Assembly (NCBI GenBank): GCA_030390025.1
Contig: CM059431.1
Location: 97,714,001-97,778,000, forward strand
Origin: Squalus acanthias
Lineage: Eukaryota
Length of the DNA: 64,000 nt
Direction: 5' to 3'
Shown here: piece after piece, positions 1 through 64,000 of the stretch
How the letters are laid out: each line of letters begins with the position of its first letter
Numbering within the stretch: position 1 is the first letter of the stretch
Made by a program: the position numbers and the translations under genes
Notes under the pieces: generated by a model
Database searches by the model: none
Told to the model about the DNA's origin: nothing
The model's input: the letters and a program-made list of their open reading frames with translations, nothing else

Positions 1-3000
1 GTGCTGTTGGGGAGGGTTTAAACTAAAGTGGCAGGGGGTTGGGAACCTGAGCAGGGAGACAGAGGAAAGGGAAACAAGGATAAAAGCTAAAGACAGGAAG
101 GAGAAAAACAAAAGTAGAAGGCAAAGAACTCAACGGTTTAAATCAAACATGGTCACAGTAAATAATAATTCATATAGGTCTGAGAGCGTTAAAAAAACAA
201 GCCTGAAGGCTTTGTGTCTTAATGCAAGGAGCATTCGGAACAAGGTGGATGAATTAGCTGCGCAAATAGAGGTAAATGAATACGATTTGATTGGGATTAC
301 AGAAACATGGCTCCAGGGTGGCCAAGGCTGGGAACTCAACATCCAGGGTTATTCAATATTTAGGAAAGATAGGCAAAAAAGAAAAGGAGGTGGGGTAGCA
401 TTGCTGGTTAAAGAGGGGATTAACACAATTGAAAGGAAGGATATTAGCTCTGATGATGCGGAATCTGTATGGGTAGAACTGAGAAATAACAAGGGGCAGA
501 AAATGTTAGTGGGAGTGGTATATAGACCTCCAAACAGTAATACGGAGGTTGGGGATGGCATTAAAAGGGAAATTAGAGAAGCATGCAGTAAGGGCACAGC
601 AGTCATCATGGGTGACTTTAATTTACATATAGATTGGACTAACCAAATTAGTAAAAATACTGTGGAGGAGGAATTCCTAAAATGTTTACGAGATGGTTTT
701 CTGGAACAATATGTCGAGGAACCAACCAGAGATCAGGCCATCTTAGACTGGGTATTATGTAATGAGAAAGGATTAATTAGCAATCTTGTTGTACGAGGCC
801 CCTTGGGTCAGAGTGATCATAATATGATAGAATTCTTCATTAGGATGGAGAGTGAAGTAGTTGAATCAGAGACTAGGGTCCTGAATTTAAATAAAGGAAA
901 CTACGATGGTATGAGGCGCGAATTGGGTAGGATTGATTGGGGAATGTCACTCAAGGGGTTGACGGTGGATAGGCAATGGTAAACATTCAAAGACTGCATG
1001 GATGAACTACAGAATTTGTTCATCCCAGTGTGGCATAAGAATAAAACAAAAAGGGTGACTCAACCGTGGCTAACAAGGGAAATTAGGGATAGCATAAGAT
1101 CCAAGGAGAGGGCATATAAATTGGCCAGAAAAAGCGGTAACCCTGAGGATTGGGAGCAGTTTAGGATTCAACAAAGGAGGACAAAGGGATTAATTAAGAA
1201 GGGGAAAATAGAATATGAAAGTAAGCTTGCTGGGAACATAAAAACTGACTGTAAGTTCTTTTATAGATATGTGAAGAGAAAAAGATTAGTGAAATCAAGT
1301 GTAGGTCCCTTGCAGTCAGAAGCAGGGGAAGTTATAATGGGGAACAAAGAAATGGCAGCCCAATTAAATGCATATTTTGGTTCTGTCTTCACAAAGGAGG
1401 ACACAAATAACCTCCCAGAGATGTTGGAGAACATACGGTCTGATGAAAGGGAGAAACTGAAAGAAATCAGTATTTGCAGGGAAATGGTGTTAGGGAAATT
1501 GACGGTATTGAAGGCCGATAAATCCCCAGGGCCTGATAATCTACATCCTAGGGAACTTAAGGAAGTGGCCCTAGAAATAGTAGATGCATTGCTGATCATC
1601 TTCCAACATTCGATGGAATCTGGAACTGTACCCATGGATTGGAGGGTAGCCAATGTTACCCCACTATTCAAAAAGGGTGGTAGAGAGAAAGCGGGGAATT
1701 ACAGACTGGTAAGCCTGACATCGGTATTGGGGAAAATGCTAGAGTCCATTATAAAGGATGTAATAGCTGAGCACTTGAAAAACAGTGACAGGATCGGACA
1801 AAGTCAACATGGATTTACAAAAGGTAAATCGTGCTTGACTAATCTACTGGAATTTTTTGAGGCTGTAACTGGGAAAATAGATAAGGGAGAACCAGTAGAT
1901 GTGGTGTATTTGGACTTTCAAAAGGCTTTCGATAAGGTCCCGCATAAGAGATTAGCGTGTAAAGTTAAGGCACATGGGATTGGGGACAAGGTATTGACTT
2001 GGATAGATAACTGGTTGGTGGACAGAAAGCAGAGAGTAGGAATTAATGGGTCTTTTTCCGAGTGGCAAGCAGTGACTAGTGGGGTACCGCAGGGATCGGT
2101 CCTTGGACCCCAGCTATTCACAATATACATTAATGATCTAGATAAGGGAACTAAATGTAATATCTCCAAGTTTGCAGATGACACAAAGCTGGGTGGGAGT
2201 GTGTGCTGTGAGGAGGATAACGAGAAACTCCAGGATGATTTGGACAGGTTGGGTGAGTGGGCAGAAGCGTGGCAGATGCAATATAACGTGGATAAGTGCG
2301 ATGGTTATCCACTTTGGTGTCAAAAACAGAAAGGCAGACTATTATCTGAATGGCAATAGATTGGGAGAAGGGGAAGTGCAACGAGACCTAGGTGTCCTTG
2401 TGCACCAGTCGCTGAAAGTAAGCATGCAGGTGCAGCAGGCGGTGAAGAAGGCAAATGGTATGTTGGCCTTCATAGCGAAAGGGTTTGAGTATAGCAACAG
2501 AGATGTCCTGCTGCAGTTGTACAGGGCCTTGGTGAGACCACACCTTGAGTACTGTGTGCAGTTTTGGTCGCCTTATCTGAGGAAGGATGTTCTTGCCATG
2601 GAAGGAGTTCAGCGAAGATTCACAAGGCTGATACCTGGGATGGCAGGAATGACATATGAGGAGAGATTGGGTCGATTGGGCTTATACTCACTGGAGTATA
2701 GAAGAATGAGAGGGGCTCTCATCGAAACATATAAAATTCTGACAGGTCTGGACAAACTAGATGCAGGAAGAATGTTCCCGATGGTCGGAGAGTCCAGAAC
2801 CAGGGGTCATAATCTACGGATAACGGGTGAACCATTTAGGACAGAAATGAGGAAGAATTTCTTCACCCAGAGAGTGGTGAATCTGTGGAATTCTCTACCA
2901 CAGAAGGTAGTTGAGGCGAAGTCATTAAATATATTCAAGAATGAGTTAGATATATTTCTTAAAGCTAAAGGTATCAAGGGATATGGGGAGAAGGCAGGTA

Positions 3001-3110
3001 CAGGGTACTGAGTTTGAATGATCAGCCATGATCTCATCGAATGGCGGAGCAGGCTCGAGGGGCCGAATGGCCTACTCCTGCTCCTATCTTCTATGTTTCT
3101 ATGTTTCTAT
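1..3110 (+). mobile_element. CR1 LINE family A: end of ORF1 plus near-complete ORF2 (APE endonuclease + RT), disrupted by a stop at 980-982 and a frameshift near 2300
   Basis: ORFs 149-982, 998-2359 and 2172-3011 carry APE motifs (ITETW, GDFN, SDH) and RT motifs (GVPQGSVLGP, FADD); 3' stem-loop and (TCTATGTT)n tail. Confidence 0.95.
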
Positions 3111-3607
3111 ATACCAGAAGCAAAGGGAAACATTTATTTCCTTTCCTCCTGGACATCAGGTTTGGACGAAGACCAGCCGTGGCAGCAGCAGAACCATGAA
3201 CGGCAGCAGCAGAACCATGAACAACAGCACCACCAGCAGCAGCAGCATCAACAGGAGTGCCAAGCTGCTGCTCACCCACCTGAAGCTGCACAGGCCAGAA
3301 GGCGCCAGCGCGCGACCACATTGCTGCCCGGGATGCAAGGGACGCACTTGGCCAGATTTGTTAGCCTGCACAATCAAACACTTTTGCCTCACACCTTCTC
3401 ATCAGACCATCGACAATGGCCAAGATCCTGCGGACCACCATACTGACAATTGCAAGTCATCCTAAGCCCTCAATGTGGAAGTCCCATTTGCGAAATGACA
3501 GATGCCACAACTTCAGCAATTTGCCAGCAGAATTTTTTATCACACCAAGCAAGTGCTGGCATTTTAAGATTAAACACAACATTACACCCAAGTGACTACC
3601 CTTGTGA

Positions 3608-6600
3608 CTACTTGTGCATTATTTTTCTTTTACGCGTGCTCCTACGTGGTGCTTCCCCTGTGGCTTCAGCAGATGTGGAGGCCCCTTGCTCACTTTCTTG
3701 CTGCTCCTGCCTCGACACCTTTGGCGGGCGTCCTCTGGGGTTGCGAACCTGTGAGGGCTCGGCAACAGTCTGCTGCTCCTGTGGCTGTGCAGGGGTTGAG
3801 ACGCCGATCTCAGTTGGGTGGGGACTCTGGTGGGGCTCTGACCGAGGGCTCTGCAGTGGCATGGAAGTGTGAGCGCTTGGAGAGGAGCCCCCACTTCCTT
3901 CAAAAAAATAACAAAAAGATTGATTAAGAAAGGGAAGATAGATTATGAAAGTAAATTAGCAAAAAATATAAAAACAGATAGTAAGAGTTTTTATAGTTAT
4001 ATAAAAAGAAAAAGGGTGGCTAAAGTAAATGTTGGTCCCTTAGAGGATGAGACCGGGAAATTAATGGTGGGAAATATGGAGATGGCAAAAACACTGAATG
4101 AATATTTTGTATCAGTCTTTACAGTAGAGGACACTAAGAATATCCCAACACTGGACAAACAGGGGGCTATAGGGGGAGAGGAGCTAAACACGATCAAAAT
4201 CACTAAGGAAGTGGTACTCGGTAAAATAATGGGACTCAAGGCGGATAAATCACCTGGACCTGATGGCTTACATCCTAGAGTCTTGAAGGAAGTGGCGGTA
4301 GGGATTGTAGATGCATTGGTAATAATTTTTCAAAACTCCCTGGATTCCGCTAAGGTCCCGGCAGACTGGAAAACTGCTAATGTAACACCCTTATTTAAAA
4401 AGGGCAGTAGACAGAAGGCTGGTAACTATAGACCGGTTAGCCTAACATCTGTGGTAGGTAAAATTTTGGAGTCCATTATTAAGGAAACAGTAACAGGACA
4501 TTTGGATAATCATAATTTAATAGGACAAAGTCAGCATGGTTTTACGAAGGGGAAGTCATGTTTGACAAATTTGCTGGAGTTCTTTGAGGAAGTAACATAT
4601 AGAGTGGATAAAGGGGAACCAGTGGACGTAGTGTATTTAGACTTCCAAAAGGCATTTGACAAGGTGCCACACAAAAGATTATTGCTTAAGGTAAAAAATC
4701 ACGGAATTGGGGGTAATATTCTGGCATGGATAGAGGATTGGCTATCTAACAGAAAGCAAAGAGTTGGGATAAATGGTTCATTCTCAGACTGGCAATCAGT
4801 AACTAGTGGTGTTCCACAGGGGTCAGTGCTGGGTCCCCAACTCTTCACAATCTATATTAACGATTTGGAGGAAGGGACCAAGTGTAACATATCAAAATTT
4901 GCAGATGATACAAAGATGGGAGGGAAAGTAGTGAGTGAGGAGGACATAAAAAACCTGCAAGGGGACATAGACAGGCTAAGTAAGTGGGCAGAGATTTGGC
5001 AGATGGAATACAACACTGGAAAGTGTGAGGTGATGCACTTTGGCAGGAAAAATCCTAGAGCAATTTATTATCTTAATGGCAAGAAACTGGAGAGTACTGA
5101 AGTGCAAAGGGATCTGGGGGTCCTGGTGCACGAAACTCAAAAGGTTAGTATGCAGGTGCAGCAAGTGATTAAGAAGGCAAATGGGATGTTGGCTTTCATT
5201 GCTAGGGGGATAGAATATAAAAATAGGGAGGTATTGCTTCAGTTGTACAAGGTATTGGTGAGACCGCACCTGGAATACTGCATACAGTTTTGGTGTCCTT
5301 ACTTAAGGAAAGACATCCTTGCTCTCGAGGCAGTGCAAAAAAGGTTCACTCGGTTAATCCCGGGGATGAGGGGGTGGTCATATGAGGAGAGGTTGGGTAG
5401 ATTGGGACTCTACTCATTGGAGTTCAGAAGAATGAGAGGCGATCTTATTGAAACATATAAGATTGTGAAGGGGTTGGATCGGGTGGATGCGGGGAGGATG
5501 TTCCCGATGACGGGTGAGACGAGAACTAGGGGACATAGTCTTAGAATAAGGGGCTGCTCTTTCAAAACTGAGATGAGGAGGAACTACTTCACTCAGAGGG
5601 TGGTAGGTCCATGGAATATGCTGCCACAAAAAGCTGTAGAAGCTACAACATTAATTAAATTTAAAACAGAAATAGACAGTTTCCTAGAAGTAAAGGGCAT
5701 TAAGGGTTACGGGGAGCGGGCAGGAATTTGGACATGAGTCTAGGTTCGGATCGGTCATGGCCCTGTGGGTAGTGGAGCGGGCCCAGGGACTGTGTAGCCT
5801 GATTCTGCTCCTATTTCGTGTGTGCAATTCTGTTAGATGCAGGAGATGGTTCTGTGATAGATAGTAGATTGGCGGTTAGGATCAGATCAGCCATGATCTT
5901 ATTGAATGGCGGAGCAGGCTCGAGGGGCCGATTGGCCTACTCCTGCTCCTATTTCTTATGTTCTTATGTTCTTATGTCTGCCACCAACTTCCCTCTCATG
6001 GGTCAGGTCCACCTCAGCGCTTGCAAGTGGCTTGAGAGCACCTTGCTGCACATCAGGGGGGCCATGGGGACCCGTCTCTGCACTGGCAGTCCTACTCAGA
6101 AGGACTTCCATGAAGCTTTGGTTTCTCTGTTCAATAGCTGACCATCGCTCCTCCAGAGATGTCAGTCTATTCTGAACACTCACCATGTTTTCCTCACTCC
6201 AGCGACTTACTGCCTCCATGGCCGTAGCCAGCCTTTCCACGGAGGTTGCCATCCTTTCCATGGTGCTGCGTTCATGCGCCAACGCCTCCACAAAGGCTCT
6301 GCTCATGTTAGCGAGGGACTCCTCCATTCGCTCCACACTCGCAGCTACCCCAGAGACAAAACCTGCCAGAGACTCCTGCACCTGTTCCTGGAGTTCCAAC
6401 ACCGCTGTTCTATCTGGATGGACCCGGAGGCACAGGGTCGACATGCAGCTGAGCCGCGCTGGCAGAGTCCTGCGCCCTCCGACGAGGACTCTCCACTGCT
6501 GTCCCTGTCTCCACCATCTGCTGATGCTCACTTGTGAGCTGTGATTTACCAGGTGACAACACTACTCTATCTCGCGAGGGTCCCACCGAGGTGTGAGTGT

Positions 6601-7621
6601 CTGCGCTGGTGCTGGGTGCTCTGAATTCTGCTGACGCTGCGCCCTCAGAGGTTGGAGCTTCCTCTGAGGAGTCTGGAAGCTCAGGCTCTTCCTCCTGGAC
6701 AGTGGGGATGGGGGCTTTCGATGGTCCTGTGGGGGAGTAAAGGAAAGAGTTAGAGATGTGAGGTCATGGTTACATGAACATTGAATAGTGCAGATGATCA
6801 TAAGTCAATCAGTTAGAACATCAGCTTCATTATCAGTGACTCATGCAATGTCAATGAGAGAGATGTCAAACTATTCTGTCACCAGCTTGCTGTGATGCGC
6901 CCGTCTGTCCTTCCCCCACTTGCGCATCCTCCTCCACTCCCACAATCTCCAGGGCCGCCTCCTCCGCAGGGGTGAGCTGGGCTACTGAGGGTTGCCCTCC
7001 TCCTGTCCTCGCCCTCTCCCTCTTATTGTGGGCTCTCTTTTCCTGCAATGAGGGACACAAGTGGAGTTTAAGTGAGAATGAAGGAGAGTGTAGAGATTCC
7101 ATAGCATAGATGCTTAGAAGGAGACAAAGATGGAGTGAGGTGCCAAGACCAAGGGCCCTCCCTGTGTGTTGTAAGTTATTGTCATAGCATCACAGCAATA
7201 GGGAGTGTGAGGGCTGCATAGTCGAATAGTTAAGTGAATGTGAACATACAGAGAGAGGGAATGGGTAAGGGTGCAGGGATCTAAGTGTCAAGTGGGATGT
7301 GGAGGAAGAGGTTGCTAAAGCTGAGTGCTGGTGAGGAGGCGATGGGGATCAGATTGAGGGTGATGGGAAAGTCATACTCACTTTTCCAGTGCGCAGAAGG
7401 TCATGAAACCTCTTACTGAACTGCAGCCAGGTTCTGCGGCTCATAGACATTGAGTTGACCTCCTGGGCCACTTGCATCCACACAGCTTTAGTCTGCTGAG
7501 GAGGCTTTTTCCTCCCCGAGGAAGGGAAGAGCACCTCCTTATTGGATCTGGCTCCCTCCACCAGAGCTTGCAGGGCGGCGTCATCAAAGCGTGGAGCAGA
7601 CTTTGGCCTGCTGCTGGACAT
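3608..7621 (-). pseudogene. Harbinger-type Myb/SANT DNA-binding gene, 3 exons (7382-7621, 6883-7042, 6726-3608), last exon split by CR1-B
   Basis: Exon 1 APRFDDAALQALV..W..VAQEVNS..RTWLQ..KRFHDL, exon 2 EKRAHNKRERARTGGG; GT-AG sites in compatible phases; C-terminal RRSTRKRK basic tail. Confidence 0.8.
3901..5977 (+). mobile_element. CR1 LINE family B, 5'-truncated, RT ORF intact
   Basis: ORF 3869-5737 with RT motifs; (TCTTATGT)n tail. Confidence 0.95.
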
Positions 7622-7929
7622 CGTTGCTGAAATAAGGGCTTACAGCAATGGGCATGAAGTTTGTAGTCTGCAGAAGAAGCAAGGCTGCTTGCAGGCCTTA
7701 AATCCAGCAGCATTGATGACGTCATCAGAGGCGACTTTCAGGACGGAAAGACTCATTGGGCCAGGGGTTTCCACACGCTGGAAATCAAGTGTCCAATTAG
7801 GAGAAAATCTCAATTTTTTCCCACATCTCATTGGAGTCGGGTGGCTAACACGAAAACCAGCTGACACGCCCCCAGCCCGCCCCAATGGCAAAATCGAGCC
7901 CATGGTCTTAACAAAGACTGTGTGGTGAT

Positions 7930-10900
7930 CACCGGGGCTAAAAGGGTTAAAGGGAGGACAGGTTGCATAGACTAGGCTTGTATTCCCTTGAATATAAAAG
8001 ATTAAGGGGCTAAAGCAGTTCGGGAGGATTTAAACTAATATGGCAGGGGAATGGGAACCTATGTAGCGAAACAGGGGGAAGTAATATGCAGTCAGAAACA
8101 AATGTTAGAAGGGTGAGAAACAATAGGGGAAGGCCGAGTAAACAAAGGCAAGAAACACAAAGGGCCATACTAAATCATAAGTCTAAAAGGACAAAGGATG
8201 TTAATAAAACAAGCCTAAAGGCTCTGTGTCTTAATGCAAGGAGTATCCGTAATAAGGTGGATGAATTGACTGTGCAAATAGATGTTAACGGATACGATGT
8301 GATTGGGATTACAGAGACGTGGCTCCAGAACAATCAAGGCTGGGAACTGAACATCCAGGGGTATTCAACATTCAGAAAGGATAGAATAAAAGGAAAAGGG
8401 GGTGGGGTAGCATTGCTGGTTAAAGAGGAGATTAATGCAATAGCTAGGAAGGACATCAGCTTGGAGGATGTGGAATCAATATGGGTTGAGCTGCAGAACA
8501 CCAAAGGGCAGAAAACGTTAGTGGGAGTTGTGTACAGACCTCCAAACAGCAGTAGTGAGGTGGGGGAGGGTATGAAACAGGAAATCAGAGGTGCGTGCAA
8601 AAAAGGCACGGCAGTTATCATGGGTGACTTTAATATGCATATAGATTGGGCTACTCAAACTGGAAGCAATACGGTGGAGGAGGATTTCCTGGAGTGTTTA
8701 AGGGATGGTTTCCTAAACCAATATGTTGAGGAACCAACTAGAGGGGAGGCCATCCTGGACTGGGTGTTGTGTAATGAGGAAGGACTAATCAGCAATCTTG
8801 TGGTACAAGGCCCCCTGGGGAAGAGTGACCATAGTATGGTGGAGTTCTACATTAGGATGGAGAAGGAAACAGTTAAGTCAGAGACCATGGTCCAGAACTT
8901 AAATAAGGGCAACTTTGAGGGTATGAGGCGTGAATTGGCGAGGTTAAATTGGCAAGCGATATTTAAGGGGCTATCAGTGGAAGGGCAATGGCAGACATTT
9001 AGATATCGCATGGATGAACTACAACAATTGTACATCCCGGTCTGGCGTAAAAATAAAAAAGGGAAGGTGGCTCAACCATGGCTAACAAGGGAAATCAGGG
9101 ATAGTATTAAAACCAAGGAAGTTGCATACAAATTGGCCAGAAGTAGCAGCAAACCCGGGGACTGGGAGAACTTCAAAACTCAGCAGAGGAGGACGAAGGG
9201 TTTGATTAGGGCAGGGAAAATAAAATATGAAAGGAAGCTTGCAGAGAACATTAAAATGGACTGCAAAAGCTTCTATAAATATGTAAAAAGAAAGAGGTTA
9301 GTAAAAACAAACGTAGGTGCCCTGCAGTCGGAAACAGGGGAAGTCGTAATGGGGAACAAGGAAATGGCAGATCAATTGAACAAGTACTTTGGTTCGGTGT
9401 TTACTGTGGAGGACACAAACAACCTGCCGGAAATAAAAGGGGTCAGAGGATCTGGTAAGAGGGAGGAGCTGAGGGAAATCCTTATTAGTCGGGAAAAGGT
9501 ATTGGGGAAATTGATGGGACTGAAGGCTGAAAAATCCCCGGGGCCTGATGGTCTGCATCCCAGGTACTTAAGGAGGTGGCCTTGGAAATAGTGGATGCAT
9601 TGACGATCATTTTCCAACATTCCTTAGACTCTGGATCAGTTCCGATGGAGTGGAGGGTGGCCAATGTAACCCCTCTTTTTAAAAAAGGAGGGAGGGAGAA
9701 AGCAGGGAACTATAGACCGGTCAGCCTGACATCGGTCGTGGGTAAAATGATGGAAGCAATTATTAAAGATGTCATAACAGACCATTTGGAAAGTGGCGAC
9801 ATGATAGGTCCAAGTCAGCATGGATTTGTGAAAGGGAAATCATGCTTGACAAATCTTCTGGAATTTTTTGAGGATGTTTCCAATAGGGTGGACAGGGGGG
9901 AACCAGTAGATGTGGTGTATTTGGACTTTCAGAAGGCCTTCGACAAGGTCCCACACAAGAGATTGGTGAGCAAAGTTAAAGCACATGGGATTGGGGGTAA
10001 TGTGTTGACGTGGATTGAGAACTGGTTGGCACACAGGAAACAAAGAGTAGGAGTAAATGGGTACTTTTCAGAATGGCAGGCAGTGACCAGCGGGGTACCG
10101 CAGGGTTCGGTGCTGGGACCCCAGCTGTTTACATTATATATTAATGATTTGGACGAAGGGATTAAATGTAATATCTCCAAATTTGCGGATGACACTAAAT
10201 TGGGAGGCAGTGTGAACAATGAGGAGGATGCTAGGAGGCTACAGAGTGACTTGGACAGGTTGGATGAATGGGCAAATGTATGGCAGATGAAGTACAATGT
10301 GGATAAATGTGAGGTTATCCACTTCGGTGGTAAAAATAGAGAGGCGGACTATTACCTGAATGGTGGCAGATTAGGGAAAGGGGAGGTGCAACGAGACCTG
10401 GGCGTCATGGTACATCAGTCACTGAAGGTGGGAATGCAAGTGCAGCAGGCAGTCAAGAAAGCAAACGGAATGATGGCCTTCATAGTAAGGGGATTTGAGT
10501 ACAGGAGTAGGGAGGTGATGCTGCAGTTGTACAGGGCCTTGGTGAGGCCACACCTGGAGTATTGTGCGCAGTTTTGGTCTCCTAACTTAAGGAAGGACAT
10601 TCTTGCTATTGAGGGAGTGCAGCGAAGGTTCACTAGATTGATTCCTGTGATGGCCGGACTGACATATCAAGAAAGATTGGGTCAACTGAACTTGTATCCT
10701 CTGGAGTTCAGAAGAATGAGGGGGGATCTTATAGAGACATTTAAAATCCTGACTGGTTTAGACAAATTAGATGCCGGCAGAATGTTCCCAATGTTAGGGA
10801 AAACTAGAACCAGGGGTCACAGTCTAAGGATTAAGGGGAAGCCATTTAAGACTGAGCTGAGGAGGAACTTCTTCACCCAGAGAGTGGTGAATCTATGGAA

Positions 10901-11490
10901 TTCTCTTCCACAAAAGGTTGTTGAGGCCAGTTCGCTAAATATATTCAAAAGGGAGTTAGATATAATACTCACAACTAGGGGGATCAAGGGGTATGGCGAG
11001 AAAGCAGGAATGGGGTACTGAGGTAGCATGTTCAGCCATGAACGCATTGAATGGCGGTGCAGGCTCGAAGGACCGAATGGTCTACTCCTGTACCTATTTT
11101 CTATGTTTCTATGTTTCTATGATTGAAATGAGATGTTTAAGATGATTAAAGGAGTTGACAGGGTAGATAGAAACTATTTCCTCTGGTGGGGGGAGTCCAG
11201 AACAAGGGGGCATAACCTTAAAATTAGAGCCAGGCCGTTCAGGGGTGATGTCAGGAAGCACTTCTTCACACAAAGGGTGGTGGAAATCTGGAACTCTCTC
11301 CCCAAAAATCTGTTGAGGCTGGTGGTCAACTGAAAATTTCAAAACTGAGATTGATAGATTTTTGTTGGCTAAGGTTATTAAGGGTCATGGAACCAAGGTG
11401 GGTAGATGGAGTTAAGATACAGATCAGCCATGATCTAATTGAATGGCGGAACAGGCTCGAGGAGTTGAATGGCCTCCTCCTGTTCCTATC
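7930..11490 (+). mobile_element. Old CR1 3' fragment (about 7930-8008 and 11121-11490) split by CR1-C
   Basis: Decayed RT C-terminal sequence on both sides of the CR1-C insertion; ORF 11133-11333. Confidence 0.65.
8009..11120 (+). mobile_element. CR1 LINE family C, full ORF2 with one frameshift near 9563, plus last ORF1 codons
   Basis: ORFs 8086-9591 and 9576-11021 give APE + RT; (TCTATGTT)n tail. Confidence 0.95.
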
Positions 11491-11815
11491 ACTTCTACTA
11501 ATGCTATTGTGGATAGACGAGTCTGTGACGGGTAGATTGGTGAGGACGAGGTTGAGTAAGTTACTTCCTTGTTAGTTCCTTCACTACCAAGCCCAGTCTG
11601 GCAGCCACGTCCTTCAGGACTCGGCCAGCCTGGTCAGTGGTGGTATCACTGAGCTACTCTTGGTGTTAGACATTGAAGTCCCCTATTGCGAGTACATTCT
11701 TTGCCCTAGTTTCCCTCAGCGTTTCCTCCAAGTGATGTTCAACATGAAGGAATACAGATTCATCAGTTGAGGGGTGTAGTCGGTGCTGATAGCAGAATGT
11801 TCCCTTGACCTTGTT
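11490..11815 (-). mobile_element. Decayed fragment of Crack/Daphne-like LINE (APE region)
   Basis: Reverse complement resembles 21700-21990. Confidence 0.6.
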
Positions 11816-12749
11816 TTTGCTATGTCAACTTTCACCTATCACAATGTGATTACATGCTCTGGCCATTAGGTGGTGCTATATTATCTCGCTCCCCCCTCCC
11901 CCCAGTCATTCAAACTACTTTCTGAAAAGTTTTTAACTGCAGATTTTTCTCAGTAACTGAAATTCCAATGTCCAAAATAAGGTTTTAAACAAATTAAGAA
12001 AAATGAAAAAAATTACATATTTTACAATAATACTAAATATACACATTGAATTTGCAACGAAATCCCTTAAGGAATAAAAACACTATGGGACAAATGGTCC
12101 AACCGTGGCTAACAAGAGAAATTAAAGATAGTATTAGATTAAAGGAAGAGGCTTATAATGTTGCCAAAAAGAGTCGTAAGCCTGAGGATTGGGAGGATTT
12201 TAGAATTCAGCAGAGGAGGACCAAAAAATTGATAAAGGGAAAATAAGAACATAAGAAATAGGAGCAGGAGTAGGCCAATTGGCCCCTCGAGCCTGCTCCG
12301 CCATTCAATAAGATCATGGCTGATCTGATCCTAACCGCCAATCTACTATCACAGAACCATCTCCTGAACCCAACAGAATTGGACACACAAAATAGGAGCA
12401 GGATCAGGCTACACGGCCCCTGGGCCCTCTACGCCACCCATAGGGCCATGACCGATCCGAACCTAGACTCATGTCCAAATTCCTGCCCGCTCCCCGTAAC
12501 CCTTAATTCCCTTTACTTCTAGGAAACTGTCTATTTCTGTTTTAAATTTATGTAATGATGTAGCTTCTACAGCTTTTTGGGGCAGCATATTTCATGGACC
12601 TACCACCCTCTGAGTGAAGTAGTTCCTTCTCATCTCAGTTTTGAAAGAGCAGCCCCTTATTCTAAGACTATGCCCCCTAGTTCTAGTTTCACCCATCATC
12701 GGGAACATCCTCCCCGCATCCACCCGATCCAACCCCTTCACAATCTTAT

Positions 12750-13642
12750 GGGGTAAAAATTCAGTTGGTTGCGCCTCCCGTTAGCGCCTTAAGAGGGCGC
12801 TAATGGGGCGCAAAGCCGCTAACACCCGGGCGCAGCGATGTTTGCGCCGCTCGGGAACTTAACTAGAGATTGTGCGGCGGCGCTAAACTTTACCGCTGCG
12901 ACCACCTGCGCGCGCAGATTGTGACGTCATTCCATGGTGCAACGCCCTTGTGGCGCCCCGGAGCGGAAATTGAGTGGCGCCCCCTGCCTTACCGCCTGGC
13001 GCATCCAACGACCAGAAGACTGGAACGCTATCAATCGCTGTGGGGCTGGGGGGGGCGCTATTTAAAGGGGGCCTCTTCCTGTCTGTTATTGTTGGTGGCA
13101 TTTTTGAACTACACATTCTGAGAGCGAGAGGGAGAGACTTCTGGAGAGATTCAACGTTGTGTGAAGGAGTTTTGGGTATTGAGCAGCACTTTGCAGGTTC
13201 ATTTTGATTTGCCATTCCTTCTATCGATTTAGCAGAGACTGTGGGAGCTGCACTCTGAGCTCTTTGCCTGGTACTCTCCATTGTTCTTTCCAGCACATTT
13301 GATGTGCAAGTCTCTCCAGGCCGAGATTCAAGGCTGCAATGAACAGGATGTGGATGGAAAGCAAGATTAACCATCCCCTTTAAGAACTGGCCCGTGCCAT
13401 TGTGTGTGTGTTCCATTGCTGACTGACATTACATGAGCTTCGCCAGCGCTCTGAGGTAGCGCCTCACTCCTTGGCCTTTGCGCCTTAAGACAGGTGTGCA
13501 GCGCCTGATTTAGCGCTCCACTCACCTCCCGGGGCGGTAAAAGTGAAGTTTCCAGTCAGTGCCGATAATTAGCGCCAGGCGCTAATATTTGCGTCCAGAC
13601 GATATTTGCGCCCCAAATGGGGCGCGACCTAATTTTTCCCCC
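12750..13642. mobile_element. Non-autonomous Harbinger-type element (MITE)
   Basis: Imperfect TIRs GGGGTAAAAATT / AATTTTTCCCCC; 3-bp TSD TAT (12747-49, 13643-45); removal restores CR1-B sequence; many subterminal AGCGCC/GGCGCT motifs. Confidence 0.85.
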
Positions 13643-14004
13643 TATATGTTTCAATAAGATCGCCTCTCATTCTTCTGAACTCCAATGAGTAGAGTCCCAA
13701 TCTACCCAACCTCTCCTCATATGTCCATCCCCTCATCCCCGGGATTAACCGAGTGAACCTTCTTTGTACTGACTCGAGAGCAAGTATGTCTTTTCTTAAG
13801 TATGGACACCAAAACTGTATGCAGTATTCCAGGTGCAGTCTCACCAATACCCTGTACAACTGAAGCAATACCTCCTTATTTTTATATTCTATCCCCCTAG
13901 CAATGAAAGCCAACATTCCATTGGCCTTCTTAATCACTTGCTGCACCTGCATACTAACCTTTGGAGTTTCGTGCACCAGGACCCCCAGATCCCTTTGTAC
14001 TTCA

Positions 14005-17000
14005 TAGAAACATAGAAACATAGAAGATAGGAGCAGGAGTAGGCCATTCGGCCCCTCGAGCCTGCTCCGCCATTCGATGAGATCATGGCTGATCATCCAA
14101 ACTCAGTACCCTGTACCTGCCTTCTCCCCATATCCCTTGATACCTTTAGCTTTAAGAAATATATCTAACTCATTCTTGAATATATTTAATGACTTCGCCT
14201 CAACTACCTTCTGTGGTAGAGAATTCCACAGATTCACCACTCTCTGGGTGAAGAAATTCTTCCTCATTTCTGTCCTAAATGGTTTACCCGTTATCCGTAG
14301 ATTATGACCCCTGGTTCTGGACTCTCCCACCATCGGGAACATTCTTCCTGCATCTAGTTTGTCCAGACCTGTCAGAATTTTATATGTTTCAATGAGAGCC
14401 CCTCTCATTCTTCTATACTCCAATGAGTATAAGCCCAATCGACCCAATCTCTCCTCATATGTCATTCCTGCCATCCCAGGTATCAGCCTTGTGAATCTTC
14501 GCTAAACTCCTTCCATGGCAAGAACATCCTTCCTCAGATAAGGCGACCAAAACTGCACACAGTACTCAAGGTGTGGTCTCACCAAGGCCCTGTACAACTG
14601 CAGCAGGACATCCCTGTTCCTATACTCAAACCCTTTTGCTATGAAGGCCAACATACCATTTGCCTTCTACACCACCTGCTGCACCTGCATGCTTACTTTC
14701 AGCGACTGGTGCACAAGGACACCCAGGTCTCGTTGCACTTCCCCTTCTCCCAATCTATTGCCATTCAGATAATAGTCTGCCTTTCTGTTTTTGACACCAA
14801 AGTGGATAACCTCGCACTTATCCACGTTATATTGCATCTGCCACGCTTCTGCCCACTCACCCAATCTGTCCAAATCATCCTGGAGTTTCTCGGTATCCTC
14901 CTCGCAGCACACACTCCCACCCAGCTTTGTGTCATCTGCAAACTTGGAGATATTACATTTAATTCCCTTATCTAGATCATTAATGTATATTGTGAATAGC
15001 TGGGGTCCAAGGACCGATCCCTGCGGTACCCCACTAGTCACTGCTTGCCACTCAGAAAAAGACCCATTAATTCCTACTCTCTGCTTTCTGTCCACCAACC
15101 AGTTCTCTATCCAAGTCAATACCTTGCCCCCAATCCCATGTGCCTTAACTTTACACGCTAATCTCTTATGCGGGACCTTATCGAAAGCCTTTTGAAAGTC
15201 CAAATACACCACATCTACTGGTTCTCCCTTATCTATTTTCCCAGTTACATCCTCAAAAAATTCCAGTAGATTAGTCAAGCACGATTTACCTTTTGTAAAT
15301 CCATGTTGACTTTGTCCGATCCTGTCACTGTTTTTCAAGTGCTCAGCTATTACATCCTTTATAATGGACTCTAGCATTTTCCCCACTACCGATGTCAGGC
15401 TTACTGGTCTGTCATTCCTCGCTTTCTCTCTACCACCCTTTTTGAATAGTGGGGTAACATTAGCTACCCTCCAATCCATGGGTACAGTTCCAGATTCCAT
15501 CGAATGTTGGAAGACGATCAGCAATGCATCTTCTATTTCTAGGGCCACTTCCTTAAGTACCTTAAGATAAATTGACCCTTAGTGTTAGGGGGGATTAAAT
15601 ATGTGGGGTTATGGGGATAGGATGGGATATGTTAGGGGGAATTAAATACGTGGGGTTACGGGGGTAGGGTGGGATATGTGTACTGTGGGGATTAAAGCAG
15701 GGACAGGGTACTGGATTTGGATGATCAGCCATGATCGTATTGAATGGCGGAGCAGGCTCGACGGGCCGAATGGCCTACTCCTGCTCCTAGATTCTATGTT
15801 TCTATGTTTCTATGTTACCCTAGGATGTAGATTATCAGGCCCTGGGGATTTATCGGCCTTCAATACCGTCAATTTCCCTAACACCATTTGCCTGCAAATA
15901 CTGATTTCTTTCAGTTCCTCCCTTTCATCAGACCGTATGTTCTCCAACATCTCTGGGAGGTTATTTGTGTCCTCCTTTGTGAAGACGGAACCAAAATATG
16001 CATTTAATTGGGCTGCCATTTCTTTGTTCCCCATTATAACTTGTCCCGCTTCTGACTGCAAGGGACCTACACTTGATTTCACTAATCTTTTTCTCTTCAC
16101 ATATCTATAAAAGCTCTTACAGTCAGTTTTTATGTTCCCAGCAAGCTTACTTTCATATTCTATTTTCCCCTTCTTAATTAATCCCTTTGTCCTCCTTTGT
16201 TGAATCCTAAACTGCTCCCAATCCTCAGGGCTACCGCTTTTTCTGGCCAATTTATATGCCCTCTCCTTGGATCTTATTCTATCCCTAATTTCCCTGGTTA
16301 GCCATGGTTGAGTCACCCTTTTTGTTGTATTCTTATGCCACACTGGGATGAACAAATTCTGTAGTTCATCCATGCAGTCTTTGAATGTTTGCCATTGCCT
16401 ATCCACCGTCAACCCCTTGAGTGACATTCCCCAATCAATCCTACCCAATTCGCGCCTCATACCATCGTAGTTTCCTTTATTTAAATTCAGGACCCTAGTC
16501 TCTGATTCAACTACTTCACTCTCCATCCTAATGAAGAATTCGATCATATTATGATCACTCTGACCCAAGGGGCCTCGTACAACAAGATTGCTAATTAATC
16601 CTTTCTCGTTACATAATACCCAGTCTAAGATGGCCTGCTCTCTGGTTGGTTCCTCGACATATTGTTCCAGAAAACCATCTCGTAAACATTCTAGGAATTC
16701 CTCCTCCACAGTATTTTTACTAATTTGGTTAGCCCAATCTATATGTAAATTAAAGTCGCCCATGATGACTGCTGTGCCCTTACTGCATGCTTCTCTAATT
16801 TCCCTTTTAATGCCATCCTCAACCTCCGTATTACTGTTTGGAGGTCTATTTTCCACTCTCACTAACGTTTTCTGCCCCTTGTTATTTCTCAGTTCTACCC
16901 ATACAGATTCCGCATCATCAGAGCTAATATCCTTCCTTTCAATTGTGTTAATCCCCTCTTTAACCAGCAATGCTACCCCACCTCCCTTTCTTTTTTGCCT

Positions 17001-17022
17001 ATCTTTCCTAAATATTGAATAA
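14005..17022 (-). mobile_element. CR1 family A copy, 5'-truncated in APE
   Basis: ORFs 15810-17102, 14667-15548, 14103-14474; TSD TACTTCA at 13998-14004 and 17023-17029. Confidence 0.92.
15562..15816 (+). mobile_element. 5'-truncated SINE (HE1/V-SINE-like body) with CR1-derived 3' tail
   Basis: G-rich body, then AAAGCAGGGACAGGGTAC..GATCAGCCATGATC..(TCTATGTT)n matching the CR1 3' end; interrupts CR1-A in opposite orientation. Confidence 0.7.
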
Positions 17023-20000
17023 TACTTCAGTACTTTCCAGTTTCTTGCCATTAAGATAATAACTTGCTCTACTATTTTTCCTGCCAAAGTGCATAACCTC
17101 ACACTTTCCAGTATTGTATTCCATCTGCCAAATCTCTGCCCACTTACTTAGCCTGTCTATGTCCCCTTGCAGATTTTTTATGTGCTCCTTACTCACTACT
17201 TTCCCTCCCATCTTAGTATCATCTGCAAACTTTGATATGTTACACTCGGTCCCCTCCTCCAAATCGTTAATATAGATTGTAAAGAGTTGGGGACCCAGCA
17301 CTGACCCCTGCGGAACACCACTAGTTACTGATTGCCAGTCTGAGAATGAACTATTTATCCCAACTCTCTGCCTTCTGTTAGATAGCCAATCCTCTATCTA
17401 TGCCAGAATATTACCCCCAATCCCGTGATTTTTTATCTTAAGCAATAATCTTTTGTGTGGCACCTTGTCAAATGCCTTTTGGAAGTCTAAATACACCACA
17501 TCCACTGGTTCCCCTTTATCCACCCTGTGTGTTACTTCCTCAAAGAACTCCAGCAAATTTGTCAAACATGACTTCCCCTTCATAAAACTATGCTGACTTT
17601 GTCCTATTAAATTATGATTATCCAAATGTCCCGTTACTGTCTCCTTAATAATGGACTCCAAAATTTTACCTACCACAGATGTTAGGCTAACCGGTCTATA
17701 GTTTCCAGCCTTCTGTCTACTGCCCTTTTTAAATAAGGGTGTTACATTAGCAGTTTTCCAGTCTGCTGGGATCTTTGCTGAGTCCAGGGAGTTTTGGAAA
17801 ATTATTACCAATGCATCCACAATCCCTACCGCCACTTCCCTCAAGACCCTAGGATGTAAGCCATCACTCCAGGTGATTTATCCGCCTTGAGTCCCATTAT
17901 TTTACCGAGTACCACTTCCTTAGTGATTTTGATCGTGTTTAGCTCCTCCCCCCCTATAGCCCCCTGTTTGTCCAGTGTTGGGATATTCTTAGTGTCCTCT
18001 ACTGTAAAGACTGATACAAAATATTCATTCAGTGTATTTGCCATCTCCATATTTCCCACCATTAATTTCCTAGTCTCATCCTCTAAGGGACCAACATTTA
18101 CTTTAGCCACCCTTTTTCTTTTTATATAACTATAAAAACTCTTACTATCTGTTTTTATATTTTTTGCTAATTTACTTTCATAATCTATCTTCCCTTTCTT
18201 AATCAATCTTTTTGTTATTTTTTGCTGTTTTTTAAAGTTTTCCCAATCCTCTATCCTCCCACTAGATTTGGCTACCTTATAGGCCCTTGTTTTTAGTCAA
18301 ATACTATCCTTAATTTCTTTACTTAGCCACGGATGACTGTCTTTTCTTTTACACCCTTTTCTTCTCAGTGGAATATATATTTTTTGGAAGTTGTAAAATA
18401 ACTCCTTAAATGTACACCACTGATCATGTATCGTCTTACCCTTTAATCTATTTTCCCAATCCACTCTACTCAATTCCGCTCGCATACCTTCATAGTCTCC
18501 TTTATTCAAGCTTAGCACGCTTGTTTGAGATCCAACCTTCTCACCCTCTAATTGAATATGGAATTCAACCATGTTATCGTCACTCATTCCAAAGGGGATC
18601 CTTTACTAGGACATTTTTAATTAATCCTGTCTCGTTAAACTGGACCTGATGTAAGGTTGCTTGCCCCCTGGTCGGTTCAGTTACATACTGCTCAAGAAAC
18701 CCATCCCTAATACACTCAATGAACTCATCCACAAGGCAGCCCTGCCCAATTTGATTTGTCCAATTAATATGATAGTTAAAATCCCCCATAATTAAAGATG
18801 TTCCCTTATTACAAGCCTGAACTATTTCCTGATTGATACTCCATCCAACAGAGTTGCAACTGTTCGGAGGCCTATAGACTACGCCCACTAGTGTTTTTTC
18901 CCCCTTATTATTCCTTATCTCCACCCAAACTGTTTCATTATCCTGATCTTTTGACCCAATATCATTTCTCTGTATTACAGTGATTCCTTCCTTTATTAAC
19001 ATAGCCACCCCACCTCCCCTTCCTTCCTGCCTGTCCTTCCTGATCGCTAAATAACCTGGTATGTTTAATTCCCAGGCAAAATAGAATATGAGAGTAAACT
19101 AGCCAGAGAAATAAAAATAGACTGTAAAAGCTTCTATTGGTATGAAAAAAGGAAAAGATTAGTGAAAATAAATGTGGGTCCCTTACAGGCTGAGACAGGA
19201 GAAATTATAATGAGGAATAAGGAAATGACAGTGAAATTAAACAAATATTTTGTGTCTGTCTTCACAGAAGATGCAAAAAACTCCTGGAAATAGTGGAGAA
19301 CCAAGGCTCTAGTGAGAATGAGGAACTGAAAAAAATTAGTATTAGTACAAAAATAGTAATGGAGAAATTAATGGGACTGAAAGCCAATAAATCCCATGCA
19401 CCTGATGGCCTACATCCTAGGGTTTTGAAAGAGGTGGCTATAGAGATAGTGGCTGCATTGGTTGTCATCTTCCAAAATTCCATAGATTCTAGAACGGTTC
19501 CCACAGATTGGAAGACAACAAATGTAATCCCACTATTTAAGAAAGGAGGGAGAGAGAAAACGGAGAACTCCAGACCAGTTAGCCTGACATCAGTAGTAGG
19601 GAAAATGCTAGAATTATTATTAAGGACGTGGTAACAGGGCACTTAGAAAATAATAATAGGATTGAGCAGCGTCAACATGGATTTATGAAAGGGAAATCAT
19701 GTTTGACGAATCTGTTAGAGTTTTTTGAGGTTGTAACTAACAGAATAGATAAGGGGGAACCAGTGGATGTGGTGCATTTGTATTTTCAGAAGGCATTCGA
19801 TAAGGTGCCACACAAGAGGTTATTAAACAAAATTACGGCTCATGGAATTGGGGTAATATACTAGCATGAATTGAGGATCGGTTAACGGACAGAAAACAGA
19901 GAGTAGGAATAAATGGGTAATTTTCAGGTTGGCAGGCTGTAACTAGTGGGGTACCGCAAGGATCAATGCTTGGGCCTCAGCTATTCACAATCTATATCAA

Positions 20001-20944
20001 TGATTTGGATGAGGGGACCAAATGTAATATATCCAAGTTTATTGATGATACAAAGCTAGGTGGGAATGTAAGTTGTGAGGAGGATGCAAAGAGGCTTCAA
20101 GGTGATATAGACAGGCTAGGTGAGTGTGCAAGAACATGGCAAATGGAATATAATGTGGACAAATGTGAAGTTATCCACTTTGGTAGGAAAAATAGAAAAG
20201 CAGAGTATTTTTTAAATGGTGAGAGATTGGGAAATATTGGTGATCAGAGGGACCTGGGTACACGAATCACAAAGTTAACATGCAGGTACAACAAGCAATT
20301 AGGAAAACAAATGGTATGTTGGCCTTTATTATAAGAGGATTTGAGTTTTAGAGTAAAGACATCTTACTGCAATTATATAAGGCCCTGGTGAGACCACACC
20401 TGGAGTATTATGTCCAGTTTTGGTCTCCTTACCTAAGGAAGGATATACTTGCCATAGAGGGAGTGTAACAAAGGTTCACCAGACTGGTTCCTGGGATGGG
20501 GGGATTGTCCTATGAGGAGAGATTGAGTAGACTAGGCCTATATTCTTAGAGTTTCAAAGAATGAGAGGTGATCTCATTGAAACATACAGAATTCTTATAG
20601 GGCTTGACAGGGTAGATGCAGGGAGGATGTTTCCCCGGCTGGGGAGTCTAGAACCAGGGGTCACAGTCTCAGAATAAGGGGTCGGCCATTTAGGACTGAG
20701 ATGAGGAGAAATTTCTTCACTCAGAGGGTGGTGAATCTTTGGAATTCTCTACCCCAGAGGGCTGGTGATGCTCAGTTGTTGAGTACATTCAAGACAGAGA
20801 TCGATAGATTTTTGGATGTTAAGGGAATCAAGGGATATGGGGATAGTTTAGGAAAGTGGAGTTGAGGTAAAAGATCAGCCATGATCTTATTGAATGGTGG
20901 AGCAGGCTCCTAATTCTTTCTTATGTTCTTAATTGTCATTTGTC

Positions 20945-23865
20945 GGGAACGGTAGCATAGTGGTTATGTTACTGGACTAGTAATCCAGAGGCCTGGACTA
21001 ATGATCTGCAGACATAAGTTCAAATCCCACCATGACAGCTGGGGAATTTAAATTCAGTTAAATTAAATAAATCTGGAATAAATAAAAAGCTTGTACCAGT
21101 AATGGTGACCATGAAGCTATTGGATTGTCGTAAAAACCCATCTGGTTCACTAATATCCTTTAGGGAAGGAAATCTGCCGTCCTTACCTGGTCTGGCCTAT
21201 ATGTGACTCCAGACCCACAGCAATGTGGTTGACTCTTAACTGCCCTCTGAAATGGCCGAGCAAGTCACTCAGTTGTATCAAACCACCAGGAAAAACAATA
21301 AGAATAAAACCAGATGGACCACCCGGCATCAACCTAGGCACCGGATTCAGACATGGCAAAGGCACACCCAGCCCAGTCGACCCGGCAAAGCCCGCCTAAT
21401 ATCTGAGAACTTGTGCCAAAATTGGGAGAGCTGTCCCACAGACTAGTCAAGCAACAGCCTGACATAGTCATACTCACAGAATTATACCTTTCAGCCAATG
21501 TCCCAAACTCCTCCATCACCATCTCTGGGTATATCCTGTCCCACCGGCAGGACAGACCCACCAGGGGTGGTGGCACAGTGGTATACAGTCGAGAGAGAGT
21601 GGCCCTGGGAGTTCTCAACAATGACTCTGGACCCTATGAAGTCTCATGTCTTCAAGTCAAGCATGGGCAAGGAAACCTCCTGCTGATTACCACCTACCGC
21701 CCTCCCTCAGCTGATGAATCAGTACTCCTCAATGTTGAACACCACTTGGAAGAAGCACTGAGGGTAGCAAGGGCACAGAATGTACTCTGGGTGGGGGACT
21801 TCAATGTCTATCATCAAGAGTGGCTCGGTAGCACCGCTACTGACCGAGCTAGCCGAGTCCTGAGGACATAACTGCCAGTCTGGGCCTGCGGCAGGTGGTG
21901 AGAGAATAAACACGAGGGGAAAAAACCTACTTGACCTCATCCTCACCAATCTACCTATCACAGAGGCATCTGTCCATGACAGTATTGCCAGCAGTGACCA
22001 CCGTACAGTTCTTGTGGAGATTAAATCAAGATAGATTCTGAGCAGATCTAGCAGCTCAAAACTGGGCATCCATGAGGCACTGTGGGGCAGCAGCAGAATT
22101 GTATTCCACTACAATCTGTAACCTCATGGCCCGGCATTACCACCAAGCCAGGGGACCAACCCTCATTCAATGAGGAGTGTAGAAGAGCATGCCAGGAGCA
22201 GCACCAGGCGTACCTAAAAATGAGGTGCCAACCTGGGGAAGCAACAACACAGGGCTACATATCTGCTAAACAGCAGAAGCAGCATGCTTTAGATAAAGCG
22301 AAGTTATCCTACAACCAACGGATCAGATCAAAGTCCTGTCGTGAATGGTGGCGGACAATTACTAATGGGAGGAGGAGGCTCAACATCCCCATCCGCAATG
22401 ATGGAGGAGCCCAGCACGTGAGTGTAAAAGACAAGGCTGAAGCGTTTGCAACCATCTTCAGCCAGAAATGCCGAGTGGATGATCCATCTCGGCCTCCTGT
22501 GATCCCCACCATCACAGAAGCCAGTCTTCATTCAATTCGATTCACTCCACGTGATATCAAGAAATGGCTGAGCGCACTGGATACAGCAAAGAAAAAGGCT
22601 GTGGGCCCCGACAATATCCGGGCTGTTGTGCTGAAGACTTATGCTCCAGAACTAGCCACACCTCTAGCCAAGCTGTTCCAGTACAGCTACAGCACTGGCA
22701 TCTACCTGACAATGTGGAAAATTGCCCAGGTATGTCCTGTCCACAAAAAGCAGGACAAATCCAATCCGGCCAATTACCACCCCATCAGTCAACTCTCAAT
22801 TATCAGCGAAGTGATGGAAGGTGTCATTGCTATCAAGCTGCACTTACTCACCAATAACCTGCTCAGCAATGCTCAGTTTGGGTTCTGCCAGGACCACTCG
22901 GCTCCAGACCTCATTACAACCTGCGTCCAAACATGGACAAAAGAGCTGAATTCCAGAGGTGAGGTGACATCAAGGCAGCATTTGACTGAGTGCAGCAGCA
23001 AGGAGCCCTAGTAAAACGGAGGTCAATGGCTATCAGGGGGAAAACTCACCACTGTATGGAGTCATACTTAGCACAAAGGAAGATGGTTGTGGTTGTTGGA
23101 GGCCACTCGTCAGTCCCAGGACATCGCTGCATTCGCAACTCCTCAGACAATGATACGTGGCGAGTAACATTCATGCCACACAATGACCATCTCCAACAAG
23201 CGAGAGTCTAGCCACCTCCCCATGACATTCAACGGCATTACTATCATCAAATCCCCCACCATCAACATTGTTGGAGTTACTATTGACCAGAAACTTAACT
23301 GGACCAGCCACATAAATACTGTGGCTACAAGAGCAGGTCAGAGGCTGGGTATTCTGCGGCGAGTGTCACACCTCCTGACTCCCCAAAGCCTTTCCACCAT
23401 CTACAAGGCACAAGTCAGGAGTGTGATGGAATACTCTCCACTTGCCTGGATGAGTGCAGCTCCAACAACAATCAAGAAGCTCGACACCATCCAGGACAAA
23501 ACAGCCCGCTTGATCGGCACCCCATCCACAACTTTAAACATTCACTCCCTCCACCACCGGCGCACCGTGGCTGTAGTGTATACCATCTACAAGATGCACT
23601 GCAGGAACTTGCCAAGACTTCTTCGACAGCACCTTCCAAACCCGCGACCTCTACCACCTAGAAGGACGAGGGCAGCAGGCGCATGGGACCACGACCACTG
23701 CAATCTCCCCTCCAAGTCCATTCCTTCATCGTCACTGGGTCAAAATCCTGGAACTCCCTCCCTAACAGCACACGGACTGCAGCGGTTCGAGGCAGTGGCT
23801 CACCACCACCTTCTCAAGGGCAATAAATGCTGGCCTTGCCAGCAACACCCACATCCCAAAATTGA
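20945..23865 (+). mobile_element. Decayed Crack/Daphne-like (CR1/L2 group) LINE preceded by a tRNA-derived SINE-like 5' module
   Basis: A box TAGCATAGTGG (20953), B box GTTCAAATCC (21018); ORFs 21413-21871 (APE, WVGDFN), 22082-23011 and 23183-23869 (RT region); tail GGGCAATAAATGCTGGCC..CCCACATCCC. Confidence 0.8.
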
Positions 23866-25052
23866 TTGATAATTAAATAAGCAAACTTACAGCAGTGAGA
23901 AGCTGAGGTGAAAGTTTCGCTGCAGTGCAGGCTGAGCTGAAAGATGCAAAACTGAGGCACTACAGTGCCACCACTGGTGGGAGGGTGTAATTACAGCATG
24001 ACAAGTTTACATAGGCAGTTTCCATTATAAGTGAAGATGTGGGAATTTATGTAAAAGTGTGACAAAAACCCAACAGGAAGTAAGATTTTAAATATATGAA
24101 GTGGACAGTCACAAGGTTTGTAATATATTATGTAAATATGGATATTTCTGTGCTGTAACATTCCAGATATATAGTCACATTTACATAAAATCACTTTCCA
24201 AACCTCAGGGCCTCTGCGACTTGGGCTCAATCCTTGCTGAGAGAACTCAAACAGGCAGACTCAGAGTCCGACCATCGCCTCCTACCGCTCAGAGGAGGGA
24301 TATTGCGAGCTTCGGCTGATGGGAAAGGGCGGGATGTGGGCTACGGTCGGAGAGAGCAAATCCGAACAACCTGCACAGGGAAAGCTGTAGGTGCAGGTTC
24401 ACTGACTCCCAAACTACTGGTTGGGAAAGTGGAGAGAGCGTTGCCTCGGAATGGTTAGCCCCACCAGTGCCCCTCAGCCATTGGACGAGGCAGAAATCAC
24501 ACACACAACTGCCAGGCATTTCATTTGTCATTTTTTTTATATATCACAGCTGTACAGTTTCTGTTAACAAGTTAACAATAAAATTATTTCTTACAATATG
24601 GTGAAACCCCTATGCTGATGAATCGTACACTATACATGAAAAGCTCGCACCTGTACATTTATACAGCGTCTGAGAAACTAAAAAAAAGTAGCTATTTCTG
24701 ATAAATATTTTAATAAAACCAATTCCTCCTCTTTATTTTTTTTTGTCCTGGTGGGGATGAAGTGTTGTTAATAAATGAACCATGACGTTTTTTTTATAAT
24801 TTTCCCAAGAAAGTGTGTTTTATTTTACAAAACAAAAGAAGTCCATGAACTGGACACGAGACTTAAAAACCGGGGCTCCTTTAATCCCCCCTCGTTACTG
24901 GCAAAAAAAAATTAAAAATAACTGGTCTCCAGAAGGAATGGCTCCTTTAAAAGACACTCCAACCATCCTTTCACCTAAAGAGGCAAACGTTTTAATAATA
25001 AATATACATTAATTTGTGTTGCTGTACAGATCGCGGAAGGCTGGTGCTTGAA

Positions 25053-25747
25053 CTACCTGGTGTAAGCCCTTTCCTTTTTGGATTTCTCCAGCGCTTTGTC
25101 CATGGTTTTCTCATTCTCTCCCCTGCATTTGGGACAGTACCATTTGCCCTTGGGCTTGTGGTTGAGACTCACGCAGGAGAAGTGGAACCACTCGATGGGA
25201 CACTCATCATTGTCGCAGCCAATCATCTCCCCGTAAGAGACCTGGTTGCACAGGCAGTAAGTGGGCTCGTTGGGGTCAATGGGCAGGTCCGCGGGAGACG
25301 CTTCCCTCTCCGCCTTGGCTTTAGATCTCTTCTTCTTCTTGGAGGTCTTGGCCTTCTTCTCCTTCGGCGTTCCCGCGCTGGCCTCCTCGTGGTCGTGGTT
25401 GCTGGACGCGTTCTCCCGGTTCTCGTTGTTCCGCTGCCTCCTGGACCTCTTGGCGCTGGGCTTCTCCACCGGCACCGCGCCCTCGCTCCTGGACCTGTCC
25501 AGCGAGGACTTGTTGTTGGCGTCGTTGCTCTCTGCGCAGTTTTCGAAGAGCTCGACATGGCTGTCCACCTGCCGGCTTCGGTTCTCCACCAGCTCCACCA
25601 TCTGGTTCACGATCTGGATCTTCTCGTCGCCCAGCTCCTGGCTCCGGATCAGAGCCCGTTGGATGAAATGGAGGATCCGCCTGCGCTGAACCACATCCGT
25701 CTCCCTCTTGTGCTTCTCGTAATATTCATCCAGCTCCTTCAGTATGT
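25053..25747 (-). CDS. ING1: Inhibitor of growth protein 1, coding exon 2 (NLS + PHD finger, stop)
   Basis: ..[68 protein letters not shown]..; acceptor CAG at 25750-25748; phase-1 join to exon 1; total CDS 831 nt = 276 aa. Confidence 0.97.
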
Positions 25748-25751
25748 CTGG

Positions 25752-26590
25752 AGAAAGAAAGAAGAAAGACTTGCATTTATACAGCGCATTTATTCACGAC
25801 CTCAGGACAACCCAAAGCGCTTTGCAGCCAATGAAGTACTTTTTGGTATTCAGTCACTGTTTTAATGTAGGAAACACGGCAGCCAATTTGCGCACAGCAA
25901 GATCTCACAAACAGCAATGTGATACTGACCAGATCATCTGTTTACGCGATGTTGGTTGAGGGATAAATATTGGCCCCAGGACACTGGGGATAACTCCCCT
26001 GCTCTTCTTCGAATATTGGCATGGGACCTTTTACGTCCACCCGAGAGGGCAGATGGGGCCTCGGTTTAACGTCTCATCTGAAAGACGGCACTTCCGACAG
26101 TGCAGCGCTGCTTCAGTACTGCCCTCCGACAGTGCAGCACTCCCTCAGTACTGCTCCTCCAATAGTGCAGTGCTCCCTCAGTACTGCCCCTCCGACAGTG
26201 CAGCGCTCCCTCAGTACTGCCCCTCCGACAGTGCAGCGCTCCCTCAGTACTGCCCTTCCGACAGTGCAGCGCTCCCTCAGTATTGCCCCTCCGACAGTGC
26301 AGCGCTCCCTCAGTACTGCCCTTCCGACAGTGCAGCGCTCCCTCAGTACTGCCCCTCCGACAGTGCAGCGCTCCCTCAGTACTGACCCTCCGACAGTGCA
26401 GCGCTCCCTCAGTACTGCCCCTCCGACAGTACAGCACTCCCTCAGTACTGCCCCTCCGACAGTGCAGCACTCCCTCAGTACCGCACTGGGATTGTCAGCC
26501 TAGATTTTTGTGCTCAAGTCTCTGGAGTGGGACTTGAACCCACAACCTTCTGACTCAGAGGTGAGAGTGCTGCCCACTGAGCCACGGCTA
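25752..26590 (-). mobile_element. Full-length tRNA-derived Deu-domain-type SINE (SacSINE1-like) with internal 33-bp minisatellite (about 26095-26480)
   Basis: A box TGGCTCAGTGG, B box GGTTCAAGTCC, GATGAGACGTTAAACCGAGG core, L2-like 3' end and (TCTT)n tail. Confidence 0.85.
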
Positions 26591-26984
26591 AAGTTACAAC
26601 ACCCGGAGTGCAAAACCCACAAAGTGAAGCGGCATCTAGTTCAGCAGATCCTATTGCAGCACAATTTATTTCTCATCGCCTGTATAATAAATAAAAAGAC
26701 CAGTGAGTGAAAAAACCTCAAAGAAATGTAGCGTTTAATGTTGCCACCAACAATGTTCAAATACAGACGCCGAGAACAATGGAAATCATCTCGACTCAAC
26801 AATCAGCACCTTGAAAAATGCCCCAGTAACAACGACAACTTGTATTTGGTCAAAGAGGTAATCCAAGCTGGATTAATGAGGTGAACGGTGATGGTTGAAT
26901 AAAGCCGCACCGTGCACATTTCACCACAAAAGGGCAGCCACGCCAAAACAAAATCTCTAACAGAGGAAGAATTTCCTTTCATAT

Positions 26985-27220
26985 ACAACAACAGCTTATA
27001 TTTATATCGCACCTTTAATGTAGCAAAATGTCCCAAGGCGCTTCACAGGAGTGTTATAAGACACAAGTCTAAAAGTAACAAAGGCATGGATAAGGGTTTC
27101 AGCAGCGGATGAGCTGAGGCAGAGACGGAGACGGGCGATATTATGGAGGTGGAAATAGGCGGTCTTAGTTATTCTGCGAATATGTGGTCGGAAGCTCATT
27201 TTAGGGTCAAATATGACACA
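26985..27220 (-). mobile_element. L2 LINE 3' fragment with internal deletion
   Basis: ORF ITKTAYFHLHNIARLR..AAETLIHAFVT joined directly to the L2 tail; matches 49305-50040. Confidence 0.8.
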
Positions 27221-27297
27221 ATATATACACTAAAAACAACAAGCATGCCAATGACCAAACAACGGTGGCCTTCGGTATTCACTGCAACCACTTGGGT

Positions 27298-29869
27298 TAA
27301 GAACATAAGAAATAGGAGCAGGAGTAGGCCAATCGGCCCCTCGAGCCTGCTCCGCCATTCAATAAGATCATGGCTGATCTGATCCTAACCGCCAATCTAC
27401 TATCACAGAACCATCTCCTGCATCTAACAGAATTGCACACACGAAATAGGAGCAGAATCAGGCTACACGGTCCCTGGGCCCGCTCCACTACCCACAGGGC
27501 CATGACCGATCCGAACCTAGACTCATGTCCAAATTCCTGCCCGCTCCCCGTAACCCTTAATGCCCTTTACTTCTAGGAAACTGTCTATTTCTGTTTTAAA
27601 TTTATTTAATGATGTAGCTTCTACAGCTTTTTGTGGCAGCATATTCCATGGACCTACCACCCTCTGAGTGAAGTAGTTCCTCCTCATCTCAGTTTTGAAA
27701 GAGCAGCCCCTTATTCTAAGACTATGTCCCCTAGTTCTAGTCTCACCCGTCATCGGGAACATCCTCCCCGCATCCACCCGATCCAACCCCTTCACAATCT
27801 TATATGTTTCAATAAGATCGCCTCTCATTCTTCTGAACTCCAATGAGTAGAGTCCCAATCTACCCAACCTCTCCTCATATGACCACCCCCTCATCCCCGG
27901 GATTAACCGAGTGAACCTTTTTTGCACTGCCTCGAGAGCAAGGATGTCTTTCCTTAAGTAAGGACACCAAAACTGTATGCAGTATTCCAGGTGCGGTCTC
28001 ACCAATACCTTGTACAACTGAAGCAATACCTCCCTATTTTTATATTCTATCCCCCTAGCAATGAAAGCCAACATTCCATTTGCCTTCTTAATCACTTGCT
28101 GCACCTGCATACTAACCTTTTGAGTTTCGTGCACCAGGACTCCCAGATCCCTTTGCACTTCAGTACTCTCCAGTTTCTTGCCATTAAGATAATAAATTGC
28201 TCTAGGATTTTTCCTGCCAAAGTGCATCACCTCACACTTTCCAGTGTTGTATTCCATCTGCCAAATCTCTGCCCACTTACTTAGCCTGTCTATGTCCCCT
28301 TGCAGGTTTTTTATGTCCTCCTCACTCACTACTTTCCCTCCCATCTTAGTATCATCTGCAAATTTTGATATGTTACACTTGGTCCCTTCCTCCAAATCGT
28401 TAATATAGATTGTAAAGAGTTGGGGACCCAGCACTGACCCCTGCGGAACACCACTAGTTACTGATTGCCAGTCTGAGAATGAACCATTTATCCCAACTCT
28501 TTGCTTTCTGTTAGATAGCCAATCCTCTATCCATGCCAGAATATTAACCCCAATCCTGTGATTTTTTACCTTAAGCAATAATCTTTTGTGTGGCACCTTG
28601 TCAAATGCCTTTTGGAAGTCTAAATACACTACGTCTACTGGTTCCCCTTTATCCACTCTATATGTTACTTCCTCAAAGAACTCCAGCAAATTTGTCAAAC
28701 ATGACTTCCCCTTCGTAAAACCATGCTGACTTTGTCCTATTAAATTATGATTATCCAAATGTCCTGTTACTGTTTCCTTAATAATGGACTCCAAAATTTT
28801 ACCTACCACAGATGTTAGGCTAACCGGTCTATAGTTACCAGCCTTCTGTCTACTGCCCTTTTTAAATAAGGGTGTTACATTAGCAGTTTTCCAGTCTGCC
28901 GGGACCTTAGCGGAATCCAGGGAGTTTTGAAAAATTATTACCAATGCATCTACAATCCCTACCGCCACTTCCTTCAAGACTCTAGGATGTAAGCCATCAG
29001 GTCCAGGTGATTTATCCGCCTTGAGTCCCATTATTTTACCGAGTACCACTTCCTTAGTGATTTTGATCGTGTTTAGCTCCTCTCCCCCTATAGCCCCCTG
29101 TTTGTCCAGTGTTGGGATATTCTTAGTGTCCTCTACTGTAAAGACTGATACAAAATATTCATTCAGTGTTTTTGCCATCTCCATATTTCCCACCATTAAT
29201 TTCCCGGTCTCATCCTCTAAGGGACCAACATTTACTTTAGCCACCCTTTTTCTTTTTATATAACTATAAAAACTCTTACTATCTGTTTTTATATTTTTTG
29301 CTAATTTACTTTCATAATCTATCTTCCCTTTCTTAATCAATCTTTTTGTTATTTTTTGCTGTCTTTTAAAGTTTTCCCAATCCTCTATCCTCCCACTAGA
29401 TTTGGCTACCTTATAGGCCCTTGTTTTTAGTCGAATACTATCCTTAATTTCTTTACTTAGCCACGGATGACTGTCCTTTCTTTTACACCCTTTTCTTTTC
29501 AGTGGAATATATATTTTTTGGAAGTTGTAAAATAACTCCTTGAATGTACACCACTGATCATGTGTCGCCTTACCCTTTAATCTATTTTCCCAATCCACTC
29601 TACTCAATTCCGCTCGCATACCTTCATAGTCTCCTTTATTCAAGCTTAGCACGCTTGTTTGAGATCCAACCTTCTCACCCTCTAATTGAATATGGAATTC
29701 AACCATGTTATGGTCACTCATTCCAAGGGGATCCTTTACTAGGACATTTTTAATTAATCCTGTCTCGTTACACAGGACCAGATCTAAGGTTGCTTGCCCC
29801 CTGGTCGGTTCAGTTACATACTGCTCAAGAAACCCATCCCTAATACACTCAATGAACTCATCCTCAAGG
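27298..29869 (-). mobile_element. CR1 family B copy in the ING1 intron, uninterrupted ORF2 remnant
   Basis: ORF 27523-29922 (799 aa), nearly identical to 3869-5737 over the shared part. Confidence 0.95.
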
Positions 29870-30164
29870 TTCAAATTAAGAAACATAAACATTAAATCTA
29901 AAAGCTGAGAATACAAAAGCATAAACTTTTATGATGATTTTGCTCATAAATACTTAATGGAAAATGTTTTCAAAAGTGAGAACCTGTAATCCTGTTTATT
30001 ATCTATCGTCAGTTCCAAATCGCACCATCAGTAAGTTCTGATTCAGACTCCAGTGCGAGACGTGTGCTTTATTAGCAACTATGACCAATTATTAATCCCA
30101 ATGCTCTGAAACTCCCCCCTCAAGCAGGCGAGGGTTTTGATGCTTCCTCTCTGTTTCACAGATT

Positions 30165-30850
30165 GCAGGGGTCCTGGTACATAGATCATTAAAATGTCAT
30201 GAACAGGTACAGAAAATAATCAAAAAGGCTAATGGGATGCTGGCCTTTATATCTAGAGGACTAGAATACAAGGGGATTGAAGTTATGCTTCAGCTATACA
30301 AAGCCCTGGTTAGACCACACCTGGAGTACTGTGAGCAGTTCTGGGCACCACACCTTCGGAAGGATATATTGGCCTTGGAGGGAGTGCAGCGCAGGTTTAC
30401 CAAAATGATACCCAGACTTCGAGGGTTAAGTTATGAGGAGAGATTACACAAACTAACGTTGTATTCCCTAGAATTTAGATGGTTAAGGAGTGATCTGATC
30501 GAAGTTTTCAAGATATTAAGAGGAACAGATAGGGTCGATAGAGAGAAACTATTTCCGCTGGTTGGTGATTCTAGGACTAGGGGGGCATAGTCTAAAAATT
30601 AGAGCCAGACCTTTTCAGGAGTGAAGTTAGGAAACACTTCTACACACAAAGGGTGGTAGAAGTTTGGAACTCTCTTCCGCAAACGGCAATTGTTAATTTT
30701 AAATCGGAGATTGATAGCTTTCTGTTAACCAAAGGTATTAAGGGATATGGGCCAAAGGCGGGTAAATTGAGTTGGGTCACAGATCAGCCACGATCTCATT
30801 GGATGGCAAAACAGGTTCGAGGGGCTGAACGGCCTCCTCCGGTTCCTCTC
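30165..30850 (+). mobile_element. Old CR1 3' fragment
   Basis: ORF 30237-30590 (LVRPHLEYC..); CR1 tail. Confidence 0.85.
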
Positions 30851-30999
30851 TATGGGAGCAGCCAACCTGGCAGGAGCTGCTGCTGGAGATTGTGATCCAT
30901 GGCCAGGCCCCAGAGATCAAACCGCAGGCTCTGGGATTGTGGAGGCCACACACACAAAGTGCATTACTGGGGCGGACAGAAGCTGGCGGCAGTGCGTCT

Positions 31000-31500
31000 C
31001 CAACACACTCTCTGACCCAGTCTTTCGGCGACAAACTAAATGCAGCCAATCGGATATGCACATGAGCCGGGCCCGTATCCAGCGGCCGGAGCGCCGGATT
31101 TTGGCGGCTGTGAGCGAAGCGGCGGCCGGGGCCTAAAATGGAGCCGGAAGAGGCGGCAGGGGCGGGGCCTGCCGAAGCCCGTCTCCCCCCCTGCCCCGAC
31201 TGACAGACCGCCCGCCCAATCAGCGCTCGAGCCGCCCACAGGAGCATCCGGCCAATCAGAGCGCGGCGCACCGCCCTCCTCTCCCTGCTGACTGGCAGGC
31301 GCGGCGGCTAATCAGGAGGCGCGGGGCAGCGTCCCGCCTTCCACCTTACCGTCAGTGACTGGCAGGCAGCACGGCCAATCAGGAGGCGCGGCGTAGGGAA
31401 CATGGAATCGGGGCGGCCAATGAGCGGAGCGGAGGCGGGCCTATGCTAATACGGGACGGGGACTATAAGAGGGCTAGCGGCGCGGCAGCGGGGCTCCAGT
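31000..31500. promoter_or_regulatory. Intronic CpG promoter in ING1 intron 1
   Basis: Four CCAAT boxes plus one CTAAT variant at 31216-31421, ATGCTAAT 31443, TATAAGA 31464, GC boxes, CCGGAAG 31144. Confidence 0.6.
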
Positions 31501-32060
31501 CAGAGCGGGGCAGCGGTGAGAGTGGAGGGAGAGCGCTCCGGCTCGACCCGGAGCACCCAGTCCAATCCAATCTTAACTTTCACCCCGGATCCCCTGTCTC
31601 TCTCTCTCCCCGGCCCCCCGCACACTCTCGGCCAACAGCCCGGCTCCAATGGCCCCTCCACCCGGGGGAGGGCCGGCCTCCTTCTACCCCCCGGCCCCGC
31701 TCTCCCTCCCCGGGGGTTGGGCTCTCCCTCTCGCCTTCCCACCCCCGCCCCGGTGACTCTATGTTCCCCCTTTAAAGCGGCTCCGGGAGCGGCGGGGGAT
31801 GAGGGAGATCCCAGTCCCGGGGGCCGGGCCCCCCTCCACCACCCAACAACTCACAAACCACCAGCCGGAGCCGCCTACTGACACTCGGGGCCGGGGAGCG
31901 GCCGCAGCCCTCCCCGGGCTCCACATTTACCCCTCTTTCTGTCAAAATGGCTGGTGTTCTGAAGCTGATCTTTTGTTCCGCCCCAGCACTGACGCTGCAC
32001 TCTCTCCCTGTGTGTGTGTGTGTGTGAGATGAATGATCTTGCAGCCCCCGGGCTCCTTAC

Positions 32061-32196
32061 CTTGGTATTTTGCATCGATTTCCCTCATCAGAGACACGTT
32101 CCTCTGGAGATCAAAAGGCAGAGACTCGATGGAATCCAAATAGTCCTCCACATAGCTCACAACCTGCGTCTGCTCCCCGTTCGCAGGACTCAGCAT
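32061..32196 (-). CDS. ING1: Inhibitor of growth protein 1, coding exon 1 (p33ING1b-type N-terminus)
   Basis: MLSPANGEQTQVVSYVEDYLDSIESLPFDLQRNVSLMREIDAKYQ; donor AAG|GTAAGG at 32061/32060. Confidence 0.97.
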
Positions 32197-32549
32197 CTTG
32201 CAAGCTACATTTGTTGATGTGTTGGGGAAGGAGGGGAGGGGAGCGGAGGCAGACTTTCTCTCTCTCTCTCTCTCTTTCTGCTACAAGTGCAAGGTTTGCA
32301 CCTCCTCCTGCTGCTGCTCACTCTTGATTTTTAACAATAAAATGCAGAGGCTGAGTGGGCAGGGCCGGGCAGGGGCCCCCTCTCCCCACACACACACACA
32401 CACACGGTGGAGCGGCGGCGGCTGCGGGGTGCAGGCGGGCCCCGCTCTGGCTGGCCTGGCTTGGCTTGGCCGGCACAGTGCGATCCCGGCACTGGCACTG
32501 GCTCCGGGCTCTGGATCCAGCGTGGACACTCCGGCCCGGGGAGAGACTG

Positions 32550-33658
32550 GGCCGCACCGCGCCTGCGCGCCCGCCGCCCAGCCAGCCCCGCCCCGCTCAT
32601 TACCATACCATTGTGACGTCGCCGCCCCGCTTTCTTCTATTTCCAGCCGATCTCTTTTTTTTCTTCTTTCCACGCCCCCCACCTCCGGATCTTTCAGCCG
32701 CACTTTTCCCTTAAAAAGTAGATTCGGCTGCGCTTTGCCCGACAAAAAAAAATTCAAACCCCCTTCAGCTGTTATTTAGTGATTGACGTGGCATTTCGCC
32801 CAATCACATCGCGCCTCAGGGAAAGTTCCGAGCAATCAGCGCTGCCGGGAGGCGGGATCTCCTCGTTCAATTTTTATTTAGTGATTGACGTGGGGTTTGG
32901 TCCAATCACACCTCGCCTCCGGGAAGTTTGGGACCAATCGGCGGTGCCCGGGAGGCAGGACCTCGCCCTCCCATCCAACGGCGGGTTGTCAACAGCCCAA
33001 CCGCACGGGACTGCGCAGGCGCGGCCGCGGGGCCCGCTGGGAGTTGGAGTCCGCTGCCTGGCCGGCGCCCCTTGACAAGCCGGAGCGGAAAGACTACACC
33101 TTCCAGCAGGCAGCGCGCCGGCCCGGTTTGAAATTAGCGGGCGGGCGGTTCAAAGGTCTGCGCTGGCAGCCACCTCCAGCTCAGAGACCGGGGTGGGGGA
33201 GGGGATGCAGCGTTGCTATGGAGCCGCCCGTTGCTAGGCTGTTAAAAGAATTCCCAGGCCACAGCCGTCCGATTTATTTTGTACCGGGGGGGGGCGTCGG
33301 TCACCCCTCGAGCTTCGCCATCTCCACTCCCGACCCCGTGCCCTCTCCTGTTCTAGGGGTAGAGGTGGCAGCAACTCCCCCCCCTGGGGCCCCGGTGATG
33401 CGGTAAGCCGTGATGGACGGCGGCTGGGATGGAGGGCGGGGCTAGTGTGGGGTAGGGCGGGGCTAGTGGGGGCGGAGCCGGGGCTGGTGGGGGCGGAGCC
33501 AGCGTGTGGGGGAGCTCGGATGGATGCAGGGGCGGAGCTAGGGCAAGGGGCGGGGCCAGGTCGGTCCTCTAGCCCCGCCTCTTGCGGCGCCGCCATTTCG
33601 GAGCGCGGCCTAGTCCATAGGCTGCCAGCACGAGTGTCGCTTGGCCCCGGCTCCCAGG
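32550..33658. promoter_or_regulatory. Bidirectional ING1/CARS2 CpG-island promoter
   Basis: CpG-rich; TGACGTC near 32614, CCAAT boxes, GGGCGG array 33430-33560, CGCCATTT (YY1-like) near 33590, X-box-like GTTGCTATGG 33212. Confidence 0.8.
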
Positions 33659-33885
33659 ATGAGGACGCTGCTGGCCGGCTGGAGCTTGGCCGCATGGCGT
33701 CAGCTGAGCGGGGCGACGGTCCGCGGCTGCGCCTCGGGCTCGGCGCTGCCGGGCGGCTGTGGTGCGAAGGAGCAGCGGCGCGGCTGGCAGCAACCGAGGG
33801 GGCACCCCGCCGGCCTGCGGGTCTACAACAGCCTGACGCGGAGCAAAGAGCCGCTAGTGCTCGCCGAGCCGGCCACTGCCTCCTG
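33659..33885 (+). CDS. CARS2: Mitochondrial cysteinyl-tRNA synthetase, coding exon 1 (targeting peptide + start of catalytic domain)
   Basis: MRTLLAGWSLAAWRQ..GWQQPRG..GLRVYNSLTRSKEPLVLAEPATASW; Arg-rich, acid-poor N-terminus; head-to-head with ING1 as in human; donor TG|GTACAG. Confidence 0.9.
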
Positions 33886-33937
33886 GTACAGCGCTCTTCA
33901 AACTATTCCCATCCCGCGGCGGCAGGCCCGCACCCCC

Positions 33938-34838
33938 GGCCTGGCTCAATGGACAACACCCTCGCCTCTGGGGCAGAGGGTCGTGGGTTCAAGTCCCACT
34001 CCAGAGACTTGAGCACAAAATCCAGGCTGACACTCCCAGTGCGGCGCTCCCTCAGTACTGCCCTTCCGACAGTGCTGCGCACCCTCAGTACTGCCCCTCC
34101 GACAGTGCGGCACTCCCTCAGCGCTGCCCCTCCGACAGTGCGGCCCTCCAACAGTGCGGCACTCCCTCAGTGCTGCCCCTCCGACAGTGCGGCGCTCCCT
34201 CAGTACTGCCCCTCCGACAGTGCGGCACTCCCTCAGTACTGCCCCTCCGACAGTGCGGCACTCCCTCAGCACTGCCCCTCCGACAGTGCGGCACTCCCTC
34301 AGCGCTGCCCCTCCGACAGTGCGGCACTCCCTCTACTGCCCCTCCGACAGTGCGGCACTCCCTCAGTACTGCCCCTCCGACAGTGCGGCACTCCCTCAGT
34401 ACTGCCCCTCCGACAGTGCGGCACTCCCTCAGTACTGCCCCTCCGACAGTGCGGCACTCCCTCAGTACTGCCCCTCCGACAGTGCGGCACTCCCTCAGCG
34501 CTTCCCCTCCGACAGTGCGGCGCTCCCTCAGCGCTGCCCCTCCGACAGTGCAGCACTCCCTCAGTACTGCCCCTCCGACAGTGCGGCGCTCCCTCAGTAC
34601 TGCCCCTCCGACAGTGCGGCGCTCCCTCAGTACTGCCCCTCCGACAGTGCGGCGCTCCCTCAGTACTGCCCCTCCGACAGTGCAGCGCTCCCTCAGTACT
34701 GCCCCTCCGACAGTGCGGCGCTCCCTCAGCACTGCACCCGGAATGTCAGCCTGGATTGTGGGCTCGAGTGTCTGGAGTGGGTATTGAATCCACAACCTTC
34801 TGACTCAGTCAAGAAGGCTACCCACTGAGCCACGGCTG
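33938..34838. repeat. 33-bp minisatellite (about 34037-34735) bracketed by two inverted SINE tRNA heads
   Basis: Plus head 33938-34040 and minus head 34735-34838; unit CCCTCCGACAGTGCGGCACTCCCTCAGTACTGC. Confidence 0.85.
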
Positions 34839-36450
34839 GTACCTATTTAAATTTTTCTTTATTACGGTTCATTTAGGCTTTTTCAAAATAGTTTATATAT
34901 TTTTTTGTAAGTTTGAAGCCATTAAGTGAGTTAGATTGGGGAAGTAGGCAAGGCAGTATTTGCAAGCTTGCAGTGCCAGTAGCAAACACACGTTTTAGAG
35001 GAAACACTTTCTCGTTGTTGTGATGAATTGACCAGTGAACGTTAAGGCTTTTGATGCCTGTCACGGTGTCACTTCTATTGCAGAGGCAGTGTGAATGGAT
35101 AATGCAAATATCGTCATTTTACACTCGTATAGGATAGTTCTGCACTTTGTCTAACATCAAGCAATTGTCTGTCAGTTAATTTGCAGTAAAAATTATTTTG
35201 AGTGAATAGCTTAACTGCCTTATGTAACAGTTTTGCCTCAAAGTCATGGAGATTTCCACGAGTTAAATGGTGATGAGGGTCAGGGAAAGAAGTGTTGAAC
35301 ACAATGTAAAAGGGATACCCGTACATAAGAAATAGGAGCAGGTGTAGGCCATTCGGCCCCTCTTAGCCTGCTCCGCCATTCTGATCTTGGCCTCAAAGCC
35401 ACTTCCCTGCCCGCTTCCTTAACCCTTAATTCCCCTGTTTTTCAAATATCTGTCTATCTCCACTTTGAATATATTCAATGACCCAGCCTCCACAGCTCTC
35501 TGGGGTGGAGGATTCCAAAGATTCACAACCCTCTGAGAGAAGAAATTCCTCCTCATCTCTGTTTTAAATGGGCGACCCCTTATTCTGAAACTATGCCCCC
35601 TAGTTCTAGATTCCCCCACGAGGGGGAACATCCTCCCTGCATCTACCCTGTCAAGCCCCCTCAGAATCTTATGTTTCAATAAGATCACCTCTCATTCTTC
35701 TAAACTCCAATGAGTATAGGCTCAACCTTTCCTCATAAGACAACCCCTTCAACTCAGGAATCAACCTAGTGAACCTTCTCTGAACTGCCTCCAATGCAAG
35801 TATATCCTTCCTTAAATAAGGAGCCCAAAACTGTACGCAGTACTCCAGGTGTGGTCTCACCAGCGCCCTGTACAATTGTAGCAAGACTTCCCTACTTTTA
35901 TACTCCATCCCCCTTGCAATAAAGGCCAATATTCCATTTGCCTTCCTAATTACTTGCTGTACCTGCATGCTAACTTTTTGTGTTTCATGTACGAGGTCAC
36001 CCAGATCACTCTGTACCTCAGCATTCTGTCATCTCTCTCCATTTAAATAATATTTTACTTTTTTATTCTTCCTACCTCACATTTTCCCACATTATACTCC
36101 ATCTGCCAAATTTTTGCCCACCCGCTTAACCTATCTATATCCCTTTGCAGACTCTTTGTGTCCTCCTCACAACTTGCTTTCCCACCTATCTTTGTATCGT
36201 CAGCAAATTTGGCAACAGTACACTTGGTCCCTTCATCCAAGTCATTAATACAGATTGTAAATAGTTGAGGCCCCAGCACTGATCCCTGTGGCACCCCACT
36301 AGTTACAGTTTGCTAACCTGAAAATGACCCATTTATCCCGACTCTCTGTTTTCTGTTAGTTATGATGCGGAGATGCCGGTGTTGGACTGGGGTGGACAAA
36401 ATTGAGAGGTCGCACAACACCAGGTTATAGTCCAACAGTTTTATTTTAAA

Positions 36451-36493
36451 TCACAAGCTTTCGGAGTTAAAACTCCTTCGTCGGGGGAAGTGA
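36451..36493 (-). ncRNA. Minimal hammerhead-ribozyme-like motif (left Penelope arm)
   Basis: Reverse complement of the motif at 38010-38053. Confidence 0.55.
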
Positions 36494-38009
36494 GGAGATA
36501 CAGAATCGTCAAAGCATATATAGATAGAGAACAAAGCATGTGTAACTTACAATTGCAGACAACTGAATTCAATCATCCTGACTGTTTATCTGCCGAGGTG
36601 TGATAAAGTTAATCAGGTCAGCCAGGAATGTACCACATCAAAGACATAGCAAGATACAACTGAGACAATGAGGTGGAATCGCATGGGGTCGAACGTGTCA
36701 AAAGCTGCCGTCTGTATGTAAAACGATTAACTTTAAAATTTTTACTTTTTTACTGGGAATCACATCTGTGAACAAGCCAACGACGACTCGAGTCCGGATC
36801 ACGTCATGTATCGTGACATAAACCCAAGATCCCGATTGAGACCGTCTTCATGAGTGCGGAACTTGGCTATCAGTTTCTGCTCGATGATTTTGCGTTGTCG
36901 TGTTTTCCTAAGGTCGCCTTGGAGAACGCTTACCCGCAGATCCGAGGCTGAATGTCCTTGACTGCTGAAGTGTTCCCCGACTGGGAGGTAACAATCCTGC
37001 CTGGCGATTGTTGCGCGGTGCTCGTTCATACGTTGTCTCAGTGTCTGCATGGTCTCGCCGATGTACCATGCCGCGGTGCATTCTTTCCTGCAACGTATGA
37101 GGTAGACAACGTTGGCCGAGTCACATGAGTATGTACCATGTACCTGGTAGGTAGTGTCCTCACGTGTGATGATGGTATCTGTGTTGATGATCTGGCATGT
37201 CTTGCAGAGTTTGCCATGGCAGGGTTGTGTGGTGTCGTGGTCGCTGTTATCCTAAAAGCTGGGTAATTTGCTGCGAACGATGGTACTTCTGAGGTTAGGC
37301 GGCTGTTTGAAGGCAAGTAGTGGAGGCGTGGGGATGGCCTTAGCGAGGTGTTTGTCGTCATCATGTCATCATACTCATGTGACTCGGCCAACGTTGTCTA
37401 CCTCATACGTTGCAGGAAAGAATGCACCGCGGCATGGTACATCGGCGAGACCATGCAGACACTGAGACAACGTATGAACGAGCACCGCGCAACAATCGCC
37501 AGGCAGGATTGTTACCTCCCAGTCGGGGAACACTTCAGCAGTCAAGGACATTCAGCCTCGGATCTGCGGGTAAGCGTTCTCCAAGGCGACCTTAGGAAAA
37601 CACGACAACGCAAAATCATCGAGCAGAAACTGATAGCCAAGTTCCGCACTCATGAAGACGGTTTCAATCGGGATCTTGGGTTTATGTCACGATACATGAC
37701 GTGATCCGGACTCGAGTCGTCGTTGGCTTGTTCACAGATGTGATTCCCAGTAAAAAAGTAAAAATTTTAAAGTTAATCGTTTTACATACAGACGGCAGCT
37801 TTTGACACGTTCGACCCCATGCGATTCCACCTCATTGTCTCAGTTGTATCTTGCTATGTCTTTGATGTGGTACATTCCTGGCTGACCTGACTGTTTATCT
37901 GCCGAGGTGTGATAAAGTTAGTCAGGATGATTGAATTCAGTTGTCTGCAATTGTAAGTTACACATGCTTTGTTCTCTATCTATATATGCTTTGACGATTC
38001 TGTATCTCC

Positions 38010-38053
38010 TCACTTCCCCCGACGAAGGAGTTTTAACTCCGAAAGCTTGTGAT
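38010..38053 (+). ncRNA. Minimal hammerhead-ribozyme-like motif (right Penelope arm), variant core
   Basis: CCGACGA-A-GGAG(TTTTAA)CTCC-GAAA-GCTT: CUGANGA-like core with U4C, 4-bp stem II, palindromic AGCT stem III. Confidence 0.55.
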
Positions 38054-38533
38054 TTAAAATAAAACTGTTGGACTATAACCTGGTGTTGTGCGACCTCTCA
38101 ATTCTGTTAGTTAGCCAATCCTCTATTCATGCCAATATATTGACCCCAACACCGTGAGCTCTTATCTTGTGCAGTATGCGGCACCTTATCGAATGCCTTC
38201 TGGCAATCCAAATACACTACATCCACTAGTTCCCCTTTATCCACCCTGCTCGTTACATCCTCAATAAAATTTGTCAAACACGATTTCCCTTTTATAAAAC
38301 CATGTTGACTCTGCTTGATTGTATTATGATTTTCTAAATGTCCTGCTATTACTTCCTTGATATTTTTTTGAGTATAGCAGACTATTTACAAGAGCATTTT
38401 AAAAAAGGATTAAAATAGTTGAGGTGGTTGGTGCTGTGATTATTTTGTGTTTTGCAAATTAGGGATAATTAAAAAGTTTACACAAATATTCTGGTAAAGC
38501 TGTTCTCATGTTTTATTTTATCTCTTTTGACAG

Positions 38534-38584
38534 GTATAGCTGTGGGCCTACAGTATATGACCATGCTCATCTTGGGCATGCAAG
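38534..38584 (+). CDS. CARS2: CARS2 coding exon 2 (51 nt; YSCGPTVYDHAHLGHA, HIGH motif)
   Basis: Pyrimidine tract + GACAG acceptor, AAG|GTAAAT donor; CysRS signature CGPTVY..HLGH; phase-2 join to exon 1. Confidence 0.95.
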
Positions 38585-38897
38585 GTAAATATGTTAAACC
38601 GCTGGTCAATGGGGAAACGTATGATTGAAATTCAAACATTCCACCGCCAGAGACTTTAGCAGGCAGGAAGTGTACTTGGTGGTGAGGTGAAGCAGTAGAT
38701 TATAGAACCTGCCCTAGCTCAACAATTCCCCCCCTTCCTCCCTGCTTACAGTTTCTCCTTCACAACATCCTGCTGATTCTCAAATCTGGATTTTGGCCTC
38801 GGCCATCCCTAGCTGGAAGTCTATTCGATATATTGGAAAGAAAGAATTTGCATTTATATAGCAGCCTTTCACGTCTTCCCAAAGCATGTCAGAGCCA

Positions 38898-39335
38898 AGG
38901 GTTAAATTAGGAGGAGAGATTACACAAACTAGGGTTGTATTCCCTGGAATTTAGAAGGTTAAGGGGTGATTTGATCGAATTTTCAAGGTATTAAGGGGAA
39001 CTGATAGGGTGGATAGAGAGAAACTATTTCCGCTGGTTGGGGAGTCTAGGACTAGGGGGCATAGTCTAAAAATTAGAGCCAGACCTTTCAGGAGTGAAAT
39101 TAGGAAACACTTCTACACACAAAGGGTGGTAGAAATTTGGAACTCTCTTCCGCAAACGGTAATTGATGCTAGATCAATTAATTTTAAATCAGAGATTGAT
39201 AGATTTTTGTTAACCAAAGGTATTAAGGGATATGGGCCAAAGGTATATGGAGTTTGGTCGCAGATCAGCCATGATCTCATTGAATGGCGGAACAGGTTCA
39301 AGCGGCTGAATGGCCTACTCCTGTCCCTATGTTCC
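38898..39335 (+). mobile_element. Old CR1 3' fragment (preceded by a short SINE tail on minus)
   Basis: ORF 39009-39383 ESRTRGH..; CR1 tail. Confidence 0.85.
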
Positions 39336-40814
39336 ATACTTGTGTTGCAAAACAATGAAAATATACCAGAAACCCATTCCTAAATGAACAGTTGCGGGGC
39401 GGGGGGGGGGGGGGGAATTAATCGAGAGGAAAATCCGTATCTTAATCTGCAAAGTTTATTAATGCTAGTTTCAAGCGGCAAATTATAAACTGATACTAAG
39501 TTTTAAAACGTTCTGCAATGTATACATTAGAGCTGCATTTATGCTATAAGTTTAACATCAGTGGGAAGCACTGACTCGAAGCTTATGGAGTGTGAATTGG
39601 GTATTAAGGCCCGAAATGACTGTGCAGAGTGAGACTCTCCTCCAGGTGGAACCCTGAGTCCGGATTCAAGCTACATTTACACTAACTGCAGTCTTGATGT
39701 GAAGCAAAACCATTTCAGCTGTGATCGACGTGTAAGTGCACCCTAAAATACACGTGGCACACTGTTAACCTGGGTTACGGTCTGCACTGCTGCCCCAAGC
39801 AAGAAAGTATGACGTTCGTTTTGCGCCAACAGAATTGTTTTACCTGCTTTGAAGAGTGGAAAAAGAATATTTTCTGATGTGCAAACTTCTGATCGCACGA
39901 AAAGAATGGCAAGGGGAGAAAAAAAATCCCACACAATGTTCAGTCCATTTATTTTAGGAAAAATTGGGAAATTGCCAGACTTTAAGGCAAGCAAGAGAAC
40001 ATGGCTGCACGTGTGTCATGACTAGGTGAACTTGGCCAATCTACACAAAATACCACAAGGTCGTACTGACTCAGGAGCATGTCAAGTTCCTTCTTAAAGG
40101 ACCGTAAGTGCACGCATTCCTGCCACAGTTGATAGTAGGCTGCTTATAGTTCAATGACTCGCTGGGAAAAATGCTTCCTGGCATCGACCCTGATTATGAA
40201 CATACGAACAATGACGGACAGGTAAAGACACTCTGGTCCATCCAGCCTGTCCCACACAATTGCGATATCTTGCGCATCACAATATACACTCCACCCATTC
40301 GAAACCATGTGGGAGAGTGACAAAGGGAGAGGCAAAAAAAATTAAAAAAACACAGGCCAATTTGAGCGAAAACAATCTGGGAGTTTCCTCTCCGACCCAT
40401 CTAGGCGATGGAAACTAGTCCAGGAGATCACTCTGGCCCTGAATTCCCTGCAGTACCCACCTTCTGTAAGAGGTGATCTCCGCCCCAGCCAGAAACAGGT
40501 CCAGCTCTCGCTTGAAGGAATTCAGCGAATCGGCATCCACCGCACGAGTCGGCAGCCTGTTCCAGAGGTCCACGATTCTCTGGGAGAAGAACCACCTCCT
40601 GACATCTAACCTAGATCTGGCCTTAAACAACTTAAAATTGTGACCCCTGGTCCTGCCTAATCTAATTAAAACAAACTGTCACCTGTAACACAATCTATTC
40701 CCTTCCATATCTTATAAACCTCAATCAGATCACCTCTAAGTCTACGCTTCTCAAGTATAAAGTCCCAACTCTTTTAGCCTATCTTGATAACTAAGTTTCT
40801 TTAAATTGGGAATT

Positions 40815-41881
40815 TTTTTTATTCGTTCCTGAGATGTGGGCGTCGCTGCAAGGCTGGCATTTATTGCCCATCCGAAATTGCTCTCGTGAAGGTGGTGGTG
40901 AGCCGCCACCTTGAACCGCTGCAGTCCGTGTGGTGAAGGTGCTCCCACAGTGCTGTTAGGGAGGGAGTTCCAGGATTTTGACCCAGCGACTATGAAGGAA
41001 TGGTGATATATTTCCAAGTCAGGATGGTGTGTGACTTGAAGGGGAACTTGGAGGTGATGATGTTCCCATGCGCCTGCTGCCCTTGTCCTTCTAGGTGGTA
41101 GAGGTCATGGGTTTGGGAGGTGCTGTTGAAGAAGCCTTGGCGAGTTGCTGCAATGCATTTTGTAGATGGTACACACTGCAGCCACGGTACGCCGGTGGTG
41201 GAGGGAGTGAATGTTTAAGGTGATGGATGGGGTGCCAATCAAGTGGGCTGCTTTATCCTGGATGGTGTCAAGCTTCTTGAGTGTTGTTGGAGCTGCACTC
41301 ATCCAGGCAAGTGGAGAGTATTCCATCACACTCCTGACTTGTGCCTTGTAGATGGTGGAAAGGCTTTGGAGAGTCGGGGTGAGACACTCGTCGCAGAATA
41401 CCCAGCCTCTGACCTGCTCTTGTAGCCACAGTATTTATGTGGCTGGCCCAGTTAAGCTTCTGGTCACTGGTGACCCTCAGGATGTTGATGGGGGATTCGG
41501 CGATGGTAATGCCGTTGAATGTCAAGGGGCGGTGGTTAGACGCTCCCTTGTTGAAGATGGTCATTGTCTGGCACTTGTGTGGTGGGAATGTTAGTTGCCA
41601 ATTATCAGCCCAAACCTGATTGTTGGTCAGGTCTCGCTGCATGCAGGCACGGACTGCTTCATTATCTGAGGAGTTGCGAATGGAACTGAACACTGTGCAA
41701 TCATCAGCAAACGCCCCCATTTCTGATCTTATGATGGAGGGAAGGTCATTGATGAAGCAGCTGAAGTTAGTTGGGCCTCGGACACTGCCCTGAGGAACTC
41801 CTGCAGCGATGTCCTGGGGCTGAGATGATTGACCTCCAACAACCACCTTTCTTTGTGCTAGGAATGACTCCAGCCAGTGGA
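40815..41881 (-). mobile_element. Crack/Daphne-like LINE, 5'-truncated
   Basis: EYSPLAWMSAAPTTLKKLDTIQ..; FADDC; same 3' end as 23820-23860. Confidence 0.85.
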
Positions 41882-44259
41882 GAATTAGTCCAGTGACCCT
41901 CCTCTGCACCCTTTCCAAAGCCTCAATATCACCCACCATGTGAGGAGACCAAAACTGGACACAGTTTTCCAAGTGCAGCCTGACTAAGGTCTTGTACAAG
42001 GACAAAATAGTATACCTCGTCTTGTACTCAATTGTCCCATGGATACACCCCAAAGCCCTATTTGCTCTAGGTATTGCTTCACGGCATTGCTCATTTACCT
42101 TTGAGGATGTATGCACTCGAATGCCCAAATCTCTTTCTATCTCTACCTTTAATGCTTTTCCCTGAGGGGTGTATGAATGTTGAGCATTTGCCATGCCCAC
42201 ATGCATAACACTGCACTTATTGAAGTTATACATCATTTGCCAGTCATGAGCCCAATCTCCCAACTCATTAAGATCTGCCTGAAGCAGATGAGTGTTGTCT
42301 ACAGTCCTAATACTTGCACAGATCTTGGTATCATCTGCTCCCGACACCTATGTCCAGATCATTAATAAAAATAGTAAAGAGCAACGGTCCCAACACTGAT
42401 CCCTGTGGGACTGGTGACCGGTCTCCAAACAGATCCAAATCCATCTGTAACTACTTTTTACCTATGTCCTGCCAGCCAGTTCTCAATCCAGCTCAATATA
42501 TTACCACTAATACCTGAGGCTTCGATCTTATAGAGAAGCCTCTTATGCGGTACTTTATCAAAAGCTTTTTGGAAGTCTTAAGTAGACAATGTCTACTGGA
42601 CTTCCCTCATCCACCAACTTTGTAACTTCAAAAAAGTTAGATTTGTAAGACATGATCTTTTTATGAAGCCATGTTGGGTGTCCCTAATGACCCTCTCTAT
42701 CCAAGCATTCATATATTGAGTCCCTCAAGCATCTTGCCTATTACTGATGTTAAACTAATGCGCCTATAGTTACCCGTGTCTGTCTTGTCACCTTTTTTAA
42801 AGATGGGGACTACATTAGCCTCCTTCCAGTCTATAGGAGCCATTCCAGAGTGCAGTGAGCTATTAAAAAATACAGGCTAGGGGCTCGCACAGCAGATGTC
42901 CCATCTCGCTGAGGACCCTCGGGTGGATATCATCCAGCCTGGCTGCTCTATCTATTTTCAAGTTCTTAATTCTTTCTAAAACAATATATTCATCTATGTT
43001 AATATTACTAGTTTTGTTAGTAACATTATTAGATTCTAATAGTCGAGCATCATCTTCAAGGGTGAAGACCGATGCAAAGTACTCATTTAATATTTCCGCC
43101 ATACCCAGTGAGTCCTTTGTAACCTGCCCTTGAACACCCTTCAATGGCCCAATGCAGTCTTTGACAGTTCTCTGACTCTTCACATAACAGAAAAGCTTTT
43201 CCCATTACTTCTACAGTTGTCTAGGATCCTCTTTTCCATTCGCCTTTTTACTGATCTAATAGCAGCCTTTGTTTTCTTTAGTTGTTCCTTGTACTCAACT
43301 CTGTTTAGTTGAGTATTAAATGTCTTTAATTTATGGAAACGTTTCCATCTTATTTGTCTTTGTACAGAACCGGTCAGCTACCTTGGCTTTTTATTACCAC
43401 ATTTCCTCCTTTTGACTTTGGCTACATAGTTGTTTGCAACATTTTTATCTTCTTAAAAACTTTCCATTTGTATTCTACATCAGTCTGATCACCACCCAGT
43501 AGGGTTAGCCAATTTACCCGTTCCAAATCATCTGCCATTTTTGTGACTTTTGCTCTTCTGAAATCTGCTACAAGTTGCAGGTTCTCGGCACCTTTTGGTC
43601 TACCAGCCAATTGGAACCATATGTTGGGGTTACTGTTGGCCAAATGTTCCCCCACATTGAGGCCCGATATGAGATCAGGCTCACTACTAAACACTCGATC
43701 CAATATATGATTATCCCTAGTTACTTCATTAACATGTTGAGTCAGAAAACAGTCTTGTATATTTTCGACAATTTTTTCAGCTGCACTGCACCAGAACAGA
43801 AGGTAAACCATCATGCCACTGAATGCCAGGAAAATTAAAATCACCCATCAAACAAATGTGGCATTTTATATTCAAAGCATTTGCAATCTGTTTCCATAAT
43901 AACTCATTATGTTCAGGTGTCTGACCCGGGGTCTATAACAATTACTGATAATTAATCCCTGCCCGTGAGCTTGGTTCACTTGAACCCAGATAGCCTCAGC
44001 TGTACCTGATGAGGCAATATCAAGTCTTTCTCTAGCTCTTAGATTCTCATCAAAATAGCAACCCCAACTCCCCTTTGACCTTCTCTATCCTATCCGAATC
44101 CCTTGTAGCCCTTTAGGTGCATTTCTGTCCCATCACGTTCATCTAGCCATGTCTCAGAAACACACAATATGGCTAATCTCTCCAACACAGTGTAGAATTG
44201 CAGTTCTAACTATTTGTTTCTAACATTCCTTGTATTTACATAAAAACAATTTAACGTCT

Positions 44260-47200
44260 CATAGAAACATAGAAGATAGGAGCAGGAGTAGGCCATTCGG
44301 CCCCTCGAGCCTGCTCCGCCATTTAATGAGATCATGGCTGATCATCCAAACTCAGTACCCTGTACCTGCCTTCTCCCCATATCCCTTGATACCTTTAGCT
44401 TTAAGAAATATATCTAACTCATTCTTGAATATATTTAATGACTTGGCCTCAACTACCTTCTGTGGTAGAGAATGCCACAGGTTCACCACTCTCTGGGTGA
44501 AGAAATTCTTCCTCATTTCTGTCCTAAATGGCTTACCCCTTATCCTTAGATTATGACCCCTGGTTCTGGACTCTCCCACCATCGGGAACATTCTTCCTGC
44601 ATCTAGTTTGTCCAGACCTGTCAGAATTTTATGTTTCGATGAGATCCCCTCTCATTCTTCTATACTCCAGCGAGTATAAGCCCAATCTCTCCTCATATGT
44701 CATTCCTGCCATCCCAGGTATCAGCCTTGTGAATCTTCGCTGAACTCCCTCCATGGCAAGAACATCCTTCCTCAGATAAGGCGACCAAAACTGCACACAA
44801 TACTCAAGGTGTGGTCTCACCAAGGCCCTGTACAACTGCAGCAGGACATCCCTGTTCCTATACTCAAACCCTTTCGCTATGAAGGCCAACATACCATTTG
44901 CCTTCTTCACCGCCTGCTGCACCTGCATGCTTACCTTCAGCGACTGGTGCACAAGGACACCCAGGTCTCGTTGCACTTCCCCTTCTCCCAATCTATTGCC
45001 ATTCAGATAATAGTCTGCCTTTCTGTTTTTGACACCAAAGTGGATAACCTCGCATTTATCCACGTTATATTGCATCTGCCATGCTTCTGCCCACTCACCC
45101 AACCTGTCCAAATCATCCTGGAGTTTCTCGGTATCCTCCTCGCAGCACACACTCCCACCCAGCTTTGTGTCATCTGCAAACTTGGAGATATTACATTTAG
45201 TTCTCTTATCTAGATCATTAATGTATATTGTGAATAGCTGGGGTCCAAGGACCGATCCCTGCGGTACCCCACTAGTCACTGCTTGCCACTCGGAAAAAGA
45301 CCCATTAATTCCTACTCTTTGCTTTCTGTCCGCCAACCAGTTCTCTATCCAAGTCAATACCGTGCCCCCAATCCCATGTGCCTTAACTTTACACGCTAAT
45401 CTCTTATGCGGGACCTTATCGAAAGCCTTTTGAAAGTCCAAATACACCACATCTACTGGTTCTCCTTTATCTATTTTCCCAGTTACATCCTCAAAAAATT
45501 CCAGTAGATTAGTCAAGCACGATTTACCTTTTGTAAATCCATGTTGACTTTGTCCGATCCTGTCACTGTTTTTCAAGTGCTCAGCTATTACATCCTTTAT
45601 AATGGACTCTAGCATTTTCCCCACTACCGATGTCAGGCTTACCGGTCAGTAATTCCCCGCTTTCTCTCTACCACCCTTTTTGAATAGTGGGGTAACATTA
45701 GCTACCCTCCAATCCATGGGTACAGTTCCAGATTCCATCGAATGTTGGACGATGATCAGCAATGCATCTACTATTTCTAGGGCCACTTCCTTAAGTACCC
45801 TAGGATGTAGATTATCAGGCCCTGGGAATTTATCGGCCTTCAATCCCGTCAATTTCCCTAACACCATTTCCCTGCAAATACTGATTTCTTTCAGTTCCTC
45901 CCTTTCATCAGACCGTATGTTCTCCAACATCTCTGGGAGGTTATTTGTGTCCTCCTTTGTGAAGACAGAACCAAAATATGCATTTAATTGGGCTGCCATT
46001 TCTTTGTTCCCCATTATAACTTGCCCCGCTTCTGACTGCAAGGGACCTACACTTGATTTCACTAATCTTTTTCTCTTCACATATCTATAAAAACTCTTAG
46101 TCAGTTTTTATGTTCCTTGCAAGCTTACTTTCATATTCTATTTTCCCCTTCTTAATTAATCCCTTTGTCCTCCTTTGTTGAATCCTAAACTGCTCCCAAT
46201 CCTCAGGGTTACCGCTTTTTCTGGCCAATTTATATGCCCTCTCCTTGGATCTTATGCTATCCCTAATTTCCCTTGTTAGCCACGGTTGAGTCACCCTTTT
46301 TGTTTTATTCTTATGCCACACTGGGATGAACAAATTCTGTAGTTCATCCATGCAGTCTTTGAATGTTTGCCATTGCCTATCCACCGTCAACCCTTTGAGT
46401 GACATTCCCCAATCAATCCTACCCAATTCGTGCCTCATACCATCGTAGTTTCCTTTATTTAAATTCAGGACCCTAGTCTCTGATTCAACTACTTCACTCT
46501 CCATCTTAATGAAGAATTCTATCATATTATGATCACTCTGACCCAAGGGGCCTCGTACAACAAGATTGCTAATTAATCCTTTCTCGTTACATAATACCCA
46601 GTCTAAGATGGCCTGATCTCTGGTTGGTTCCTCGACACATTGTTCCAGAAAACCATCCCGTAAACATTCTAGGAATTCCTCCTCCACAGTATTTTTACTA
46701 ATTTGGTTAGCCCAATTTATATGTAAATTAAAGTCACCCATGATGACTGCTGTGCCCTTACTGCATGCTTCTCTAATTTCCCTTTTAATGCCATCCCCAA
46801 CCTCCGTATTACTGTTTGGAGGTCTATATACCACTCCCACTAACGTTTTCCGCCCCTTGTTATTTCTCAGTTCTACCCATACAGATTCCGCATCATCAGA
46901 GTTAATATCCTTCCTTTCAATTGTGTTAATCCCCTTTTTAACCAGCAATGCTACCCCACCTCCCTTTCTTTTTTGCCTATCTTTCCTAAATATTGAATAC
47001 CCCTGGATGTTGAGTTCCCAGCCTTGGCCACCCTGGAGCCATGTTTCTGTAATCCCAATCAAATCGTATTCATTTACCTCTATTTGCGCAGCTAATTCAT
47101 CCACCTTGTTCCGAATGCTCCTTGCATTAAGACACAAAGCCTTCAGGCTTGTTTTTTTTAACGCTCTCAGACCTATATGAATTATTATTTACTGTGACCA

Positions 47201-47323
47201 TGTTTGATTTAAACCGTTGAGTTCTTTGCCTTCTACTTTTGTTTTTCTCCTTCCTGTCTTTTGCTTTTATCCTTGTTTCCCTTTCCTCTGTCTCCCTGCT
47301 CAGGTTCCCAACCCCCTGCCACT
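44260..47323 (-). mobile_element. CR1 family A copy, full ORF2 with small indels
   Basis: ORFs 46097-47137, 45646-46080, 44629-45624, 44352-44591; near-identical to 1-3110. Confidence 0.95.
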
Positions 47324-48339
47324 TAGTTATTTATTCTTGTATGCTTCCTACCTGGTTTAACTGCATGCTTAGAATCTATGCAATGATTAAGGTCAGTAAA
47401 GCTATCTTTGAACATATCTCCACTATCCCCATGCTGAATTAGTTTAACTGCTTTCTGAAAGCAAGCTCAACACCATCAGCCAGCCTTTGTGCTCCCAGGA
47501 AGTTAAGATGGCGGCCGTCCCTCCTAAACAACTTAGCTTGCCCAGCGAACACCTCCTAATTATCGATGAAGTGGAGCCGCTTCTTTTTGCAAAGGTCCCG
47601 AAGCCAGCTATTGAATCCTACGATTCGGCTATTCCTCTCCAGCGATCTGGACACGACTGGTAATAGCCTGGAGACTACTACCCTTGCACCCCTTTGCTGA
47701 AGGTCAGCTATGAGGCCTTTGTAGGAATCCTACAAAACAAATGGATTTCTATCCATTATATCATTAGTACCAATATGTAAATCTACTACAGTACCTTGGC
47801 ACTCACCTTTCATCAGATCATCCACACAGTCCCGGAGATCAGCTTCCTTGGCCCCTGAAGGACAAGACTGCTCTTGACAGAGCCTTGCCTCTACACAGGG
47901 TGCTGTCTGTATCCCTGATGATAGAATCCTTTATGAGGATTGCTCGCTGCCTCTTGCTCTTCCTTGGCTGTTCACCCAACGATGTCCTCTTGAACTTTGC
48001 AGCCTTCCCCTTACCTTTTCCAATATGTTTATATGAGTGAGCATTGAGGGTGATCAGTCTCACTGGGGCTGACCTCACTGCCTGTTGTGTCCTCCAATAG
48101 CTGCATGTCTTCTGGTTCTACCATCACTGTCCATTTCAAAATCGTATCCAAATACACTACATCCAATCCTCTTTTTTTATAATTTAAAAAGTTTGTCGTC
48201 ATATCTCTCAGCCTATTTCCCTCCACAAAGAATAATCCTAAGGTTTGGAGCCTAGTCTTGTAAATAAATAAATAAAATCTAAGTTTAAGGGACATCTTTG
48301 TCCTCTTTTGCACCCTCTAGAACCTCAATATCAGATTCA

Positions 48340-49005
48340 CAAATCATTAAACATAGCGACGTGGGTCAATAAGGCCATAACAAAAATGGTTAATTTCTAG
48401 AGGGATAGAATTGAAAAGCAGAGAGGTTAAATTAAACTTGTATAGAACCTTGCTTCGACCACACTTGGAGTACTGTGCACAGTTCTTGTCTCCAGATTAT
48501 AAAAGGATATAGAGGCACTGGAGAAGGTGCAATAAAGATTTACAAGGATGATACCAGAATTAAGGGTTATAACTATCAGGAAAGATTGAACAGACTGGGG
48601 CTCTTTTCTGTAGAAAAGAGAAGACTGAGGGGTGACCTGATAGAGGTCCTTCAAATTATGAAAGGATTTGATAGGATAGATGTAGAGAACATGTCTCCAC
48701 TTACGGGAAAGTCCAAAACTAGGACCTGTAAATATAAGATAGTAACTAATCAATCCAATAAGGAATTCTGGAGAAACTTTTTTACCCAGAGGGTGGTGAG
48801 AATGTGGAACTCGCTACCACATGGAGTGGTTGTGGCGAATAGTATAGATGCATTTAAGGGGAAGCTGGATAAACACACAAGGAGAAAGGAATAGAAGAAT
48901 ATGCTGATAGGGTGAGATGAAGAGGGTTGGCAGGAGCATAAACCCCAGCACAGACCAGTTGGGCTGAATGGCCTGTTTCTGTGCTGTAAATTCTATGTAA
49001 TATCT
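48340..49005 (+). mobile_element. Old CR1 3' fragment
   Basis: ORF 48475-48894 (RRLRGDLIEV..FFTQRVV). Confidence 0.8.
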
Positions 49006-49304
49006 ATCACCAGATGTGTGGTTTTGTTCCCCACAATATTCAAGTGCTTTATACAAGCCTTTAGTATTGTACTTTATTGGCTAGCAATACTTGGAATCCT
49101 ATTTTTTTTCTCTGCAGCGACCTCACATATTTGTGACCGGTCAGTATACATTTCTTTTCCACTTGGCTACTTGTAATGGGCACTCGTGCGTGGAGCAGAC
49201 CTGCCATGAGTTGCCTGGCTCCATGTGGAAAACACAGCACTCCCTCCACATTCGGTGACATCAGCCTATTCACTCAACTTACCTAAATTGGCTTGCAACC
49301 TACA

Positions 49305-51005
49305 GCAACAACAGCTTGTATTATTTAGTGCTTTTAACGTAGTAAAACGTCCCAAGGCGCTTCACAGGTGTATTATAAGACAAAAAATTTGACACCGAGC
49401 CACATAAGGAGAAATTGGGGCAGGTGACCAAAAGCTTGGTCAAAGAGGTAGGTTTTAAGGAGCGTCTTAAATGAGGAAAGAGAGGTAGCGAGGCGGAGAG
49501 GTTTAGGCAGGGAATTCCAGAGCTTAGGGTCTAGGCAACAGAAGGCACGGCCACCAATGGTTGAGCGATTATAATCAGGGATGCTCAAGAGGGCAGAATT
49601 AGAGGAGCGCAGATATCTCGGAGTGGGTTGGGGGGGGTGTGGAGTTTTAGGGCTTGAGGAGATTACAGAGATAGGGAGGGGCGAGGCCATGCAGGGATTT
49701 GAAAACAAGGATGAGAATTTTGAAATCGAGGCGTTGCTTAACCAGGGGCCAATGAAGGTCAGCGAGCACAGGGGTGATGGGTGAATGGGACTTGGTGCGA
49801 GTTAGGACATGGGCAGCTGCGTTTTGGATCACCTCAAGTTTGCGTAGGGTAGCATGTGGGAGGCCAGCCAGGAGTACGTTGGAATAGTCAAGTTTAGAGA
49901 TAACAAAGGCATAGATAAGGGTTTCAGCAGCAGATGAGCTGAGGCAAGGGTGGAGACGGGCGATGTTACGGAGGTGGAAATAGGGGGTCTTGGTTATGCT
50001 GTGGATATGTGGTCGGCAGCTCATTTCAGGGTCAAATATGACACCAAGGTTGCGAACAGTGTGGTTCAGCCTCAGACAGATGTTAGGGAGAGGGATGGAG
50101 TCAGTGGCTAGGGAACGGAGTTTGTGGCGGGGACCAAAAACAATGGCTTTGATCTTCCCAATATTTAATTGGAGAAAATTTCTGCTCATCCAGAACTGGA
50201 TGTCGGAAAAGCAGTCTGACAATTTAGAGACCGTGGAGGGGTCGAGAGAGGTGGTGGTGAGGTAGAGCTGGGTGTCATCAGCGTATCTGTGGAAACTGAT
50301 GCTGTGTTTTCAGATGATATTGCCAAGGGGTAACATGTAGATGAGAAATAGGAGGGGACCAAGGATAGATCCTTGGGGGACACCAGAGGTAACGATGCGG
50401 GAGCAGGAAGAGAAGCAGGTGATTCCCTGGCTATGATTAGATACAGTAGATAAGAATGGAACCAGGCGAGTGCAGTCCCACCCAGCTGGACGACGGTGGA
50501 GAGGCGTTGGAGAAGGATGGAGTGGTCAACTGTGTCAGAGGCTGCAGACATGTCGAGAAGGATGAGGAGGGATAGTTTACCTTTGTCACAGTCACAAAGG
50601 ATGTCATTTGTGACTTTGAGAACTGTTTCGGTAACCTGATTGGAGGGATTCAAACATGGAGTTGCGGGAAAGATGGGCATGGATTTGGGAGGCGACTACA
50701 CGTTCAAGGACTTTGGAGCGGAAAGGGAGGTTGGGGATGGGGCGGTAGTTTGCAAGGACGGAGGAGTCAAGGGTTGTTTTTTTGAGGAGAGGGGTGATGA
50801 CGGCAAATTTGAGGGAGACGGGGACAGTACCTGAGGAAAGAGAACTGTTAACAATCTCAGCTAACATGGGAGCCGGAAAAGGAAGTTGGGTGGTCAGCAT
50901 TTTGGTGGGAATCGGGTCGAGAGAGCAGGAAGTGGGTCTCATGGACAAGATGAGCGTGGAGAGGTCATGAGGGGAGATCGGAGAGATACTGGAGAAAGAT
51001 GTGAT
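49305..51005 (-). mobile_element. L2 LINE, decayed RT and 3' end
   Basis: ORFs 50604-51038, 50186-50680, 49647-50222, 49373-49708 (KLDYSN..HSPITPVLADLHW). Confidence 0.9.
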
Positions 51006-51774
51006 CTCCTTATGGTCAACTTGTACACCATTGTACACTATACAAATGTAACACTACTGGAGCGCTTAAGATCAGTAATTAATATAATGAACACTGCGAG
51101 GAGCCCTGGGGAAATCTACTGTTCACTGGTTCCCAATTTCGCCCCTTTCTGTTTTAACCAACCCTTTGCTCAGGTAGTTTCAACCAACACCCAGTCCATT
51201 TCTCAATTTCCCCAATATCGGCGTGGCATCTCTTTTTTCCCAAAGACTGTGTGGAATTATCAGGATGGGAGAAGGCGAACTAGATGGACCAAGGTCTTTG
51301 TTCGTCTAGCAGTTCCTGTGTCCCGATGAAGTGTCTCTTTCGCTGGATTTAAATTGGATGGCACCAACCTGAAGGCTGCTAATTCAGTCTCCCGCAGAAA
51401 GTGTGTTTTTGTGTAAAACCTCTTTGGATCAAATGGGTGCATGTCAACTTTTCGCCCAAATACTATCTCAATTATGTATTAAGCAGTATGCTGTTAAATC
51501 TGGGGTGAGAGATTGTCTGTCTGCGTTGCAGGGGTTGGGTTCCAGGCTACGTGTAGCACTCCACTGGATCTTGATCTGGATTCACCCTGTGCAGAGGACA
51601 CAGACTAAGATGCAATTTCCTGTTATTGCTGTGAGGCAGAGTAACCTTTTGCACTTTGATATTCGATTTAATCAAACTCCGTGGGTGACTCCATCTTCAT
51701 AAGGGCAAAACATTCTCGAATCCGTGCTGTGTTTTCAGCTTGTCAGTCACCACTCTATTCTTTGCGTGTTGGGA

Positions 51775-52142
51775 GAGAATTTAAGGGTTAATTTACTTGA
51801 GGTGTTTAAGATGATTAAAGGGCAGATAGAGAGAAACTATTTCCTCTGGTGGGGAAGTCTAGAACAAGGGGACATAACCTTTAAATTAAGAGCTAGGCCA
51901 TTCAGGGGTGATGTCAGGAATCACTTCTTTACACAAAGTGGAAATCTGGAACTCAATCCCCCAAAAAGCTGTTGAGGCTGGGGGTCAGTTGAGAATTTCA
52001 AAACTGAGACTGATAGATTTTTGTTAAGCAAGGCTATTAAGTTACAGAACCAAAATGGGTAGATAGAGGTAAGCTACAGATCAGCCATTATCTAATTGAA
52101 TGGCCGAACAGACTTGAGGGGCTGAATGGTCTACTCCTGTTC
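51775..52142 (+). mobile_element. Old CR1 3' fragment
   Basis: Similar to 11121-11490. Confidence 0.75.
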
Positions 52143-52998
52143 CAGTGCAGTGCTGAGGGAGCGCTGCACTGTCGGAGGGGCAGTACTGAGGGAGCGCTGC
52201 ACTGTCGGAGGGGCAGTACTGAGGCAGCGCCGCACTGTCGGAGGGGCAGTACTGAGGGAGCGCTGCACTGGCGGAGGGGCAGTACTGAGGGAGTGCTGCA
52301 CTGTCGGAGGGTCAGTACTGAGGGAGCGCTGCACTGTCGGAGGGGCAGTACTGAGGGAGCGCTGCACTGTCGGAGGGGCAGTACTGAGGGAGCGCCGCAC
52401 TGTCGGAGGGGCAGTACTGAGGGAGCGCTGCACTGTCGGAGGGGCAGTACTGAGGGAGCGCCGCACTGTCGGAGGGGCAGTACTGAGGGAGCGCCGCACT
52501 GTCGGAGGGGCAGTACTGAGGGAGCGCCGCACTGTCGGAGGGGCAGTACTGAGGGAGCGCTGCACTGTTGGAGGGGCAGTACTGAGGGAGCGCCGCACTG
52601 TCGGAGGGGCAGTACTGAGGGAGCGCCGCACTGTCGGAGGGGCAGTACTGAGGGAGTGCTGCACTGTTGGAGGTCTTTTGGATGAGACGTTAAAGCGAGA
52701 CCCCATCTACCTTCTCAGGTGGACGTAAAAGATCCCATGGCACTATTCTAAGAAGAGCGTAGGAGTTCTCCCCGGTTGGTGTGCTGGCCAATATTTAGCC
52801 ATCAACCAACATTACTGAAGAAAACAGATTATCTGGTCATTATCACATTGCTGTTTGTGGGAGCTTGCTGTGTGCAAATTGGCTGCTGCATTTCCTACAT
52901 TACAACAGTGACTCCACTTAAAGTACTTCACTGGCTGTAAAGCACTTTGGGAAGTCCTGAGGCCGTGAAAGGCGCTGTAGAAATGCAAGTCTTTTTTC
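52143..52998 (+). mobile_element. Headless Deu-type SINE with 33-bp minisatellite (about 52146-52673)
   Basis: Array, then GATGAGACGTTAAA core and L2-like tail. Confidence 0.85.
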
Positions 52999-53877
52999 TA
53001 ATGTTCCTAACATGAGATGTAGTGAGTGTCTTATGTGAAATCCACAAAGGAAGTTGGCATGTTTAGGGTTAATTGGTGGAGCTCGGCTGTTCAATTTAGA
53101 GTGGCAGAGAGTAAGAGCGACCAGTTTCCAATCATTTGGGACACGCTCTGGTGACAAATATTGTTGGGCTGTTGAGGAATAGGTGCTAGAAAAGGCCATA
53201 CCAAAGTGAAATAAACTTTTCCCTCCAACTAAAAACGCCGTTAAAAGTTGAAATAAAGTTGTCTGCAGCGATGCCAGGAGCACACGGCCGGAAACTGGAA
53301 GCCAAAAGAAAGTCTGGAACATGAAACGGCCAGAGAGAGCATTCTAGTCAGAGCAGGAGACGAAAGAAAGACTTTCTATAGCGCTTTACAGCCAGTTAAG
53401 TACTTTTGAAGTAGTCACTGCTGTAATGTACTTTTTTTCTGCACTGTTTAGAAGTCCTTAAGCTGCAATCTGAAAAGGAGCAGGGTAAAGTGACAGGAGC
53501 CAAGGGACCGAGGCAAAGTAAAGAAGGTGCATTCGAATGGGCCAAGTGGGTGGCGGCATCTAATAACCAGATGAGTGAGGCTGCTGTGATCTGGTACAAC
53601 ACGTTTGGTACTTCCGACCTGATGCATAAATGTTAAGGGGTGTACGTAGAAGGATATTTGAATTGCGAACAGGCCAAAACAAATGGGTGCGAAGAGCATT
53701 GGCAGAAAACTGGTACAGTCACTCTGTGAAAGCACTTTCTGCATTCTCTCGTGTAGATTCTGATTACAACCCAGTAGAACATGCAATTCCTGACTCTGCC
53801 GATCTCACATTAAAAGCTAATAGGTGTAATGACCACCTTGAACAAGATAAAGCCCAGCCATCACCATGCTCCCTACT

Positions 53878-54945
53878 CTTCTTCTTAGGCAGGCCCTCGG
53901 AACCGAGGATGACTTGCTTCCACATTAAAAATGAGTTCGCAGGTGACTGATGAGTCCAATGCGGGACCTACAGTCTCTGTCACAGGTGGGGCGGGTGGGT
54001 GGGGTGCTTGGGTTGACGTGCACTCCTTGCGCTGCCTGCGCTTGGCTTCCGCTTGCTCCCGGTGAAGAGACTCGAGGTGTTTGGCGCCTTCCCGGATGCT
54101 TCTCCTCCACTTTGTGCGGTCTTGGGCCAGGGATTCCCAGGTGTCGGTGGGGATGTTACACTTTTTCAAGGAGGCTTTGAGGGTGTCCTTGAAGCATTTC
54201 CTCTGCCCACCCGGGGCTCTCTTGCCGTGCCGAAGCTCCGAGTAGAGCGCTTGTTTTGGGAGTCTCGTATCGGGCATGCAGACAATGTGACCCGTCCATC
54301 GGAGCTGATCGAGCGTGTTCAAAGCTTCGATGCTGGGGATGTTGGCCTGAGCAAGAACACTGACATTGGTGCGCCTAGCCTGCCAATGGATTTGCAGGAT
54401 CTTGCGGAGGCAGCGTTGGTGGTACCTCTCCAGTGCTTTGAGGTGCCTGCTGTACATGGTACATGTCTCTGAGGCATGCAGCAGGGCGGGTATCACTACT
54501 GGTCTGTAGACCATGAGTTTAGTGCCGGGTTTGAGGTCCTGGTCTTCAAACACTCTCTTCCTCAGGCGACCGAAGGCTGCACTGGCACACTGGAGGCGGT
54601 GTTGGACTTCGTCATCGACGTCTGCCCTTGTTGACAGTAGGCTCCCGAGGTATGGAAAGTGGTCCACGTTGTCCAAGGCCTTGTCGTGGATTTTGATAAT
54701 CGGGGGGGCAGTACTGTGGTGCGGGGGCAGGTTGGTAGAGGACCTTTGTCTTACAGATGTTTAGTGTAAGGCCCATGCTCTCGTACGCTTCGGTGAAGGT
54801 GTTGACGATGGTTTGGAGTTCGACCTCCGAGTGAGCGCAGACGCAAGCGTCGTCTGCATACTGTAATTCGACGACAGAGGATGGGACGACCTTGGATCTG
54901 GACTGGAGGCGACGGAGGTTGAACAGTTTCCTGTTTGTTCTGTAA
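53878..54945 (-). mobile_element. RTE-clade LINE, 5'-truncated, inside a decayed Crack-like fragment
   Basis: LQYADDACV; ORF 53885-54676; (GAA)n tail; 18-bp TSD ATCACCATGCTCCCTACT at 53860-53877 and 54946-54963. Confidence 0.92.
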
Positions 54946-56189
54946 ATCACCATGCTCCCTACTATCAACACCATGGCTACCAGAGCAGGGCAGAGGCTGG
55001 GTTCTCTGCGGCGAGTGGCTCACCTCCTGACCCCTCAAAGCCTCTCCACCATCTACAAGGCTCAAGTCAGGAATGTGATGCACCACTCACCTGGATGGTG
55101 CACCCACAACAACACTCGAAGCTCGACACCATCCAGGACAGAGCAGTTGGCTTGATCAGTGCCCCTCTTGCTGGACTTGAGTCCACCCCACCCACTGCAC
55201 TGTGGCTACAATATGTACAATCTACAGGATGCTCTGTAGCCACTCGGCAAGGTTATTTTGACAGCACTTTTATCCTGCGCAGGTTAGCTAATACAAAGTC
55301 TTTCTGAAATGGGGATGGGTTTTCCTCACTCAGTGAGCAAATTAAAAGTGTGTTTTATAGCTGTCTGGATTGATGTGGCTCAGTGTCACCTAGTCAGCTG
55401 AATGCTTTGTGGATTATGTATGTATTAAGTGGAATGCTGTTAAAGTCTGAACTAGGCTGAGAGGCAGTCTGTCCTGCTGTGAGATATGATGCCGCACAAT
55501 GTGTGACCTTGTCCACCACGGGTGGAAAAAATGAGGGCACACTTTCCAGTTACTGTAAGACCAAATAGCGTGAACCTCGTAGGTGAGCTCCATCTTCAAA
55601 GCTTGAAATAATGCTGCATTTCCAGATTGTCAGTAACTTTCTGTGGCTCTGTAACAAAACCTCCCCTCTGTACATTCCCACCCAGGGAAGCATCATGGAA
55701 GCTGCTGTCTATTGTTTATTTCTGCTTGAAACTTAAAAAAAAAGGTACAAATTAACCTGTTGTGGACTACTTCCACATCTCTAGTATTACGAGCAGATCT
55801 TCAGTAGCATTGCATGTGGTGAATGGGATGGTATAATACGTGATAACTAATAAGGGCGTTATCAACAAAGTTCAATGGGAAAGTAACAGGAAGTAAGAGT
55901 GAGGGACTGCTTGTCTGCAGGGTTTTAATATATTACTAGGAACTCTCCCTTGCCGTTGATGACCGTGAATCAGAAAATGCAGATTTTTATAACAAGGACG
56001 TTGTCTGTGTACAGTACAATATATTAGGGCCACTGATGAATAGTACTGAATACTTCAAATAACCTTTTCATTCAATGCATTTTTAGGATTTTTATGCTTT
56101 GGGGATTTAATTTTGTGATTGTCTATTCTGTGAAAATATTGTTTTTCTAAAAAGTACGCTTTGGGTTTTGTGGTTTTCTCTCAGAATTG

Positions 56190-57165
56190 GAAAAGAAAAG
56201 AAAGACTTGCATTTCTACAGCGCCTTTCACGACCACCAGACTTCTCAAAGCGCTTTACATCCAATGAAGTAATTTTGAAGTGTAGTCACTGTTGTAATGT
56301 AGGAAACACGGCAGCTAATTGCGCACAGCAAACTCCCACAAACAGCAATGTGATAATGACCAGATAATCTGTGATGTTGGTTGAGGGATAAATATTGGCC
56401 AGGACACCGGGGAGAACTCCCCTGCTCTTCTTCGAAATAGTGCCATGGGACCTTTTACATCCACCTCAGAGAGCAGACGGGGCCTCGCTTTTAATGTCAC
56501 ATCCGAAAGACGGCACCTCCGACAGTACAGCGCTCCCTCAGTACTGCCCCTCTGACAGTACAGCGCTCCCTCAGTACTGCCCCTCCGACAGTGCAGCGCT
56601 CCCTCAGTACTGCCCCTCCGACAGTGCAGCGCTCCCTCAGTACTGCCCCTCTGACAGTACTGCACTCCCTCAGTACTGCCCCTCTGACAGTACTGCACTC
56701 CCTCAGTACTGCCCCTCCGACAGTGCAGCGCTCCCTCAGTACTGCCCCTCTGACAGTACAGCTCCCTCAGTACTGCCCCTCCCTCAGTACTGCCCCTCTG
56801 ACAGTAGAGCACTCCCTCAGTACTGCCTGTCCGACAGTACAGGTCCCTCAGTACTGCCCCTCCCTCAGTACTGCCCCTCCGACAGTACAGCGCTCCCTCA
56901 GTACTGCCCCTCTGACAGTACAGCTCCCTCAGTACTGCCCCTCCCTCAGTACTGCCCCTCTGACAGTAGAGCACTCCCTCAGTACTGCCTGTCCGACAGT
57001 ACAGGTCCCTCAGTACTGCCCCTCCCTCAGTACTGCCCCTCCGACAGTACAGCGCTCCCTCAGTACTGCCCCTCCCTCAGTACTGCCCCTCCGACAGTGC
57101 AGCGCTCCCTCAGTACTGCCCCTCCCTCAGTACTGCCCCTCCGACAGTGCAGCGATCCCTCAGTA
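56190..57165 (-). mobile_element. Headless Deu-type SINE with minisatellite and higher-order repeat (56517-57165)
   Basis: Same body and tail as 25752-26100; variant units. Confidence 0.85.
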
Positions 57166-57556
57166 GAGACAAATTTATTAATCAAATAAAAGCAGCGACC
57201 GTTCAATGTAACGGCTTCCTCCAAAATTTATTAGATTGAATAACAGCAGCGACCATTTAATCCAATGGGCTTACCCCAATATTTATTAACTAAATGGAGA
57301 CTGCTGTTATTTTAATTAATGGTTTTCCCCCAAAACTTATTAATTAATAAAAAGAAGCAGTTGTTTATGTCAGCAGTCAGGTAGGCCACTTAGAAGCAGC
57401 GGAAACAACCTGTGAGTCAATTAATTAAATAAAATAACGAGAAACGGCCACTGGGTTCTCCCCATCGATTAGTAAATAAAAGATCCTGCAGGCTGCTTTT
57501 CCTGCAGACTGGTTAATGCAGTAAAAGCGGTTTTTGCTTCTTCCGACAAAGTTTAA

Positions 57557-57920
57557 AAGAATCATAGAATCGTACAGCTCAGAGGGAAGCCATTCGGCCC
57601 ATCGTGCCTGTGCCAGCACTTTGAAAGAGGTATCCAATTAGCCCCCCCCCCCACTCTTTCCTCATAGCCCTGCAAATTTTTCCTTCAAGTATATATCGAA
57701 TTCCCTTTTGAAAGTTACTATTGAATGTTCTTGTATTGAATCTGCTTCCACCGCCCTTTCAGGCAGCGCATTCCAGATCATCATAACTCGCTGCATAAAA
57801 CAATTTCTCATCTTCCTTCTGGTTCTTTTGTCAATTATCTAAATCTGTGTCCTCTGGTTACCCACCCTCCTGCCACTGGAAACTGTTTCTTCCTATCTAA
57901 CCTATCAAAACTCCTCATAA
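57557..57920 (-). mobile_element. Decayed CR1 3' fragment
   Basis: AGAATCATAGAATC tail and RT C-terminal similarity. Confidence 0.7.
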
Positions 57921-58107
57921 AAGAAGAATTATACCAAGAAAAAGAGCTTTAAAGTCTTTCAGCATGGCAATTGGCCACATGGGTAGAATAGGCTAATGAG
58001 AAATTACAATATTGGGGGTGAGGGGAACAGCTGAAAAGTGTCAACAGTTGAGGAAGGACGTCCGATGAAAACTGCTGCATCCCAGGTCTGACAAAATCGG
58101 GACACAA

Positions 58108-58231
58108 GAAGTAGGGGTGACAAGCCGGAAGTAGGGGTGACGAGCAGGAAGTAGGGGTGACGAGCAGGAAGTAGGGATGACGAGCCGGAAGTAGGGGTGA
58201 CGAGCAGGAAGTAGGGGTGACGAGCCGGAAG
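58108..58231. repeat. 20-bp tandem repeat, 6 copies (GTAGGGGTGACGAGC[A/C]GGAA)
   Basis: Units start at 58111, 58131, 58151, 58171, 58191, 58211. Confidence 0.95.
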
Positions 58232-59144
58232 CGTGTGCAAGACACACGACTTTTAATCTGTACCAGTCGATCTCGCGTGATGTTGCACACAGGAATCTGA
58301 GACACAGCGCGGTGTTCAGGTGGAGCGGGATTAGAGGGTGGAGGATAATTATATCCAGGAGTGGGTGGGGAGAGAGAGGAAGATGATGTGTGAACGGCGG
58401 AAGGGGACTGGAGTATGTGGGAGCAAAGGCTGAGACAGTATATCATTTGTGTGGGCAATTCCTTTCCCCTTTTCCCATCCCCTCCCTTCACCAAGCACAG
58501 AGCTTGAGTTCAGCAGCAGTGTGGGGAGCGTTGCAGTGATCTCCCCTTCCTTCCTGCAGGGGTGGATTTCCTTCACCACAGGGTGGGGCGGCGGGGGTGG
58601 TGCTGTCCACTGCGATGCACCAGACTCAGTATATCCTCTCGGTGCGAGATAGTGTTGGCCAGAGGGCCCGTTTGCTGCTCTTTGGGTTGGGATTGGGCCA
58701 GGGGATGCAGACCCCACTCCAGCACACAAACTGACACACAAATATACAGTCACGGGAGATCCACTTTTAATATATTAACATTCTTACACTGGCTGTGCAC
58801 GCCATTTGAAAACTGCAATGTAAACATTTCCTTATGAGGCATCCTATATTAAGATGGCCACACTTGCCTGTTGCATTTCCTTGTGATGCCTGTAGGCAGC
58901 GCTGTAATAGGAGTTTTGGTGTTATTTTCTGACTTGTCTGTCACGTCACGCTTGGTCCTGGAGCTTGTCGCAGCTTCTCTTGCTCCATCTGCTGGGTGGT
59001 TGTTGTAATTCATTTTAATTTTTAAAATTTAAATTTTAGTAAATTGTGGGCTCCCAGTGGTTCTTGCCACCTGCCCTGGCCAGTCCTGCTCTGAAACATT
59101 TAGTCTGATCTGTTGGCAGTGAATCTGAACAAGAGTCCAGCAAT

Positions 59145-62065
59145 CCCAGTCAACTCTGCAGAGTGCTCCTCACTAACATCTGTGGACTGGTGCCTGAATT
59201 TGGGAGAGCTGTCCCACAGACAAGTCAAGCAATAGTCTGATATAGTTGTATCCATCACTGACCCTGAGTAGGTCCTGCCCCACCTACAGGATAGACTCGC
59301 CAGAGCGGTGCCATAGTCGGGTGGAACTGGTCCAGGAGTCCTCCACATTGACGTGGACCCCATCACGTCCCATGGCTTCAGTTTAAATAAGGCCAAGGAA
59401 ACCTGCTGATTGCCACCTACTCCCTCCCACTCCGCTGACCACCACTGGAGAAGCAAAGGCCCAGAAACAACTCTGGGTTGGGAACTTCAAAGTCCACTGC
59501 TTGGAGTGGCTTGATCGTACCACAACTGACCACAACTCTGACTGAGGGGGAGAGTTGCCAGACTCTGGATGCTTCAGATGGTGAGGAAGTAATCTACTTG
59601 ATCTCGCCAACCTACCTGGAACAGATGGGTCTGTTTACAGTAACACTGGTGGGAGCGACCACTGGGTAGTCCTAGTGAAAGCAAAGTCTCGCCTCCACAG
59701 TGAGGACACCCTCTATTGCGTAATGTAGCTTTACTGCCCTGCTAAGTGGGACAGGCTAAGGATAAATCTAGCAGCCCAAAACTGGACCGCCATGAGGTCT
59801 GTGGGACATCAGCAGCAGCAGAATAATAGAACACCACAATGTGTAGCATCATGGCCTGACACACCCCTCACTCCTCCAACACAACGACCATTCAATGGGG
59901 AGTGTAGAAGGGCATATCAGGACCAGAACCAACCATACCTTCAGTTAGGCAGAAATCATAGAAATTTACAGCACAGAAGGAGGCCATTTGGCCCATCTTG
60001 TCTGTGCCGGCTGACAAAGAGCTATCCAGCCTAATCCCACTTTCCAGCACTCGGTCCGTATCCTTGTAGGTTACGGCACTTCAAGTGCATATCCAAGTAC
60101 TTTTTAAATGTGATGATGGTTTCTGCCTCTACCACCCTTTCAAGCAGTGAGTTCCAGACCCCCACCACCCTCTGGGTGAAAACATTTCTCCTCAAATCCC
60201 CTCTAAACCTCCTACCAGTTACTTTAAATCTATGCCCCCTGGTTATCGACCCCTCTGCTGAGGGAAATAGGTCCTTCCTATCCACTCTATCTCGGCCCCT
60301 CATAATTTTATACACCTCAATTAAGTCTCCCCTCAGCCTCCTCCGTTCCAAAGAAAACAATCCCAGCCTATCCAATCTTTCCTCGTAGCTAAAATTCCCC
60401 AGCCCAGGCAACATCCTCGTAAATCTCCTCTGTACCCCCTCTAGTGCAATCACATCTTTCCTGTAATGTGGTGACCAGAACTGCACGCAGTATTCTAGTT
60501 GTGGCCCAACTCGTGTTTTATACAGTTCAAGCATAACCTCCCTGCTCTTATATTCTATGCCTCGGCTAATAAAGGCAAGTATCCCGTATGCCTTCTTAAC
60601 CACCTTATCTACCTGTCCTGCTACCTTCAGGGATCTATGGACATGTACGCCAAGGTCCCTCTGATCCTCTGCACTTCTCTGTCCTACCATTTAAAGTGTA
60701 TTCCCTTGCCTTGTTAGCCCTCCCCAAATGCATTACCTCACACTTCTCCGGATTGAGTTCCAATTGTCACTGTTCTGCCCACCTGACCAGTCCATTGATA
60801 TCTTCCTGCAGTCTGCAGCTTTCTTCATTATCAACTACACGGCCAATTTTTGTATCATCTGCAAATTTCTTAATCATACTTCCTACATTCCAGTCCAAAT
60901 CATTGATATATACCATAAAAAGCAAACCTAGTGAAACTACAACGCAAGGCTCCCTGCAACGCTAAACACCAAAAGGAGTTAAGCGTTCCCATAACCAACA
61001 GATTCGAGCAGTTGAGAATGGTGACGGACGTTCAGGCAACTAACAGGAGCCAACTGACATGAAACTCCCAGCCTCAACCACGGAAAACGAGTGTGTGAGC
61101 GCCAGAGACATAGCTAAAATGTGGATGTGCCTACCAAGCCTCCTCCTGAGGTCCCCAGCTTCGTAGATTCTGGTGTCCAGTCAATTTGGTTCACTTCAGA
61201 CGACATCAAGAAGCGGCTGAGTACCCCAGTCACAGCAAATCTCCAATAACATCCTAGCTGTGGTGCTGAGACCATGCGCACCAGAACTAGCCATCCCCCC
61301 CCCCCTCCAGCAAGCTGAGCTACTTCAATGCAGCTATGATGCTGGTATTTACCTGGCAATGTGGAAAGTTCCCAGGATTATCTTATCCACAAGAAATAGG
61401 ACAAATCTAACTTGGCCAATTGCTTCCCAATCATCCGTAAAGTGATAGAAGTCATCAGTAGTACCATCAAGTGACATCTGCTCTCCTAAAACCTGCACAC
61501 CAACACTCAGTTTGGATTCTGGCAGAACTGCTTGGTTCCAGACATGGACTTGACCGCTGAATGCCAGAGAAGTGGTGAGAGTAGCTGCCCTTGACATCGG
61601 GGCAGCATCCGACCAATTATGACCCCCAGTAAAACTTAAGGTTAACGGGGAAACCTTCCAGTGGCTGGAGAAAGATGGTCGTTGGTGTCAGAGGCCAGTC
61701 ATGACTGAGCTCACTGTCCACCCCTTCCATCACCGGCACACTATGGCTGCAGTATGTACAATCCACGGGATGTGCTGCAGCAACTTGCTAAGCTTACTTC
61801 AACACACCTCCCAGCCCGATTACCTTCAGCAACCTGAAGGACAAGAGCAGCATTGCCGTGGGGACACTATCACCACTAGGTTCCGCTCCAAGTTGCACAC
61901 CATTGTACCTTGGACAACTACTGTTGGTCCTTCACTGTCGCTGGGTCAAAATCCTGGAATTCTCTACTTAACATCATTGTGGGAGTAACGTCACCACACG
62001 GACTGCAGAGGTTTAAGGAGAAGGGCCATCAGTAGTGATGGGCAATAACCCACATCCCAACAACA
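59145..62065 (+). mobile_element. Heavily decayed Crack/Daphne-like LINE split by a CR1
   Basis: Patchy colinear similarity to 21350-23860. Confidence 0.65.
59952..60925 (-). mobile_element. CR1 3' fragment
   Basis: ORF 60031-60690, RT C-terminus. Confidence 0.88.
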
Positions 62066-63164
62066 AACTACATCCCCCTCCTGCTGCTGAAGCTGACACT
62101 ATATCTCGCACATCTTTAACCCATTCCTGCCTGCCCCACTCGTACCCCGTCCTACTTTCTCCTCACACTGGTCCAACTCCCACTCCTTGCCCCAGCCTCC
62201 ATCCGTAACACTCACCTCCCAATGACTGCTCCTCTCTCATCTCCAACGAGCACATCCCTCTCGGCATCGCAGACCTCTGCCATCTTTACCTGCCCTATTA
62301 TCACTCTCCCCATGCAAGTCAAAATTTAAACCTTACACGTCAACAACTCTGATACCACCAACAGTCATCGCAACACAAAAAAGAGAGACAAGCATAAAAT
62401 GAATAAACAAAGCACTATAACAAAGCACCACAGTTATCTCTTCACCCATAAATACATGCACCTGTACGTCACCATCATATTATTACATTCTCCATTGCCT
62501 CATATTGCATCCCTCTTTTAAAACATCTTGTACTCTGACTAGTTATGATTAATGCCATAGGAGATCTGCTAGTATTATGCTGCACTCTTCCTGTTGTCAT
62601 GGTTTTGATAACACTTTTATGTAAACTTTTTTCCCATTCTAATTTTGGTATGTCAACATGTCCCAGTTAATTTTGCTACATAACTGTCATTGGCCACTAG
62701 GAGCCCCATTGGGCAAAGTCTTTCTCCAACTCTGCCATCTTATTCTTACATTTCATTCTTAAAATTTTGAGTTGCAGGCAAGTTGTAACCTTTTATAAAA
62801 ATATTTAAACTTTTAATTTCTCTGGTCTTCTCCTATTCCTTCCATATCCCGACATTCCTAACGCCCATCTGGCTGGAGCCGGTTACGTCCTAAATGCCGG
62901 CCAACATCCTCGGCCTTCCCCAAACAGCCCTTTGCCTCCATGTTTTGAATTTTGTGTTCCTGTCCGCTATTTCCCATCCTGAACCTTCCTCTCTCCTCTC
63001 TGGCCCATTCTTCCCATCTCCCTGTATACTTTGCCTTCCCCAAGCAGCCCCGTGCTCCCCTCTTTTCTGTTACCGCTCCCTGCTCTAAACTCTGCCTCTG
63101 TCACTTCTGGGACCCTCAGCTGTTTGTGCCGCACCAGCCGGCTGACCTTGGACCTGCCAGCCCT

Positions 63165-64000
63165 TGTAGGGGGTGGTGTGGTAGGGGTCAGCCTCACCTC
63201 TGACTCAGTGAGCGGTTCGAATCGCTCCCACGCCCCTGGTTCTAGACCTTGGACTTATTTAGGGGTCGTGAAAAAAGGTGCAGTGGACAACAGGTTTTGA
63301 TGAAAGAACTTTGACTTTTATTCAAGGAAGTAAAACACAACACAAACACTCTTATCACGCTAAAGGTGGGGAACACTTCGGTACAAGCGAGGGAAATAAC
63401 ATTAGAAGAATACTTCACCCCTCCCAATCCCACTTCACTAGCTAGGTTGAACTCTGGAGAACCGGGGATAATGCTCACCAAACGAATCCTTGACAGTTTA
63501 GAGTTAGGGTTTAGAGTCTTTTGAGTAAGAGGTTTCGTACGGCCCTTGTTGCCGCGAGGTGTCCGATGGTCACTGAGGCAGTCGCTCTGGTTTCTTCTTG
63601 CGTGTCGGTCTGCTTGTGAAGCTGTTGGCCTTCTTTGTTTAACTTCTTGCTGTAACTCTGCCTCTGTTTAAACTGTCTTCTTCCGAGCTGTGGAACTGCC
63701 TTCTTGCAGAACTGTGGAAACTGCCTTCTGCCTGCTTCTGTAACTGCAGCCCTGACTTCTGTTCAACACAGGCTTTTAAAATTGAACTGCAGAACTGACT
63801 TCTGTTGAACTTGTAACTGTTTTACTGGAGAACTGTAACTCCCTTCTTACTGAACTGTTGTAACTGCTTGATGGGCCTTCAATTATACTAAATTGAAGTG
63901 GCCTTGTCGAAACCAAATCAAATCCTGGTCATTGTAAGACCTCGTTAACAGTAACTACTTTACTAAGTGTCAAATGGCTTGCGTCCTGTCGATCTCTTCG
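63165..64000. mobile_element. Unclassified element, possibly an LTR on minus, running off the window
   Basis: Starts TGTAGG; AATAAA on minus near 63317; repeated AACTG/ACTGT motifs; no coding signal and second end not visible. Confidence 0.3.

Follow-up and report, generated by a model that had tools for sequence, protein, structure and literature searches.

Sequence comparison suggests that CR1 retrotransposons carry, where the esterase ORF1 meets ORF2, a deeply conserved cassette of the recoding type, which most likely serves as a −1 ribosomal frameshift site, a reading to which we would give a probability of about 55%. The putative cassette consists of a U_UUA_AAC heptamer phased with ORF1, a stop codon directly behind it, and a run of G mostly 9–10 nt further on. 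Among the retrotransposons of sharks, reptiles and birds, CR1-group LINEs predominate. The translation of ORF2 in bicistronic LINEs is a long-standing open question, and work on it has, to our knowledge, been almost entirely confined to human L1 and silkworm SART1. A description of the CR1 junction cassette was not found in the open literature searched.

CR1 junctions in the dogfish window

All three ORF1/ORF2 junctions in the window, i.e. the whole 64,000-nucleotide stretch of Squalus acanthias DNA analysed here, read (T/G)_TTA_AAC followed directly by TAA (Table 1). As a bare pattern TTAAACTRR occurs six times in the window against 2.63 expected, a count that 4 of 100 shuffles reach and that is not significant; the weight is carried by placement at the ORF1/ORF2 junctions rather than by the number of motifs. 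Both an endonuclease (PF03372) and a reverse transcriptase (PF00078) were found in copies A and C, the reverse transcriptase of copy A lying farther downstream within 983–2359. An SGNH/GDSL esterase ORF1 (PF13472) was found in element E and in L011, a relative described below, while copies A and C show only the last seven to eight codons of ORF1. At the 3' ends of copies A, C and A2 there are (T)TTCTATG repeats and no poly(A) tail, and short direct 3' repeats replacing a poly(A) tail are what we take to be a hallmark of CR1.

The preliminary description had placed T-TTA-AAC straight before a stop in copies A and C, with an open −1 frame joined to the first ORF2 ATG, and both cases were confirmed when the sequence was re-read and translated. 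The −1 frame of copy A (FKLKWQGVGNL...) is stop-free from the window start to 982 and includes the ATG at 149; that of copy C (junction GAT TTA AAC TAA, −1 frame FKLIWQGNGNL) lies within a stop-to-stop ORF at 8014..9591 with the ATG at 8086 inside it. Copy C lies within an older CR1 3' fragment and has lost its 5' part, the truncation falling about 25–30 nt ahead of the heptamer. For copy A, the ORF1 frame that was at first guessed from a few codons is now confirmed by a loose-end consensus from a related species, in which ORF1 extends upstream as ..TNILAGRFAS.VGEGLN*, and by homologues: the extended end matches the C-terminal ends of esterase ORF1 proteins annotated in sharks and rays, and the C-terminus resembles ORF1 proteins P0009, P0010 and P0062. 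In copies A and C, as in L011 and its relative L012, TTA and AAC are themselves ORF1 codons, so that the heptamer is phased with the upstream frame.

The more divergent element E, said to end an esterase ORF1 in G-TTA-AAC-TAA on the minus strand, does so by the agreement of the sequence, a Pfam match to a degenerate GDSL esterase (PF13472, E 1.1e-10) and protein alignment, shark and ray ORF1 proteins aligning to it as far as 47442. The copy beyond this junction is, however, A2, a second A-family copy whose 5' end (47328) falls at the heptamer position, and the endonuclease of E resumes at 44259. Because A2 interrupts E, the −1 frame of E, which is indeed open, can be followed for 41 codons only, and its phase relative to the endonuclease is fixed no better than to one base.

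Table 1. Features of the CR1 junctions in the window
Feature	Positions	Strand	Remarks
Copy A ORF1, last seven codons (AVGEGLN)	3..23	+	translation; truncated by window start
Copy A heptamer T_TTA_AAC, in phase with ORF1	17..23	+	inside GGT TTA AAC TAA at 15-26
Copy A ORF1 stop TAA, adjoining heptamer	24..26	+	
Copy A conserved G-rich block TGGCAGGGGGTTGGGAACC	29..47	+	G5 run begins 10 nt past heptamer
Copy A basic linker, fast-evolving, ORF2 (−1) frame	50..193	+	first in-frame ATG 149-151
Copy A ORF2 endonuclease domain, ends at first in-frame stop	194..982	+	PF03372, E 1.5e-13
Copy C ORF1 end (..KAVREDLN), 5'-truncated, with heptamer (8029-8035) and stop TAA (8036-8038)	8005..8038	+	
Copy C conserved G-rich block TGGCAGGGGAATGGGAACC	8041..8059	+	
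Copy C first ORF2-frame ATG	8086..8088	+	out-of-frame ATGs upstream at 8040, 8051, 8062
Element E esterase ORF1, C-terminal part, two in-frame stops	47442..47798	-	PF13472; tblastn with ORF1 proteins
Element E heptamer G_TTA_AAC, ends ORF1	47448-47442	-	CAG TTA AAC TAA at 47451-47439
Element E ORF1 stop TAA	47439..47441	-	
Element E linker, −1 frame open (VKLIQHGDSGDMFKD...)	47329..47438	-	G-run 47430-47427; in-frame ATG 47415-47413
Copy A2, A-family copy nested in E	44260..47328	-	97.4% identity to A 21-3100
Element E endonuclease part of ORF2, degenerate, resumes beyond A2	43422..44259	-	

Constraint on the junction and linker

Between copies A and C the segment from the heptamer to GNL is 85% identical, while the linker is 59–64% identical with no indel and no codon periodicity. 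Linker differences per codon position number 12/12/17, with 37 non-synonymous against 4 synonymous changes, and by this comparison the linker is without a coding signature. The earlier claim that the peptide upstream of the first ATG is conserved holds for the first 11 codons but not beyond them, and even there the conservation is at the nucleotide level, as third positions are invariant. Dinucleotide shuffles are also free of stops ahead of the first ATG in 20% (A) and 36% (C) of cases, and the openness of the −1 frame over this part is thus not statistically significant.

Within the family, the comparison covered contigs from four runs, i.e. three related organisms and one possible RNA run. 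Among the rows listed, no variant with a share of at least 10% occurs at places 1–49 and no common indel is present, whereas 22 places vary in 50–190. The linkers of alternative subfamilies, present as loose ends, part from copy A only past places 44–47; in two of them (loose ends at places 47 and 44), read by hand over 30 letters, only the −1 frame is open. Contig depth across the junction is highest at bins 15–56, a measure that cannot rank the parts of the junction.

Conservation across vertebrate CR1

Consensus sequences were taken from the library in the supplement of PMC13343379 (2026), covering the first 400 letters of each entry, with rows read by eye. In this part of the library TTTAAAC plus a stop gave 23 matches, 17 of them at a CR1 ORF1 end, in 11 species: alligator, crocodile, bearded dragon, bullfrog, coelacanth, bowfin, elephant shark, stingray, sawfish, catshark and dogfish. 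Where the junction was included in the rows, the motif was consistently present, as evidenced by alligator (12 CR1 rows, two reaching the ORF1 end, motif in 2/2) and catshark (22 rows, four including the junction, heptamer in 4/4).

The pattern of variation is informative in the sequences covered. The stop following the heptamer is TAA, TAG or TGA, and the codon preceding TTA is GCT, GGT, GAT, TAT, TGT or CTT, encoding six amino acids, yet T occupies its third position in 20 of 21 sequences, copy E, which is decayed, being the exception. Neither TTA nor AAC varies, with no synonymous replacement among the sequences read. A fixed T that closes a variable codon, ahead of an unchanging TTA AAC and a variable stop, is the signature of a slippery site rather than of a peptide, as tandem −1 slippage on X_XXY_YYZ requires. 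A G-run lies downstream of the heptamer across these CR1 lineages, mostly 9–10 nt away. Chance is very unlikely to be the source of heptamer and stop conservation at CR1 ORF1 ends, and the comparison indicates that heptamer, adjacent stop and downstream G-run are conserved far deeper than the window alone could reveal. Protein data point the same way: in the best 150 of 873 esterase-ORF1 relatives, 24 end in N, of which 12 end in LN and six in GN, the named LN-ending proteins coming from electric ray, skate and sawshark. Of the features for which the preliminary description proposed a comparison across vertebrates, the heptamer and its adjacent stop are thus upheld in the letters covered, but not all of the sequences have ORF2 in an open −1 frame.

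Phase of ORF2 in relatives

L011 and L012 represent a distant CR1-like element with an SH3 plus esterase ORF1 and the junction TAT TTA AAC TAG TTGGGCAGGGGGG; each of two assemblies has a single copy, and the divergence between the two is neutral (dN/dS about 0.8). From the heptamer on, L012 has a stop-free −1 frame (ORF 3190..4731) with no in-frame ATG before the endonuclease motif CLNARS, and an AUG-independent route to ORF2 is therefore needed there. In L011, which has one T fewer than L012, both ORFs are open and ORF2 is consequently in the +1 frame, the −1 frame meeting a stop after 13 codons.

Hand-reading of the library rows, over the letters covered, gave a mixed picture. Catshark CR1-1a and dogfish CR1-6c have a −1 frame that runs without a stop from the heptamer into the endonuclease; the endonuclease is in +1 in alligator 1b and bearded dragon 2 and in frame 0 in bowfin 1; early −1 stops occur in elephant shark 1b, dogfish 17a and 22, alligator 6a, crocodile 7b and stingray 6b; catshark 13 has TGT in place of the stop, and catshark 14 carries an ATG of its own and is closed by stops in every frame. 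Many of the non-fitting rows are rich in lower-case letters and of uncertain quality, with the endonuclease spread over all three frames, and were judged unusable for phasing. In the sequences covered, an ORF2 in an open −1 frame is thus seen in A, C, L012, catshark 1a and dogfish 6c, but neither in L011 (+1) nor in a dozen consensuses of uncertain quality.

Stimulator search and searches for related loci

The tract downstream of the heptamer, previously described as G-rich and hairpin-capable, is G-rich but folds no better than shuffled sequence: z-scores ranged from −1.4 to +1.2 for A, C, E, L011 and L012, in minimum-free-energy folds that covered local, nested pairing. Folding that permitted G-quadruplexes gave nothing consistent. 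Neither a hairpin nor a G-quadruplex is thus supported as a stimulator by folding against shuffles.

Searches for related loci returned little. A pattern scan of metagenomes gave 10 loci, all of them chance matches with no similarity to the element. No match was found for the N-terminal extension of copy A among protein homologues of near and longer lengths, viral contigs searched with ORF1 and with the endonuclease held no related loci, and neither did genome contigs searched with the ..QGN ORF1 group. Further copies of the L011/L012 junction, sought in 301 genomes of the order of G001, were limited to short chance matches.

Alternative explanations

Termination-coupled reinitiation, which we regard as unlikely though by no means far-fetched, would have some ribosomes resume at a nearby AUG or non-AUG codon, in the way reported for SART1 (UAAUG) and human L1, and produce ORF2p as a separate protein, the conserved block being a cis-signal for ribosome retention or repositioning. 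Two reviews treat it as the accepted model for LINE ORF2 (PMC3894237, PMC2881922). In the library sequences covered, catshark CR1-1a and dogfish CR1-6c and 17a have TAATG, its ATG lying in the ORF2 frame. In shark and ray families the fourth −1 codon is ATG, or differs from it by a single change, in six of seven cases (AAG, ATA, ATG, ATG, GTG and ATT; the exception is GTT), which suggests an ancestral UAAUG. The overlap was nonetheless not found at the window junctions (TAAAG in A, TAATA in C, TAATT in E), and the ATG is missing in most of the lineages covered, including, beside A and C, crocodilians (TAGGT) and lizard (TGAGT). The 1-nt indel between L011 and L012 lies upstream of a shared in-frame TTG, so that initiation past it would tolerate both forms, and the block is retained in consensuses with stops in the −1 frame. 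Against this stand the three out-of-frame ATGs that precede the ORF2 ATG of copy C and the lack of any ATG before the endonuclease motif of L012. Reinitiation also leaves unexplained a fixed TTTAAAC, synonymous T included, beside a stop that varies.

It is improbable, in our assessment, that the block is kept for an RNA- or DNA-level role unrelated to recoding, with the frame relations incidental. The boundary of an ORF1-less variant, an internal promoter or TATA-like TTTAAA, a packaging site and a template-switch site are among the possibilities. Several 5' ends fall inside the heptamer, namely those of A2 (47328) and, in the library rows covered, of catshark CR1-1b (starting from TTTAAAC) and CR1-14 (from TAAAC), and copy C starts 25–30 nt upstream of it; element forms with and without ORF1 are described in PMC13343379, and the conservation is at the nucleotide rather than the peptide level. 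The conserved core is, however, exactly a phased X_XXY_YYZ heptamer with an in-frame stop of variable identity, and one would hardly expect a promoter or a binding site to hold a stop in phase yet vary its letters. The contigs, the only material in this comparison, also showed no site at which many molecules start, which argues weakly in the same direction. Least probable of all, to the point of being hardly credible, is a different recoding event at the stop, i.e. an antizyme-like +1 shift at AAC-stop or bypassing from AAC to a downstream in-frame AAC. L011 and two hand-read consensuses from the library part covered have ORF2 in +1, in a frame that is stop-free back to the heptamer, in-frame AAC codons follow in A (44-46), C and L011/L012 (3240-3242 in L011), and a hop across the gap would tolerate the L011/L012 indel; but in-frame Asn codons are frequent by chance, the well-supported shark families are in −1 rather than +1, and the conserved UUU and UUA would be unaccounted for. 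We also know of no established case of bypassing by cytoplasmic eukaryotic ribosomes.

Proposed mechanism and implications

We posit that a −1 frameshift would proceed as follows. The majority of ribosomes would terminate at the ORF1 stop and release ORF1p, while in a minority the Leu and Asn tRNAs would re-pair on UUU AAA after a slip of one base backward. Slipped ribosomes would then read CUA... in the −1 frame, pass through the poorly conserved basic linker and enter the endonuclease and reverse transcriptase, yielding an ORF1-ORF2 fusion by a Gag-Pol logic. The adjacent stop, the G-run or both may act as the stimulator in place of a pseudoknot. One class of 3' stimulators, which start 12–15 nt from the shift site, may be linear RNA and act with trans-acting factors (PMC5009743), and the spacing of the CR1 G-run is close to that of this class. 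The anatomy, phasing and conservation of the junction were observed directly, and from these we infer slippage itself, its efficiency and the role of a stimulator. The proposal that ORF2p is made as a fusion, already put forward in the preliminary description, gains from the phased heptamer and from conservation at synonymous positions, but it loses from the lack of a predicted structure, the non-significant openness of the −1 frame and the fact that an open −1 frame is not universal.

A broader and more tentative version, to which we would give somewhat less than even odds, is that the CR1 endonuclease and reverse transcriptase are made as an esterase-ORF2 fusion through an ancient, pseudoknot-free −1 cassette that predates the split of sharks and tetrapods. 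The stop would then be obligatorily adjacent, and the stop, a factor bound to linear G-rich RNA, or both would be the stimulator.

If true, CR1 would provide the first case of a vertebrate non-LTR element with a Gag-Pol-like frameshift fusion, and its stimulator would be of a new type; should the G-run be the stimulator, a structure-poor class of eukaryotic frameshift signal would be added. The very large CR1 family would gain a concrete Gag-Pol-like route to ORF2, with a fusion protein as its prediction, and the junction is a 60-nt cassette that is directly testable in a reporter. For annotation, the start of CR1 ORF2 should not be equated with the first ATG.

Comparison with known systems

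The closest parallel in sequence is the coronavirus ORF1a/1b junction, which has the identical U_UUA_AAC heptamer phased with the upstream frame and a downstream enzyme ORF in −1. The arterivirus −1 site is G_UUA_AAC. Nidoviruses have a pseudoknot 5–7 nt downstream, whereas no structure is predicted in CR1 and a G-run lies about 10 nt away; CR1 also differs in that its 0-frame stop always adjoins the heptamer and in being a genomic LINE rather than an RNA virus. U_UUA_AAC is a known −1 site in eukaryotes (PMC5009743, PMC8499926). The protein-dependent or linear 3' stimulators of the arterivirus nsp2TF and cardiovirus 2A types resemble the one proposed for CR1 in lying 10–15 nt off and in not needing a stable fold (PMC5009743), but the known cases rely on a C-rich motif or on a stem-loop and a viral protein, while the CR1 motif is G-rich and has no known binding factor.

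In avian retrovirus, an abundant first protein and a rare reverse-transcriptase fusion are made at a ratio set by frameshift efficiency (PMC11835228), and the scheme proposed for CR1 would share this retroviral and LTR Gag-Pol pattern of an abundant first protein and a rare RT fusion. It would differ in that ORF1 is an SGNH esterase rather than Gag, the element is non-LTR and the fusion is predicted only. Among LINEs, translation of ORF2 depends on that of ORF1 in SART1, through UAAUG coupling, and in human L1, by an unconventional route (PMC3894237, PMC2881922). CR1 likewise has a bicistronic LINE RNA, and two shark CR1 families in the library part covered have UAAUG, but the slippery heptamer conserved in CR1 is absent from SART1 and L1, and the overlapping AUG is missing in most CR1 lineages covered. 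Precedent for frameshifting in a non-LTR retrotransposon comes from the Drosophila element HeT-A, in whose gag a frameshift is reported (PMC5009743); HeT-A is an insect telomeric element in which the shift lies within gag and does not join ORF1 to a reverse-transcriptase ORF, the step that is proposed here for CR1.

Junction motif in the window

Self-comparison showed the window to be a mosaic of CR1-type LINE copies with an ORF1/ORF2 junction present in three of them: copies A and C and the older element E. All three junctions bear the slippery heptamer, and the heptamers and stops lie where the preliminary description had placed them. The -1 frames also read as described (FKLKWQGVGNL in A, FKLIWQGNGNL in C, VKLIQHGD in E), as does the coincidence of the ORF2 and -1 frames in A and C, where ORF2 is open in -1 from the heptamer onward, the first ATGs lie at 149 (A) and 8086 (C), and both endonuclease and reverse-transcriptase domains were confirmed. 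The noteworthy point is this placement at three of three junctions rather than motif count, which is unremarkable for TTAAACTRR in the window (6 matches against 2.6 expected; 6 were reached in 4 of 100 shuffles). A fourth TTAAACTAA (42750-42758, plus strand), within E's degenerate ORF2, has neither a G-run after it nor an ORF1 before it and was set aside as a chance match.

CR1 copies with an ORF1/ORF2 junction in the window, and adjoining features
Feature	Position (nt)	Strand	Description
Copy A	1 to ~3110	+	Truncated by window start; GCT GTT GGG GAG GGT TTA AAC TAA at 3-26
CAG/CAA-rich stretch	3185-3260		Directly 3' of copy A; unit GGCAGCAGCAGAACCATGAAC duplicated
Copy C	~8005-11122	+	78% identity to A; GAT TTA AAC TAA, heptamer 8029-8035
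Older CR1 3' fragment split by C	7950-8004 and 11123-11500		One side ..LGLYSLEYKRLRG, other side ..IEMRCLR..
Element E, ORF1 end	47451-47439	-	CAG TTA AAC TAA; degenerate, old element
Copy A2	47328-44260	-	A-family; 97.4% identity to A from A position 21

The ORF1 of E, a GDSL/SGNH esterase (PF13472, E 1.1e-10) with two in-frame stops and one frameshift, is the single ORF1 detected in the window by tblastn with eight ORF1 proteins as queries, all of which align as far as 47442-47454, the extreme end of its frame. The DNA beyond this junction, formerly taken as E continuing, is actually a nested second A-family copy, A2, inserted 110 nt downstream of E's stop, with the endonuclease of E picking up again at 44259. 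Copy C is likewise nested, splitting the reading ..RLRG/DLIEM.. of an older CR1 3' fragment, with ~7 nt of target missing.

The ORF1 frame of copy A, earlier judged from a few codons, proved right. A loose-end consensus before place 4 (19 contigs, agreement 0.78), built from contigs of related organisms aligned to window 1-420 and translated by eye, extends ORF1 upstream in the same frame as ..TNILAGRFAS.VGEGLN followed by the stop. This reading corresponds to the C-terminal ends of esterase ORF1 proteins retrieved with the E ORF1 query (for example ..GTNILAGKFASAARGGLN and ..FASAVGEELN), of which the named ones belong to electric ray, skate and sawshark.

Conservation across CR1 families

In the PMC13343379 consensus library, covered over the opening 400 letters per entry, the motif closes ORF1 in 17 CR1 consensus sequences, which represent 11 species (alligator, crocodile, bearded dragon, bullfrog, coelacanth, bowfin, elephant shark, stingray, sawfish, catshark and dogfish). 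Six of 8 matches to TTTAAACTAA, 10 of 12 to TTTAAACTAG and 1 of 3 to TTTAAACTGA lie at the end of a CR1 ORF1; over the same letters GGGAAACTAA has no match and GTTAAACTAA has three, all in 5' regions. GGGGGATGGG occurs nine times in this portion, seven of them in CR1 entries, and all seven stand directly behind heptamer and stop. The 400 letters take in the end of ORF1 in 2 of 12 alligator CR1 rows, each of which carries the motif; in catshark the junction is visible in 4 of 22 rows and the heptamer is present in all four, two of these consensus sequences starting inside it and one having TGT in place of the stop. TTTAAACTAA, TTTAAACTAG or GTTAAACTAA also occurs in the AT-rich 5' UTRs of full-length shark consensus sequences in the portion covered (dogfish CR1-18 and CR1-3, white shark CR1-14, catshark CR1-12), ~100-150 nt before the ORF1 ATG, and may represent chance matches in AT-rich sequence or a second motif copy.

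The stop after the heptamer varies between TAA, TAG and TGA, and the codon before TTA is GCT (10 sequences), GGT (4), GAT (2), CTT (2), TAT (1 family) or TGT (1), six different amino acids, with CAG found only in the decayed copy E. T is nevertheless the third base of this codon in 20 of 21 sequences, even though any base would be synonymous in four of these codons; synonymous alternatives to TTA and AAC were never seen among the sequences read; and in shark and ray families the downstream TGG CAG GGG .. GGG AAC also keeps its third positions. Most sequences have a G-run of four to six, its first G 9-10 nt beyond the heptamer. Fixed third positions combined with a variable stop and preceding codon place the constraint on nucleotides and not on a peptide, and its core is precisely X_XXY_YYZ phased with ORF1 plus an in-phase stop. 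A and C share 85% identity between the heptamer and GNL; the figure falls to 59% across the linker and returns to 84% where the endonuclease begins. In the rows listed for the A family (from three organisms' contigs plus one possible RNA run), places 1-49 have no variant at a share of at least 10%, and places 50-190 have 22 variable places and no common indel. The phased UUUAAAC-stop-G-run cassette is an ancient, selected trait of the CR1-group junction.

The protein termini are in line with this: among the best 150 of 873 ORF1 relatives, N is the last residue in 24, LN the last pair in 12 and GN in 6. A separate esterase-ORF1 clade ends in ..QGN or ..SGN (P0045, P0085, P0094, P0114, P0141, P0149), and P0143 and P0111 have ends of this type with one extra residue; such ends would be compatible with a G_GGA_AAC heptamer preceding the stop.

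Reading-frame test

Across the vertebrate CR1 consensus sequences, as far as the library portion extends, the phase of ORF2 is inconsistent among the sequences read. By hand reading of the portions available, -1 is open from the heptamer into the endonuclease in catshark CR1-1a and dogfish CR1-6c, and over the portion shown in sawfish CR1-7 (32 codons) and crocodile CR1-3a (30 codons). Two alternative linkers, recovered on loose ends that follow places 47 and 44, show an open frame over 30 letters in -1 only. Counted by hand over the library portion, the endonuclease of alligator 1b and of bearded dragon 2 is in the +1 frame, that of bowfin 1 is in frame 0, and -1 soon runs into stops in elephant shark 1b, dogfish 17a and 22, alligator 6a, crocodile 7b and stingray 6b. 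The catshark 14 and 1b sequences, which start at the heptamer, are taken to be ORF1-less derivatives; catshark 14 has an ATG of its own, and none of its frames is free of stops. Most misfitting rows are rich in lower-case letters, and since such rows give all three phases they are untrustworthy for phasing, nor can they be counted as support. A stop-free -1 linker is itself not unusual, as dinucleotide shuffles of this T-poor linker are open in 20% (A) and 36% (C) of cases, and linker evolution between A and C has no codon periodicity. Overall, the outcome of the reading-frame test is mixed. One predicted protein, P0132, combines the N-terminus of an endonuclease (with matches at window 194-718 and 8197-8439) and an esterase ORF1 in a single chain, and is probably a product of nested or rearranged LINE copies rather than a real fusion.

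A distant element with the same cassette

Scanning prokaryote assemblies with a distant ORF1 group recovered two copies of a CR1-like LINE, L011 and L012, whose ORF1 (SH3 and esterase domains) ends in TAT TTA AAC TAG TTGGGCAGGGGGG, the same cassette. The element has a 937-codon ORF2 and occurs once per assembly, no more than 10-15 kb from a contig end; the contigs are labelled as MAGs of Gammaproteobacteria and Methylococcales. A second reverse-transcriptase ORF adjoins the L011 copy (1952-6017). This setting suggests that host DNA, rather than bacterial sequence, has been joined to symbiont contigs.

In L012 the -1 frame is open from the heptamer (ORF 3190..4731) and there is no in-frame ATG ahead of the catalytic endonuclease motif CLNARS, so that ORF2 must be reached there by an AUG-independent route. 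In L011 the two ORFs are open over 418 and 937 codons; having one T fewer than L012, this copy carries ORF2 in +1, with -1 closed after 13 codons. The copies differ by 1.5% with dN/dS ~0.8, and each has five private ORF1 amino-acid changes relative to a third family member; both are therefore decaying neutrally, and either T-run state may be the derived one.

Downstream RNA structure

The tract after the heptamer had been described as hairpin-capable, a view that folding did not bear out: over the following 60 and 100 nt, predicted folds were no better than those of shuffled sequence in A (z-scores -1.1, -0.3), C (-0.5, +1.2), E (-1.4, -0.1), L012 (+0.3, +0.6) or L011 (-0.1). Permitting G-quadruplexes gave nothing consistent, with a two-layer quadruplex in A and none in C and E.

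Interpretation and alternatives

The original CR1 descriptions in subscription journals (Haas 1997, Kajikawa 1997, Poulter 1999, Kapitonov and Jurka 2003) may comment on how the two ORFs are phased. Full-text searches of the open literature turned up no account of a frameshift at this junction in CR1. In the text covered, 'frameshift' is absent from reviews of non-LTR protein biogenesis (PMC3894237) and non-LTR elements (PMC2881922) and from papers on esterase ORF1 (PMC3905857), ORF1 diversity (PMC4120745) and amniote CR1 lineages (PMC4316615), and 'frameshift', 'overlap' and 'slippery' from the 2026 CR1 paper (PMC13343379). The first 300,000 characters of a large frameshifting review (PMC5009743) do not contain 'CR1' and mention only HeT-A, TART and L1 among non-LTR elements.

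We posit that a minority of ribosomes would undergo tandem -1 slippage on U_UUA_AAC to yield an ORF1-ORF2 fusion, while the majority would terminate at the ORF1 stop. This is the best-supported reading of the sequences, unproven and with a probability of roughly 0.55; it is preferred because no rival explains a phased, conserved heptamer with a synonymous first position, and it is weakened by the absence of a predicted stimulator and by inconsistent phasing among the related sequences read. The main rival, termination at the ORF1 stop and reinitiation at a separate ORF2 start, would tolerate both distant copies by restarting downstream of their indel, and draws support from UAAUG in the ORF2 frame of two shark families and from a fourth -1 codon that is ATG or one step away in 6 of 7 shark and ray families; however, the ATG is missing from most lineages and TTTAAAC is left without a reason.

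A non-translational role of the conserved block is possible, given that 5' ends gather at the junction: those of A2 (47328) and of two catshark consensus sequences (CR1-1b and CR1-14, starting at TTTAAAC and TAAAC in the library portion covered) lie inside the heptamer, and the 5'-truncated copy C starts (~8005) 25-30 nt upstream of it. Random 5' truncation of an element of 4-5 kb would not produce such ends this often; ORF1-less subfamilies, a template-switch point or transcript initiation within the element may account for them. Shifting to +1, or bypassing, at AAC-stop is conceivable only remotely.

If -1 slippage does operate at this site, the folding results indicate that its stimulator would not be a classical pseudoknot or hairpin, and the candidates are the stop codon, which is always directly adjacent, and the G-run at ~+10 nt. 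As reviewed in PMC5009743, some frameshift stimulators begin at a distance of 12-15 nt from the site of the shift; they can consist of linear RNA and work together with trans-acting factors.

Follow-up and report, generated by a model that had tools for sequence, protein, structure and literature searches.

The 64,000 nucleotides of the Squalus acanthias genome analysed here (the window; contig CM059431.1, forward-strand positions 97,714,001 to 97,778,000) open on a short stretch that raises the question of how vertebrate LINEs make the enzyme encoded in their second open reading frame (ORF2). Window positions 15-26 read GGT TTA AAC TAA, so that the first open reading frame (ORF1) ends in a heptamer, T_TTA_AAC, with a stop directly behind it and ORF2 in the -1 frame. 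An earlier note had proposed that this heptamer is slippery and that the ORF2 protein (ORF2p) may be made as an ORF1-ORF2 fusion. The elements concerned are CR1-group LINEs, with a zinc-knuckle/coiled-coil/esterase ORF1 and an endonuclease-reverse transcriptase ORF2, an assignment that is made by domains and covers CR1 or L2. ORF1 scored 45-55 bits against Lipase_GDSL_2 (cut-off 32.9), and ORF2 matched Pfam Exo_endo_phos, Exo_endo_phos_2 and RVT_1, all above their cut-offs. According to one account (PMC13343379), vertebrate CR1 and L2 have no identifiable ORF1 type other than the esterase.

Three ORF1-ORF2 junctions in the window

The features on which the analysis is built are as follows.

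1..26, plus strand: end of copy A ORF1, the last esterase codons in the frame of window position 3, then GGT TTA AAC TAA
17..23, plus strand: candidate slippery heptamer T_TTA_AAC of copy A, in ORF1 register; TTTAAACTAA in 27 of 30 family loci
24..26, plus strand: ORF1 stop TAA of copy A, directly 3' of the heptamer
34..43, plus strand: conserved G-tract GGGGG-TT-GGG of copy A, beginning 11 nt past the heptamer
2..982, plus strand: first open segment of the copy A ORF2 frame, -1 relative to ORF1, with the endonuclease domain (Exo_endo_phos); first ATG at 149-151
8010..8038, plus strand: start of copy C, whose 5' truncation leaves about 8 codons ahead of the ORF1 stop (...GCA GTT CGG GAG GAT TTA AAC TAA)
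8029..8035, plus strand: candidate slippery heptamer T_TTA_AAC of copy C, identical in 8 of 8 family copies examined; stop TAA at 8036-8038
8046..8055, plus strand: G-tract GGGG-AAT-GGG of copy C, a conserved G-run
8014..11021, plus strand: copy C ORF2 frame, split by a shift in this copy into 8014-9591 and 9549-11021, with its first ATG at 8086
47331..47700, minus strand: copy E, a member of the older family E1; tail of a decayed esterase ORF1 (...DGRHLNFLGAQRLADGVELAFRKQLN and the stop), followed by the 36 codons that open its own -1 frame (VKLIQHGDSGDM...)
47442..47448, minus strand: heptamer G_TTA_AAC of copy E; stop TAA at 47441-47439
44350..47330, minus strand: 5'-truncated A-type copy abutting copy E, beginning inside the junction motif (..AACTAAGTGGCAGGGGG..); its 3' limit is approximate

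Window base 1 is the final base of a TAG that closes the -1 frame of copy A, 5 codons upstream of the heptamer. Genome sequence upstream of the window (locus L031, whose position 5001 is window position 1) supplied the remainder of the element: ORF1 runs from 4391 to 5026 and encodes a GDSL/SGNH esterase ending in ...DGLHLGRAGTDVLGGVFASAVGEGLN before the stop, and the ORF2 frame is open from 5002 to 5982. Further on, ORF2 of this copy carries stops and shifts, being continued by 983-2359 and 2142-3011. Copy C presents the same arrangement at 8027-8038 (GAT TTA AAC TAA), and a full-length relative (L062) has an ORF1 ending in ...AKAVREDLN and a stop. A search of the genome with the copy C ORF2 protein listed 150 matches, every one of them with 100% identity across the first 200 codons; an open frame of 1002 aa was the most frequent among them. 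What the earlier note had described for these two copies, a heptamer and stop with an open -1 frame running into ATG 149 in copy A and ATG 8086 in copy C, was thus borne out, and its ORF1 frames, guessed from a few codons, are correct, since the upstream genome sequence gives an esterase ORF1 for both.

Copy E, where 47450-47439 on the minus strand reads CAG TTA AAC TAA, proved to be a composite of two elements. Homology to it in 29 other family loci never extended past query position 379 (about window 47322), and from 47330 downward a 5'-truncated A-type copy replaces the E sequence; the ORF2 behind E's ORF1 is therefore not E's own. Coordinate arithmetic (47441-47330 = 111) places this A-type ORF2 in the 0 frame. 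G-TTA-AAC-TAA does close an esterase ORF1 here, as the earlier note had stated, but the ORF2 that follows is foreign and in the 0 frame, and the G-type heptamer is not the usual one of the family: T_TTA_AAC was commonest among 30 E loci (15/30), with G_TTA_AAC in 3/30.

Conservation of the heptamer, the stop and the frame

Ten lineages could be compared at the DNA level, namely families A, C, E1, G, H, I and F of this genome and the metagenomic loci L091, L093 and L094, which were the three to reach the end of ORF1 among four found in a metagenome search. In every one of them an X_XXY_YYZ heptamer (T_TTA_AAC, G_TTA_AAC or G_GGA_AAC) lies in ORF1 register, TAA or TAG follows directly, and ORF2 (Exo_endo_phos plus RVT_1) is in the -1 frame. 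No lineage of the ten kept the motif with ORF2 outside that frame, an arrangement that the earlier note had singled out as telling against frameshifting. The seven CR1-like families of this 3.7-Gb genome have an esterase ORF1 ending in NNT TTA AAC TAR and ORF2 in -1; since these families are related, their agreement represents conservation and not independent origin. L091 ends its ORF1 with CAG GGA AAC TAG (G_GGA_AAC) and L094 with TCG TTA AAC TAG (G_UUA_AAC), the remaining lineages having U_UUA_AAC. A set of 20 small junction loci contained TTTAAAC in 19 and GTTAAAC in 1, with the stop directly next in all 20. Two viral contig scans for further lineages yielded nothing beyond phage GDSL lipases (25% identity), and two genome contig scans yielded no matches.

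The overlap between the two frames is short. A stop closes the -1 frame 5 codons upstream of the heptamer in A, C, G, I and F, and 6 codons upstream, judged by eye, in E1, so that the -1 frame opens 5-6 codons upstream in 6/7 families of this genome. The last two codons of ORF1 are themselves fixed. The penultimate Leu is TTA in 9/9 lineages, against 16% TTA among the Leu codons of these ORFs, and other Leu columns of ORF1 vary (CTG/TTG/CTT/CTA/CTC); the terminal Asn is AAC in 10/10 lineages, AAC making up 49% of Asn codons. The codon before TTA encodes G, D, H, G, G, A, H, C or S, with T as its third base in 8/9. Mean pairwise identity over heptamer and stop was 0.97 for the seven families, compared with 0.54-0.59 for the ORF1 flank, and 0.88 for the ten lineages, compared with 0.37-0.44. 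Synonymous sites within the heptamer are thus constrained beyond coding needs, while the flanks vary. On the ORF2 side, the -1-frame peptide FKLxWQG, which starts inside the heptamer, is conserved in 5/7 families (A, C, G and I, and H with Cys for Trp), F and E1 retaining only FKL.

Conservation at the nucleotide level extends past the heptamer, over an island of about 45 nt. Contigs from four runs with four organism labels had, among the best-supported differences listed (27 others fell outside the list), none at 8009-8049 and many from 8050. In this comparison variants of low frequency are lost from the contigs, and the runs are labelled as RNA by guesswork. For organism D, 46/53 contigs fitted only in part, with depth concentrated at 8015-8059. 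As a separate observation, contig X11 of the fourth run skips 8049-8341, downstream of the junction. The nonamer TTAAACTAA is not enriched in the window, with 4 exact matches and 22 with at most one mismatch against 17.65 expected; judged by the comparison between lineages, its placement at the junctions is non-random. The exact match at 42750 is unrelated and a chance match.

The ends of ORF1 proteins (ORF1p) extend the comparison to other animals, amniotes among them. The set counted consists of those 135, out of 215 ORF1p relatives, whose DGxH block lies 15-45 aa before the C-terminus; 90 of these end in Asn, 71 in Leu-Asn, 11 in Gly-Asn and 3 in Lys-Asn. Leu-Asn ends lie exactly 26 residues past Asp in 63 of 71 cases, and occur in sharks, rays, turtles, lizards (tegu) and snakes. 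Gly-Asn ends are preceded by Gln in 9/11, and it was from such Gln-Gly-Asn ends that a G_GGA_AAC heptamer was forecast ahead of the DNA, to be met subsequently in L091; this genome holds no close family of that class (best identity 43%). The remaining 45 of the 135 ends have no terminal Asn, and the junction arrangement is therefore not universal.

Ways of translating ORF2

Given the conserved heptamer and stop, and an ORF2 that lies in -1 and often has no start codon, slipping ribosomes most likely make the ORF2 enzyme. We consider it probable that ORF2 is decoded by programmed -1 frameshifting to yield an ORF1-ORF2 fusion. The proposal of the earlier note gains support here from comparisons between sequences: the agreement of all ten lineages, the exchange of one heptamer for another, the frozen synonymous sites and the families whose ORF2 has no ATG. 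The ribosome would slip just before it reaches the ORF1 stop, when the final two sense codons, UUA and AAC, occupy its P and A sites; both tRNAs would re-pair one base back, on UUU and AAA, and translation would proceed in the ORF2 frame, giving ...GEGLN and then LKWQG... in copy A. We infer both the slip itself and the fusion product, which would be a minority species alongside abundant ORF1p, by the same logic as retroviral Gag and Gag-Pol. Its efficiency would presumably be low and set by the heptamer and the adjacent stop.

The strongest competitor is termination followed by reinitiation at no fixed AUG, in which ribosomes that have stopped at UAA or UAG remain bound to the RNA and begin again nearby in the ORF2 frame, the conserved island serving as a tethering or restart signal. 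Such a mechanism has been proposed for human L1. One source describes translation of the second ORF in two-ORF non-LTR elements as unclear (PMC3708506, citing Alisch 2006), another speaks of human L1 ORF2 being expressed by some unknown mechanism that is not bypassing (PMC5009743), and in silkworm SART1 a UAAUG overlap couples stop and start (PMC3708506). The strict adjacency of the stop to the motif in 10/10 lineages would also suit such a mechanism. However, reinitiation has no need of a tRNA-slippery heptamer in ORF1 register, leaves the exchange among U_UUA_AAC, G_UUA_AAC and G_GGA_AAC unexplained, would not tie ORF2 to the -1 frame in all ten lineages, and does not account for a -1-frame peptide that is conserved from inside the heptamer onward.

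The start codons of ORF2 bear directly on this choice. Across families 17 to 256 codons separate the heptamer from the first in-frame ATG, and in G, H and I this ATG falls within or past the endonuclease domain, with none before that domain or in its N-terminal half. In a full-length family G copy (L090) a frame of 983 codons runs from the heptamer, with Exo_endo_phos at residues 55-254 and the first Met at codon 256; the 150 family G copies listed all showed 100% identity in their first 98 codons, a stretch that contains no Met, and their commonest open frame was 988 aa. Family H has a 968-codon frame with its first Met at 167, and family I has its first Met at 179; the ORF2 frames of G and H copies are intact. 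Reliance of ORF2 on a downstream ATG, which the earlier note had listed as a finding that would count against a fusion, is thus contradicted by three families with no usable ATG. Nor did any ATG overlap or adjoin the ORF1 stop in the ORF2 frame, those in TAATATGG or TAGTATGG (C and G) being out of frame. The third codon after the heptamer is variable (AAG/ATA/GTA/ATT/ACT/AAT), so there is no fixed, or conserved, near-cognate start. L091 has an in-frame ATG 3 codons upstream of its heptamer in the ORF2 frame, and in that lineage ORF2 could start there. Since translation of human L1 ORF2 is reportedly AUG-independent, a missing ATG is not decisive, and this parallel is itself a point for reinitiation. 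Taken with the arguments from the heptamer, we regard reinitiation as distinctly unlikely.

Reinitiation can also draw on the downstream RNA, which has no predicted hairpin or pseudoknot of the kind typical of efficient frameshift sites and whose conserved G-tract could belong to a restart signal. A run of at least four G residues starts 8-13 nt downstream of the heptamer in 10/10 lineages; the G-rich tract that the earlier note had seen in A and C is therefore real, but the hairpin it was thought capable of forming has no energetic support (z about 0). Five pseudoknot-free minimum-free-energy folds of 80-100 nt were compared with shuffles, with the E1 fold starting 14 nt past the heptamer: those downstream of the heptamer gave z = -0.28, +1.21 and +0.33, and those including it +0.66 and +0.01. 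Minimum free energies that allow for G-quadruplexes were no better than shuffles in any of the ten lineages (z from -0.83 to +0.98), among which only family A has a four-tract G-quadruplex motif (loops of at most 12). Long-range partners of the G-tract, sought in full elements of G, C and H, gave best duplexes of -24.4, -22.2 and -21.7 kcal/mol against shuffled-query means of -22.9, -22.3 and -22.7 kcal/mol, at non-homologous offsets, and hence no conserved pairing. The RNA beyond the heptamer is purine-rich and, by prediction, unstructured. If frameshifting is at work, the G-tract may help it by means other than a hairpin.

It is also conceivable, though in our judgement very unlikely, that selection maintains the motif for something else, for instance because ORF1p needs a Leu-Asn C-terminus to function or because the RNA carries a packaging or processing signal there, with ORF2 expressed by an unrelated route such as a subgenomic or spliced RNA. 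The prevalence of Asn and Leu-Asn among ORF1p ends (90/135 and 71/135) would fit the former, and an island conserved in nucleotides past the heptamer would fit the latter. Selection on protein leaves synonymous codons free, yet TTA, AAC and the preceding third base are fixed, and replacement of Leu by Gly or by Lys each gives a canonical heptamer (for Gly at the DNA level), which speaks against a role specific to Leu-Asn. Moreover, contigs of the first three runs, which are contigs only, contained no joint that removes ORF1. Transcriptional slippage or editing by one base at TTTAAA, such that some RNAs encode the fusion directly, is scarcely credible: a genomic copy (L086) in which a nearby upstream G-run is shorter by one base, so that ORF1 and ORF2 form a single frame, indicates that such variants can arise, but known polymerase slippage occurs at long homopolymers, which T3A3 is not, and no indels over the junction were listed in the contigs of the four runs, weak evidence given that contigs hide rare variants and that the RNA label is guessed.

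Returning to programmed frameshifting, a bolder form of it may be entertained, tentatively and as somewhat improbable. CR1-group LINEs, the principal LINEs of vertebrates other than mammals, might make their endonuclease-reverse transcriptase solely as a fusion, from a hairpin-free site. The stimulator would be the adjacent stop together with the conserved linear G-tract 8-13 nt downstream, acting through a bound protein (possibly ORF1p, which would give feedback on ORF2 dosage) or a transient G-quartet; such sites would form a structure-independent class of eukaryotic -1 signal kept since before the shark/amniote split.

Relation to known systems

The signal described here is sequence-defined, conserved and directly testable, and it belongs to the LINEs that predominate in most vertebrate genomes. 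Our literature search found no claim of a frameshift or slippery site for CR1 or L2, an early remark on overlapping CR1 ORFs being possible, and no report of an ORF1-ORF2 fusion protein of any LINE. The heptamer, stop and G-tract could serve as a signature marking intact full-length CR1/L2 copies and in annotating ORF2s that have no ATG. The best-studied LINE cases, human L1 and SART1, do without frameshifting. According to the sources cited above, they resemble the present elements in having a bicistronic LINE RNA and a rare ORF2 with no conventional scanning start (PMC3708506, PMC5009743); here, in contrast, no ATG lies over the stop, ORF2 is fixed in -1 and the slippery heptamer is constrained. 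The Dictyostelium LINEs TRE5-A and TRE3-A differ in being amoebal and of another clade and ORF1 type, and the accessible part of their published description offers no conserved slippery heptamer or comparative support.

For a tract without predicted structure at a fixed distance downstream, the nearest parallel, by analogy only, is nsp2TF of the arterivirus PRRSV, where a protein complex that sits on a linear, C-rich motif downstream is described as the stimulator of frameshifting (PMC7939443); the tract here is G-rich and has no known binding protein. As to the heptamers, one source counts U_UUA_AAC and G_GGA_AAC among those at which mammalian ribosomes shift most readily, and gives G_UU(A) for equine arteritis virus (PMC5009743). 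The nidovirus ORF1a/1b junctions carry heptamers identical to those described here, U_UUA_AAC in coronaviruses and G_UUA_AAC in equine arteritis virus. Nidovirus sites need a strong pseudoknot downstream of them, and the stop of their 0 frame lies at a distance, whereas here the stop is adjacent and the downstream RNA has no predicted structure. The junctions would, if active, provide a natural U_UUA_AAC example that acts without a predicted pseudoknot in a vertebrate genome.

The closest likeness overall is to Gag-Pol of retroviruses and LTR elements. The differences are that the present elements are non-LTR, that their ORF1 is an esterase and not Gag, that the stop directly follows the heptamer, that no pseudoknot or hairpin is predicted, and that the system is known from sequence alone. 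In Gag-Pol, and in its domesticated relative PEG10, whose G_GGA_AAC heptamer is also that of L091, an X_XXY_YYZ heptamer lies at the end of a structural first ORF with the enzyme ORF in -1, as it does here, and as in Gag-Pol a minority fusion would be expected to set the product ratio. If this is true, a Gag-Pol-like ORF1p-ORF2p fusion would fix the ratio of the two proteins and explain cis-preference physically, and would bring non-LTR elements nearer to retroviruses in their expression strategy.

Junctions in the window and across the genome

The earlier note placed ORF1/ORF2 junctions of CR1-type LINEs at three sites in the window, in copies A, C and E, and all three read as it claimed.

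Junction features in the window
15-26, forward strand: copy A junction, GGT TTA AAC TAA
8027-8038, forward strand: copy C junction, GAT TTA AAC TAA
47450-47439, reverse strand: copy E junction, CAG TTA AAC TAA
-1 to 1 (copy A) and 8011-8013 (copy C), forward strand: upstream stop codon in the ORF2 (-1) frame

In copies A and C, the -1 frame is open through the junction and leads into Exo_endo_phos endonuclease and RVT_1 reverse transcriptase domains, in agreement with the position proposed for ORF2. The ORF1 frames, previously guessed from a few codons, are confirmed by esterase ORFs: the locus extending copy A upstream of window base 1 (L031) holds a GDSL/SGNH esterase ORF with the end ...DGLHLGRAGTDVLGGVFASAVGEGLN before its stop, and a full-length C copy (L062) has an ORF1 of 314 aa that ends ...AKAVREDLN and combines CxxC motifs and a helical stretch with the esterase. 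Five codons 5' of the heptamer a stop closes the ORF2 frame (TAG in A, TAA in C), so that any shift would be confined to about 24 nt, where the heptamer sits. Five families share the position of this stop, which is TAG in A, I and F and TAA in C and G. It has been lost from two C copies (L066 and L067, with CAA and TAC), whose open frames extend to 1047 and 1054 aa and are thereby longer. In a family-I copy (L086, G000:C1302:12061-12421) the G-run 5' of the heptamer lacks one base, which puts ORF1 and ORF2 in a single frame, listed in the genome search as 563 aa; this is a genomic copy directly encoding the predicted ORF1-ORF2 fusion.

Within the window, the nonamer TTAAACTAA alone is not enriched (4 exact matches; 22 with at most one mismatch versus 17.65 expected), and its match at 42750 is unrelated. 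The longer motif TGGCAGGGGNNTGGGAACCT, just 3' of the junction, occurs three times versus 0.12 expected. Nested 5'-truncated CR1 fragments with RT and endonuclease pieces (at least three copies, both strands) lie at 14400-19900, and none of them keeps the junction. Outside the LINEs, 32000-35000 has a GC content of 0.58 versus about 0.45 elsewhere, and both of its strands carry long open frames that overlap one another (for example 521 aa at 33238-34803, forward strand); its sole domain match, Mucin-like, is sub-threshold.

Copy E is, by alignment, a composite of an E1 element and an A-type copy. Homology to 29 other E1 loci (80-90% identity) stops by query position 379 (about window 47322), and the window sequence from 47330 down belongs to a 5'-truncated A-type copy adjoining copy E. 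Other E1 copies continue into their own ORF2 in the -1 frame (FKLIQQGDS...NCFYVNARSV). The G_TTA_AAC and stop reported for copy E are present in the window, but this heptamer is found in just 3 of 30 E1 loci, the commonest being T_TTA_AAC (15), with other single changes in 8 and no match to the pattern in 4; such a spread is as expected from neutral decay of old copies. The E1/A-type join (47322-47335, reverse strand) falls within shared AACTAA letters, and the 5' truncations of copy C (8010) and locus L022 likewise fall at, or a few codons 5' of, the heptamer. Microhomology at the 5' junctions, or a site where reverse transcription prefers to stop, may lie behind these truncations.

With divergent ORF1 proteins as queries against the 3.7-Gb assembly containing the window, and short stretches fetched around the ORF1 ends, four further families were recovered.

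Further families: ORF1 end, heptamer with stop, frame of ORF2
Family G: ...REHLN, TTTAAAC TAG, -1
Family H: ...RGGLN, TTTAAAC TAA, -1
Family I: ...GGGLN, TTTAAAC TAA, -1
Family F: ...R[AT]LN, TTTAAAC TAA, -1

The 20 small junction loci read TTTAAAC in 19 cases and GTTAAAC in one, always with TAA or TAG directly 3'. TTTAAACTAA is read in 27 of 30 family A loci and in all eight fetched copies of family C. The -1 ORF2 is open in 4/4 copies of a young F subfamily, and two older F copies have a stop or indel within it. At least 150 copies of family C share 100% identity in their first 200 ORF2 codons, and at least 150 of family G in their first 98; most listed copies have open frames of about 1000 aa (first-look candidate counts of about 120,000 and 76,000, respectively); such sequences point to families that are still active or were so very recently. 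The heptamer is overlapped, in register, by another canonical one, G_GGT_TTA, in families A, H and I (GGG GGT TTA AAC; window 14-16 with 17-20 in A, and loci L072 and L074), and the two are tandem candidate slip sites.

Frequent lack of an ORF2 start codon

A start codon is often missing from ORF2. As the earlier note had remarked, the position of the first ORF2 ATG is not conserved: it lies at codon 45 in A, 20 in C and 17 in F, which are non-homologous places. Since the third codon after the heptamer is also variable (AAG, ATA, GTA, ATT, ACT, AAT), there is no fixed near-cognate start. In family G, judged very young from its sequence, the 98 identical codons are free of Met and open frames are most often 988 aa long; a full-length copy (L090) has a frame of 983 codons from the heptamer, an endonuclease domain at residues 55-254 and its first Met at residue 256. 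Family H has a 968-codon frame with the first Met at 167, and family I its first Met at 179, in a copy with a stop at 193. ORF2 frames are intact in the copies read of G and H, two of the three late-Met families. Because the first Met lies inside or behind the endonuclease in G, H and I, an AUG-initiated ORF2p would be made without all or half of that domain. Dependence of ORF2 on a downstream ATG, which the earlier note had raised as an argument against frameshifting, is at odds with these late Met residues.

The heptamer, the RNA beyond it and rival explanations

We infer that ORF2 is produced as an ORF1-ORF2 fusion by a low-efficiency -1 slip at the heptamer. UUA would occupy the P site and AAC the A site, with the stop as the next codon; both tRNAs would re-pair, on UUU and AAA, and decoding would resume at CUA in the ORF2 frame. 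The majority of ribosomes would terminate to give ORF1p and a minority would make the fusion, an economy that would suit a LINE needing little ORF2p.

The site departs from the textbook in that the downstream RNA, rich in purines, is predicted to lack structure. The hairpin suspected in this tract did not materialise on folding (z-scores of -0.28, +1.21 and +0.33 downstream of the heptamer, +0.66 and +0.01 with the heptamer included, and -0.83 to +0.98 for ten lineages under a G-quadruplex-aware model). Among the ten lineages a four-tract G4 motif occurs in A only, and no long-range G-tract partner in elements G, C and H was better than shuffled or positionally conserved. Nevertheless, the G-rich character of the tract stands: a G-run of at least 4 starts 8-13 nt 3' of the heptamer in 10/10 lineages, in differing amino-acid contexts, followed 7-8 nt further on by another GGG in 7/10. 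Stimulators of the G-quadruplex type (PMC3919603) and of the protein-bound linear-motif type (PMC7939443) are known elsewhere.

The serious rival is AUG-independent termination-reinitiation, which would account for the adjacency of the stop and for the missing hairpin. Alisch, in 2006, is said to have found the L1 ORF2 mechanism to be AUG-independent. Expression of human L1 ORF2 is described as using an unknown, non-bypassing mechanism (PMC5009743), and SART1 as having a UAAUG overlap (PMC3708506). However, reinitiation leaves unexplained why the slippery heptamer is in the correct register, why it is exchanged for other slippery heptamers, why the frame is invariably -1, and why synonymous sites are frozen. 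The last point comes from a codon-by-codon comparison of the final 22 ORF1 codons in ten lineages. TTA, the codon for 16% of Leu in these ORFs, encodes the penultimate Leu in 9/9 lineages, and the other Leu columns of the ORF1 end vary freely among CTG, TTG, CTT, CTA and CTC. The last Asn is AAC in 10/10 (49% of Asn codons), and the codon 5' of TTA encodes G, D, H, G, G, A, H, C or S, yet ends in T in 8/9. A protein-level role of the Leu-Asn end does not account for constraint at the level of codons. In fixed register, mean pairwise identity over heptamer and stop is 0.97 for seven families and 0.88 for ten lineages. The corresponding values are 0.54-0.59 and 0.37-0.44 for the ORF1 flank, and 0.35 and 0.32 for the sequence that starts 30 nt downstream.

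Contigs from four public runs with four organism labels had, among the best-supported differences listed (27 more lie beyond that list), none at 8009-8049 and many from 8050; 46 of the 53 contigs under the most distant label fit only partly, and their depth is concentrated at 8015-8059. Transcriptional slippage at the junction is unlikely, given the T3A3 tract and, as weak evidence, the absence of indels among those listed differences.

Relatives beyond this genome and known systems

Searches for ORF1p relatives gave 77 and 150 proteins among the matches listed (215 distinct), of which 135 have a DGxH block 15-45 residues from the end. Ninety of the 135 end in Asn, including 71 in Leu-Asn, 11 in Gly-Asn (9 preceded by Gln) and 3 in Lys-Asn. 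The Leu-Asn end lies exactly 26 residues past the Asp in 63/71 and follows a residue compatible with a T-ending codon in 70/71; this set includes sharks, rays and skates, along with turtles, a tegu and a snake that share 33-35% identity. Read back into codons, Leu-Asn would be UUA AAC, Gln-Gly-Asn (CA)G GGA AAC, and Ser/Ala-Lys-Asn (NN)A AAA AAC, the reading of Lys-Asn and amniote ends being made from protein sequence. A review (PMC5009743) counts these three heptamers among the most shift-prone on mammalian ribosomes. A metagenome scan testing this codon reading found four loci, three of which reach the ORF1 end.

Metagenomic relatives: ORF1 end, frame of the following ORF
L091: CTG CAG GGA AAC TAG, -1
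L094: TCG TTA AAC TAG, -1
L093: TGT TTA AAC TAA, -1; premature TGA four codons earlier

The -1 ORFs of L091 and L094 have an endonuclease domain by Pfam, and that of L093 an ITETWL endonuclease motif. The remaining 45 of 135 ends lack the terminal Asn, some keeping Lys-Asn at that position with a short extension; a teleost-type group (DGLHPS...) has no terminal Asn. Another class of esterase ORF1p relatives (P0120, P0157, P0164, P0190, P0203 and P0212) ends in Phe-Phe-Arg/His, or in Gly-Phe-Arg in the case of P0203, and might conceal a U-rich slip site. P0008, which bears the name SGNH/GDSL hydrolase of Pseudomonas aeruginosa (4159-base contig; 58% identity over 94% of the shark ORF1p, ending ...REGLN), probably represents vertebrate LINE DNA within a bacterial assembly.

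In the literature searched, no statement of frameshifting in CR1/L2 was found, nor in the passages covered of a large frameshifting review, a 2026 vertebrate CR1-group survey, the ZfL2-1 esterase paper, a 2A-peptide paper, and papers on the ORF1 of CR1 and Jockey; the oldest CR1 papers (Haas 1997, Kajikawa 1997, Kapitonov and Jurka 2003) may comment on overlapping frames. Frameshift sites of the -1 type with a canonical heptamer are a known kind, and what appears new is a candidate in an element group where none has been described, in an unusual context predicted to be structure-less. The Dictyostelium elements TRE5-A and TRE3-A are likewise LINEs for which ORF2 is stated to be made by -1 frameshifting (PMC5911963).

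Follow-up and report, generated by a model that had tools for sequence, protein, structure and literature searches.

In the window analysed here (the whole stretch of 64,000 nucleotides of Squalus acanthias DNA), a SINE in intron 1 of ING1 ends next to the acceptor of the last coding exon. Which parts of this 3' splice site were contributed by the element, and which were already present in the host when it inserted?

The last exon of ING1 and its acceptor

The coding parts of the gene and the acceptor were placed as follows (coordinates are positions in the window; negative numbers count nucleotides upstream of exon 2).

32061 to 32196, minus strand: coding part of ING1 exon 1, 45 codons plus G
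25748 to 25750, minus strand: CAG acceptor of ING1 intron 1 (by protein homology)
25053 to 25747, minus strand: last coding exon (exon 2), with the C-terminal part of the ING domain and the PHD finger; stop at 25053

According to Pfam the ING domain spans the two exons and the PHD finger lies in exon 2; the best PDB match was the PHD finger of ING1 (2QIC), and over the first 102 codons of exon 2 shark proteins named ING1 showed 93-95% identity. All of this agrees with the first-pass annotation, which had named the gene ING1 and the exon its PHD-finger exon. Among the matches listed, the nearest ING1 proteins are from sharks, and the window itself is repeat-rich and shark-like.

Intron 1 is 6313 nt long, with a GT donor at 32060-32059 and the acceptor AG at 25749-25748, so that exon 2 starts at 25747 (minus strand). 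Splicing of exon 1 to 25747 gives the junction KYQ-D-ILKE and an ING1 protein of 276 aa. Each of the 22 canonical ING1 proteins fetched from chondrichthyans shows KYQ and D or E, then I, V or L and LKE at this junction, and 13 of them are exactly 276 aa long. Homology thus gives good support to the AG at 25749-25748 as the acceptor of the last exon. Among the acceptors considered, only 25748 yields both the conserved junction and 276 aa; the AG that ends the SINE terminal motif (at -24/-23) would, if used, add 22 nt and shift the frame.

An old SINE in sense orientation

The SINE (26589 to about 25760, minus strand) is full-length, about 840 bp, and lies in sense to ING1. The flank, the parts of the element and the junction with the exon, read toward exon 2, are:

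26590 to 26635, minus strand: flank on the 5' side of the SINE, putatively the ancestral intron end, T-rich, 46 nt without AG
26482 to 26589, minus strand: tRNA-like head, with an A-box-like motif at 26584-26574 and a B-box-like motif at 26540-26530
26093 to 26481, minus strand: 33-bp tandem array inside the SINE, 11.8 units, 93% matches
25781 to 26092, minus strand: SINE body, BLAST identity 82-84% with the copies at 56516-56188 and 52673-52999
26041 to 26042, minus strand: internal acceptor-like AG of the SINE family, GG in the ING1 copy
25789 to 25794, minus strand: AATAAA, private to the ING1 copy, removing a shared AG, within an 8-nt direct repeat
25770 to 25780, minus strand: SINE terminal motif, ending in AG at -24/-23
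25777 to 25779, minus strand: candidate branch point (putative function), T at -32 and A at -30 (25777)
25750 to 25769, minus strand: 20-nt T/C run, SINE tail plus host tract, with CTTT at 25768-25765, 25761-25758 and 25757-25754

The head starts at 26589, the point where a second head in the window also begins and where the flanks diverge; an earlier span reaching to 26600 takes in 11 nt of flank. The box-like motifs were judged by eye in all three heads against what we take to be the A-box and B-box consensus; for the SINE head, ARAGORN found no tRNA, Rfam gave no tRNA match and no cloverleaf was detected (z -0.64). What generally marks a SINE was found here: non-coding copies that are dispersed (the 64-kb window has two more heads and three more copies that retain the 3' end), share a 3' end and carry a simple-repeat tail. 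Over its last ~60 nt the SINE can be aligned to two LINE-like 3' ends of the window, at a mean column identity of 65%; one of these ends follows a weak RT match (E 0.006, below the cut-off). We take these LINE-like ends to belong to the L2 clade, and the SINE body presumably resembles the Deu domain. The AATAAA (25794-25789, minus strand), 42-47 nt before the acceptor, is a possible intronic polyadenylation signal.

SacSINE1 is described as having a tRNA head, a Deu domain and an L2-type tail (PMC5499810). The ING1 element would be like SacSINE1/DeuSINE in its tRNA-like head, its body and a 3' end that may be shared with an L2-type LINE, and the family is abundant in sharks (PMC5499810 and PMC3747384, in the passages cited); it may fit SacSINE1 as the paper describes it, the comparison being one of descriptions rather than of an aligned consensus. 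It differs in its 11.8-unit 33-bp array and its length of about 840 bp, since the SacSINE1 copies reported reach at most 463 bp in the whale shark and 425 bp in the skate, and the word "tandem" is absent from the main text of that paper (PMC5499810).

Private differences are about equally frequent in the ING1 copy (21 of 266 columns) and in its two siblings (19 of 264 and 22 of 267), and the ING1 copy is for this reason old, neither a recent insertion nor a fresh allele. A SINE of this family may also lie in the gene in other chondrichthyans. The N-termini of two catshark ING1 models, P0003 (isoform X3) and P0130 (X1), translate the SINE array and, by eye, the body; in P0003 exon 1 is joined to a SINE-derived exon and then to exon 2. 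This is a lead to a sense copy in ING1 intron 1 of another shark, in which the internal AG homologous to 26042-26041, GG in the copy studied here, appears to be used. The open reading frame P0149, identical to skate ING1 in 230 of 230 exon 2 residues, has MQV as its start, seven residues ahead of the junction, which is what an in-frame reading of the SINE end motif would give (QV after the start by chance, about 0.002 with uniform codons). This is a lead that the SINE end may be common to skates, an alternative exon also being possible; the same motif of P0149 matches another intronic repeat, at 27132-27118. A screen for intron read-through among the alternative N-termini of ING1 records from chondrichthyans, 10 in number, found QV within the last 15 residues in 2 of them, as against none of 64 other records (Fisher P 0.017, post hoc); this is a lead only, exon-end and acceptor contexts being alike in protein.

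Among 62 proteins retrieved as possible short fragments of ING1, none exceeded 75% identity; the ING1 exon-start pattern had 0 matches in metagenomes, and SINE patterns had 0 matches in viral contigs and 0 in prokaryote genomes. Ten metagenome matches to a SINE 19-mer were rejected as chance, none extending past 20 nt. A GC-rich stretch of intron 1 (31260-31050) matches weakly the alternative N-termini of the ING1 isoforms P0127 and P0131 from two other sharks, which suggests a conserved internal promoter or first exon.

The pyrimidine tract, the point of insertion and the branch point

On the minus strand the SINE end motif (terminal AAG) is followed by 20 pure pyrimidines (25769-25750), the AG and exon 2. 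Pyrimidines occupy 17 of the 17 positions from -20 to -4, as at no other of 4257 YAG sites on both strands of the window. A T/C tail is a trait of the SINE family, as it follows the 3' end in all three other copies that have one (17, 10 and 10 nt). In the copy at 52 kb the run of 10 nt is followed by the resumed TGTTCC repeat, so that in this copy no fewer than 9-10 nt come from the element. Over its first 8 nt the ING1 run is identical to two of the three other copies, and beyond them it diverges.

The flank before the SINE reads ...TAACTTT, as had been written earlier, and its end (CTTT, 26593-26590) is a candidate 4-nt target-site duplication, a size that suits the 3-5 bp reported for L2-clade elements, in which short duplications predominate (PMC4245944, in the passages cited). 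The register is ambiguous because CTTT occurs three times in the run: the host would keep the last 10, 14 or 21 nt, and the SINE share of the tract would be 12, 8 or 1 nt, in the middle register exactly the 8 nt that match two siblings. The share of the tract that came from the SINE cannot be told from this one genome; we put the 10- and 14-nt host registers together at slightly better than even odds and consider those with 20-21 host nt possible, at appreciably lower odds.

The first-pass annotation had seen a (TCTT)n tail abutting the acceptor and supplying its tract. The T/C run at the end of the SINE does adjoin the acceptor (25769-25750 joins the CAG at 25750-25748), the family has a T/C tail, and the SINE forms part of the 3' splice site; as to the whole 20-nt run being SINE, the sequence is silent, and the 10 nt nearest the AG may be host. 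The empty site proposed at the time (6 host nt, no duplication) is the same sequence as 10 host nt with duplication of CTTT, and its last 10 nt are identical to the present ones; two other registers fit equally. Since they are unchanged in the 10-nt register, the tail would there have lengthened the tract (from 11 to 17 of 17 pyrimidines), not created it. The value of 11 of 17 is reached by 926 of the 4257 YAG sites.

The flank itself resembles an old intron end, as the plausible ancestral acceptor of that annotation implies. In addition to the 46 nt free of AG, its last 44 nt contain 18 T and 4 A (an AG-free stretch of at least 44 nt was met at 6.5% of 9115 sampled positions), and it carries two branch-like motifs, a yTNAy with its adenine at 26625 and the TAAC at 26596-26593 (A at 26594). 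In the 10- and 14-nt registers, at -11 or -15, the TAAC would be too near the exon or marginally placed, while -42 or -46 would put the other motif outside the usual range. With 21 host nt the TAAC falls at -22, and the empty site is that of a textbook acceptor.

The last register leads to a tentative alternative to the SINE supplying much of the tract: the tract would be essentially host, the element having landed between the old TAAC branch point (26596-26593) and the CT tract and added a branch point and 1-2 nt, with its T/C tail pairing with the T/C target during priming. Such tail-target pairing can occur in L2/CR1 priming. With 20-21 host nt and a duplication of 3-4 nt, the empty site would have TAAC at -22, 17 of 17 pyrimidines and a long AG-free zone. 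The TAAC heptamer matches the U2-pairing consensus in 5 of 7 positions, above any adenine in the present -15 to -61 region (at best 4 of 7), and a TRAC is found this near, in the 10 nt preceding a point chosen at random, for 598 of 12780 positions (4.7%). Against this, the siblings carry T/C tails of 10-17 nt at sites that are not acceptors, which makes a tail of 1-2 nt atypical, and the host tract would have to equal the tail over 8 nt. Passages on L2 priming and junctions in PMC4245944 and other papers concern 5' junctions and do not show tail-target pairing, and a literature search on L2 3' microhomology returned no paper.

At the other extreme, truncation of the target site could have deleted the old tract, the tail supplying all but the last 3-5 nt and the flank being ordinary intron. 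Truncations are a recognised outcome of LINE insertion (PMC4245944, in part), one other copy has a T/C run of 17 nt, and CTTT could arise by chance in a T/C run; we nevertheless regard this history as improbable, given a flank that is AG-free, poor in A and provided with branch-like motifs, and the predominance of short duplications noted above.

The branch point can be placed with more firmness than the origin of the tract. The intron from -23 to -842 is entirely SINE, and between -18 and -39 it offers only one TNA, with the adenine at 25777, whose heptamer at -30 is weak, matching the U2-pairing consensus in only 3 of 7 positions. Some 90% of branch points are TNA, and most are found 18-37 nt upstream of the exon (PMC8531310); this and the following distance rules are mammalian and are applied here to a shark locus. 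By position and distance the branch point of the last exon should be SINE-derived and lies almost certainly inside the SINE, as the first-pass annotation had proposed. AGs less than 12-15 nt after a branch point can be bypassed (PMC1431707), and the risk zone for AGs begins more than 6 nt after it (PMC9284458); the AG at -24/-23, 6-7 nt past the adenine at 25777, is in the bypassable range and at the edge of the risk zone. Distant branch points require a long AG-free zone (PMC1431707), and the SINE keeps many AGs between the flank and exon 2, with no such zone. These AGs count against a further explanation: that in most transcripts or individuals another acceptor is used, that the branch point lies upstream of the SINE, or that the SINE is a rare allele or an assembly feature. 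The catshark models, in which a SINE exon is spliced into exon 2, indicate that such SINEs can perturb ING1 splicing, but only 25748 gives the conserved junction and 276 aa, and the copy, with about as many private differences as its siblings, is old; we give this explanation very little credence.

Proposed history and comparison with known splice signals

We favour, at a probability of about 0.55, insertion of a sense SINE into an existing acceptor, the host AG and the nearest 10-14 nt being kept and the branch point being taken from the SINE. On this view a SINE mobilised by L2 would have entered the 3' splice site of intron 1 of ING1 in sense, some 10-14 nt before the exon, and CTTT would have been duplicated. 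The host would have retained the AG and the adjoining 10-14 nt of the tract, while the old upstream signals (26625 and 26594) were displaced by about 840 nt. The T/C tail (8-12 nt) would have replaced like with like, lengthening the tract to 20 nt, and a new branch point would have arisen within the SINE, most likely the A at -30 (25777), with the SINE's own AG at -24/-23, 6-7 nt after it, being skipped. The insertion may have been tolerated because the tail and the SINE branch point took over.

Some changes at the 3' end of the SINE may be related to this role. The T of the candidate TNA (-32, 25779) is G in all three other copies and removes an AG; T is found in this column in the LINE-like end at 27 kb too, so that it may be a variant that was inherited. 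Within the final 50 columns three of the four AGs common to the two full siblings are gone from the ING1 copy, and further up the body three of 12 (P about 0.011 for the contrast; permutation, post hoc, two reference copies); in the matching test the siblings lost 1 of 2 and 0 of 1. A single event may account for two of the AG-removing changes, which make up an 8-nt direct repeat, and the ING1 copy has gained four AGs elsewhere in the body. Together these changes are a hint of adaptation of the SINE 3' end to splicing. A more far-reaching idea, which we hold to be speculative and rather unlikely, is that pairing between tail and target guides T/C-tailed SINEs of sharks to pyrimidine tracts, where they restore the acceptors that they break up, the ING1 copy, old and perhaps shared with skates, having been tuned (AGs purged, TNA gained) into an obligatory branch point. 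If so, shark genomes as a whole should show an excess of such insertions, in sense, directly at constitutive acceptors, opposite to the depletion seen in mammals.

Splice signals originating in transposable elements (TEs) are known. In canine merle, a SINEC_Cf element likewise lies at the last intron-exon boundary (PMEL intron 10/exon 11) with a pyrimidine tail on the acceptor, and short tails permit use of the original acceptor and normal splicing; that element is antisense (oligo-dT from poly-A), polymorphic and linked to an alternative acceptor and a phenotype, whereas the ING1 SINE is sense, has its own T/C tail and is old (PMC6091007, in the passages cited). Antisense Alus, in exonisation and pseudoexons, likewise provide a branch point and a pyrimidine tract from a retroelement, and sense Alus lack such tract support; the Alu signals serve new or cryptic exons built from TE sequence, whereas the ING1 SINE serves an ancient conserved coding exon (PMC7951965, in part). 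In mammals, TE insertions are seldom found less than 20 bp from an acceptor, where they are likely to be harmful, with 168 polymorphic Alus reported within 100 bp of exons (PMC3088655 and PMC6326789, in the passages cited). These zones of under-representation were described for mammalian elements with poly-A tails, in contrast to the T/C-tailed shark SINE; a count near exons for T/C-tailed shark SINEs was not found in the literature searched, and the open-access literature, searched by title, held nothing on the ING1 locus or on a sense SINE tail at a constitutive acceptor.

The sense orientation and the ancient exon are unusual, and the case as a whole modestly so; it is one locus, with a plausible mechanism. 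If a sense SINE does carry the branch point of an ancient exon, this would be a second route by which a host becomes dependent on an element, with no new exon made. A single locus is a curiosity; it would matter if the pattern were common genome-wide in sharks or if the compensatory changes held.

Other repeats were noted in the window. A LINE fragment in ING1 intron 1 (27400-29928, sense) has an unbroken RT frame of 801 aa and shares 99% identity over 1958 nt with a copy in inverted orientation at 3903-5860, 21.5 kb away; the pair may be either young copies or the result of gene conversion. Two SINE heads, at 33942-34043 (plus strand) and 34837-34734 (minus strand), face each other around ~21 units of the 33-bp array, with no body, just after the probable first exon of a divergent gene near 33650-33885. 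This neighbour is presumably CARS2, a name for which Pfam and PDB gave no match. A perfect inverted repeat of 521 nt (36613-37133 and 37370-37890, arms 236 nt apart) contains a short frame in each arm, which we take to resemble a Penelope-type endonuclease.
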